From contig CAJRAX010000010.1 of NCBI GenBank assembly GCA_907165135.1, forward strand, positions 4,434-68,433: 64,000 bases of DNA, given 5' to 3'. Source of the DNA: Oikopleura dioica (Eukaryota > Animalia > Chordata). Numbering within the stretch: position 1 is the first letter of the stretch; the number at the start of each line of letters is the position of its first letter. Position numbers and translations under genes: made by a program. Below, in pieces: positions 1 to 64,000 of this stretch. Below the pieces are notes generated by a model. It was not told the origin of the DNA, did no database searches, and saw nothing but the letters and a program-made list of their open reading frames with translations.

Positions 1-131
1 ATTTGTCTTTTATTGTGGAATTAATCAAATTAAATTCAAAATTTCTCATTCCTAATCTTATCATTTGATTCGGGAAACAGAAAAAAGCGCATGACTCTTG
101 TACAGTACCTCTTCAGGAGTTGGGGTCACCA
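1..131 (-). pseudogene. gag: 5' fragment of gag of a second family-A element, cut by the window edge; 1-bp shorter G run (72-74) than the intact copy
   Basis: 1-131 matches 31097-31227 except CGGGAAAC vs CGGGGAAAC, which would frameshift gag (mutation or homopolymer error). Confidence 0.85.
119..131 (-). promoter_or_regulatory. Primer binding site, tRNA-Trp-like (copy A1)
   Basis: Minus strand TGGTGACCCCAAC directly after the LTR end; 12/13 match to TGGTGACCCCGAC, the complement of the animal tRNA-Trp 3' end (the ASLV-type PBS). Confidence 0.75.
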
Positions 132-1430
132 TGATACGGAAGCGGCTGTCCTGCAAGAATTTTGCTCGATCTCTAACTCTAGAATGCCAAGCCAAAACAA
201 CGAGAATTAAATTTAAAATTTGCGTGGTTTTATTTATGATTTGAATGACGGAAAAAGGCGCGACGCGGGGTTAAATAGCAGCGAGATTCGATCAGTGTTT
301 TTGAACAAGCGGTTGTTTTTGAAAAACAATTTTTCTTTCGAAAACAAGGAAGAGAGCCCGTGGCTTCTTTTAGCGGTTTTTCTTGCGGGAAATCCTTTCG
401 GATCGATTTCTTTTCGGAAGAGGAGCTGGTCGAACTTGCCAAGCAAGTTATTTTCAAAGGTTTTGGGAGCCGGCGCCGCGCGTGACGAGATAAAACGCAA
501 ATTAATTATTTTTTTCATAATAAAAAGCAGAAAATAATAACAGCCACTTAAACTTCTCACTATGTGACCGTAGAAGTGACTGTTAATTATGATTGAAATA
601 AAAAAAGGATGAGAAAAGTTAAAGAATATATACAAAATTTTTACAAATAAATTGAATAAAATTTGGTCAGGATTTTATAAAATAAATTTATCAAAATTGA
701 AATCATAGAAGAAGCAAATTCCAAGGAACATACCCGGGGGAAGTTACTGTCGCGGTTCGCACCGTATCTTCTCTTACGGATGAGCTAATTTGCGACAAGC
801 GGACGCACTGACAGAGAGTTTGTCCGACCCCACGGCACCGAGATGATACGACGGTTTATCGGCTCGTTGGAGTAGTTGTTTTTGAAGAAGATGTTGACGG
901 CTATCTTGTTGTAGAAGTTGAATCGTATGAACTGTCAATAATCGAACTTTAAAAATCGCAAAGCAATGACAAGAAATATCAAGAAATAAAATAAACATGC
1001 GGTTTTGCGAATTGCATATTTTTGGATGAATTGACGTCAGATCGCACTAGAATAGTCAGAAACGAATTAAGATTTTTTCCAAAGTATGCGTACATACACC
1101 TTAATCCTAGACTGAATGAACCCTTAATTAGTTTCCGACCCGTTGATTATGATGAGAGCATATGAGCATTCCAATGGTAAAACGTATAGATCGTAAGGAG
1201 ATGACATGATGATACGACAATTTTGGGTCAATCTGGCTCGTAAAAACTGACCATCTTTTCATTTTGAGTAGAATATCGTGAAATGATTTTTTGCAAATAT
1301 GTCGGATCAATTTGGTGATACCAAGCTGACAAGACAAATTTAAACCAACGTAGAACCGAATTGGCGTAAATATTTGGCCGTGAAATAAAATTTTTTATTT
1401 GGCTTGAGGCGTTGTTCCCTAAGGATATCA
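132..1430 (-). mobile_element. 5' LTR of family-A element copy A1
   Basis: Near-identical to 24320-25615 and 31228-32525; TGATA...TATCA termini; adjoins PBS/gag; right flank AACGC is satellite core. Confidence 0.95.
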
Positions 1431-4400
1431 AACGCATCAGAATTTTTTTTATTTTTTTTCGATTTTTTTGAACTGTAAATTATCTGAAAACGCCAAAAAA
1501 CGCATCAGAATTTTTTTTATTTTTTTTATTTTTATGAACTGTAAATCATCTGAAAACGCCAAAAAACGCATCAGAATTTTTCTTAATTTTTTTTATATTT
1601 TTATGAATTGTAAATCATCTGAAAACGCCAAAAAACGCATCAGAATTTTTATTAATTTTTTTTCATTTTTATGAACTGTAAATCATCTGAAAACGCCAAA
1701 AAACGCATCAGAATTTCTTTTATTTTTTTTATTTTTATGAACTGTAAATCATCTGAAAACGCCAAAAAACGCATCAGAATTTTTTTTTTATTTTTTTTTT
1801 TTATTTTTATGAATTGTAAATCATCTGAAAACGCAAAAAAACGCATCAGAATTTTTCTTTATTTTTTCGTTTATTTTTATGAACTGTAAATTATCTGAAA
1901 ACGCCAAAAAACGCATCAGAATTTTTCTTAATTTTTTTTTTTTATGAACTGTAAATCATCTGAAAACGCCAAAAAACGCATCAGAATTTTTATTAATTTT
2001 TTTTTATTTTTTTATAAACTGTAAATTATCTGAAAACGCCAAAAAATGCATCAGAATTTTTTTTTATTTTTTTTTGTTATTTTAATGAACTGTAAATCAT
2101 CTGAAAACGCCAAAAAACGCATCAGATTTTTTATTAATTTTTTTTATATTTTTTTGTACTGTAAATTATCTGAAAACGCCAAAAAACGCATCAGAATTTT
2201 TATTAATTTTTTTTTTTATTTTCATGAACTGTAAATCATCTGAAAACGCCAAAAAACGCATCAGAATTTTTCTTAATCTTTTTTTTTATTTTTATGAATT
2301 GTAAATCATCTGAAAACGCCAAAAAACGCATCAGAATTTCCTTAATTTTTTTCGATTTTTTTGAACTGTAAATTATCTGAAAACGCAAAAAAACGCATCA
2401 GAATTTTTATTAATTTTTTTTTTTATTTTTATGAACTGTAAATCATCTGAAAACGCCAAAAAATCCATCAGAATTTTTATTTATTTTTTTTTATTATTTT
2501 TATGAACTGTAAATCATCTGAAAACGCCAAAAAACGCATCAGAATTTTTTTTATTTTTTTTTTATTTTTATGAAATGTAAATCATCTGAAAACGCCAAAA
2601 AACGCATCAGAATTTTTCTTCTTTTTTTATTTTTATGAAGTGTAAATCATCTGGAAACACCAAAAACGCATCAGAATTTTTTTTTTTTTTTCATTTTTAT
2701 GAACTGTAAATCATCTGAAAACGCCAAAGAACGCATCAGAATTTTTTATTTTTTCGATTTTTTGAACTGTAAATTATCTGAAAACGCCAAAAAACGCATC
2801 AAATTTTTTTAATTTTTTTATTTTTATGAACTGTAAATCATCTGAAAACGCCAAAAAACGCATCAGAATTTCCTTAATTTTTTTCGATTTTTTTGAACTG
2901 TAAATTATCTGAAAACGCAAAAAAACGCATCAGAATTTTTTTTATTTTTTTTCGATTTTTATGAACTGTAAATCATCTGAAAACGCCAAAAAATCCATCA
3001 GAATTTTAATTAATTTTTTTTTTATTTTTATGAACTGTAAATCATCTGAAAACGCCAAAAAACGCATCAGAATTTTTTTTTTTTTTTTATTTTTATGAAA
3101 TGTAAATCATCTGAAAACGCCAAAAAACGCATCAGAATTTTTCTTCTTTTTTTTTTATTTTTATGAAGTGTAAATCATCTGGAAACACCAAAAAACGCAT
3201 CAGAATTTTTTTTTTTTTTTCATTTTTATGAACTGTAAATCATCTGAAAACGCCAAAATACGCATCGGAATTTATATTCATTTTTTTTTTATTTTTATGA
3301 ACTGTAAATCATCTGAAAACGCCAAAAAACGCATCAAAATTTTTTATTTTTTTCGATTTTTTGAACTGTAAATTATCTGAAAACGCAAAAAAACGCATCA
3401 GAATTTTTTTATTTTTTTTTGATTTCTATGAACTGTAAATCATCTGAAAACGCCAAAAAACGCATCAGAATTTTTCTTAATTTTTTATATTTTTATGAAC
3501 TGAAAATCATCTGAAAACGCCAAAATACGCATCAGAATTTTTATTAATTTTTTATTTTTATGAACTGTTAATCATCTGAAAACGCCAAAAAACGCATCAG
3601 AATTTTTTATTTTTTCGATTTTTTGAACTGTAAATTATCTGAAAACGCCAAAAAACGCATCAGAATTTTTTATTTTTTATTTTTATGAACTGTAAATCAT
3701 CTGAAAACGCCAAAAAACGCATCAGAATTTTTCTTAATTTTTTATATTTTTATGAACTGTAAATCATCTGAAAACGCCAAAAACGCATCAGAATTTTTAT
3801 TATTTTTTTTTCATTTTTATGAACTGTAAATCATCTGAAAACGCCAAAAAACGCATCAGAATTTCTTTTTTTTTTATTTTTATGAACTGTAAATCATCTG
3901 AAAACGCCAAAAAACGCATCAGAATTTCTTTTTTTTTTTTATTTTTTTGAACTGTAAATAATCTGAAAACGCAAAAAAACGCATCAGAATTTCTATTAAT
4001 TTTTTTATTTTAATGAACTGTAAATCATCTGAAAACGCCAAAAACGCATCAGAATTTTTCTTAATTTTTTCGATTTTTATGAACTGTAAATCATCTGAAA
4101 ACGCCAAAAAACGCATCAGAATTTTTCTTAATTTTTCGTTTATTTTTATGAACTGTAAATTATCTGAAAACGCCAAAAAACGCATCAGAATTTTTTTTTT
4201 TTTTATTTTTTGAACTGTAAATTATCTGAAAACGCAAAAAAACGCATCAGAATTTTTCTTAATTTTTTTTTATATTTTTATGAACTGTAAATCATCTGAA
4301 AACGCCAAAAAACGCATCAGAATTTTTCTTAATTTTTTTCGATTTTTCTGAACTGTAAATTATCTGAAAACGCCAAAAAACGCATCAGAATTTTTCTTAA

Positions 4401-7400
4401 TTTTTTATATTTTTATGAACTGTAAATCATCTGAAAACGCCAAAAAACGCATCAGAATTTTTTTTTATTTTTTTTTTATTTTTTTGAACTGTAAATTATC
4501 TGAAAACGCAAAAAAACGCATCAGAATTTCTATTAATTTTTTTTTATTATTTTTATGAACTGTAAATCATCTGAAAACGCCAAAAAACGCATCAGAATTT
4601 TTTTTGTTTTTTTTCGATTTTTTTGAACTGTAAATTATCTGAAAACGCCAAAAAACGCATCAGAATTTTTTTTAATTTTTTTTTATTTTTATGAACTGTA
4701 AATCATCTGAAAACGCCAAAAAACGCATCAGAATTTCCTTAATTTTTTTCGATTTTTTTGAACTGTAAATTATCTGAAAACGCCAAAAACGCATCAGAAT
4801 TTTTTTATTTTTTTATTTTTATGAACTGTAAATCATCTGAAAACGCCAAAAACGCATCAGAATTTTTCTTTTTTTTTATTTTTATGAACTGTAAATCATC
4901 TGAAAACGCCAAAAACGCATCAGAATTTATATTCATTTTTTTATTTTTATGAACTGTAAATCATCTGAAAACGCCAAAAAACGCATCAGAATTTTTTTAT
5001 TTTTTTCGATTTTTTTGAACTGTAAATTATCTGAAAACGCCAAAAACGCATCAGAATTTTTTTATTTTTTTATTTTTATGAACTGTAAATCATCTGAAAA
5101 CGCCAAAAACGCATCAGAATTTTAATTAATTTTTTTTATTTTTATGAACTGTAAATCATCTGAAAACGCCAAAAACGCATCAGAATTTTTTTAATTTTTT
5201 ATATTTTTTGAACTGTAAATTATCTGAAAACGCAAAAACGCATCAGAATTTTTATTAATTTTTTATTTTTATGAACTGTAAATCATCTGAAAACGCCAAA
5301 AATCCATCAGAATTTTTATTTATTTTTTATTATTTTTATGAACTGTAAATCATCTGAAAACGCCAAAAACGCATCAGAATTTTTTTATTTTTATTTTTAT
5401 GAACTGTAAATCATCTGAAAACGCCAAAAACGCATCAGAATTTTTTTATTTTTTTTTATTTTTATGAACTGTAAATCATCTGAAAACGCCAAAAACGCAT
5501 CAGAGTTTTTTTATTTTTATGAACTGTAAATCATCTGAAAACGCCAAAAAACGCATCAGAATTTTTTTTATTTTTTTATTTTTATGAACTGTAAATCATC
5601 TGAAAACGCCAAAAAACGCATCAGAATTTTTTTTATTTTTTTTATTTTTATGAACTGTAAATCATCTGAAAACGCCAAAAAACGCATCAGAATTTTTTTT
5701 ATTTTTTTTTTTTTATGAACTGTAAATCATCTGAAAACGCCAAAAACGCATCAGAATTTTTTTTTTTTTTCGATTTTTTTGAACTGTAAATTATCTGAAA
5801 ACGCCAAAAAACGCATCAGAATTTTTTTAATTTTTTTATTTTTATGAACTGTAAATCATCTGAAAACGCCAAAAACGCATCAGAATTTTTTTTAATTTTT
5901 TTTATATTTTTTTGCACTGTAAATTATCTGAAAACGCACAAAAACGCATTTGAATTTTTATTAATTTTTTTTTTTATTTTTATGAACTGTAAATCATCTG
6001 AAAACGCCAAAAAACGCATCAGAATTTTTATTTATTTTTTTTATTATTTTTATGAACTGTAAATCATCTGAAAACGCCAAAAAACGCATCAGAATTTTTT
6101 TTAATTTTTTTTTTATTTTTATGAACTGTAAATCATCTGAAAACGCCAAAAAACGCATCAGAATTTTTTTTATTTTTTTTCGATTTTTTTGAACTGTAAA
6201 TTATCTGAAAACGCCAAAAAACGCATCAGAATTTTTTTTTTTTTTTTTTTTTGAACTGTAAATCATCTGAAAACGCCAAAAAACGCATCAGAATTTTTTT
6301 TAATTTTTTTTATATTTTTTGTACTGTAAATTATCTGAAAACGCCAAAAAACGCATCAGAATTTTTATTAATCTTTTTTTTTATTTTTATGAACTGTAAA
6401 TCATCTGAAAACGCCAAAAAACGCATCAGAATTTTTCTTAATCTTTTTTTTTATTTTTATGAACTGTAAATCATCTGAAAACGCCAAAAAACGCATCAGA
6501 ATTTCCTTAATTTTTTTCGATTTTTTTGAACTGTAAATTATCTGAAAACGCCAAAAAACGCATCAGAATTTTTATTAATTTTTTTTATTTTTATGAACTG
6601 TAAATCATCTGAAAACGCCAAAAACGCATCAGAATTTTTATTTATTTTTTTATTATTTTTATGAACTGTAAATCATCTGAAAACGCCAAAAACGCATCAG
6701 AATTTTTTTTATTTTTATTTTTATGAACTGTAAATCATCTGAAAACGCCAAAAACGCATCAGAATTTTTTTATTTTTTCGATTTTTTTGAACTGTAAATT
6801 ATCTGAAAACGCCAAAAACGCATCAGAATTTTTTTAATTTTTTTTATTTTTATGAACTGTAAATCATCTGAAAACGCCAAAAACGCATCAGAATTTCCTT
6901 AATTTTTTCGATTTTTTGAACTGTAAATTATCTGAAAACGCAAAAAAACGCATCAGAATTTTTATTAATTTTTTTTTTTATTTTTATGAACTGTAAATCA
7001 TCTGAAAACGCCAAAAAACGCATCAGAATTTTTTTTATTTTTTTTCATTTTTATGAACTGTAAATCATCTGAAAACGCCAAAAAACGCATCAGAATTTTT
7101 ATTATTTTTTTTATTTTTATGAACTGTAAATCATCTGAAAACGCCAAAAAACGCATCAGAATTTTTTTTATTTTTTTTCGATTTTTTTGAACTGTAAATT
7201 TTGAATTGTAAATCATCTGAAAACGCCAAAAAACGCATCAGAATTTATCTTAATTTTTTCGTTTATTTTTATGAACTGTAAATTATCTGAAAACGCCAAA
7301 AAACGCATCAGAAATTTTTTTAATTTTCTTTTTTATTTTTTTGAACTGTAAATTATCTGAAAACGCGAAAAACGCATCAGAATTTCTATTAATTTTTTTT

Positions 7401-10400
7401 TTATTTTTATGAACTGTAAATCATCTGAAAACGCCAAAAAACGCATCAGAATTTTTCTTTATTTTTTCGATTTTTCTGAACTGTAAATTATCTGAAAACG
7501 CCAAAAACGCATCAGAATTTTTCTTAATTTTTTATATTTTTATGAACTGTAAATCATCTGAAAACGCCAAAAACGCATCAGAATTTTTATTAATTTTTTA
7601 TTTTTATGAACTGTAAATCATCTGAAAACGCCAAAAACGCATCAGAATTTTTTAATTTTTTTATTTTTATGAACTGTAAATCATCTGAAAACGCCAAAAA
7701 CGCATCAGAATTTTTTTTAATTTTTTATTATTATGAACTGTAAATCATCTGAAACGCCAAAAACGCATCAGAATTTTTCTTAATTTTTCGTTTATTTTTA
7801 TGAACTGTAAATCATCTGAAAACGCCAAAAACGCATCAGAATTTTTCTTAATTTTTTATATTTTTATGAACTGTAAATCATCTGAAAACGCCAAAAAACG
7901 CATCAGAATTTATATTTATTTTTTTTATTTTTATGAACTGTAAATCATCTGAAAACGCAAAAACGCATCAGAATTTTTAATTAATTTTTTTATTTTTATG
8001 AACTGTAAATCATCTGAAAACGCAAAAACGCATCAGAATTTATATTTATTTTTTTATTTTTATGAACTGTTAATCATTTGAAAACGCCAAAAAACGCATC
8101 AGAATTTTTCTTAATTTTTTTCGATTTTTTTGAACTGTAAATTATCTGAAAACGCCAAAAAACGCATCAGAATTTTTTTAATTTTTTATTTTTTGAACTG
8201 TAAATTATCTGAAAACGCCAAAAACGCATCAGAATTTCTATTAATTTTTTTATTTTTATGAACTGTAAATCATCTGAAAACGCCAAAAACGCATCAGAAT
8301 TTTTTTTTATTTTTTCATTTTTATGAACTGTAAATTATCTGAAAACGCCAAAAACGCATCAGAATTTTTTAATTTTTTTATTTTTATGAACTGTAAATCA
8401 TCTGAAAACGCCAAAAAACGCATCAGAATTTCCTTAATTTTTTTCGATTTTTTTGAACTGTAAATTATCTGAAAACGCAAAAAAACGCATCAGAATTTTT
8501 TTTTTTTTGAACTGTAAATCATCTGAAAACGCCAAAAAACGCATCAGAATTTTTTTATTTTTTCGATTTTTTGAACTGTAAATTATCTGACAACGCCAAA
8601 AAACGCATCAGAATTCTTTTTAATTTTTTTTTTTTTTGAACTGTAAATCATCTGAAAACGCCAAAAAACGCATCAGAATTTTTTTAATTTTTTATATTTT
8701 TTGAACTGTAAATCATCTGAAAACGCCAAAAAACGCATCAGAATTTTTAATTTTTTTTTTATTTTTATGTACTGTAAATTATCTGAAAACGCCAAAAAAC
8801 GCATCAGAATTTTTCTTAATCTTTTTTTTTATTTTTATGAATTGTAAATCATCTGAAAACGCCAAAAAACGCATCAGAATTTCCTTAATTTTTCTCGATT
8901 TTTTTGAACTGTTAATTATCTGAAAACGCAAAAAAACGCATCAGAATTTTTATTAATTTTTTTTTTTATTTTTATGAACTGTAAATCATCTGAAAACGCC
9001 AAAAAATCCATCAGAATTTTTATTTATTTTTTTTTATTATTTTTATGAACTGTAAATCATCTGAAAACGCCAAAAAACGCATCAGAGTTTTTTTTTATTT
9101 TTTTTATTTTTATGAACTGTAAATCATCTGAAAACGCCAAAAAAGGCATCAGAATTTTTTTTTTTTTCGATTTTTTGAACTGTAAATTATCTGAAAACGC
9201 CAAAAACGCATCAGAATTTTTTTAATTTTTTATTTTTATGAACTGTAAATCATCTGAAAACGCCAAAAAACGCATCAGAATTTCCTTAATTTTTTCGATT
9301 TTTTGAACTGTAAATTATCTGAAAACGCCAAAAAACGCATCAGAATTTTTTTTAATTTTTTTATTTTTATAAACTGTAAATCATCTGAAAACGCCAAAAA
9401 CGCATCAGAATTTTTTTTATTTTTTCATTTTTATGAACTGTAAATCATCTGAAAACGCCAAAAACGCATCAGAATTTTTATTCATTTTTTTATTTTTATG
9501 AACTGTAAATCATCTGAAAACGCCAAAAACGCATCAGAATTTTTTATTTTTTCGATTTTTTGAACTGTAAATTTTGAATTGTTAATCATCTGAAAACGCC
9601 AAAAACGCATCAGAATTTTTCTTAATTTTTCGTTTATTTTTATGAACTGTAAATTATCTGAAAACGCCAAAAACGCATCAGAAATTTTTTAATTTTTTTT
9701 TTTTTGAACTGTAAATTATCTGAAAACGCGAAAAACGCATCAGAATTTCTATTAATTTTTTATTTTTATGAACTGTAAATCATCTGAAAACGCCAAAAAC
9801 GCATCAGAATTTTTCTTTATTTTTTCGATTTTTCTGAACTGTAAATTATCTGAAAACGCCAAAAAACGCATCAGAATTTTTCTTAATTTTTTTATATTTT
9901 TATGAACTGTAAATCATCTGAAAACGCCAAAAAACGCATCAGAATTTTTATTATTTTTTTTTATTTTAATGAACTGTAAATCATCTGAAAACGCCAAAAA
10001 ACGCATCAGAATTTTTTTATTTTTTTTCATTTTTATGAACTGTAAATCATCTGAAAACGCCAAAAAACGCATCAGAATTTTTTTTTAATTTTTTTTTTTA
10101 TGATGAACTGTAAATCATCTTGAAACGCCAAAAAACGCATCAGAATTTTTCTTAATTTTTTCGTTTATTTTTATGAACTGTAAATCATCTTGAAACGTCA
10201 AAAAACGCATCAGAATTTTTCTTAATTTTTTATATTTTTAAGAACTGTAAATCATCTGAAAACGCCAAAAACGCATCAGAATTTTTATTAATTTTTTTTT
10301 ATTTTTATGAACTGTAAATCATCTGAAAACGCAAAAAAAACGCATCAGAATTTTTAATTAATTTTTTTTTATTTTTATGAACTGTAAATCATCTGAAAAC

Positions 10401-13400
10401 GCAAAAACGCATCAGAATTTATATTTATTTTTTTATTTTTATGAACTGTTAATCATCTGAAAACGCCAAAAAACGCATCAGAATTTTTCTTAATTTTTTC
10501 GATTTTTTTGAACTGTAAATTATCTGAAAACGCCAAAAACGCATCAGAATTTTTTTAATTTTTTTATTTTTTTGAACTGTTAATTATCTGAAAACGCCAA
10601 AAACGCATCAGAATTTCTATTAAATTTTTTATTTTTATGAACTGTAAATCATCTGAAAACGCCAAAAACGCATCAGAATTTTTTTTTATTTTTTTCATTT
10701 TTATGAACTGTAAATTATCTGAAAACGCCAAAAACGCATCAGAATTTTTTAATTTTTTTTATTTTTATGAACTGTAAATCATCTGAAAACGCCAAAAACG
10801 CATCAGAATTTCCTTAATTTTTTCGATTTTTTGAACTGTAAATTATCTGAAAACGCAAAAAACGCATCAGAATTTTTTTTATTTTTTCGATTTTTATGAA
10901 CTGTAAATCATCTGAAAACGCCAAAAAATCGCATCAGAATTTTAATTAATTTTTTTTTTATTTTTATGAACTGTAAATCATCTGAAAACGCCAAAAAACG
11001 CATCAGAATTTTTTTTATTTTTTTATTTTTATGAAATGTAAATCATCTGAAAACGCCAAAAAACGCATCAGAATTTTTTTTCTTTTTTTTTTTTTTATGA
11101 ACTGTAAATCATCTGAAAACGCCAAAAACGCATCAGAATTTTTTCTAATTTTTTTTCATTTTTATGAACTGTAAATCATCTGAAAACGCCAAAATACGCA
11201 TCAGAAATTATATTCATTTTTTTATTTTTATGAACTGTAAATCATCTGAAAACGCCAAAAACGCATCAGAATTTTTTTTATTTTTTCGATTTTTTGAACT
11301 GTAAATTATCTGAAAACGCAAAAAAACGCATCAGAATTTTTTTATTTTTATGAACTGTAAATCATCTGAAAACGCCAAAAAACGCATCAGAATTTTTCTT
11401 TATTTTTTATATTTTTATGAACTGTAAATCATCTGAAAACGCCAAAATACGCATCAGAATTTTTATTAATTTTTTTTTTATTTTTATGAACTGTTAATCA
11501 TCTGAAAACGCCAAAAAACGCATCAGAATTTTTTTTATTTTTTTTCGATTTTTTTGAACTGTAAATTATCTGAAAACGCCAAAAAACGCATCAGAATTTT
11601 TTTTTTTTTTATTTTTATGAACTGTAAATCATCTGAAAACGCCAAAAACGCATCAGAATTTTTTAATTTTTTATATTTTTATGAACTGTAAATCATCTGA
11701 AAACGCCAAAAAACGCATCAGAATTTTTATTAATTTTTTTCATTTTTATGAACTGTAAATCATCTGAAAACGCCAAAAAACGCATCAGAATTTCTTTAAT
11801 TTTTTTTTATTTTTATGAACTGTAAATCATCTGAAAACGCCAAAAACGCATCAGAATTTTTTTAATTTTTTATTTTTATGAACTGTAAATCATCTGAAAA
11901 CGCCAAAAACGCATCAGAATTTTTCTTAATTTTTTCGTTTATTTTTATGAACTGTAAATTATCTGAAAACGCCAAAAACGCATCAGAATTTTTTTATTTT
12001 TTTTTTATTTTTTGAACTGTAAATTATCTGAAAACGCAAAAAAACGCATCAGAATTTTATTAATTTTTTTTTTTTATTTAAATGAACTGTTAATCATCTG
12101 AAATTGCCAAAAAACGCATCAGAATTTTTCTTAATTTTTTTCGATTTTTCTGAACTGTAAATTATCTGAAAACGCCAAAAAACGCATCAGAATTTTTCTT
12201 AATTTTCTTTTTTATTTTTTTGAACTGTAAATTTTGAATTGTTAATCATCTGAAAACGCCAAAAAACGCATCAGAATTTTTCTTAATTTTTTCGTTTATT
12301 TTTATGAACTGTAAATTATCTGAAAACGCCAAAAAACGCATCAGAAATTTTTTTAATTTTCTTTTTTATTTTTTTGAACTGTAAATTATCTGAAAACGCG
12401 AAAAACGCATCAGAATTTCTATTAATTTTTTTTTTATTTTTATGAACTGTAAATCATCTGAAATTGCCAAAAAACGCATCAGAATTTTTCTTTATTTTTT
12501 TCGATTTTTCTGAACTGTAAATTATCTGAAAACGCCAAAAAACGCATCAGAATTTTTCTTAATTTTTTATATTTTTATGAACTGTAAATCATCTGAAAAC
12601 GCCAAAAAACGCATCAGAATTTTTATTAATTTTTTTTTTTATTTTAATGAACTGTAAATAATCTGAAAACGCCAAAAAACGCATCAGAATTTTTTTAATT
12701 TTTTTTTTATTTTTATGAACTGTAAATCATCTGAAAACGCCAAAAAACGCATCAGAATTTTTTTTTTAATTTTTTTTTTATTATGATGAATTGTAAATCA
12801 TCTTGAAACGCCAAAAAACGCATCAGAATTTTTCTTAATTTTTTCGTTTATTTTTATGAACTGTAAATCATCTGAAAACGTCAAAAAACTTATCAGAATT
12901 TTTCTTAATTTTTTTTATATTTTTAAGAACTGTAAACCATCTGAAAACGCCAAAAAACGCATCAGAATTTATATTTATTTTTTTCTATTTTTATGAACTG
13001 TAAATCATCTGAAAACGCAAAAAAAACGCATCAGAATTTTTAATTAATTTTTTTTTTTATTTTTATGAACTGTAAATCATCTAAAAACGCAAAAAACGCA
13101 TCAGAATTTATATTTATTTTTTTTTATTTTTATGAACTGTTAATCATTTAAAAACGCCAAAAAACGCATCAGAATTTTTCTTAATTTTTTTCGATTTTTT
13201 TGAACTGTAAATTATCTGAAAACGCCAAAAAACGCATCAGAATTTTTTTTTAATTTTTTTTTTATTTTTTTGAACTGTTAATTATCTGAAAACGCCAAAA
13301 AACGCATCAGACTTTCTATTAAATTTTTTTTTTATTTTTATGAACTGTAAATCATCTGAAAACGCCAAAAAACGCATCAGAATTTTTTTTTTTTTTTTTC

Positions 13401-16400
13401 ATTTTTATGAACTGTAAATTATCTGAAAACGCCAAAAAACGCATCAGAATTTTTTTTTTTTTTTTTTTATTTTTATGAACTGTAAATCATCTGAAAACGC
13501 CAAAAAACGCATCAGAATTTCCTTAATTTTTTTCGATTTTTTTGAACTGTAAATTATCTGAAAACGCAAAAAAACGCATCAGAATTTTTTTTATTTTTTT
13601 TCGATTTTTATGAACTGTAAATCATCTGAAAACGCCAAAAAATCCATCAGAATTTTAATTAATTTTTTTTGTATTTTTATGAACTGTAAATCATCTGAAA
13701 ACGCCAAAAAACGCATCAGAATTTTTTTTATTTTTTTTTTATTTTTATGAAATGTAAATCATCTGAAAACGCCAAAAACGCATCAGAATTTTTTTTTTTT
13801 TTTTTTTTTTATGAAGTGTAAATCATCTGGAAACGCCAAAAACGCATCAGAATTTTTTCTATTTTTTCATTTTTATGAACTGTAAATCATCTGAAAACGC
13901 CAAAATACGCATCGGAAATTATATTCATTTTTTTTTTATTTTTATGAACTGTAAATCATCTGAAAACGCCAAAAAACGCATCAAAATTTTTTTAATTTTT
14001 TTTCGATTTTTTTGAACTGTAAATTATCTGAAAACGCAAAAAAACGCATCAGAATTTTTTTTATTTTTTTTTTATTTCTATGAACTGTAAATCATCTGAA
14101 AACGCCAAAAAACGCATCAGAATTTTTCTTTATTTTTTTTTATATTTTTATGAACTGAAAATCATCTGAAAACGCCAAAATACGCATCAGAATTTTTATT
14201 AATTTTTTATTTTTATGAACTGTTAATCATCTGAAAACGCCAAAAACGCATCAGAATTTTTTATTTTTTCGATTTTTTGAACTGTAAATTATCTGAAAAC
14301 GCCAAAAAACGCATCAGAATTTTTTTTTATTTTTTTTATTTTTATGAACTGTAAATCATCTGAAAACGCCAAAAAACGCATCAGAATTTTTTTTAATTTT
14401 TTTTATATTTTTATGAACTGTAAATCATCTGAAAACGCCAAAAAACGCATCAGAATTTTTATTAATTTTTTTTCATTTTTATGAACTGTAAATCATCTGA
14501 AAACGCCAAAAAACGCATCAGAATTTCTTTAATTTTTTTTATTTTTATGAACTGTAAATCATCTGAAAACGCCAAAAAACGCATCAGAATTTTTTTAATT
14601 TTTTATTTTTATGAACTGTAAATCATCTGAAAACGCCAAAAAACGCATCAGAATTTTTCTTAATTTTTTCGTTTATTTTTATGAACTGTAAATTATCTGA
14701 AAACGCCAAAAAACGCATCAGAATTTTTTTTTTTTTTTTTTATTTTTTTGAACTGTAAATTATCTGAAAACGCAAAAAAAACGCATCAGAATTTCTATTA
14801 ATTTTTTTTTTTTATTTAAATGAACTGTTAATCATCTGAAATTGCCAAAAAACGCATCAGAATTTTTCTTAATTTTTTCGATTTTTCTGAACTGTAAATT
14901 ATCTGAAAACGCCAAAAAACGCATCAGAATTTTTCTTATTTTTTTATATTTTTATGAACTGTAAATCATCTGAAAACGCCAAAAACGCATCAGAATTTTT
15001 ATTAATTTTTTTATATTTTTATGAACTGTAAATTATCTGAAAACGCCAAAAACGCATCAGAATTTTTTTATTTTTTTGTTATTTTAATGAACTGTAAATC
15101 ATCTGAAAACGCCAAAAACGCATCAGATTTTTTATTAATTTTTTATTTTTATGAACTGTAAATCATCTGAAAACGCCAAAAACGCATCAGAATTTTTATT
15201 AATTTTTTCGATTTTTTTGAACTGTTAATTATCTGAAAACGCCAAAAACGCATCAGAATTTTTATTAATTTTTTATTTTTATGAACTGTAAATCATCTGA
15301 AAACGCCAAAAACGCATCAGAATTTTTTTAAATTTTTTATATTTTTTGAACTGTAAATTATCTGAAAACGCCAAAAACGCATCAGAATTTTTATTAATTT
15401 TTTATTTTCATGAACTGTAAATCATCTGAAAACGCCAAAAAACGCATCAGAATTTTTCTTAATTTTTTTATTTTTATGAACTGTAAATCATCTGAAAACG
15501 CCAAAAAACGCATCAGAATTTCCTTAATTTTTTCGATTTTTTGAACTGTAAATTATCTGAAAACGCAAAAAAACGCATCAGAATTTTTATTAATTTTTTA
15601 TTTTTATGAACTGTAAATCATCTGAAAACGCCAAAACGCATCAGAATTTTTATTTATTTTTTATTATTTTTATGAACTGTAAATCATCTGAAAACGCCAA
15701 AAACGCATCAGAATTTTTTTTATTTTTTTTTTATTTTTATGAAATGTAAATCATCTGAAAACGCCAAAAAACGCATCAGAATTTTTCTTCTTTTTTTTAT
15801 TTTTATGAACTGTAAATCATCTGGAAACGCCAAAAACGCATCAGAATTTTTTTTTTTTTTCATTTTGATGAACTGTAAATCATCTGAAAACGCCAAAGAA
15901 CGCATCAGAATTTTTTTATTTTTTCGATTTTTTTGAACTGTAAATTATCTGAAAACGCCAAAAACGCATCAGAGAATTTTTTTAATTTTTTTTATTTTTA
16001 TGAACTGTAAATCATCTGAAAACGCCAAAAACGCATCAGAATTTCCTTAATTTTTTCGATTTTTTGAACTGTAAATTATCTGAAAACGCAAAAACGCATC
16101 AGAATTTTTTTTTATTTTTTCGATTTTTATGAACTGTAAATCATCTGAAAACGCCAAAAATCCATCAGAATTTTAATTAATTTTTTTTTTATTTTTATGA
16201 ACTGTAAATCATCTGAAAACGCCAAAAACGCATCAGAATTTTTTTATTTTTTTTATTTTTATGAACTGTAAATCATCTGAAAACGCCAAAAACGCATCAG
16301 AATTTTTCTTAATTTTTTTTATTTTTATGAACTGTAAATCATCTGAAAACGCCAAAAACGCATCAGAATTTTTTTATTTTTTTTTCATTTTTATGAACTG

Positions 16401-19400
16401 TAAATCATCTGAAAACGCCAAAAACGCATCAGAATTTATATTCATTTTTTTTATTTTTATGAACTGTAAATCATCTGAAAACGCCAAAAACGCATCAGAA
16501 TTTTTTTAATTTTTTATATTTTTATGAACTGTAAATCATCTGAAAACGCCAAAAACGCATCAGAATTTTTCTTAATTTTTTTTTATTTTTATGAACTGTA
16601 AATCATCTGAAAACGCCAAAAACGCATCAGAATTTTTCTTCTTTTTTTATTTTATGAACTGTAAATCATCTGAAAACGCCAAAAAACGCATCAGAATTTT
16701 TTTTTTTTTCATTTTTTTGAACTGTAAATCATCTGTAACCGCCAAAAACGCATCAGAATTTTTTTATTTTTTCGATTTTTTTGAACTGTAAATTATCTGA
16801 AAACGCCAAAAACGCATCAGAATTTTTATTAATTTTTTATTTTTATGAACTGTAAATCATCTGAAAACGCCAAAAACGCATCAGAATTTTTTTTAATTTT
16901 TTATATTTTTTGAACTGTAAATTATCTGAAAACGCCAAAAACGCATCAGAATTTTTCTTAATTTTTTTTATTTTTATGAACTGTAAATCATCTGAAAACG
17001 CCAAAAACGCATCAGAATTTCCTTAATTTTTTCGATTTTTTGTACTGTAAATTATCTGAAAACGCAAAAAAACGCATCAGAATTTTTATTAATTTTTTTT
17101 TTTATTTTTATGAACTGTAAATCATCTGAAAACGCCAAAAAATCCATCAGAATTTTTATTTATTTTTTTTTATTATTTTTATGAACTGTAAATCATCTGA
17201 AAACGCCAAAAAACGCATCAGAGTTTTTTTTTATTTTTTTTTATTTTTATGAACTGTAAATCATCTGAAAACGCCAAAAAACGCATCAGAATTTTTTTTA
17301 TTTTTTTTCGATTTTTTTGAACTGTAAATTATCTGAAAACGCCAAAAACGCATCAGAATTTTTTTAATTTTTTTTTATTTTTATGAACTGTAAATCATCT
17401 GAAAACGCCAAAAACGCATCAGAATTTCCTTAATTTTTTCGATTTTTTTGAACTGTAAATTATCTGAAAACGCAAAAAAACGCATCAGAATTTTTATTAA
17501 TTTTTTTTTTTATTTTTATGAACTGTAAATCATCTGAAAACGCCAAAAACGCATCAGAATTTTAATTAATTTTTTTTATTTTTATGAACTGTAAATCATC
17601 TGAAAACGCCAAAAACGCATCAGAATTTTTTTATTTTTTTTTATTTTTATGAACTGTAAATTATCTGAAAACGCCAAAAACGCATCAGAATTTTTTTAAT
17701 TTTTTTTTATTTTTATGAACTGTAAATCATCTGAAAACGCCAAAAACGCATCAGAATTTCCTTAATTTTTTCGATTTTTTTGAACTGTAAATTATCTGAA
17801 AACGCAAAAACGCATCAGAATTTTTTTATTTTTTTTCGATTTTTATGAACTGTAAATCATCTGAAAACGCCAAAAACGCATCAGAATTTTAATTAATTTT
17901 TTATTTTTATGAACTGTAAATCATCTGAAAACGCCAAAAACGCATCAGAATTTTTTTTATTTTTTTTATTTTTATGAACTGTAAATCATCTGAAAACGCC
18001 AAAAACGCATCAGAATTTTTCTTCTTTTTTTTATTTTTATGAACTGTAAATCATCTGAAAACGCCAAAAACGCATCAGAATTTTTTTATTTTTTTTCATT
18101 TTTATGAACTGTAAATCATCTGAAAACGCCAAAAAACGCATCAGAATTTATATTCATTTTTTTATTTTTATGAACTGTAAATCATCTGAAAACGCCAAAA
18201 ACGCATCAGAATTTTTTAATTTTTTTTTATTTTTATGAACTGTAAATCATCTGAAAACGCCAAAAACGCATCAGAATTTTTCTTAATTTTTTTTTATTTT
18301 TATGAACTGTAAATCATCTGAAAACGCCAAAAACGCATCAGAATTTTTCTTCTTTTTTTTTTATATTATGAAGTGTAAATCATCTGGAAACACCAAAAAA
18401 CGCATCAGAATTTTTTCATTTTTTGAACTGTAAATCATCTGAAAACGCCAAAAACGCATCAGAATTTTTTTAATTTTTTTTATTTTTATGAACTATAAAT
18501 CATCTGAAAACGCCAAAAAACGCATCAGAATTTTTTTTAATTTTTTTTATATTTTTTTGTACTGTAAATTATCTGAAAACGCAAAAAAACGCATCAGAAT
18601 TTTTATTAATTTTTTTTTTTATTTTTATGAACTGTAAATCATCTGAAAACGCCAAAAAATCCATCAGAATTTTTATTTATTTTTTTTATTTTTATGAACT
18701 GTAAATCATCTGAAAACGCCAAAAAACGCATCAGAATTTTTTTTTATTTTTTTTATTTTTATGAACTGTAAATCATCTGAAAACGCCAAAAACGCATCAG
18801 ATTTTTTTTATTTTTTTCGATTTTTTTGAACTGTAAATCATCTGAAAACGCCAAAAAACGCATCAGAATTTTTATTAATTTTTTATTTTTATGAACTGTA
18901 AATCATCTGAAAACGCCAAAAACGCATCAGAATTTTTTTTATTTTTTTATATTTTTTGAACTGTTAATTATCTGAAAACGCCAAAAAACGCATCAGAATT
19001 TTTTTTAATTTTTTTTTTCATTTTTATGAACTGTAAATCATCTGAAAACGCCAAAAAACGCATCAGAATTTCCTTAATTTTTTTCGATTTTTTTGAACTG
19101 TAAATTATCTGAAAACGCAAAAAAACGCATCAGAATTTTTATTAATTTTTTTTTTTATTTTTATGAACTGTAAATCATCTGAAAACGCCAAAAAACGCAT
19201 CAGAATTTTTTTTTATTTTTTTTATTTTTATGAACTGTAAATCATCTGAAAACGCCAAAATACGCATCAGAATTTTTTTTTTTTTTTTTATTTTTATGAA
19301 CTTTAAATCATCTGAAAACGCCAAAAAACGCATCAGAATTTTTTTATTTTTTTTCGATTTTTTGAACTGTAAATTATCTGAAAACGCCAAAAACGCATCA

Positions 19401-22400
19401 GAATTTTTTTAATTTTTTTTTATTTTTATGAACTGTAAATCATCTGAAAACGCCAAAAACGCATCAGAATTTCCTTAATTTTTTCGATTTTTTTGAACTG
19501 TAAATTATCTGAAAACGCCAAAAACGCATCAGAATTTTTATTAATTTTTTTTTATTTTTATGAACTGTAAATCATCTGAAAACGCCAAAAACGCATCAGA
19601 ATTTTAATTAATTTTTTTTTATTTTTATGAACTGTAAATCATCTGAAAACGCCAAAAAACGCATCAGAATTTTTTTTAATTTTTTTTTATTTTTTTATGA
19701 ACTGTAAATCATCTGAAAACGCAAAAAAACGCATCAGAATTTTTTTTTTTTTATTTTTATGAACTGTAAATCATCTGAAAACGCCAAAAAACGCATCAGA
19801 ATTTTTTTTATTTTTTTTTCATTTTTATGAACTGTAAATCATCTGAAAACGCCAAAATACGCATCAGAATTTTTATTCATTTTTTTTTTATTTTTATGAA
19901 CTGTAAATCATCTGAAAACGCCAAAAAACGCATCAGAATTTTTTTAATTTTTTTTCGATTTTTTTGAACTGTAAATTTTGAATTGTAAATCATCTGAAAA
20001 CGCCAAAAAACGCATCAGAATTTTTCTTAATTTTTTCGTTTATTTTTATGAACTGTAAATTATCTGAAAACGCCAAAAACGCATCAGAAATTTTTTAATT
20101 TTCTTTTATTTTTTTGAACTGTAAATTATCTGAAAACGCGAAAAACGCATCAGAATTTCTATTAATTTTTTTATTTTTATGAACTGTAAATCATCTGAAA
20201 TTGCCAAAAAACGCATCAGAATTTTTCTTTATTTTTTTCGATTTTTCTGAACTGTAAATTATCTGAAAACGCCAAAAAACGCATCAGAATTTTTCTTAAT
20301 TTTTTATATTTTTATGAACTGTAAATCATCTGAAAACGCCAAAAAACGCATCAGAATTTTTATTAATTTTTTTTTTTATTTTAATGAACTGTAAATAATC
20401 TGAAAACGCCAAAAAACGCATCAGAATTTTTTAATTTTTTTTTATTTTTATGAACTGTAAATCATCTGAAAACGCCAAAAAACGCATCAGAATTTTTTAT
20501 TTTTTTTTTATTTTTATGAACTGTAAATCATCTGAAAACGCCAAAAAACGCATCAGAATTTTTCTTAATTTTTTCGTTTATTTTTATGAACTGTAAATCA
20601 TCTGAAAACGTCAAAAAACTTATCAGAATTTTTCTTAATTTTTTTTATATTTTTAAGAACTGTAAACCATCTGAAAACGCCAAAAAACGCATCAGAATTT
20701 ATATTTATTTTTTTTCTATTTTTATGAACTGTAAATCATCTGAAAACGCAAAAAAAACGCATCAGAATTTTTAATTAATTTTTTTTTTTATTTTTATGAA
20801 CTGTAAATCATCTGAAAACGCCAAAAAACGCATCAGAATTTTTATTAATTTTTTTTTATATTTTTATGAACTGTAAATCATCTGAAAACGCCAAAAAACG
20901 CATCAGAATTTTTCTTAATTTTTTCGATTTTTTGAACTGTAAATTATCTGAAAACGCCAAAAACGCATCAGAATTTTTTAATTTTTTTTTATTTTTTTGA
21001 ACTGTTAATTATCTGAAAACGCAAAAACGCATCAGAATTTCTATTAATTTTTTATTTTTATGAACTGTAAATCATCTGAAAACGCCAAAAACGCATCAGA
21101 ATTTTTTTTTTTTTTTTCATTTTTATGAACTGTAAATTATCTGAAAACGCCAAAAACGCATCAGAATTTTTTTATTTTTTTTATTTTTATGAACTGTAAA
21201 TCATCTGAAAACGCCAAAAACGCATCAGAATTTCCTTAATTTTTTCGATTTTTTGAACTGTAAATTATCTGAAAACGCAAAAAACGCATCAGAATTTTTT
21301 TTATTTTTTTCGATTTTTATGAACTGTAAATCATCTGAAAACGCCAAAAACGCATCAGAATTTTTTTATTTTTTTATTTTTATGAACTGTAAATCATCTG
21401 AAAACGCCAAAAACGCATCAGAATTTTTCTTCTTTTTTTATTTTTATGAAGTGTAAATCATCTGAAAACGCCAAAAACGCATCAGAATTTTTTTTTTTTT
21501 TTTCATTTTTATGAACTGTAAATCATCTGAAAACGCCAAAATACGCATCAGAATTTATATTCATTTTTTTTTTATTTTTATGAACTGTAAATCATCTGAA
21601 AACGCCAAAAAACGCATCAAAATTTTTTTATTTTTTCGATTTTTTTGAACTGTAAATTATCTGAAAACGCAAAAAAACGCATCAGAATTTTTTTTTTTTT
21701 TATTTTTATGAACTGTAAATCATCTGAAAACGCCAAAAAACGCATCAGAATTTTTTTTATTTTTTTTTTATTTTTTTGAACTGTAAATTATCTGAAAACG
21801 CCAAAATACGCATCAGAATTTTTATTAATTTTTTATTTTTATGAACTGTAAATCATCTGAAAACGCCAAAAACGCATCAGAATTTTTTTTATTTTTTCGA
21901 TTTTTTGAACTGTAAATTATCTGAAAACGCCAAAAACGCATCAGAATTTTTTTTATTTTTTTATTTTTATGAACTGTAAATCATCTGAAAACGCCAAAAA
22001 CGCATCAGAATTTTTCTTAATTTTTTTATATTTTTATGAACTGTAAATCATCTGAAAACGCCAAAAACGCATCAGAATTTTTGTTAATTTTTTCATTTTT
22101 ATGAACTGTAAATCATCTGAAAACGCCAAAAAACGCATCAGAATTTCTTTAATTTTTTTTATTTTTATGAACTGTAAATCATCTGAAAACGCCAAAAAAC
22201 GCATCAGAATTTTTTTTAATTTTTTATTTTTATGAATTGTAAATCATCTGAAAACGCCAAAAAACGCATCAGAATTTTTCTTAATTTTTTCGTTTATTTT
22301 TATGAAATGTAAATCATTTGAAAACGCCAAAAAACGCATCAGAATTTTTTATTTTTTTTTAATTTTTTGAACTGTAAATTATCTGAAAACGCAAAAAACG

Positions 22401-24319
22401 CATCAGAATTTCTATTAATTTTTTATTTAAATGAACTGTAAATCATCTGAAAACGCCAAAAACGCATCAGAATTTTTCTTAATTTTTTCGATTTTTCTGA
22501 ACTGTAAATTATCTGAAAACGCCAAAAACGCATCAGAATTTTTCTTAATTTTTTTATATTTTTATGAACTGTAAATCATCTGAAAACGCCAAAAACGCAT
22601 CAGAATTTTTATTAATTTTTTTATATTTTTATAAACTGTAAATTATCTGAAAACGCCAAAAAACGCATCAGAATTTTTTTTTTATTTATTTTTGTTATTT
22701 AAATGAACTGTAAATCATCTGAAAACGCCAAAAAACGCATCAGAATTTTTATTAATTTTTTTTATTTTTATGAACTGTAAATCATCTGAAAACGCCAAAA
22801 AACGCATCAGAATTTTTATTAATTTTTTTCGATTTTTTTGAACTGTTAATTATCTGAAAACGCCAAAAAACGCATCAGAATTTTTATTAATTTTTTTATT
22901 TTTATGAACTGTAAATCATCTGAAAACGCCAAAAAACGCATCAGAATTTTTTTAATTTTTTTATATTTTTTTGAACTGTAAATTATCTGAAAACGCCAAA
23001 AAACGCATCAGAATTTTTCTTAATTTTTTTTTATTTTCATGAACTGTAAATCATCTGAAAACGCCAAAAACGCATCAGAATTTTTCTTAATTTTTTCTTT
23101 ATTTTTATGAACTGTAAATCATCTGAAAACGCCAAAAACGCATCAGAATTTCCTTAATTTTTTCGATTTTTTTGAACTGTAAATTATCTGAAAACGCCAA
23201 AAACGCATCAGAATTTTTTTTATTTTTTTTATTTTTATGAACTGAAAATCATCTGAAAACGCCAAAAAACGCATCAGAATTTTTTTATTTTTTTTATTTT
23301 TATGAACTGTAAATCATCTGAAAACGCAAAAAACGCATCAGAATTTTTCTTCTTTTTTTATTTTTATGAACTGTAAATCATCTGAAAACGCCAAAAACGC
23401 ATCAGAATTTTTTTTTTTCATTTTTATGAACTGTAAATCATCTGAAAACGCCAAAAAACGCATCAGAATTTTCTTTATTTTTTTCGATTTTTTTGAACTG
23501 TAAATTATCTGAAAACGCCAAAAACGCATCAGAATTTTTTTTTAATTTTTTCATTTTTATGAACTGTAAATCATCTGAAAACGCCAAAAACGCATCAGAA
23601 TTTTTTTTATTTTTTTATTTTTATGAACTGTAAATCATCTGAAACGCCAAAAACGCATCAGAATTTTTCTTAATTTTTTCGTTTATTTTTATGAACTGTA
23701 AATCATCTGAAAACGTCAAAAACGCATCAGAATTTTTTTTAATTTTTTTTTATATTTTTATGAACTGTAAATCATCTGAAAACGCCAAAAAACGCATCAG
23801 AATTTATATTTATTTTTTTCTATTTTTATGAACTGTAAATCATCTGAAAACGCAAAAAAAACGCATCAGAATTTTTAATTAATTTTTTTTATTTTTATGA
23901 ACTGTAAATCATCTAAAAACGCAAAAAAACGCATCAGAATTTTTTTTTAATTTTTTTTTTTATTTTTTTGAACTGTTAATCATCTGAAAACGCCAAAAAC
24001 GCATCAGAATTTTTCTTAATTTTTTCGATTTTTTTGAACTGTAAATTATCTGAAAACGCCAAAAACGCATCAGAATTTTTTTAATTTTTTATTTTTTGAA
24101 CTGTAAATTATCTGAAAACGCAAAAACGCATCAGAATTTTTCTATTAATTTTTTATTTTTATGAACTGTAAATCATCTGAAAACGCCAAAAACGCATCAG
24201 AATTTTTTTATTTTTTTTTCATTTTTATGAACTGTAAATCATCTGAAAACGCCAAAAACGCATCAGAATTTTTTTTTATTTTTTTTTTTTATTTTTATGA
24301 ACTGTAAATCATCTGAAAA
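1431..24319 (+). repeat. Subtelomeric tandem satellite, ~55-62 bp monomer (main block)
   Basis: Hundreds of head-to-tail copies of TGAACTGTAAAT(C/T)ATCTGAAAACGCCAAAAAACGCATCAGAA plus a T-rich spacer. Confidence 0.98.
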
Positions 24320-25615
24320 TGATACGGAAGCGGCTGTCCTGCAAGAATTTTGCTCGATCTCTAACTCTAGAATGCCAAGCCAAAACAACGAGAATTAAAT
24401 TTAAAATTTGCGTGGTTTTATTTGTGATTTGAATGACGGAAAAAGGCGCGACGCGGGGTTAAATAGCAGCGAGATTCGATCAGTGTTTTTGAACAAGCGG
24501 TTGTTTTTGAAAAACAATTTTTCTTTCGAAAACAAGGAAGAGAGCCCGTGGCTTCTTTTAGCGGTTTTTCTTGCGGGAAATCCTTTCGGATCGATTTCTT
24601 TTCGGAAGAGGAGCTGGTCGAACTTGCCAAGCAAGTTATTTTCAAAGGTTTTGGGAGCCGGCGCCGCGCGTGACGAGATAAAACGCAAATTAATTATTTT
24701 TTCATAATAAAAAGCAGAAAATAATAACAGCCACTTAAACTTCTCACTATGTGACCGTAGAAGTGACTGTTAATTATGATTGAAATAAAAAAGGATGAGA
24801 AAAGTTAAAGAATATATACAAAATTTTTACAAATAAATTGAATAAAATTTGGTCAGGATTTTATAAAATAAATTTATCAAAATTGAAATCATAGAAGAAG
24901 CAAATTCCAAGGAACATACCCGGGGGAAGTTACTGTCGCGGTTCGCACCGTATCTTCTCTTACGGATGAGCTAATTTGCGACAAGCGGACGCACTGACAG
25001 AGAGTTTGTCCGACCCCACGGCACCGAGATGATACGACGGTTTATCGGCTCGTTGGAGTAGTTGTTTTTGAAGAAGATGTTGACGGCTATCTTGTTGTAG
25101 AAGTTGAATCGTATGAACTGTCAATAATCGAACTTTAAAAATCGCAAAGCAATGACAAGAAATATCAAGAAATAAAATAAACATGCGGTTTTGCGAATTG
25201 CATATTTTTGGATGAATTGACGTCAGATCGCACTAGAATAGTCAGAAACGAATTAAGATTTTTTCCAAAGTATGCGTACATACACCTTAATCCTAGACTG
25301 AATGAACCCTTAATTAGTTTCCGACCCGTTGATTATGATGAGAGCATATGAGCATTCCAATGGTAAAACGTATAGATCGTAAGGAGATGACATGATGATA
25401 CGACAATTTTGGGTCAATCTGGCTCGTAAAAACTGACCATCTTTTCATTTTGAGTAGAATATCGTGAAATGATTTTTTGCAAATATGTCGGATCAATTTG
25501 GTGATACCAAGCTGACAAGACAAATTTAAACCAACGTAGAACCGAATTGGCGTAAATATTTGGCCGTGAAATAAAATTTTTATTTGGCTTGAGGCGTTGT
25601 TCCCTAAGGATATCA
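24320..25615 (-). repeat. 3' LTR of A2
   Basis: 1296 bp, TGATA...TATCA, direct repeat of 31228-32525. Confidence 0.96.
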
Positions 25616-25664
25616 CTGTGACCTTCCATGGGTCCCAAACGAGCATCTTTATCGCCTATCTTTT

Positions 25665-28600
25665 TCATATTTCAGTTTCAAAGTCTGGAAGAAAAACAAG
25701 AACATTTTTACGCATCGGATGATTTGGAAATTTCTTAAGCAATTCCGTTTCGATAGATGCCTGTAAAATTGTTTTTGAGCAGTTTTGAAATTTACATGGT
25801 AAGTCATAAAATGCGCATACAGTTTTTAGCTCGGGGACAGTAAGTTCGTACAACGTTCGCTCTTTTTGCACTCTAAAGACCGCAAAAAAAAGAAGTTGTC
25901 CGTTTCTCGATTTACGCCAATTCGGATATTCTCTACGAATAGTTTCCTTCACTTTTATCTGAAGTTTTGCCCTTGATTCCTCAAGATCAAAGTCCTGATT
26001 CATTTTAAAAAGAATGAATAAAAGAGAGTCTCTTGTTAATTCGTTCAGTTTGATAAATATGCCATTTTCAACATAGGTCTCCTCTATGTCGTCTGTATTT
26101 TTCCATTTATCATTTAGATGTTCGAAAAAGTCAAGATCATGATTTTCCATTTTAATTAAAATTGACATGTTTTCCAAATTATTTTCAACTGTAAATTTAG
26201 CAATTTTTCGCTCGACAACGGAATCATCAGATCTTTCCCTTCTACGTTTTAGAGCAACTAGCGGATCAATTTCGGGCAATTTATCGTACGATGTCAAATT
26301 AACAGAGAGCTCAGAATCAGAACTTGATTTCTCGGAATCAAGCACAATGTCTGATCCATTTCCTACTTGATTCAAATCAGGTTGTTGATTTCGATAAATT
26401 TTTGGTAATGGCATTTCTATCAAAAGAGTCGATGAGGATGAAAAATTATCTGGTTCTGAAGAAGAACTAGACCGCTCCCGATAAGGTTCCGATTGTAAAG
26501 ACTGATCTGACATTTCGGAGGATAAAGATTCATGCGCTATTTCCGATTCTTTTTCTGTAGAGAAATTTTTCGCAAACCGACCAAGGGAATCCCTCGAAAA
26601 AAGACAATCGTCGGAAAAAAATTCGAAAAGCTCGAGATCATTTTCTTGTACTTTTGTCACAATCTTGGGGTACTTTTCAACATCATTATTCGTCTCATAA
26701 GTTAAATTCCGCTGAGAATAACTTTTTATATGCTCTGCATGTCGCCGAAATTCGTCCTTATCATTTTTAACAGTGTACCACAGGCCACTCGGGGATTTAA
26801 ACGTAACTTCATAAGGACCAATAAATGGAGGGAATTTTTCGCGGAAATTTTTGATAAGAATTTTATCGCCTAAATTATATTCTTTGAACCGGGGATTATC
26901 AAATTTGTTCATTCTTTTTTGTTTTTCTTGTTCAATTTTTGCACGAATTTTCTCAAAATCAACGTCGATTTTATCTCCGTATGTTCGCCAATAAGGGTCT
27001 TGAAAATGATGACTGCTTTTTATACCAGTTTCTACACAAAATGGGGTTGTTCCGAGTACTGTATGTAGACTACTGTTTATTTCGTGAACAATTTCAAACA
27101 GAAAAATATCCCAATTCACCCAATTTGAACGAGCCCTAAGCCTGGCTTTTATGGTTCTATTGACGTTTTCAACTTGCCCATTAGATTGGGGATGGCGCGG
27201 GGGAATATAATGCACACCAATTTTGTTTTCTTTCAAAAATTTTTCAATCAAAACGTGTTCCTTCGCGTTATCTAAAACCATATATTTTGGAAATTTTGGA
27301 TTTCTAAATAATACGCTTCGAAATTTTTGCAGTAAATAATCCGATTTTTTGCAAGATAAGGGCTCCGCATAAACTTTTTTGCTGAAACCGTCAATAACCA
27401 CCATTACATATTTATGACCAAAATCAGTTTCTTGAAGTGGGCCGATTAAATCGAAGTACAAAATTTCAAAAGGGCCGCTTGGTGTTTCAGATTTACCTAA
27501 GGGAGGTTTGTTAGGCTGTAAATTTGGTTTTGAAATTTGACATTTGTGACATGATTTAATAAAGCTCGCGACTGTGTTTTTTAATCCCGGCCAAAAATAC
27601 TTTCTACAAATTTTTTCGGCTGTTATATCGATTCCAAAATGAGAATGATCATGATATTCGCTGCAAATTGTCTCTGTCAAAGCCTCGGGGACGCAAAATC
27701 TTTTTTGATATGCTGGAGAGTTTATTGCTAGTTCCCCGGACTCAAGAATTTCAAGGTCAGGTCTACGTAAAAAATATGGGTAAAGCTCACTAGCTGGGTT
27801 ATTTGGCCATCTATCAATTTTAACGAAACGTCTTACTTGTGATAATACTCGGTCAGATTTTTGAAACTCAACAAATGATTCAGGGGTAAACTCTATTTGA
27901 TTGATTGAACAATTTAATGTATTACGACTAAGGCAATCACTTATTTTCATTTGATGAGTTTTTCTTTGTTCAATTCGAAATGAAAATCCCTGAAGCTCCG
28001 TAAACCATCTTTGAATTTTTAAATTACTTGTCTTGAAGGATTGAGCGTATTTTACGCAAGAATTATCAGTAATCCAAAGAAAATCGACATAAGCAAGATA
28101 AGCTCTCCATCGTTCCATACATGTTTTCCCACTATATAGCTCTTTTTCCAATGTCCCGTATTTTTGTTGTGCCGGCGTAAAATTTAGCGAGTGGTAAGCT
28201 ATCGGTTGCAAGCAATTATGCGAATGATGGTGATCTTTATTTCGCTCCGCGCAAAGATAAAGAACTCCACCAAGACTATGGTTGGATGCGTCAGTCTCAA
28301 GTACAAAAACACCGTTATTTAGTGGGGGGATTTTGAGCTCCAGAGTATTATGGCAGATGATACTTTTGAGCTTTTCGAGTGAAATCGTCGCCTCTTTTGT
28401 CCAACAAAATGAACCTCTGTACGTTTTTGAAATTTCCACTCCCAGGGGTGCAAAATTTTTAATAAATTTTCTGTGCTGCGAAAGAAGTCCGAAAAGTGAT
28501 TGTGCCTCCTCTCGGTTTCTTGGAATAGAAAGATTTTTAACCGCTTCGATCTTGTCCTGTGATGGCCGTATTCTCCCGTTAAAAATTTCAAATCCCAAAA

Positions 28601-30038
28601 TGCATGCTTTTCGCTCAAAAAAACTCGCTTTGTCAATATTTATCCGTAAATTATTTTGATCTAAAATTTGAAAAAATTTAGATAAATTGGCTAGGTGTTC
28701 CTCCTCTGTTCTTGAATGGACCACTAGATCGTCAAGATATGCGCAAATTTGAGTTTTTGGCGTGTCTCGTAAAATAACATCCATGCATTTTGCGAAATGA
28801 ATAGGGGCATTTTTAAGACCCATCGGAAGCCTTTTCCAAGTAAATTGTCCGTCTTCAGTCGAGAAAGCTAGTTTTTCTCGCGATTTCTCATCCACGAGAC
28901 ACTGATGAAATCCTTTGCGCAAATCAACGCAAGAAAAAATAAGGCTATTTTCTAAAAACCCTAAAACGTCCTCAATTTGTTGCAGCGGATGATGCTGCTG
29001 AAGCGTAAATGAATTTAATTTCCTGTAATCAATACACAGTCTGAATGTACCGTTACGTTTTCTTACGAGTAACGCGGGGCTATTATAGGGTGAATTTATT
29101 CGCATTATTATGTCTTGACCAAGGTAGGACGTAAGAGTACCGGTCATTACTCCCCGCAAAGCATATGGCGTTCTGTACATATTGCTACAAATCGGGCGAT
29201 CAGTCTCAAGTTCAATCGAAAATTTTTCAAGGTTCGAGACAGGCAAATCATCGTCCTCGTCTTGAAATAAATGGGTATACACACCAAGAAGATCAAAAAA
29301 TTTTGGCTGATTGTTTTTCGATACATCGCCTATTTTTAACCGCGAAAGAAGAAAATTAAGATCTTTTTTTGAGGGCTTTATGCACGCGATCTCAGCTATT
29401 TCTGCCAGTTTCGCAAAAGCCGTGCCAGCAGGAATTTTCACTGTAGAATTCAGGGGATTTATAATAAGAATACGAAAAAATGGAGATTCGGGATCAACTC
29501 TCTGAAATGATTCTATTAATTCGAGCTTCGAATTTTTGAGCTGGCTTTTTTCTAAAAAAAGGTTCATTGATCTGTTCAAATGAGGAATTTTCAAGTCGAT
29601 TATTTGCTCACTTTTGCCTCGAAATGTGAAATTTTGTTCAGAAACGGCATAAAAACTGTCTTGCTCAATGTTATTTACTGTTGGGCTTTGTGATGAATTA
29701 TTACATAAATTTGCCATACGCTCGATAGGACCAGATTTAAATAGACGATTACGATGAAGATTGATCATTATTTCATTAGATTTCAGTGCTTCCGAACCGA
29801 GAATTGCCTCACAATTGTCATTTACAATATAAAATCGCGATTTACCCCACTTTTCCGTTTTAACATGAAAATCACATTCAACAAAACCAAGAATTTCAAT
29901 ACTTCCTCCACCATAATTTTTAGCAAAAATATCAGGGGCTTGAATTTTAACGTTATCGGGAATAAATGATTTAGGCAAAAGATTAAGTTGGGAACCTGAA
30001 TCGACAAGCATTTTTATTTTCTTTGAAAAAATTATCAT
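25665..30038 (-). CDS. pol: Pol polyprotein (PR-RT-RNase H-IN plus C-terminal extension), probably expressed as Gag-Pol; frame is open upstream to 30170
   Basis: 1457 aa ORF: LVDSGS protease, YLDD RT, LETDAS RNase H, HDHSH..CHKC zinc finger, D-D-E integrase (YFDLIGP, LDNA, NGQVE), GPY motif (FIGPY). Confidence 0.97.
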   Translation of the reverse strand: MIIFSKKIKMLVDSGSQLNLLPKSFIPDNVKIQAPDIFAKNYGGGSIEILGFVECDFHVKTEKWGKSRFYIVNDNCEAILGSEALKSNEIMINLHRNRLFKSGPIERMANLCNNSSQSPTVNNIEQDSFYAVSEQNFTFRGKSEQIIDLKIPHLNRSMNLFLEKSQLKNSKLELIESFQRVDPESPFFRILIINPLNSTVKIPAGTAFAKLAEIAEIACIKPSKKDLNFLLSRLKIGDVSKNNQPKFFDLLGVYTHLFQDEDDDLPVSNLEKFSIELETDRPICSNMYRTPYALRGVMTGTLTSYLGQDIIMRINSPYNSPALLVRKRNGTFRLCIDYRKLNSFTLQQHHPLQQIEDVLGFLENSLIFSCVDLRKGFHQCLVDEKSREKLAFSTEDGQFTWKRLPMGLKNAPIHFAKCMDVILRDTPKTQICAYLDDLVVHSRTEEEHLANLSKFFQILDQNNLRINIDKASFFERKACILGFEIFNGRIRPSQDKIEAVKNLSIPRNREEAQSLFGLLSQHRKFIKNFAPLGVEISKTYRGSFCWTKEATISLEKLKSIICHNTLELKIPPLNNGVFVLETDASNHSLGGVLYLCAERNKDHHHSHNCLQPIAYHSLNFTPAQQKYGTLEKELYSGKTCMERWRAYLAYVDFLWITDNSCVKYAQSFKTSNLKIQRWFTELQGFSFRIEQRKTHQMKISDCLSRNTLNCSINQIEFTPESFVEFQKSDRVLSQVRRFVKIDRWPNNPASELYPYFLRRPDLEILESGELAINSPAYQKRFCVPEALTETICSEYHDHSHFGIDITAEKICRKYFWPGLKNTVASFIKSCHKCQISKPNLQPNKPPLGKSETPSGPFEILYFDLIGPLQETDFGHKYVMVVIDGFSKKVYAEPLSCKKSDYLLQKFRSVLFRNPKFPKYMVLDNAKEHVLIEKFLKENKIGVHYIPPRHPQSNGQVENVNRTIKARLRARSNWVNWDIFLFEIVHEINSSLHTVLGTTPFCVETGIKSSHHFQDPYWRTYGDKIDVDFEKIRAKIEQEKQKRMNKFDNPRFKEYNLGDKILIKNFREKFPPFIGPYEVTFKSPSGLWYTVKNDKDEFRRHAEHIKSYSQRNLTYETNNDVEKYPKIVTKVQENDLELFEFFSDDCLFSRDSLGRFAKNFSTEKESEIAHESLSSEMSDQSLQSEPYRERSSSSSEPDNFSSSSTLLIEMPLPKIYRNQQPDLNQVGNGSDIVLDSEKSSSDSELSVNLTSYDKLPEIDPLVALKRRRERSDDSVVERKIAKFTVENNLENMSILIKMENHDLDFFEHLNDKWKNTDDIEETYVENGIFIKLNELTRDSLLFILFKMNQDFDLEESRAKLQIKVKETIRREYPNWRKSRNGQLLFFAVFRVQKERTLYELTVPELKTVCAFYDLPCKFQNCSKTILQASIETELLKKFPNHPMRKNVLVFLPDFETEI

Positions 30039-30084
30039 TTCTACAAAATATTGTAATCCAATGCGAAAAATTGAACAAGTTCTT

Positions 30085-30131
30085 GGAACTGGTGCCTGAC
30101 CAGGGCTTTCAGTTCCATTTACTCGTTTTTT
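30085..30131 (-). promoter_or_regulatory. -1 programmed ribosomal frameshift signal (gag-pol) of A
   Basis: A AAA AAC heptamer in gag frame (30131-30125), 8-nt spacer, stem GGAACTG/CAGTTCC; pol is in the -1 frame and open across the site. Confidence 0.8.
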
Positions 30132-31291
30132 GAAGTTTCCTCTCCCTCGATCCGAGCAGCTCTGTAAATTCTATCGGGATTATCGGGACAAGCCGTTTTC
30201 ATGTGGCCTTTTTTCTGACAAAAGTGGCAGGTAATAAAGGGGCAATGTGATCTAAAATGAGTGTCTGTGTTACAAAATCCACAAAATCGTCGAGGCCTTG
30301 GCCGATCCGAATTCGGCGCGCCCAAATTTCGACTTTGAAAATTCCGTTGCTGGTTATTTTGGCGCGTCAAACTCTGATCGTTGCGGCGATCAACTTCTAA
30401 TTTTGCAATTGTTGCCGTTAGTTTTTCAATTTGATCATGAAGCGCACACGCCCGTTTTTCCGCCGCCTCTTCTGATTTTTTCTGTTCAATTTTCAATTGA
30501 GAAATTTGGTCCTCGAAGGACATTGTCGATTTCGAAATTAAGTCAGAAGTCGACTGAAAAAACGAGCCAAGTTTCGCGTCAATTTCGATTTGGGCAATTT
30601 TGGGGATAGTTTCATTTCGTTTTCTTTTGTCAAGAAATTTGGATATTTCCTCGGGGGTTTTTTCAAGCATACACTGATCGCGAAGAAAATTCTGCAGTTC
30701 AGGCGTGAGCGATTTTCTAAATTGCGCGTCGATAATGTATTCTCTCGCGTCCGGTTTTTGCGTTATTTTCTCCGCGACTGTTTTAACACGTGACAAAAAA
30801 ATCTCGAATTTTTCATTGTTCTCGCTCTTTCGGGCGAGATTTTCCATTTTTTCTTTGTTTCGAAGGATTTTTTCCTCGGGCGATTCGTCGCCAAAAACAG
30901 ACGTCAAAAAAGACAATTTTTCCTCAGCTGATTCAAATCCATAAAGATCTTCCCCGTATTCCCTAAGAAATTCGGGCTCGCATGAATTGTAAACAAAAGA
31001 ACTTGAAAGGCGCGAAAATTGAGCCTCGAGGTCCTCTTTGTTTTCGGGTTTATTTTCCGCGAGAGATTTTTCAAAAATCCATTTTGCTCGCTGTAATTTG
31101 TCTTTTATTGTGGAATTAATCAAATTAAATTCAAAATTTCTCATTCCTAATCTTATCATTTGATTCGGGGAAACAGAAAAAAGCGCATGACTCTTGTACA
31201 GTACCTCTTCAGGAGTTGGGGTCACCATGATACGGAAGCGGCTGTCCTGCAAGAATTTTGCTCGATCTCTAACTCTAGAATGCCAAGCCAA
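30119..31291 (-). CDS. gag: Gag with two CCHC zinc knuckles; alternative start at ATG 31228
   Basis: 390 aa ORF; CGFCNTDTHFRSHC and CHFCQKKGHMKTAC (CX2CX4HX4C); alignable by eye to gag of element B. Confidence 0.93.
   Translation of the reverse strand: MAWHSRVRDRAKFLQDSRFRIMVTPTPEEVLYKSHALFSVSPNQMIRLGMRNFEFNLINSTIKDKLQRAKWIFEKSLAENKPENKEDLEAQFSRLSSSFVYNSCEPEFLREYGEDLYGFESAEEKLSFLTSVFGDESPEEKILRNKEKMENLARKSENNEKFEIFLSRVKTVAEKITQKPDAREYIIDAQFRKSLTPELQNFLRDQCMLEKTPEEISKFLDKRKRNETIPKIAQIEIDAKLGSFFQSTSDLISKSTMSFEDQISQLKIEQKKSEEAAEKRACALHDQIEKLTATIAKLEVDRRNDQSLTRQNNQQRNFQSRNLGAPNSDRPRPRRFCGFCNTDTHFRSHCPFITCHFCQKKGHMKTACPDNPDRIYRAARIEGEETSKNE
31215..31227 (-). promoter_or_regulatory. Primer binding site, tRNA-Trp-like (copy A2)
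   Basis: TGGTGACCCCAAC immediately after the LTR terminal TATCA on the minus strand. Confidence 0.75.
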
Positions 31292-32525
31292 AACAACGAG
31301 AATTAAATTTAAAATTTGCGTGGTTTTATTTGTGATTTGAATGACGGAAAAAGGCGCGACGCGGGGTTAAATAGCAGCGAGATTCGATCAGTGTTTTTGA
31401 ACAAGCGGTTGTTTTTGAAAAACAATTTTTCTTTCGAAAACAAGGAAGAGAGCCCGTGGCTTCTTTTAGCGGTTTTTCTTGCGGGAAATCCTTTCGGATC
31501 GATTTCTTTTCGGAAGAGGAGCTGGTCGAACTTGCCAAGCAAGTTATTTTCAAAGGTTTTGGGAGCCGGCGCCGCGCGTGACGAGATAAAACGCAAATTA
31601 ATTATTTTTTTCATAATAAAAAGCAGAAAATAATAACAGCCACTTAAACTTCTCACTATGTGACCGTAGAAGTGACTGTTAATTATGATTGAAATAAATA
31701 AAGGATGAGAAAAGTAAAAGAATATATACAAAATTTTAACAAATAAATTGAATAAAATTTGGTCAGGATTTTATAAAATAAATTTATCAAAATTGAAATC
31801 ATAGAAGAAGCAAATTCCAAGGAACATACCCGGGGGAAGTTACTGTCGCGGTTCGCACCGTATCTTCTCTTACGGATGAGCTAATTTGCGACAAGCGGAC
31901 GCACTGACAGAGAGTTTGTCCGACCCCACGGCACCGAGATGATACGACGGTTTATCGGCTCGTTGGAGTAGTTGTTTTTGAAGAAGATGTTGACGGCTAT
32001 CTTGTTGTAGAAGTTGAATCGTATGAACTGTCAATAATCGAACTTTAAAAATCGCAAAGCAATGACAAGAAATATCAAGAAATAAAATAAACATGCGGTT
32101 TTGCGAATTGCATATTTTTGGATGAATTGACGTCAGATCGCACTAGAATAGTCAGAAACGAATTAAGATTTTTCCAAAGTATGCGTACATACACCTTAAT
32201 CCTAGACTGAATGAACCCTTAATTAGTTTCCGACCCGTTGATTATGATGAGAGCATATGAGCATTCCAATGGTAAAACGTATAGATCGTAAGGAGATGAC
32301 ATGATGATACGACAATTTTGGGTCAATCTGGCTCGTAAAAACTGACCATCTTTTCATTTTGAGTAGAATATCGTGAAATGATTTTTTGCAAATATGTCGG
32401 ATCAATTTGGTGATACCAAGCTGACAAGACAAATTTAAACCAACGTAGAACCGAATTGGCGTAAATATTTGGCCGTGAAATAAAATTTTTTATTTGGCTT
32501 GAGGCGTTGTTCCCTAAGGATATCA
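31228..32525 (-). repeat. 5' LTR of A2
   Basis: 1298 bp, TGATA...TATCA, followed on the minus strand by the PBS. Confidence 0.96.
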
Positions 32526-35500
32526 GAAAACGCCAAAAAACGCATCAGAATTTCCTTAATTTTTTTCGATTTTTTTGAACTGTAAATTATCTGAAAACGC
32601 AAAAAACGCATCAGAATTTTTTTTATTTTTTTTCGATTTTTATGAACTGTAAATCATCTGAAAACGCCAAAAAACGCATCAGAATTTTTTTTATTTTTTT
32701 TTTATTTTTATGAAATGTAAATCATCTGAAAACGCCAAAAACGCATCAGAATTTTTCTTCTTTTTTTATTTTTATGAAGTGTAAATCATCTGGAAACACC
32801 AAAAACGCATCAGAATTTTTTTCTATTTTTTTCATTTTTATGAACTGTAAATCATCTGAAAACGCCAAAATACGCATCGGAATTTATATTCATTTTTTTT
32901 TTATTTTTATGAACTGTAAATCATCTGAAAACGCCAAAAAACGCATCAAAATTTTTTTTTATTTTTTTTCGATTTTTTTGAACTGTAAATTATCTGAAAA
33001 CGCAAAAAAACGCATCAGAATTTTTTTTTATTTTTTTTTTATTTCTATGAACTGTAAATCATCTGAAAACGCCAAAAAACGCATCAGAATTTTTCTTAAT
33101 TTTTTTTTATATTTTTATGAACTGAAAATCATCTGAAAACGCCAAAATACGCATCAGAATTTTTATTAATTTTTTTTTTTATTTTTATGAACTGTTAATC
33201 ATCTGAAAACGCCAAAAAACGCATCAGAATTTTTTTATTTTTTTTCGATTTTTTGAACTGTAAATTATCTGAAAACGCCAAAAAACGCATCAGAATTTTT
33301 TTTTATTTTTTTTATTTTTATGAACTGTAAATCATCTGAAAACGCCAAAACACGCATCAGAATTTTTCTTAATTTTTTTTATATTTTTATGAACTGTAAA
33401 TCATCTGAAAACGCCAAAAAACGCATCAGAATTTTTGTTAATTTTTTTTCATTTTTATGAACTGTAAATCATCTGAAAACGCCAAAAAACGCATCAGAAT
33501 TTCTTAAATTTTTTTATTTTTATGAACTGTAAATCATCTGAAAACGCCAAAAAACGCATCAGAATTTTTTTTTAATTTTTTTTTTTTTATTTTTATGAAT
33601 TGTAAATCATCTGAAAACGCCAAAAAACGCATCAGAATTTTTCTTAATTTTTTCGTTTATTTTTATGAACTGTAAATTATCTGAAAACGCCAAAAAACGC
33701 ATCAGAATTTTTTTTTATTTTCTTTTTTATTTTTTTGAACTGTAAATTATCTGAAAACGCAAAAAAACGCATCAGAATTTCTATTAATTTTTTTTTTTAT
33801 TTAAATGAACTGTAAATCATCTGAAATTGCCAAAAAACGCATCAGAATTTTTCTTAATTTTTTTCGATTTTTCTGAACTGTAAATTATCTGAAAACGCCA
33901 AAAAACGCATCAGAATTTTTCTTAATTTTTTTTTATATTTTTATGAACTGTAAATCATCTGAAAACGCCAAAAAACGCATCAGAATTTTTATTAATTTTT
34001 TTTTATATTTTTATAAACTGTAAATTATCTGAAAACGCCAAAAAATGCATCAGAATTTTTTTTTTATTTTTTTTTGTTATTTAAATGAACTGTAAATCAT
34101 CTAAAAACGCCAAAAAACGCATCAGATTTTTTATTAATTTTTTTTTTTATTTTTATGAACTGTAAATCATCTAAAAACGCCAAAAAACGCATCAGAATTT
34201 TTATTAATTTTTTTTTCGATTTTTTTGAACTGTTAATTATCTGAAAAGGCCAAAAAACGCATCAGAATTTTTATTAATTTTTTTTTTATTTTTATGAACT
34301 GTAAATCATCTGAAAACGCCAAAAAACGCATCAGAATTTTTTTTAATTTTTTTTATATTTTTTTGTACTGTAAATTATCTGGAAACGCCAAAAAACGCAT
34401 CAGAATTTTTATTAATTTTTTTTTTTTATTTTCATGAACTGTAAATCATCTGAAAACGCCAAAAAACGCATCAGAATTTTTCTTAATCTTTTTTTATTTT
34501 TATGAATTGTAAATCATCTGAAAACGCCAAAAAACGCATCTGAATTTCCTTAATTTTTTTCGATTTTTTTGAACTGTAAATTATCTGAAAACGCCAAAAA
34601 ACGCATCAGAATTTTTTTTATTTTTTTTTTATTTTTATGAAATGAAAATCATCTGAAAACGCCAAAAAACGCATCAGAATTTTTTTTATTTTTTTTTTAT
34701 TTTTATGAAATGAAAATCATCTGAAAACGCAAAAAAACGCATCAGAATTTTTCTTCTTTTTTTTTTTTTATGAAGTGTAAATCATCTGGAAACACCAAAA
34801 AACGCATCAGAATTTTTTTTTCATTTTGATGAACTGTAAATCATCTGAAAACGCCAAAGAACGCATCAGAATTTTTTTTATTTTTTTTCGATTTTTTTGA
34901 ACTGTAAATTATCTGAAAACGCCAAAAAACGCATCAGAATTTTTTTAATTTTTTTTTCATTTTTATGAACTGTAAATCATCTGAAAACGCCAAAAAACGC
35001 ATCAGAATTTCCTTAATTTTTTTCGATTTTTTTGAACTGTAAATTATCTGAAAACGCAAAAAAGCATCAGAATTTTTTTATTTTTTCGATTTTTATGAAC
35101 TGTAAATCATCTGAAAACGCCAAAAATCCATCAGAATTTTAATTAATTTTTTATTTTTATGAACTGTAAATCATCTGAAAACGCCAAAAAACGCATCAGA
35201 ATTTTTTTATTTTTTTTATTTTTATGAAATGTAAATCATCTGAAAACGCCAAAAAACGCATCAGAATTTTTCTTTTTTTTATTTTTATGAAGTGTAAATC
35301 ATCTGGAAACACCAAAAAACGCATCAGAATTTTTTTTTATTTTTTTTTTTTCATTTTTATGAACTGTAAATCATCTGAAAACGCCAAAAAACGCATACGA
35401 ATTTATATTCATTTTTTTTTTATTTTTATGAACTGTAAATCATCTGAAAACGCCAAAAAACGCATCAGAATTTTTTTTTATTTTTTTTTTATTTTTATGA

Positions 35501-35845
35501 ACTGTTAATCATCTGAAAACGCCAAAAAACGCATCAGAATTTTTTTTAATTTTTTTACGATTTTTTTGAACTGTAAATTATCTGAAAACGCCAAAAAACG
35601 CATCAGAATTTTTTTTTATTTTTTTTATTTTTATGAACTGTAAATCATTTAAAAACGCCAAAAAACGCATCAGAATTTTTCTTAATTTTTTTTATATTTT
35701 TATGAACTGTAAATCATCTGAAAACGCCAAAAAACGCATCAGAATTTCCTTAATTTTTTTCGATTTTTTTGAACTGTAAATTATCTGAAAACGCAAAAAA
35801 AACGCATCAGAATTTTTTTTATTTTTTTTCGATTTTTATGAACTG
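32526..35845 (+). repeat. Subtelomeric satellite block
   Basis: Same monomer; variant order continues that seen left of A2. Confidence 0.98.
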
Positions 35846-36965
35846 TGATACCTAATGTGAAAAAAAAATAATATACTGAATCGCCCAATCACGGCCAAAA
35901 TAAAAAACAATGCATGATTTCACAAGCTTACATTAAGTGCTAAAAAATATGGCAAACCAAAAAAAAAAGAAAAAATAAAGGTTTGATGATTAGACTGAGG
36001 GTAATTTCTAGCATGAGAACGCTAGAAAAATTGTTAACAGTATTTGCACGTACGCGTGTGTTCACATATTTCTAGGCACATTAGCCAGCCCTTTTGATAT
36101 CTTACGATTCAAAAGGTTTTATTATTAATCCCTTTTAGGTTTAAAATAATTTACGCATGAATTTATCTCACGATCTTCAAAATCAACCATCCTTACAATA
36201 TTCTTGTTCTTTTCTTTATTCATTTCCTTTCAAAATAAGTTGACTGTACTTGGACGACAAATCTTTTTGGACGCCGTTGGAAGACTCCTTCTTACTGTTG
36301 AGCTTCCCGTAAGGGCTGAACGCTAAGTAGCCGCGGGCAGAATATCCCAAACCGGCAAAAAGCGTTTATAAGCGCTCACAGGTAATCGAACTCGCCGAGG
36401 ACCGGTTACTGCTTTTCTAGGAAACTGACCATTTTCGACATTGCAGTTACACGTGCGCGTGACGCCGACCCGACAAGAACGACAACGACGACATCTACTA
36501 CTACGACAACGACGACGGAAACCCTGCCTGGACCGACAATGGAATTCTGACAACAACAACGACTAATGCCCTGGAATTTGTCGAGACTTGTAATAAAACA
36601 GTGGGTCACATAGTGAGAAAGCTGTTTTATTACAAGTTTTTGGCAAAAAGCGCCACCTATGGCGAATTGATAAAAATAGGAATTTTTCAAAAATATCGTA
36701 ACATATTATATAATTATCTGAAATTGATGTTACGAACACAGATGATGAAAGTTTGCCGATAACGCCTTACGTAAGAAGCCACAATGGCCGAAATGGCCCC
36801 ATTTACGAAAACAATAGAAAAATCCGGAACCAACCGGTTTCCGAAATGGAACTTTTCAAAATTTGAAATTTCAAAAATCATTCTCGATTATCAATAAAAC
36901 CACCACCAGCTTATTTTATTTTTCGTGTTCTTTGCAAGGATTTTAGCAAGCCGCAATTTGTATCA
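35846..36965 (+). repeat. 5' LTR of B
   Basis: 1120 bp, TGATAC...GTATCA; direct repeat of 42971-44123. Confidence 0.96.
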
Positions 36966-38234
36966 GTGATGACCACAGAGACCGAATCCACAGAGGCGAA
37001 GCCGATTATAATGGCAAAAAGTAAGTCAGCTCCATTTCCCGAGGAAATTTTGATGGCCAGTCTGTCCCCTTTATCTGGATCTCAGTTGATTTCACCGTCC
37101 AGTCAGTTGTATCAGTTCCAATTGAATATGAGTATTTTAGAGGATAGGTTGTGTCAATTTAGCGCTCTTTTTGAAAGAAGTCTGAAGGACTTTTCTCGAA
37201 CGGAGGACTCAGATTTAAAGGCTCAATTTGAGCGAAAGCTTTTAAATTGTATTCGTAGTTCTTGCTCTGAAGAATTTCTAGTGCAATATGGCCGGGACTT
37301 AGCCAATGAAACTTGTTACAAAAAGGCTCTTGAGCTTTTGAGGGAGATTTTTCGGGAGGAAAGCGAATCTGACAGAAAAGCGCGAGCGACGGATGAATTC
37401 GAAAATTTGGTCCGAAGGACCGATTTGAATGAAAAATTCGTTTCATTCTTGAGAAGAATTAAATCGCTTGCGCGACAGATTGATAACCGTAAAGACGCGG
37501 TTGATTTTTTGGTCGAAAATAAGTTTAAAAAATTTCTTGAGCCCGCAAATTTGAGTTTTTTACGCGATCATAAAATGCAAAACTCGAGCGCAGAAAAAAT
37601 CGCTGAATTTTTAGACGAACGGGAAAGACATTGTCTTGCCCAAGTTTCAGCGGTTAACACTGATCGAATGAATTCATTTATCGATCAAACTTCGGAAATG
37701 TTGTCTAAGCAATTGGAAGCATTTAATGAGAGTAATAAAAAGAGTCAAGAGGCTCATGAAAAGAAAAATGAGGAACTTTCGAAGGCCCTCAAAGATTTGA
37801 CAGCGACTGTGAACGAATTGAAGTTAGAAAAACAGAAAAATTCTGATAACAATTTTGTCACGAAGCAACCTTTTTCGCGAGAGCAAAATTATCGTCAGGG
37901 CGATTTTAATACTTTCCGAAATCCTCAGAATTTTCGTCAAGCAGGGTTTAGTCCTTCTCCAGGTTACCCTCAAAATTTTCAAAATTTTCAAAATCTAGGA
38001 GCGCCCCGCAACTTTCAGATGCAACAGAGTCGCCCTGTTTTATTTTGTTCTGAATGTGGTAAATTCGGGCACATGAAACGTAATTGCCGATTTATTGAGT
38101 GCCATGGCTGTGGACAAAAAGGACACATTCAACGCTTTTGTCAGAGAAACAATAATTATGGTCAAAATAATAATCGAGATAATAGGAATTTCCCTCCCTT
38201 TTCGCGTGGTTCGGGAAACGTGTACTCGGGTTGA
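36966..38234 (+). CDS. gag: Gag with two CCHC zinc knuckles
   Basis: 422 aa; CSECGKFGHMKRNC and CHGCGQKGHIQRFC; homologous to gag of A (e.g. EFLVQYGRDL vs EFLREYGEDL, FLRDH vs FLRDQ). Confidence 0.93.
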   Translation: MMTTETESTEAKPIIMAKSKSAPFPEEILMASLSPLSGSQLISPSSQLYQFQLNMSILEDRLCQFSALFERSLKDFSRTEDSDLKAQFERKLLNCIRSSCSEEFLVQYGRDLANETCYKKALELLREIFREESESDRKARATDEFENLVRRTDLNEKFVSFLRRIKSLARQIDNRKDAVDFLVENKFKKFLEPANLSFLRDHKMQNSSAEKIAEFLDERERHCLAQVSAVNTDRMNSFIDQTSEMLSKQLEAFNESNKKSQEAHEKKNEELSKALKDLTATVNELKLEKQKNSDNNFVTKQPFSREQNYRQGDFNTFRNPQNFRQAGFSPSPGYPQNFQNFQNLGAPRNFQMQQSRPVLFCSECGKFGHMKRNCRFIECHGCGQKGHIQRFCQRNNNYGQNNNRDNRNFPPFSRGSGNVYSG

Positions 38235-38258
38235 GCTCTGGTCAAGCTTTCAATCCGA
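38213..38258 (+). promoter_or_regulatory. -1 programmed ribosomal frameshift signal (gag-pro) of B
   Basis: G GGA AAC heptamer in gag frame (38213-38219), 6-nt spacer, stem TCGGGTTGA/TCAATCCGA with inner AGCT/AGCT; protease ORF is in the -1 frame. Confidence 0.82.
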
Positions 38259-38815
38259 AAACTTTTGTTAGTTCTGTAAAAAGTTTAGGTCGCCAACATT
38301 TTATTGATGCTCACATTTTTAACAAAAACGTAAAATTGATGATTGATACAGGCTCACAGATAAATCTTATTGGACGTGAGTATGTGCCTGATTCAGAAAA
38401 AATATACAAAAATGATTTAAAAATTTTCGCGTATAATAATACTATTGTTCCTGTTGTTGGATATATATTGACAAATTTAATTATTGATGGACAAAACTGG
38501 GGTCGCGCGCGATTCTATGTTGTTAATGATCGATTGAACTGTATTTTGGGAACTTCTTCAATCGAGGAGCTTGAACTTATTATTAATCTTCATCGCAAGA
38601 GATTGATTAAAGGCGGTGCGATTGAACGATTTGCAAATATTTCTGAAATAACAGTAGAGCCAGACAAGGGTGAAAATGAACAGTTAGAGGGTATTCTTAT
38701 GGATACTATTACTTTAAAACCAAGAACAGAACAATTAGTAGATTTACACGTTCGAAACATAAAAAACTGTCGTCATTATTTTTTGAAAACTCGTGTCTTA
38801 AAAACTGTAAATTAG
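38231..38815 (+). CDS. pol: Aspartic protease part of pol; homology switches to the next frame at ~38761
   Basis: MIDTGSQ catalytic motif; WGRARFYVVND vs WGKSRFYIVND in A. Confidence 0.88.
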   Translation: MSSGQAFNPKTFVSSVKSLGRQHFIDAHIFNKNVKLMIDTGSQINLIGREYVPDSEKIYKNDLKIFAYNNTIVPVVGYILTNLIIDGQNWGRARFYVVNDRLNCILGTSSIEELELIINLHRKRLIKGGAIERFANISEITVEPDKGENEQLEGILMDTITLKPRTEQLVDLHVRNIKNCRHYFLKTRVLKTVN

Positions 38816-41800
38816 AATTTCTCCCCTCCTTGCAAGAAGTCTCGCCTGATTCACCAATTTTTCGCATATTGATTCTTAACATGACGGATTCTTCAATAAA
38901 ACTTGATAAAGGGACAAAACTAGTAGAGCTTTTTGAAGTATGTAAAGTCGGTCAGATTAAAGAGGAAGCAGTTGAAGAAATTCTTCAAAATATAAAAGTT
39001 GGCCCGATTTCGAGTGAAAATAAGCCAAAATTTTTTGATCTTATGAAAGAGTTTTGCTATCTTTTATTAAAAGAAGCAGATTATATACCGGAATGTTCAA
39101 TTGCCGAATTCAATATAGATACCATTGATTCTGTCCCTTCTGTATCTCAGCCATATAGAACAGCCTTTGCGTTACGGCAAACTATGTGGGATATTCTGAA
39201 TAATTATTTGGAGAATAAAGTTATCGAGCCCTGTATATCAGTATGGAATTCTCCATGTTTGTTAGTAAGAAAAAAAGGTGGATCTTGGCGCCTCGTAGTT
39301 GACTACAGAAAATTGAATCAGAATACTCATCAGTTTCATTATCCGCTACCATCGCTTGAAGATTCTATTTCTTATATGCAAAATAGCAAAATATTTAGTG
39401 CATGCGATCTGTATAAGGGATTCCATCAGGTTCGAATTAGCCCGGAGTCTGCTAATAAAACGGCATTTTCAACTGAACACGGCCAATTTAGATTTTTAAG
39501 AATGCCGATGGGTCTAAAAAATTCCCCTTGTTTTTTTATGCTTGTTATGGATAAGGCTCTTGAAAATATCCCAAAGTCAGCTGTCCTAGCTTACATGGAT
39601 GATGTTTGTATTCATAGCGTTTCAGAGGCTGAGCATTTAGTTAATTTAAGAAAATTTTTCATGGCCTTAGCGGCGAATAATTTACGATTAAATGCAAAAA
39701 AATGCAGTTTTTTCGAAAATTCAGTCGATTTTTGTGGATATAACATTGGTAATGGAAAAGTAAAACCATCGAAAGCAAGAATTGAATCGATTAAAAATTT
39801 GAGAGAGCCAAAAAACAAAAATGAGGCAATGTCAATTTTCGGTATGCTAAATTATCATAGAAGATTCATTAAAAATTTTGCTGATAAAGCGAAGGCAATA
39901 ACTAATTCTTATAAAGGTCAATTTTTTTGGGATTCTGAAGCTCAACAAGCATTTGAAAATTTAAAAAAGGAAATAACAGAGAATGCCCTTGAATTATCTA
40001 TAGCGCCTATTGAAGGTGGGAGACTTGTTTTGGAAACGGATGCAAGCCATAGCGGTTATGGGGGTGTTCTTTATCTTTGCGAGGAAAAGAATAACACTGA
40101 TGGCCATTTACATGGGGAACGGTGCCTGCGGCCCGTCGCTTACAATTCGGGTAATTTTACGGAAGCTCAACTTAAATACATAGTTTTGGAAAAGGAAATG
40201 TTAAGTGCAAAATTATCCATGGAGAAATGGTCTGTTTATCTAAAATTCCGGAAATTTGATTTGATTACTGACAACTCCAATCTTAAATATATTCAGTCCT
40301 TTCGTACAAATAATAGTAGATTACAGCGTTGGATTGCGGATATAATGGCATTTGATTTTAGAATCATACTAAAACCGTCGTCTCAAATGAAAATTTCGGA
40401 TTGTTTGTCGCGTTTTACCAAAGTATCGCAGCTAAAAGCTGCGGAATCGAATTTTCTTGATCTTCAGAAACTTGACCCGGATCTCAAACAAATCATTAAT
40501 TTTACAAAGATCGACAGATGGCCAAACGTTCCACCGCCAAAATTACTTCCGTATTTGATTCACCGTCACGATTTTTATTTTCTCGAATCGGGAGAGCTAG
40601 CGATTCGATCAACAGACAAAACCTTTAGGATTTGCGTTCCAGAAATTAAACAAAATGAAATAATTGAGACATATCATAATGATTGCCATGATGGCATTGA
40701 TATAACATATTCCAAAATTATTCGAAAATATTACTGGAAAAATATGAAGGAGACAATTACAGGCTTCATCAAAACGTGTTTTTACTGTCAAACGAGAAAG
40801 CCAAATAATCACCCTAATCGGGCCCCGACGAAAACTTTTGTGACCCCTGAAGGGCCTTATCAAGCGATGGGATTTGACCTTATTGGGCCTCTTAGACCAA
40901 CTGATTTAGGGATGATCTACATTTTTACCGCCGTTGATTTTTTTTCCAAAAAAGTTTATGCTGAGCCCTTAAATTCCAAAAAATCGGATTATTTATTAGG
41001 AAAATTCAAAAATATGATTTTTCGCAATCCAGTCTTTCCGCAATTTTGTTTATTCGATAACGCGCCTGAATTTATTAAAATTAAATCATTTTGTGAGACT
41101 CACAGTATCAAGTTTAATCAATCGCCGCCTCGACATCCATCAACAAATGGAGCCGTCGAAAACATAAACAGAACTCTTAAATCCAGACTTCGAGCCAAAT
41201 GCGATATGATTAATTGGGACCAATGTATAAATGAAGTCCTTCATTCGATAAATAGTTCAATTCACTCAGTTACAAAATTTTCGCCCTTTACGATTGAAAC
41301 GGGGATTAAAAACCCTCAATTTATTAATGATTTGAATTGGCGAAAAAATGAAAATAAAATGGAAATCGATTTTAATGAAATTAAGGCAAGAATTGACCGT
41401 GAGAAACAAGCAAGATGTGAGAAATCGAATAATTTAAATTTTAAGGAATATCAATTGAATGATAAGGTGCTTATCAAAAATTTTCGCTCAAAATTTCCCC
41501 CATTTATCGGTCCTATGACAATTATCGAGAAGCATTTGACAGTATATACCTGTAGAGATGATAAAACTGCAAAAATTTTCAAACGCCATGCTGATGATCT
41601 AAAGATTTTTTATATACGTAGAGAAACAACTGAAAGCTTAGATACTGGTTTAGTTGATCAATCGGAGCCGGCTTCAGCATGTGAAAAAGATTCAGGATTT
41701 TGTGAATTTCTGTTTTCACAAGGATCAATTTTCGAGGATTTTTCTCAATTTGAATGTTTAAAGCCGCATGAGAATGTCGAAGATTCGACGGGCGAATCGA

Positions 41801-42249
41801 TAATAAATGCAGAATTTTCTTATGGCGAAAACAATGATTTAGAAATAATTTCTCGGGCGGAAGAATTATCAAGTGAAAGTGAAAGGCCTGTAGAAAATAA
41901 AACTGACGAAACTTCTGATCAAGTGATTTTAGAGCCTCACTCTTCGGAGAAAATTGAAAGTTCGTTAGAATCGGATTTGGATACTGACACTAATGAGGAT
42001 GAAAATCAAGTGATACAAGGGAATAATCTAAGCCATATTGCTAATGAATCAGATTTAACGGGAGAAATTGATATTGTTGCGGGCAATATTAGGCAAGAAA
42101 GCTTTTCGGACGAAACATCAATGCGGGTTGAGTTAACGGCTTATTCTGATCTTCAGATTACAGAAAATTATCAACCTATCCCTCAAAAGTCAAATAAACG
42201 CAGATACAATTTTTCAAGCGACTCTGATTCAGATATTCGGGAGGACTAA
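38761..42249 (+). CDS. pol: RT-RNase H-integrase part of pol (ORF track start 38830; homology to A extends back to ~38761)
   Basis: YMDD RT, LETDAS RNase H, HNDCH..CFYC, FDLIGP/FDNA/NGAVE integrase, FIGPM; upstream LFFENSCLKNCKLEF matches LFLEKSQLKNSKLEL of A. Confidence 0.93.
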   Translation, partial: KKLSSLFFENSCLKNCKLEFLPSLQEVSPDSPIFRILILNMTDSSIKLDKGTKLVELFEVCKVGQIKEEAVEEILQNIKVGPISSENKPKFFDLMKEFCYLLLKEADYIPECSIAEFNIDTIDSVPSVSQPYRTAFALRQTMWDILNNYLENKVIEPCISVWNSPCLLVRKKGGSWRLVVDYRKLNQNTHQFHYPLPSLEDSISYMQNSKIFSACDLYKGFHQVRISPESANKTAFSTEHGQFRFLRMPMGLKNSPCFFMLVMDKALENIPKSAVLAYMDDVCIHSVSEAEHLVNLRKFFMALAANNLRLNAKKCSFFENSVDFCGYNIGNGKVKPSKARIESIKNLREPKNKNEAMSIFGMLNYHRRFIKNFADKAKAITNSYKGQFFWDSEAQQAFENLKKEITENALELSIAPIEGGRLVLETDASHSGYGGVLYLCEEKNNTDGHLHGERCLRPVAYNSGNFTEAQLKYIVLEKEMLSAKLSMEKWSVYLKFRKFDLITDNSNLKYIQSFRTNNSRLQRWIADIMAFDFRIILKPSSQMKISDCLSRFTKVSQLKAAESNFLDLQKLDPDLKQIINFTKIDRWPNVPPPKLLPYLIHRHDFYFLESGELAIRSTDKTFRICVPEIKQNEIIETYHNDCHDGIDITYSKIIRKYYWKNMKETITGFIKTCFYCQTRKPNNHPNRAPTKTFVTPEGPYQAMGFDLIGPLRPTDLGMIYIFTAVDFFSKKVYAEPLNSKKSDYLLGKFKNMIFRNPVFPQFCLFDNAPEFIKIKSFCETHSIKFNQSPPRHPSTNGAVENINRTLKSRLRAKCDMINWDQCINEVLHSINSSIHSVTKFSPFTIETGIKNPQFINDLNWRKNENKMEIDFNEIKARIDREKQARCEKSNNLNFKEYQLNDKVLIKNFRSKFPPFIGPMTIIEKHLTVYTCRDDKTAKIFKRHADDLKIFYIRRETTESLDTGLVDQSEPASACEKDSGFCEFLFSQGSIFEDFSQFECLKPHENVEDSTGESIINAEFSYGENNDLEIISRAEELSSESERPVENKTDETSDQVILEPHSSEKIESSLESDLDTDTNEDENQVIQGNNLSHIANESDLTGEIDIVAGNIRQESFSDETSMRVELTAYSDLQITENYQPIPQKSNKRRYNFSSDSDSDIRED

Positions 42250-42909
42250 ATTTTAGTTCAAGACCCAATTGTTTTGGCCAAAAAACCAATTTCGGGAAAA
42301 AAATTGGAGCAAGAAACAATCAAAAAGAAATCGGCTTCGTCTTCTCTTCCGGATTTGAATTTTTCAAATTTTTTTCCAAATTTTGACCAAAATAAGGGTG
42401 ATCATGAAATGATTGATTTTGAAGACTTAAAATTAATTGTGATCTTTGAAAACGAACACGAAAATCTTTTTTCTGAAATTGATAAATCATCCATTAATTA
42501 CGATAAAAATACAGTAATCGAAACAGCTTGCGTACTAAAACAGTCAGAATTACCAAAAGATGTAATTCTATTTATTTGTAGACAATTTAAAATAGATCAT
42601 ACGCCGGCTGAAAAAATGGCTGAATTAAATATTCGAATAAGAGATTGGTTAATCGAGAATCAGCCAAATTGGCACAAGGGAAGTTCGGGGGAGTATTTAT
42701 TTCTTTGCAATCTTTTTTTGAGAAGAAATTTCACTCTTTCGGAATTCCGGGCCCCAGAACTTAAATGTCTGGCATCCTTTTATTTATTACCAAAATTAAA
42801 TTTTATTTCAAGATCAGTTTTCTCTGAATACATCAAAAGTTATTTTTCTGAACACTTTCCGAATCAACCATGTAAAAATCGTGATCTTCTTTTTGGCCCA
42901 GACATTTAA
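42250..42909 (+). CDS. Detached C-terminal extension of integrase (tandem SAP/HeH-like repeats), in frame with pol after a single TAA
   Basis: Same frame as pol; PNWHK/PNWRK, PELKCLASFYLLP/PELKTVCAFYDLP and FPNQP/FPNHP match the C-terminus of pol A. Confidence 0.8.
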   Translation: MLVQDPIVLAKKPISGKKLEQETIKKKSASSSLPDLNFSNFFPNFDQNKGDHEMIDFEDLKLIVIFENEHENLFSEIDKSSINYDKNTVIETACVLKQSELPKDVILFICRQFKIDHTPAEKMAELNIRIRDWLIENQPNWHKGSSGEYLFLCNLFLRRNFTLSEFRAPELKCLASFYLLPKLNFISRSVFSEYIKSYFSEHFPNQPCKNRDLLFGPDI

Positions 42910-42970
42910 GTATAGGATTTCCATTTTCAGTATAAAAGAAAAAAAAATATATCCCCTGGCGCGGGCATAG

Positions 42971-44123
42971 TGATACCTAATGTGAAAAAAAAATAATATA
43001 CTGAATCGCCAAATCACGGCCAAAATAAAAAACAATGCATGATTTCACAAGCTTACATTAAGTGCTAATCAAGTTGATTAGGCCTCGTCAAAAATCAAGA
43101 AAAAATATGGCAAACCAAAAAAAATAGAAAAAATAAAGGTTTGATGATTAGACTGAGGGTTATTTCTAGCATGAGAACGCTAGAAAAATTGTTAACAGTA
43201 TTTGCACGTACGCGTGTGTTCACATATTTCTAGGCACATTAGCCAGCCCTTTTGATATCTTACGATTCAAAAGGTTTTATTATTAATCCCTTTTAGGTTT
43301 AAACTAATTTACGCATGAATTTATCTCACGATCTTCATAATCAACCATCCTTACAATATTCTTGTTCTTTTCTTTATTTATTTCCTTTCAAAATAAGTTG
43401 ACTGTACTTGGACGACAAATCTTTTTGGACGCCGTTGGAAGACTCCTTCTTACTGTTGAGCTTCCCGTAAGGGCTGAACGCTAAGTAGCCGCGGGCAGAA
43501 TATCCCAAACCGGCAAAAAGCGTTTATAAGCGCTCACAGGTAATCGAACTCGCCGAGGACCGGTTACTGCTTTTCTAGGAAACTGACCATTTTCGACATT
43601 GCAGTTACACGTGCGCGTGACGCCGACCCGACAAGAACGACAACGACGACATCTACTACTACGACAACGACGACGGAAACCTTGCCTGGACCGACAATGG
43701 AATTCTGACAACAACAACGACTAATGCCCTGGAATTTGTCGAGACTTGTAATAAAACAGTGGGTCACATAGTGAGAAAGCTGTTTTATTACAAGTTTTTG
43801 GCAAAAAGCGCCACCTATGGCGAATTGATAAAAATAGAAATTTTTCAACAAAATCGTAACATATTATATAATTATCTGAAATTGATGTTACGTAAACAGA
43901 TGATGAAAGTTAGCCGATTACGCCTTACGTAAGAAGCCACAATGGCCGAAATGGCCCCATTTACAAAAACAATAGAAAAATCCGGAACCAACCGGTTTCC
44001 GAAATGGAACTTTTCAAAATTTGAAATTTCAAAAATCATTCTCGATTATCAATAAAACCACCACCAGCTTATTTTATTTTTCGTGTTCTTTGCAAGGATT
44101 TTAGCAAGCCGCAATTTGTATCA
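42971..44123 (+). repeat. 3' LTR of B
   Basis: 1153 bp; has 33 bp (43067-43099) absent from the 5' LTR and about 15 substitutions counted by eye. Confidence 0.96.
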
Positions 44124-44341
44124 AACTGTCAATCATCTGAAAACGCCAAAAAATCCATCAGAATTTTAATTAATTTTTTTTTTATTTTTATGAACTGTAA
44201 ATCATCTGAAAACGCCAAAAAACGCATCAGAATTTTTCTTAATTTTTTCGTTTATTTTTATGAACTGTAAATTATCTGAAAACGCCAAAAAACGCATCAG
44301 AATTTTTTTTTATTTTCTTTTTTATTTTTTTGAACTGTAAA
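44124..44341 (+). repeat. Short satellite block (~4 monomers) between B and solo LTR C
   Basis: Same monomer core. Confidence 0.95.
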
Positions 44342-45349
44342 TGATACGAATAGAGGAAAGAACACAAGAAAAAAATGAAAAATTGAATATCCCAGTCACA
44401 TAACTATTTTCGCCAATTAGGTTGATTAGGCATGAATTTCACAGTTTTATGTTCCGACGATTTTTGGAGCCAAATCTCGGATGCTTGCATGAATTCATAA
44501 ATCTCTATTTTTACTTCATAACGTACGCGTTATTTCACAATTCAAAGGCACCTTAGCCATCCGTTTCGGCGGTTCTTTATTTAACTCTTTCTAGTGCTCA
44601 CTACTTCTTTGTTTAATTTATGAATCGAGCTGACTCTTCAATGTCTTCAAACGATGAGGGCAATTCTTCTTGATTATAAAAAATCAACTGGCTTTTTCTA
44701 CTACTACAACGGAGCTGTTGCATGTATTTCATCCTCTAGCTGAGTTCCGCTTTAAGCGGCTTGACAGTGTGACCCCGTGATCCTCGGGATGGCGCTGTCT
44801 GTAAGTGCTCCTAGGTAGGCAAAATTGATTGAACACCTTTCTGGCTCGCTTTAGGAAAGCTGACCACTCTCCTCAAAACCGACAGAATTGCAGCTTCAAC
44901 AATGGCGGCGACTTCTCTGACAACAACGACGACTACGCAATGGACTGACAACGATTACTGGAACTGGCTTTGGAAAAGTATTGATACAAATTCATTAAAT
45001 TTTATCAGAAAGGGATATGGCCACATAGTGGGAAATTGAACTTTCTGATATGATTTATTTCTTGCGACTAATTTCGAAGCAAACGTGGCTGTTTTGGCGA
45101 AATTCGAGCGACAGAAAAACAAGTGCGCGAAAAGCGCTCACCATATTTGGAAAGAAAAACATGGCGCGAAATGCGCCAAATGCCTTATTTGGAAACAATA
45201 GCACCTGCGCGAAATGCGAATTGAAAATTTGAAATTTTGAAAAATCACTCTCTCCGTACCCAAAATAATACAGCCACGTTTTGAAATTTTGGCGTCATTC
45301 TTTGCAAGTATTCTAGCTTAGAGAGCATTTGAGCAGCAAATCGGTATCA
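44342..45349 (+). mobile_element. Solo LTR, family C (related to B)
   Basis: 1008 bp, TGATAC...GTATCA, TSD GTAAA (44337-44341 and 45350-45354); shares ACGTACGCGT, CACATAGTG, AAATTTGAAATTT and TTCTTTGCAAG blocks with LTR B. Confidence 0.9.
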
Positions 45350-48261
45350 GTAAATTATCTGAAAACGCAAAAAAACGCATCAGAATTTCTATTAATTTTT
45401 TTTTTTATTTTAATGAACTGTAAATCATCTGAAATTGCCAAAAAACGCATCAGAATTTTTCTTAATTTTTTTCGATTTTTCTGAACTGTAAATACTCTGA
45501 AAACGCCAAAAAACGCATCAGAATTTTTCTTAATTTTTTTTTATATTTTTATGAACTGTAAATCATCTGAAAACGCCAAAAAACGCATCAGAATTTTTAT
45601 TAATTTTTTTTTATATTTTTATAAACTGTAAATTATCTGAAAACGCCAAAAAATGCATCAGAATTTTTTTTTTTTTGTTATTTTAATGAACTGTTAATCA
45701 TCTGAAAACGCCAAAAACGCATCAGATTTTTTATTAATTTTTTTTTTTATTTTTATGAACTGTAAATCATCTAAAAACGCCAAAAAACGCATCAGAATTT
45801 TTATTAATTTTTTTTTTCGATTTTTTTGAACTGTAAATTATCTGAAAACGCAAAAAAACGCATCAGAATTTTTATTAATTTTTTTTTTTATTTTTATGAA
45901 CTGTAAATCATCTGAAAACGCCAAAAAATCCATCAGAATTTTTATTTATTTTTTTTTATTATTTTTATGAACTGTAAATCATCTGAAAACGCCAAAAAAC
46001 GCATCAGAGTTTTTTTTTATTTTTATGAACTGTAAATCATCTGAAAACGCCAAAAAACGCATCAGAATTTTTTTTTATTTTTTTTCGATTTTTTTGAACT
46101 GTAAATTATCTGAAAACGCCAAAAAACGAATCAGAATTCTTTTTAATTTTTTTTTTATTTTTATGAACTATAAATCATCTGAAAACGCCAAAAAACGCAT
46201 TTGAATTTTTTTTAATTTTTTTTATATTTTTTTGTACTGTAAATTATCTGAAAACGCCAAAAAACGCATCAGAATTTTTTTTATTTTTTTTCGATTTTTT
46301 TGAACTGTAAATTATCTGAAAACGCCAAAAAACGCATCAGAATTCTTTTTAATTTTTTTTATATTTTTTTGTACTGTAAATTATCTGAAAACGCAAAAAA
46401 ACGCATCAGAATTTTTATTAATTTTTTTTTATATTTTTATGAACTGTAAATCATCTGAAAACGCCAAAAAATCCATCAGAATTTTTATTTATTTTTTTTT
46501 ATTATTTTTATGAACTGTAAATCATCTGAAAACGCAAAAAAACGCATCAGAGTTTTTTTTTATTTTTTTTTATTTTTATGAACTGTAAATCATCTGAAAA
46601 CGCCAAAAAACGCATCAAAGTTTTTTTTTATTTTTTTTTATTTTTATGAACTGTAAATCATCTGAAAACGCCAAAAAACGCATCAGAGTTTTTTTTTATT
46701 TTTTTATTTTTATGAACTGTAAATCATCTGAAAACGCCAAAAAACGCATCAGAGTTTTTTTTTATTTTTTTTTATTTTTATGAACTGTAAATCATCTGAA
46801 AACGCCAAAAAACGCATCAGAGTTTTTTTTTATTTTTTTATTTTTATGAACTGTAAATCATCTGAAAACGCCAAAAAACGCATCAGAGTTTTTTTTTTTT
46901 TTTTTATTTTTATGAACTGTAAATCATCTGAAAACGCCAAAAACGCATCAGAGTTTTTTTATTTTTTTATTTTTATGAACTGTAAATCATCTGAAAACGC
47001 CAAAAAACGCATCAGAATTTTTTTATTTTTTTCGATTTTTTGAACTGTAAATTATCTGAAAACGCCAAAAAACGCATCAGAATTCTTTTTAATTTTTTTT
47101 TTATTTTTATGAACTATAAATCATCTGAAAACGCCAAAAAACGCATCAGAATTTTTTTTAATTTTTTTTATATTTTTTTGTACTGTAAATTATCTGAAAA
47201 CGCAAAAAAACCCATCAGAATTTTTATTAATTTTTTTTTTTATTTTTATGAACTGTCAATCATCTGAAAACGCCAAAAAATCCATCAGAATTTTTCTTAA
47301 TCTTTTTTTTTATTTTTATGAATTGTTAATCATCTGAAAACGCCAAAAAACGCATCAGAATTTCCTTAATTTTTTTCGATTTTTTTGAACTATAAATTAT
47401 CTGAAAACGCAAAAAAACGCATCAGAATTTTTATTAATTTTTTTTTTTATTTTTATGAACTGTAAATCATCTGAAAACGCCAAAAAATCCATCAGAATTT
47501 TTATCTATTTTTTTTTATTATTTTTATGAACTGTAAATCATCTGAAAACGCCAAAAAACGCATCAGAGTTTTTTTTTATTATTTTTCGATTTTTTTGAAC
47601 TGTAAATTATCTGAAAACGCCAAAAACGCATCAGAATTCTTTTTTATTTTTTTATTTTTATGAACTATAAATCATCTGAAAACGCCAAAAACGCATCAGA
47701 ATTTCCTTAATTTTTTCGATTTTTTGAACTGTAAATTATCTGAAAACGCAAAAACGCATCAGAATTTTTATTAATTTTTTATTTTTATAAACTGTAAATC
47801 ATCTGAAAACGCCAAAAATCCATCAGAATTTTAATTAATTTTTTATTTTTATGAACTGTAAATCATCTGAAAACGCCAAAAACGCATCAGAATTTTTTTA
47901 TTTTTTTTATTTTTATGAAATGTAAATCATCTGAAAACGCAAAAAAACGCATCAGAATTTTTTTTTTTTTTATTTTTATGAACTGTTAATCATCTGGAAA
48001 CGCCAAAAAACGCATCAGAATTTTTTTTTATTTTTTTTTTCATTTTTATGAACTGTAAATCATCTGAAAACGCCAAAATACGCATCAGAATTTTTATTCA
48101 TTTTTTTATTTTTATGAACTGTAAATCATCTGAAAACGCCAAAAAACGCATCAGAATTTTTTTTATTTTTTTTTCATTTTTATGAACTGTAAATCATCTG
48201 AAAACGCCAAAATACGCATCAGAATTTTTATTCATTTTTTTTTATTTTTATGAACTGTAAA
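45350..48261 (+). repeat. Subtelomeric satellite block
   Basis: Same monomer; includes a run of CATCAGAGT variants at ~46540-46960. Confidence 0.97.
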
Positions 48262-49583
48262 TGATACAATAGTCAAGAAATAAAGAGAAAAAAAAAATCA
48301 AATTTTATGTCACGGGCGAAATAAGCTCAGTCTAAGTCTAAAGATACTGCCCAATATTCACAAATACTTCAAAAAGATGGCGTTGAAAATCCGCCCAAAT
48401 CTTCTCCTCACGGTCAAACAAAAATCATTCACTAGTAAAAGATCTGTTTGCGCTCATATGTTGATCAGTGCTAGAACCACTATCAACCTCTATGATTAGC
48501 GAGCGATCGCTTTGGTTCTCTGGAAAATGCTCTCATCATAATCAACCGGTTCGGGGTAAAAACTAAGCGGCAAAGTCTAGGTTATTATTGCACGTACGCG
48601 TGTGGATTGTCACAACTGTACTACTTATTATTTCTTCAGCTTTCGCTTATCTGGCCGCTTGAGCCCCACGCATGAAACTCATTTATCAATCATTAATTTA
48701 TTCTCAAAGAAAAAAATCAAAATTCTTTAAATTTATTGCATGCGGAATTACGTGAAATTCGACTTAAATTCTTATTGTTAAATTGAACTTTATCATCTAG
48801 TTCTTGTTCTAAACTGATTCTGAAATCAACGAGGATAATTCAATTGCTGCGGACAATTACGGGTTCTACCGCCCCGTCTTCTCTTCTACCATTTTCGCCG
48901 ACTTCAGATGGCACTCCTTGGGCGACTGTGCAGATACGGGAGACCTGAGCGGTTCCTTATCTCCGATGAGGCTTGACGCCAAGTATCGAGTTAAGAGAAA
49001 CGCGTCAGTAACTGCCGCTAGGTGAGCCGAAGTTATATAATATTTTCTGTAATTTAACATTTTATTTAACTGTAATTTTACTTGTTTTTTTTAACGCTTA
49101 ATTATATTAATTATAACTGGCCGATAATTATTATAATTTATTTAAATTACTTCTATCTGTATTTTTTTATGTGTTTCTTACTCTTTTCTATATCCTGGAA
49201 TCTACAATCTGCGCAAAACGCAACTTCAACCCTTCACATGTTCGCCAAAATGATGAATAAAAATGCTGCGAGAACCCGGCTCCGGCGCAAGAAAAATGTT
49301 CTGAAAAGAACGCCAAAAACATTCAACCGGATGAACTTTTGCGAACCAGTCTATTTTTATTGTTTTTATTATAACGCTTTGTTTTGCGCGCCTTTGTCAA
49401 AATTTGTTTACGAATTGCACCTGCGCATTTTGGATGCATTTCGCTCACCGCCAAAAAATAGTCAGACTTCCAATAAACCAAAAACAGCGAAAAGCTTTTA
49501 TTTTTTTCGCGAATTTCTTGCAGGAAAATTTAATTAGGTTTAGAATTTTTTAATTGCAATCAACGAAGAAAACGCTGGTATCA
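48262..49583 (+). mobile_element. Solo LTR, family D
   Basis: 1322 bp, TGATAC...GTATCA, TSD GTAAA (48257-48261 and 49584-49588); orientation inferred from shared TCACGGGCGAAATA and TGCACGTACGCGTGTG boxes. Confidence 0.88.
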
Positions 49584-52500
49584 GTAAATCATCTGAAAAC
49601 GCCAAAAAACGCATCAGAATTTTTTTTTTAATTTTTTTTTTATTTCGATGAATTGTAAATCATCTTGAAACGCCAAAAAACGCATCAGAATTTTTCTTAA
49701 TTTTTTCGTTTATTTTTATGAACTGTAAATCAAATGAAAACGTCAAAAAACTTATCAGAATTTTTCTTAATTTTTTTTATATTTTTAAGAACTGTAAACC
49801 ATCTGAAAACGCCAAAAAACGCATCAGAATTTATATTTATTTTTTTTCTATTTTTATGAACTGTAAATCATCTGAAAACGCAAAAAACGCAACAGAATTT
49901 ATATTTATTTTTTTTTATTTTTATGAACTGTAAATCATTTAAAAACGCCAAAAAACGCATCAGAATTTTTCTTAATTTTTTTCGATTTTTTGAACTGTAA
50001 ATTATCTGAAAACGCCAAAAACGCATCAGAATTTTTTAATTTTTTATTTTTTGAACTGTAAATTATCTGAAAACGCCAAAAACGCATCAGACTTTCTATT
50101 TATTTTTTTATTTTTATGAACTGTAAATCATCTGAAAACGCCAAAAACGCATCAGAATTTTTTTATTTTTTTCATTTTTATGAACTGTAAATTATCTGAA
50201 AACGCCAAAAACGCATCAGAATTTTTTTAATTTTTTATTTTTATGAACTGTTAATCATCTGAAAACGCAAAACGACGCATCAGAATTTTTTATTTTTATT
50301 TCATTTTTATGAAATGTAAATCATCTGAAAACGCCAAAAACGCATCAGAATTTTTTTATTTTTTTCATTTTTATGAACTGTAAATCATCTGAAAACGCCA
50401 AAAACGCATCAGAATTTTTCTTAATTTTTTTCGATTTTTTTGAACTGGAAATTATCTGAAAACGCCAAAAAATGCATCAGAATTTTTATTATTTTTTTTT
50501 GATTTTTATGAACTGTAAATCATCTAAAAACGCAAAAAACGCAACAGAATTTATATTTATTTTTTTTTATTTTTATGAACTGTAAATCATTTAAAAACGC
50601 CAAAAAACGCATCAGAATTTTTCTTAATTTTTTCGATTTTTTGAACTGTAAATTATCTGAAAACGCCAAAAACGCATCAGAATTTTTTTAATTTTTTATT
50701 TTTTGAACTGTAAATTATCTGAAAACGCCAAAAAACGCATCAGACTTTCTATTTTTTTTTTTATTTTTATGAACTGTAAATCATCTGAAAACGCCAAAAA
50801 ACGCATCAGAATTTTTTTTATTTTTTTTTTCATTTTTATGAACTGTAAATTATCTGAAAACGCCAAAAAACGCATCAGAATTTTTTTTAATTTTTTTTTT
50901 ATTTTTATGAACTGTTAATCATCTGAAAACGCAAAACGACGCATCAGAATTTTTTTATTTTTATTTCATTTTTATGAAATGTAAATCATCTGAAAACGCC
51001 AAAAAACGCATCAGAATTTTTTTTTATTTTTTTTTTTCATTTTTATGAACTGTAAATCATCTGAAAACGCCAAAAAACGCATCAGAATTTTTCTTAATTT
51101 TTTTCGATTTTTTTGAACTGGAAATTATCTGAAAACGCCAAAAAATGCATCAGAATTTTTATTATTTTTTTGATTTTTATGAACTGTTAATTATCTGAAA
51201 ACGCCAAAAACGCATCAGAATTTTTTAATTTTTTTTTAATGAACTGTTAATCATCTGAAAACGCCAAAAACGCATCAGAATTTTTCTTAATTTTTTCGAT
51301 TTTTTGAACTGTAAATTATCTGAAAACGCCAAAAACGCATCAGAATTTTTTTAATTTTTTATTTTTATGAACTGTAAATTATCTGAAAACGCCAAAAAAC
51401 GAATCAGAATTTTTCTCAATTTTTTTTTTTATTTTTATGAATTGTAAATTATCTGAAAACGCCAAAAAACGCATCAGAATTTTTATTAATTTTTTTTTTA
51501 TTTTTATGAACTGTAAACCATCTGAAAACGCCAAAAACGCATCAGAATTTTTCTTAATTTTTTATATTTTTATGAACTGTAAATCATCTGAAAACGCCAA
51601 AAAACGCATCAGAATTTTTATTTATTTATTTTTTATTTTTATGAACTGTAAATCATCTTAAAACGCAAAAAACGCATCAGAATTTATCTTTATTTTTTTT
51701 TTATTTTTATGAACTGTTAATCATCTAAAAACGCCAAAAAACGCATAAGAATTTTTCTTAATTTTTTACGATTTTTTGAACTGTAAATTATCTGAAAACG
51801 CCAAAAAACACATAAGAATTTTTTTTAATTTTTTTTTATTTTTTTGAACTGTAAATTATCTAAAAACGCCAAAAAACGCATCAGAATTTCTATTAATTTT
51901 TTTTTTTATTTTTATGAACTGTAAATCATCTGAAAACGCCAAAAAACGCATCAGAATTTCCTTAATTTTTTTCGATTTTTTTGAACTGTAAATTATCTGA
52001 AAACGCAAAAAAACGCATCAGAATTTTTATTAATTTTTTTTTTTTATTTTTATGAACTGTAAATCATCTGAAAACGCCAAAAAATCCATCAGAATTTTTA
52101 CCTTTTTTTTTATTATTTTTATGAACTGTAAATCATCTGAAAACGCCAAAAAACGCATCAGAGTTTTTTTTTATTATTTTTCGATTTTTTTGAACTGTAA
52201 ATTATCTGAAAACGCCAAAAAACGCATCAGAATTCTTTTTTATTTTTTTTTATTTTTATGAACTATAAATCATCTGAAAACGCCAAAAACGCATCAGAAT
52301 TTCCTTAATTTTTTCGATTTTTTGAACTGTAAATTATCTGAAAACGCAAAAACGCATCAGAATTTTTATTAATTTTTTTTTATTTTTATAAACTGTAAAT
52401 CATCTAAAACGCCAAAAATCCATCAGAATTTTAATTAATTTTTTATTTTTATGAACTGTAAATCATCTGAAAACGCCAAAAACGCATCAGAATTTTTTTA

Positions 52501-55500
52501 TTTTTTTATTTTTATGAAATGTAAATCATCTGAAAACGCAAAAACGCATCAGAATTTTTCTTTTTTTTATTTTTATGAACTGTTAATCATCTGGAAACGC
52601 CAAAAAACGCATCAGAATTTTTTTTTATTATTTTTTTCATTTTTATGAACTGTAAATCATCTGAAAACGCCAAAATACGCATCAGAATTTTTATTCATTT
52701 TTTTATTTTTATGAACTGTAAATCATGTGAAAACGCCAAAAACGCATCAGAATTTTTTTATTTTTTTATTTTTATGAACTGTAAATCATCTGAAAACGCC
52801 AAAATACGCATCAGAATTTTTATTCATTTTTTTATTTTTATGAACTGTAAATCATCTGAAAACGCCAAAAACGCATCAGAATTTTTTTAATTTTTTTTTT
52901 ATTTCGATGAATTGTAAATCATCTTGAAACGCCAAAAACGCATCAGAATTTTTCTTAATTTTTCGTTTATTTTTATGAACTGTAAATCAAATGAAAACGT
53001 CAAAAACTTATCAGAATTTTTCTTAATTTTTTTTATATTTTTAAGAACTGTAAACCATCTGAAAACGCCAAAAACGCATCAGAATTTATATTTATTTTTT
53101 TTCTATTTTTATGAACTGTAAATCATCTGAAAACGCAAAAAACGCATCAGAATTTTTAATTATTTTTTTTTTTATTTTTATGAACTGTAAATCATCTGAA
53201 AACGCAAAAAACGCATCAGAATTTATATTTATTTTTTTATTTTTATGAACTGTTAATCATTTAAAAACGCCAAAAACGCATCAGAATTTTTCTTAATTTT
53301 TTCGATTTTTTTGAACTGTAAATTATCTGAAAACGCCAAAAACGCATCAGAATTTTTTTAATTTTTTTTATTTTTTGAACTGTAAATTATCTGAAAACGC
53401 CAAAAACGCATCAGACTTTCTATTAATTTTTTTATTTTTATGAACTGTAAATCATCTGAAAACGCCAAAAACGCATCAGAATTTTTTTATTTTTTTCATT
53501 TTTATGAACTGTAAATTATCTGAAAACGCCAAAAAACGCATCAGAATTTTTTTTAATTTTTTTTTTATTTTTATGAACTGTTAATCATCTGAAAACGCAA
53601 AACGACGCATCAGAATTTCTTTATTTTTATTTCATTTTTATGAACTGTAAATCATCTGAAAACGCCAAAAAACGCATCAGAATTTTTCTTAATTTTTTTC
53701 GATTTTTTTGAACTGGAAATTATCTGAAAACGCCAAAAAATGCATCAGAATTTTTATTATTTTTTTTTTGATTTTTATGAACTGTTAATTATCTGAAAAC
53801 GCCAAAAACGCATCAGAATTTTTTTAATTTTTTTTTATGAACTGTTAATCATCTGAAAACGCCAAAAACGCATCAGAATTTTTCTTAATTTTTTCGATTT
53901 TTTGAACTGTAAATTATCTGAAAACGCCAAAAACGCATCAGAATTTTTTTAATTTTTTTATTTTTATGAACTGTAAATTATCTGAAAACGCCAAAAACGA
54001 ATCAGAATTTTTCTCAATTTTTTTTATTTTTATGAATTGTAAATTATCTGAAAACGCCAAAAACGCATCAGAATTTTTATTAATTTTTTTATTTTTATGA
54101 ACTGTAAACCATCTGAAAACGCCAAAAACGCATCAGAATTTTTCTTAATTTTTTTATTTTTTATGAACTGTAAATCATCTGAAAACGCCAAAAAACGCAT
54201 CAGAATTTTTATTTATTTATTTTTTATTTTTATGAACTGTAAATCATCTTAAAACGCAAAAAACGCATCAGAATTTATCTTTATTTTTTTTTTATTTTTA
54301 TGAACTGTTAATCATCTAAAAACGCCAAAAACGCATAAGAATTTTTCTTAATTTTTACGATTTTTTGAACTGTAAATTATCTGAAAACGCCAAAAACACA
54401 TCAGAATTTTTTTAATTTTTTTTATTTTTTGAACTGTAAATTATCTAAAAACGCCAAAAACGCATCAGAATTTCTATTAATTTTTTTATTTTTATGAACT
54501 GTAAATCATCTGAAAACGCCAAAAAACGCATCAGAATTTTTTTTTCATTTTTATGAACTGTAAATCGTCTAAAAACGCGAAAAAACGCATCAGAATAATT
54601 TTGCAATTTTCATGAACTAAACATCGTCTAAAAACGCGAAAAAACGCATCAGATTATCTTCTTGATTTTTATGAACTAAACATCGTCTAAAAACGCGAAA
54701 AAACGAATCAGAATATTTTCGCGATTTTTATGAACTAAACATCTTCTAAAAACGCGCATCAGAATGTTTTCTCGATTTTTATGAACTAAACATCGTCTCA
54801 AAACGCGAAAAAAACGCATCAGAATATTTTCGCAATTTTAATTAACTAAACATCGTCTAAAAACGCGAAAAAACGCATCAGAATATTTTCGCGATTTTGA
54901 TGAACTAAACATCGTCTAAAAACGCAAAAAACGCATAAGAAAGTTTTCTTGATTTTTATGAACTTAACATCGTCTAAAAACGCGAAAAAACCTATCAGAA
55001 TATCTTCGCGATTTCTATGAATTAAACATCGTCTAAAAACGCAAAAAAAACGCATCAGAATATTTTTTTGATTTTTATGAAATAAATATCGTCTAAAAAC
55101 GCGTAATAACGCATCAGACTTTCTATTAATTTTTTTTTTTATTTTTATGAACTGTAAATCATCTGAAAACGCCAAAAAACGCATCAGAATTTTTTTTATT
55201 TTTTTTTTCATTTTTATGAACTGTAAATTATCTGAAAACGCCAAAAAACGCATCAGAATTTTTTAATTTTTTTTTTATTTTTATGAACTGTTAATCATCT
55301 GAAAACGCAAAACGACGCATCAGAATTTCTTTATTTTTATTTCATTTTTATGAACTGTAAATCATCTGAAAACGCCAAAAAACGCATCAGAATTTTTCTT
55401 AATTTTTTCGATTTTTGAACTGGAAATTATCTGAAAACGCCAAAAATGCATCAGAATTTTTATTATTTTTTTGATTTTTATGAACTGTTAATTATCTGAA

Positions 55501-57088
55501 AACGCCAAAAACGCATCAGAATTTTTTTAATTTTTTTATGAACTGTTAATCATCTGAAAACGCCAAAAAACGCATCAGAATTTTTCTTAATTTTTTCGAT
55601 TTTGAACTGTAAATTATCTGAAAACGCCAAAAACGCATCAGAATTTTTTAATTTTTTATTTTTATGAACTGTAAATTATCTGAAAACGCCAAAAAACGAA
55701 TCAGAATTTTTCTCAATTTTTTTTTTTTATTTTTATGAATTGTAAATTATCTGAAAACGCCAAAAAACGCATCAGAATTTTTATTAATTTTTTATTTTTA
55801 TGAACTGTAAACCATCTGAAAACGCCAAAAAACGCATCAGAATTTTTCTTAATTTTTTATTTTTATGAACTGTAAATCATCTGAAAACGCCAAAAAACGC
55901 ATCAGAATTTTTATTTATTTATTTTTATTTTTATGAACTGTAAATCATCTTAAAACGCCAAAAAACGCATCAGAATTTTTTTTTATTTTTTTTTTATTTT
56001 TATGAACTGTTAATCATCTAAAAACGCCAAAAAACGCATAAGAATTTTTCTTAATTTTTTACGATTTTTTGAACTGTAAATTATCTGAAAACGCCAAAAA
56101 ACACATCAGAATTTTTTTCAATTTTTTTTTTTATTTTTTTGAACTGTAAATTATCTAAAAACGCCAAAAAACGCATCAGAATTTCTATTAATTTTTTTTT
56201 TATTTTTATGAACTGTAAATCATCTGAAAACGCCAAAAAACGCATCAGAATTTTTTTTTTTTTTTTCATTTTTATGAACTGTTAATCATCTGAAAACGCA
56301 AAACGACGCATCAGAATTTCTTTATTTTTATTTCATTTTTATGAACTGTAAATCATCTGAAAACGCCAAAAACGCATCAGAATTTTTCTTATATTTTTTT
56401 CGATTTTTTTGAACTGGAAATTATCTGAAAACGCCAAAAAATGCATCAGAATTTTTATTATTTTTTTTTTGATTTTTATGAACTGTTAATTATCTGAAAA
56501 CGCCAAAAACGCATCAGAATTTTTTAATTTTTTTATGAACTGTTAATCATCTGAAAACGCCAAAAACGCATCAGAATTTTCTTAATTTTTTCGATTTTTT
56601 GAACTGTAAATTATCTGAAAACGCCAAAAACGCATCAGAATTTTTTAATTTTTTTATTTTTATGAACTGTAAATTATCTGAAAACGCCAAAAAACGAATC
56701 AGAATTTTTCTCAATTTTTTTTATTTTTATGAATTGTAAATTATCTGAAAACGCCAAAAAACGCATCAGAATTTTTATTAATTTTTTTTTTATTTTTATG
56801 AACTGTAAACCATCTGAAAACGCCAAAAAACGCATCAGAATTTTTCTTAATTTTTTTTTATATTTTTATGAACTGTAAATCATCTGAAAACGCCAAAAAA
56901 CGCATCAGAATTTTTATTTATTTATTTTTTATTTTTATGAACTGTAAATCATCTTAAAACGCAAAAAACGCATCAGAATTTATCTTTATTTTTTTTTTAT
57001 TTTTATGAACTGTTAATCATCTAAAAACGCCAAAAAACGCATAAGAATTTTTCTTAATTTTTTACGATTTTTTGAACTGTAAATTATC
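49584..57088 (+). repeat. Distal satellite block with ~1-kb duplicated units
   Basis: Same monomer; marker variants AAAACGACGC, GAACTGGAAA, CGAATCAG and CATAAGAA recur in fixed order. Confidence 0.96.
54553..55118 (+). repeat. Divergent satellite subfamily (~10 monomers)
   Basis: Monomer TGAACTAAACATCGTCTAAAAACGCGAAAAAACGCATCAGAATATTTTCGCGATTTTTA, found nowhere else in the window. Confidence 0.9.
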
Positions 57089-57091
57089 AGC

Positions 57092-57790
57092 GTTCATAAA
57101 AATAAAAAATAAATAAATAAAAATTCTGATGCGTTTTTTGGCGTTTTCAGATGATTTACAGTTCATAAAAATAAAAAATTAAGAAAAATTCTGATGCTTT
57201 TTTTGGCGTTTTCAGATGGTTTACAGTTCATAAAAATAAAAAATTAATAAAAATTTGATGCGTTTTTTGGCGTTTTCAGATAATTTACAATTCATAAAAA
57301 TAAAAAAAAAAAATTGAGAAAAATTCTGATTCGTTTTTTGGCGTTTTCAGATAATTTACAGTTCATAAAAATAAAAAAAAAATTAAAAAAAATTCTGATG
57401 CGTTTTTTGGCGTTTTCAGATAATTTACAGTTCAAAAAAATCGAAAAAAATTAAGAAAAATTCTGATGCGTTTTTTGGCGTTTTCAGATGATTAACAGTT
57501 CATAAAAAAAAAAAATTAAAAAAAATTCTGATGCGTTTTTTGGCGTTTTCAGATAATTAACAGTTCATAAAAATCAAAAAAAAAATAATAAAAATTCTGA
57601 TGCATTTTTTGGCGTTTTCAGATAATTTCCAGTTCAAAAAAATCGAAAAAAATTAAGAAAAATTCTGATGCGTTTTTTGGCGTTTTCAGATGATTTACAG
57701 TTCATAAAAATGAAATAAAAATAAAGAAATTCTGATGCGTCGTTTTGCGTTTTCAGATGATTAACAGTTCATAAAAATAAAAAAAAAATT
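57092..57790 (-). repeat. Inverted satellite block 1
   Basis: Reverse-complement monomers (TTCTGATGCGTTTTTTGGCGTTTTCAGATGATTTACAGTTCA); mirrors ~56270-56942. Confidence 0.93.
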
Positions 57791-58354
57791 AATTTTTTTT
57801 TATTATTTTTCGATTTTTTTGAACTGTAAATTATCTGAAAACGCCAAAAAACGCATCAGAATTCTTTTTTATTTTTTTTTTTATTTTTATGAACTATAAA
57901 TCATCTGAAAACGCCAAAAAACGCATCAGAATTTCCTTAATTTTTTTCGATTTTTTTGAACTGTAAATTATCTGAAAACGCAAAAAAACGCATCAGAATT
58001 TTTATTAATTTTTTTTTATTTTTATAAACTGTAAATCATCTGAAAACGCCAAAAAATCCATCAGAATTTTAATTAATTTTTTTTTTATTTTTATGAACTG
58101 TAAATCATCTGAAAACGCCAAAAACGCATCAGAATTTTTTTATTTTTTTATTTTTATGAAATGTAAATCATCTGAAAACGCAAAAAAACGCATCAGAATT
58201 TTCTTTTTTTATTTTTATGAACTGTTAATCATCTGGAAACGTTAAAAACGCATCAGAATTTTTTTATTTTTTTCATTTTTATGAACTGTAAATCATCTGA
58301 AAACGCCAAAATACGCATCAGAATTTTTATTCATTTTTTTTTTATTTTTATGAA
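57791..58354 (+). repeat. Forward satellite block between the inversions
   Basis: Variant order matches ~52165-52705. Confidence 0.9.
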
Positions 58355-58357
58355 TTA

Positions 58358-64000: not shown

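What the first reader, a model, noticed from the sequence alone, without database searches (positions are those of the whole stretch)
25668..26190. Unrecognised tandem 65-aa SAP/HeH-like domain at the integrase C-terminus (candidate targeting module)
Seen: after the GPY motif and a long acidic, Ser-rich linker, pol A ends in two repeats exactly 65 codons apart: KLNELTRDSLLFIL..SRAKLQIKVKETIRREYPNW..LLF (starts 26051) and TLYELTVPELKTVCAFYDLP..SKTILQASIETELLKKFPNH..LVF (starts 25856). B has the same pair with the same 195-nt spacing (42538 and 42733), while the linker has diverged. Known: L-x-x-L-x-V-x-EL-K-x-x-x-x-x-x-x-L-P followed by a second amphipathic helix is the SAP/LEM/HeH pattern, which binds AT-rich DNA or chromatin partners; chromodomains occupy this position in chromoviruses. 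Inference: a new integrase tether, plausibly binding the A/T-tract satellite.
Basis: partly seen in the sequence, partly recalled or inferred. Interest (0 to 1): 0.82.

Follow-up and report, generated by a model that had tools for sequence, protein, structure and literature searches.

The report
Duplicated SAP-like domain ending a retrotransposon integrase
Two jumping-gene copies near a chromosome end carry, at the tail of their integrase, a conserved and previously undescribed ~165-residue domain built from an ancient duplication of a SAP/LEM-like two-helix unit. It may steer insertion into the surrounding AT-rich satellite, but that role is untested.

Summary
Pol A (25665-30038, minus strand, intact, 1457 aa) and pol B end in the same ~165-aa module, with the two repeats 65 codons apart at the stated coordinates.

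**The repeat.** Inside one protein it is not significant: BLASTP finds nothing and identity is 11/63. At family level it is. Profile-profile comparison gives 98.7% probability and E 3.4e-16, against at most 2.7% in 40 column shuffles.

**The fold.** AlphaFold2 gives one compact domain (pLDDT 89, pTM 0.85). The whole domain matches nothing in Pfam, PDB or BFVD.

**SAP/LEM/HeH resemblance.** The two-helix core resembles HeH folds (Ku70 SAP, emerin LEM, FAN1 SAP, Rho N-terminal domain, MANF C-terminal domain). Every test is below threshold, so this is likeness, not membership.

**Distribution and conservation.** The domain marks a Ty3/gypsy clade known only from marine and other metagenomes. It is always at the pol C-terminus and is far better conserved (41%) than the linker (about 20%).

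**Targeting.** This remains inference. Five insertions from four LTR families sit in one satellite here, but two distant relatives are not in satellite.

It is a new variant of the known theme of integrase C-terminal accessory modules.

The parts
25677..26186 (-). Whole C-terminal accessory domain of pol A (pol residues ~1285-1454). One compact predicted globule.
   Evidence: AF2 with a 25-sequence alignment gives pLDDT 89.4 and pTM 0.85. The family HMM covers positions 1-171.
26064..26186 (-). N-terminal cap of the domain (strand 10-13 and helix 19-29 of the 174-aa segment). Present in the A/B-like subclade and absent from the more distant subclade.
   Evidence: The distant members match only profile positions ~41-169.
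25863..26063 (-). Repeat 1: strand, helix, 10-residue loop, helix, conserved P-N-W-R-K turn, strand.
25668..25862 (-). Repeat 2: the same unit. It carries the L-x-x-L-S-x-P-E-L-K ... Y-x-L-P ... S-K pattern that gives the weak SAP, Rho_N and LEM matches. It ends in P-x-H-P ... L-I-F.
26190..26690 (-). Acidic, Ser-rich, fast-evolving linker between the GPY/F module and the domain (pol residues 1117-1283). Its last ~20 residues (26190-26249) are basic, conserved and NLS-like.
   Evidence: Identity to 10 relatives is 17-19% across pol residues 1101-1250, against 57% in the core and 41% in the domain. Composition is S 18%, E 11%, D 9%.
25665..30038 (-). Intact pol ORF of element A (protease-like N-terminus, RT, RNase H, H2C2, rve, GPY/F, linker, new domain).
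24320..32525 (-). Element A: LTRs of ~1296 bp that are 99.5% identical, termini TGATAC...ATATCA, 5-bp target duplication GAAAA, inserted in the satellite. The pol stop lies ~50 bp from the 3' LTR, so there is no third ORF.
42406..42903 (+). The same domain in element B (repeats start at 42538 and 42733). It is cut off from pol B by an in-frame stop at 42247-42249.
35846..44123 (+). Element B: an older copy with LTRs ~95.7% identical, termini TGATAC...TGTATCA, target duplication AACTG, inserted in the same satellite.

Best explanation
**What it is**
The last ~165 residues of the integrase form an autonomous, positively charged accessory domain. It hangs on a long disordered acidic linker that contains a short basic NLS-like stretch.

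The domain arose by an ancient tandem duplication of a ~65-residue unit (strand, helix, extended loop, helix, strand). Its two-helix core has the helix-extension-helix geometry of SAP, LEM and Rho_N domains. The two units and an N-terminal strand-helix cap pack into one globule.

**How it most likely works**
The domain is a tether. It binds DNA or chromatin at the integration target and brings the tetheredintegrase-cDNA complex there. In the A/B-type elements the target would be the AT-rich subtelomeric satellite, a place where insertions do little harm.

**Shown versus inferred**
- Shown: existence, duplication, conservation, predicted fold, basic charge, restriction to pol C-termini, and location of the copies in the satellite.
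- Inferred: nucleic-acid or chromatin binding, and any effect on target choice.
For: - **Duplication.** hhalign of repeat 1 against repeat 2 gives 98.7% probability and E 3.4e-16 (an earlier run gave 97.8%). Shuffled controls reach at most 2.7%.
- **Fold.** AF2 gives pLDDT 89.4 and pTM 0.85. Both repeats have the same secondary-structure pattern. Repeat 2 folded alone gives pLDDT 82.
- **HeH likeness.**
- **Purifying selection.** The domain is 41% identical to 10 relatives with no gaps, against ~20% for the linker and 57% for the catalytic core. A and B share 30% identity in the domain, while their linkers cannot be aligned.
- **Clade hallmark.** 83 of 167 fetched proteins carry the domain, always as the last residues of pol. 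Clade members (at least 36% pol identity to A) carry it unless truncated; two (P0095, P0097) miss the HMM and only look like diverged versions by eye. No Ty3/gypsy outgroup has it.
- **Charge.** The two-repeat core is basic: median pI 9.2 and net charge +4 across 79 members. Two K/R columns are nearly invariant.
- **Local context.** Five insertions from four unrelated LTR families share TGATAC...TATCA termini. All lie in one 65-69 bp A/T-tract satellite next to the telomere, and no other transposon type is present. Two solo LTRs sit at the identical monomer position.
Against: - No HeH-family match reaches significance or a gathering score.
- The repeat 1 profile finds no SAP or LEM protein in the PDB.
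- The position of the insertions within the monomer is not statistically distinctive. My own rough estimates: about 0.1 for four complete insertions falling within a 20-bp arc of the monomer, and about 0.14 for two or more of the five sites coinciding.
- Transposons also accumulate in heterochromatin passively, because insertions there are tolerated.
- The window is almost entirely satellite, so enrichment cannot be measured.
- The two distant relatives with readable flanks are not in satellite DNA (L002, L004).
Confidence: 0.5

Rival explanations
1. Protein-protein adaptor rather than DNA reader. The LEM-like unit binds a host chromatin protein. That could be BAF, the partner of LEM domains and a known cofactor of retroviral pre-integration complexes, or a heterochromatin or telomere protein. 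Any targeting would then be indirect, as with Ty5 integrase and Sir4 or with chromodomains and H3K9me.
For: Repeat 2 carries L-S-x-x-E-L ... Y-x-L-P followed by a long 11-residue loop. This is closer to the LEM pattern than to the SAP G-L turn. Four emerin LEM sequences appear among the 17 PDB profile hits, at E 0.18-0.32. A protein partner would also explain why distant relatives are not in satellite DNA.
Against: The emerin matches cover only 21 residues and are not significant. Pfam reports no LEM hit. Foldseek hits are SAP, Rho_N and MANF C-terminal domain rather than LEM. The basic charge fits nucleic-acid binding.
Confidence: 0.25
2. The domain is functional but unrelated to target choice. 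It could drive integrase multimerisation, handle cDNA ends or RNA inside the particle (Rho_N-like and Ku70 SAP-like domains bind nucleic acids non-specifically), or support nuclear import. The copies in the satellite would then reflect passive retention in heterochromatin.
For: The domain is conserved across the clade regardless of genomic context. L002 and L004 are not in satellite. The pseudo-symmetric two-unit globule could be an interaction surface. An NLS-like basic stretch lies just upstream.
Against: All known integrase C-terminal add-ons at this position act in targeting (chromodomain, Ty1, Ty3 and Ty5 tethers; established knowledge). Four different families have co-located in one array with precise 5-bp duplications.
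Confidence: 0.2
3. Not a real domain or repeat. The region is a fortuitous low-complexity tail, and the 65-codon periodicity is chance.
For: BLASTP of the two repeats within A finds nothing. Identity is 11/63 aa.
Against: Profile-profile E is 3.4e-16 with clean shuffle controls. More than 80 homologues carry the domain. AF2 pTM is 0.85. The alignment across the clade has no gaps.
Confidence: 0.02

Closest known systems
SAP domain (Pfam PF02037; Ku70, PIAS, SAF-A, Hcc-1, FAN1 SAP) and MANF/CDNF C-terminal SAP-like domain
   Same: Two amphipathic helices joined by an extended segment. The pattern is L-x-x-L-x-x-x-E-L-K before helix 1 and a conserved Lys at the start of helix 2. Superposition gives 1.4-1.9 A over 41-46 residues. 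Ku70 SAP is the best PDB profile hit.
   Different: The match is below the Pfam threshold (12.9 bits against 23.9). The connecting loop is 10-11 residues with [LI]-P instead of the short Gly-containing turn. Each unit is flanked by beta strands and ends in a conserved P-x-[HW]-[PR]-[KR] ... L-[LI]-F motif. Two units plus a cap form a single globule that has no SAP counterpart.
LEM domain (emerin, LAP2, MAN1) and Rho_N (PF07498), other members of the HeH clan
   Same: A long inter-helix loop and the Y-x-[LI]-P motif, as in LEM. Rho_N reaches 19.8 bits in one member and is seen in 4 of 25 members. Emerin appears at E 0.18-0.32.
   Different: No match reaches threshold. BAF binding (LEM) and RNA binding in tandem with a cold-shock domain (Rho) cannot be inferred.
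Chromodomain of chromoviruses, and other integrase C-terminal tethers (Ty5 targeting domain with Sir4, Ty1 with AC40, Ty3 with TFIIIB/TFIIIC)
   Same: The position is the same: after the GPY/F module, at the extreme C-terminus of a Ty3/gypsy integrase, on a variable linker. The proposed logic is also the same: tether the integration complex to harmless chromatin.
   Different: The fold is unrelated and no chromodomain is detected. The ligand is unknown and there is no experimental evidence for targeting.
SAP domains reported in other transposons (Zisupton DNA transposons; a Chlamys Penelope-like element of Physarum)
   Same: An HeH-type putative DNA-binding module recruited by a mobile element (PMC8557442).
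   Different: Those are canonical single SAP motifs in other element classes and at other positions. Here the unit is divergent, duplicated and strand-flanked, and is fused to an LTR-retrotransposon integrase.
Tor Ty3/gypsy elements of the appendicularian Oikopleura
   Same: Relatives occur in Tara Oceans and other marine metagenomes. Some carry an env-sized third ORF. The window has a TTAGGG telomere. O. dioica subtelomeres are reported to hold retrotransposons and tandem repeats, with Tor as the dominant LTR family (PMC8008620; PMC4402516).
   Different: No Tor reference sequence was available, so identity with Tor is an untested guess. The Tor papers I read do not mention an integrase C-terminal domain.

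Membership tests
SAP domain (PF02037) | Match to the family HMM at or above the gathering score | tested here: not met
   12.9 bits, E 0.086, against a cut-off of 23.9. The match covers repeat 2 of A only, in 1 of 25 members.
SAP domain (PF02037) | Helix, extended turn, helix geometry of ~35 residues | tested here: met
   AF2 predicts H53-62 / H73-87 and H118-127 / H139-153. Rmsd is 1.4-1.9 A over 41-46 residues to MANF C-terminal domain, Rho_N, Hcc-1 SAP and endonuclease VII (TMq 0.50-0.53 for the repeat-2 model). Foldseek E-values are only 0.8-7.
SAP domain (PF02037) | Conserved Gly-containing short turn between the helices | tested here: not met
   The loop is 10-11 residues. Repeat 2 has Y-x-L-P and repeat 1 is variable.
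SAP domain (PF02037) | Binds (AT-rich / S/MAR) DNA | not testable with these tools
   The only indication is indirect: median pI 9.2 and net charge +4.
LEM domain (PF03020) | HMM or sequence-profile match | tested here: inconclusive
   Pfam reports no LEM hit. Emerin LEM appears at E 0.18-0.32 over 21 residues in the PDB profile search.
LEM domain (PF03020) | Binds BAF | not testable with these tools
   No data.
HeH clan (SAP, LEM, Rho_N, HeH) | Consistent remote similarity to several clan members | tested here: inconclusive
   Rho_N reaches 19.8 bits against a cut-off of 24.9. Ku70, emerin and FAN1 are among 17 PDB hits. HeH proteins dominate the low-rmsd Foldseek hits. All of these are sub-threshold, and the repeat 1 profile finds none.
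Chromovirus chromodomain | Chromo domain after the integrase GPY/F module | tested here: not met
   No chromo hit in pol A or in the tail. The predicted fold is different.
Ty3/gypsy (Metaviridae) LTR retrotransposon | LTRs with TG..CA termini, 5-bp target duplication, and gag followed by PR-RT-RH-IN in that order with H2C2, rve and GPY/F | tested here: met
Tor elements of Oikopleura | Sequence clustering with Tor pol references | not testable with these tools
   No reference sequences were at hand. Only circumstantial evidence supports this.

The most novel reading that the evidence does not exclude
The integrase carries its own sequence- or shape-reading tether. On this reading the duplicated HeH module recognises the A-tract satellite (or BAF-bound chromatin) directly. 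This would confine a whole clade of chordate-plankton retrovirus-like elements to subtelomeric arrays. It would be a built-in safe-harbour system mechanistically distinct from chromodomain, Ty1, Ty3 and Ty5 tethering, and the first HeH-type integration tether.
Probability: 0.25. Interest if true: 0.8.

Novelty: new variant of a known kind. Interest (0 to 1): 0.58.

Why it matters
Integrase C-terminal add-ons are how LTR retrotransposons and retroviruses choose where to land. Only a handful of such tethers are understood: chromodomains, the Ty1, Ty3 and Ty5 tethers, and LEDGF or BET binding in retroviruses.

This one is confidently folded, conserved across a clade and undescribed. It has HeH character and lies in elements sitting in an A/T-tract subtelomeric satellite. 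That makes a new targeting principle directly testable with an isolated ~165-residue protein. The domain is also a candidate new Pfam family and a diagnostic marker for a Ty3/gypsy clade currently visible mostly in marine metagenomes.

Tried and rejected
- **BLASTP of the two repeats within A** found nothing. The repeat needs profiles to be seen.
- **Whole-domain Foldseek** against PDB and BFVD gave no significant match.
- **Repeat 2 alone against PDB** gave geometric HeH matches only, with E of at least 0.9.
- **Repeat 1 profile against PDB sequences** gave no HeH protein.
- **The whole-domain profile against PDB** gave only spurious seryl-tRNA synthetase coiled-coil hits.
- **The Ku70 construct 1jjr** scored a whole-sequence E of 1e-6. 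That value is inflated because the deposited sequence contains the SAP segment twice. Per-domain E is 0.07 and 0.28.
- **Profile search for stand-alone proteins of 96-305 aa** carrying the domain returned only two pol fragments. No host donor gene was seen.
- **Exact-match scans of metagenome contigs** for the end of A's LTR and for the satellite core both returned 0. No extra insertion sites could be collected.
- **Host identification from the flanking gene in L002** gave only a USP25/28-like, intron-split gene, which suggests a metazoan. The length filter of the protein search made a naming search pointless.
- **Literature searches** for SAP or helix-extension-helix at LTR integrase C-termini found nothing relevant.
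- **Monomer-phase preference of insertions** was considered and judged not significant with five sites.
Full report
**1. Context**

The window is a chromosome end.
- A 65-69 bp satellite at about 23% GC, rich in T tracts, fills 1430-24319, 32522-35846 and 45350-60673. It flips orientation near 57092.
- The satellite abuts (TTAGGG)n at 60671-64000.

Five LTR-element insertions are embedded in the satellite.

| Insertion | Coordinates | Strand | LTR identity | Target duplication / flank |
|---|---|---|---|---|
| A | 24320-32525 | minus | 99.5% | GAAAA |
| A' (second, truncated copy of A) | 1-1430 | minus | 99.6% to A | right flank AACGC |
| B | 35846-44123 | plus | ~95.7% | AACTG |
| Solo LTR C | 44342-45349 | not determined | n/a | GTAAA |
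| Solo LTR D | 48262-49583 | not determined | n/a | GTAAA |

The four LTR families are unrelated in sequence, but all begin with TGATAC and end with TATCA.

**2. The observation**

Pol A (25665..30038, minus strand) is an uninterrupted 1457-codon ORF. Pfam finds RVT_1, RNase H, Integrase_H2C2 and rve. After the GPY motif comes a linker of about 170 residues that is rich in Ser, Glu and Asp.

The repeats start at 26051 and 25856 in A, and at 42538 and 42733 in B. Both pairs are exactly 65 codons apart.

A and B are 48% identical over 943 residues of the pol core. Their linkers cannot be aligned. Their last ~166 residues are 30% identical (E 2e-25). In B an in-frame stop at 42247-42249 lies between the linker and the domain.

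**3. Is the repeat real?**

Within one protein it is not demonstrable. BLASTP finds nothing. Identity is 11/63 residues, and 66/189 at the DNA level.

With family alignments it is clear. I built alignments of 45 sequences for repeat 1 (A3) and 46 for repeat 2 (A2).
- hhalign gives 98.7% probability, E 3.4e-16, over 59 aligned columns.
- A first, smaller run gave 97.8% and E 1e-12.
- Forty column-shuffled controls gave at most 2.7% probability and E 0.017 at best.

This is an ancient internal duplication. It is not a recent DNA repeat.

**4. The family**

- An exhaustive phmmer search of 1.84 billion representative proteins with the 174-residue tail found 22 clusters. Every one places the match at the very end of a pol-sized protein or is a fragment.
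- Word-seeded searches added close relatives (52-57% identity in the tail) and a pol clade of about 50 clusters at 36-66% identity. Beyond these, identity drops to 34% or less for generic Ty3/gypsy proteins.
- An HMM of the tail detects the domain in 83 of the 167 proteins fetched. Members of the clade carry it unless they are truncated, and no outgroup does. Two clade members (P0095, P0097) are missed by the HMM and only appear to carry diverged versions by eye.
- The more distant subclade has only the two repeats (profile positions ~41-169). It lacks the N-terminal ~40 residues.
- All relatives come from metagenome assemblies (ENA, JGI, Logan) and none is named. Several are from Tara Oceans or other marine samples.
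- One flank holds an intron-split USP25/28-like gene, which suggests a metazoan host.
- Some distant members have a 737-838-residue third ORF after pol with no Pfam match.
- These features match what is published for Tor elements of Oikopleura: a TTAGGG telomere, subtelomeres rich in retrotransposons and tandem repeats, and Tor as the dominant LTR family (PMC8008620; PMC4402516). I could not test this assignment.
- A profile search restricted to proteins of 96-305 residues found only two pol fragments. No stand-alone cellular homologue is visible.

**5. Conservation**

Against ten relatives, per-residue identity is as follows:

| Region | Identity | Gaps |
|---|---|---|
| RT-IN core | 57% | none |
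| Linker (pol residues 1101-1250) | 17-19% | many |
| Terminal domain | 41% | essentially none |

The ~20 residues just before the domain are basic and conserved, and look like an NLS. The two-repeat core is basic throughout the family: median pI 9.2 and median net charge +4 across 79 members. Two K/R columns are nearly invariant.

**6. Fold**

AlphaFold2 on the 25-sequence alignment gives mean pLDDT 89.4 and pTM 0.85. That indicates one compact domain. Its elements are strand 10-13, helix 19-29, strand 43-47, helix 53-62, helix 73-87, strand 99-105, helix 118-127, helix 139-153 and strand 163-166.

Each repeat is therefore strand, helix (10 residues), extended loop (10-11), helix (15), strand. 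A strand-helix cap precedes the two repeats. Repeat 2 folded alone keeps the same elements (pLDDT 82).

**7. Comparison with known families**

*Whole domain.* There is no significant Foldseek match in the PDB (best E 0.77) or BFVD (best E 0.13). There is no Pfam family, and no PDB sequence match apart from spurious coiled coils.

*Two-helix core.* All weak signals converge on the helix-extension-helix superfamily.
- Pfam SAP at 12.9 bits, E 0.086, on repeat 2 of A.
- Pfam Rho_N on the same segment in 4 of 25 members, best 19.8 bits and E 7.8e-4, against a gathering score of 24.9.
- The repeat 2 profile against 177,635 PDB sequences returns 17 hits. They include Ku70 SAP (per-domain E 0.07), four emerin LEM sequences (E 0.18-0.32) and FAN1 SAP (E 0.48-1.4).
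- The top whole-domain Foldseek hit is the SAP-like C-terminal domain of MANF (44 columns, 1.9 A). Ku70 SAP, DEK and ERI1 appear lower in the list.
- The repeat 2 model superimposes at 1.4-1.7 A over 41-46 residues (TMq 0.50-0.53) on Rho N-terminal domain, MANF and T4 endonuclease VII. It aligns less tightly (2.8-4.2 A) with Hcc-1 SAP and FAN1 SAP.

None of these is individually significant. The repeat 1 profile finds no HeH protein. The SAP glycine turn is replaced by a longer loop with Y-x-L-P, which is more LEM-like.

My reading is that the unit very probably has an HeH-type fold. It is not a demonstrable member of SAP or LEM. The complete strand-flanked, duplicated, capped globule is new.

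**8. Function**

*Shown.* The domain is a selectively maintained, basic, autonomous fold. It is fused by a disordered linker to the integrase of a whole element clade, at the position where other Ty3/gypsy elements carry a chromodomain.

*Inferred.* It tethers the integration complex to DNA or chromatin. The local picture fits targeting to the satellite: four families with the same LTR termini, one array, no other transposon type, and precise 5-bp duplications. C and D sit at the identical monomer position, and B overlaps that site by one base.

*Why the evidence is weak.*
- Five sites do not give a significant phase preference.
- Heterochromatin passively retains insertions.
- The window offers no non-satellite control.
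- The two distant relatives with readable flanks lie in unique or coding-like DNA.
- Exact-match scans for further copies or satellite in metagenomes returned nothing.

The main rivals are a LEM-like protein adaptor (for example for BAF or a heterochromatin protein) and a role outside target choice.

**9. Novelty**

Full-text searches found no description of a SAP or HeH module at an LTR-retrotransposon integrase C-terminus. SAP domains are reported in Zisupton DNA transposons and in one Chlamys Penelope-like element (PMC8557442). A 2026 survey of env-carrying Ty3/gypsy elements that includes Tor mentions only chromodomains at the pol C-terminus (PMC13524379).

I therefore class this as a new variant of a known kind: an integrase C-terminal accessory or tether module built on a new, duplicated HeH-like fold.

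**10. Care taken**

The element appears to be a retrovirus-like element of an animal.
- The stop in B is only located, and no way of mending it is discussed.
- The functional assay that would alter an active copy is referred.

Noticed in passing
window 44342-45349 and 48262-49583: Two solo LTRs from two unrelated families (1008 and 1322 bp). Both have TGATAC...GGTATCA termini. Both are inserted at the identical position of the satellite monomer, AACT[GTAAA]TCAT, with the target duplication GTAAA. Element B's site (AACTG) overlaps that position by one base.
   Followed up: partly
window 1-1430: A second copy of element A in the same orientation, with an LTR 99.6% identical to A's. It runs off the left edge of the window. 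Its right flank is AACGC..., a third position in the monomer. Together with A's 99.5% LTR identity and intact gag-like and pol ORFs, this suggests a recently active family.
   Followed up: partly
window 57092 and 60671-64000: The satellite array inverts its orientation about 3.6 kb before it meets ~3.3 kb of (TTAGGG)n. A variant with 177 or 287 bp higher-order periodicity lies at 54488-55118.
   Followed up: no
window 26190-26249 (-): A conserved basic stretch (K-R-R-R-E-R ... R-K-I-A-K-F) sits at the end of the otherwise hypervariable acidic linker, immediately before the domain. It is a possible bipartite nuclear localisation signal.
   Followed up: no
window 42247-42249 (+): An in-frame stop in element B lies between the integrase linker and the C-terminal domain. 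B is also the older copy, with LTRs ~95.7% identical.
   Followed up: yes
L004:7868-10384 and L005:6244-8457: Distant clade members from marine metagenomes carry a third ORF of 838 and 737 residues after pol, with no Pfam match. These may be env-like genes, as in Tor3 and Tor4 elements. A and B have no room for one.
   Followed up: partly
L003, L006-L009: Several metagenome contigs show two related but clearly different elements (79-88% identical) lying head to tail about 7 kb apart. This could reflect insertion next to resident copies, very long diverged LTRs containing an ORF (a weak RING-finger hit in L006-L008), or assembly artefacts.
   Followed up: no
L002:11715-17107 (-): The flank of a distant relative holds an intron-split deubiquitinase gene with a UIM motif and the UCH Cys box (USP25/28-like). 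This points to a metazoan host. A/T-tract tandem repeats lie within 0.5-1.5 kb on both sides of that element, but the element itself is not inside them.
   Followed up: partly
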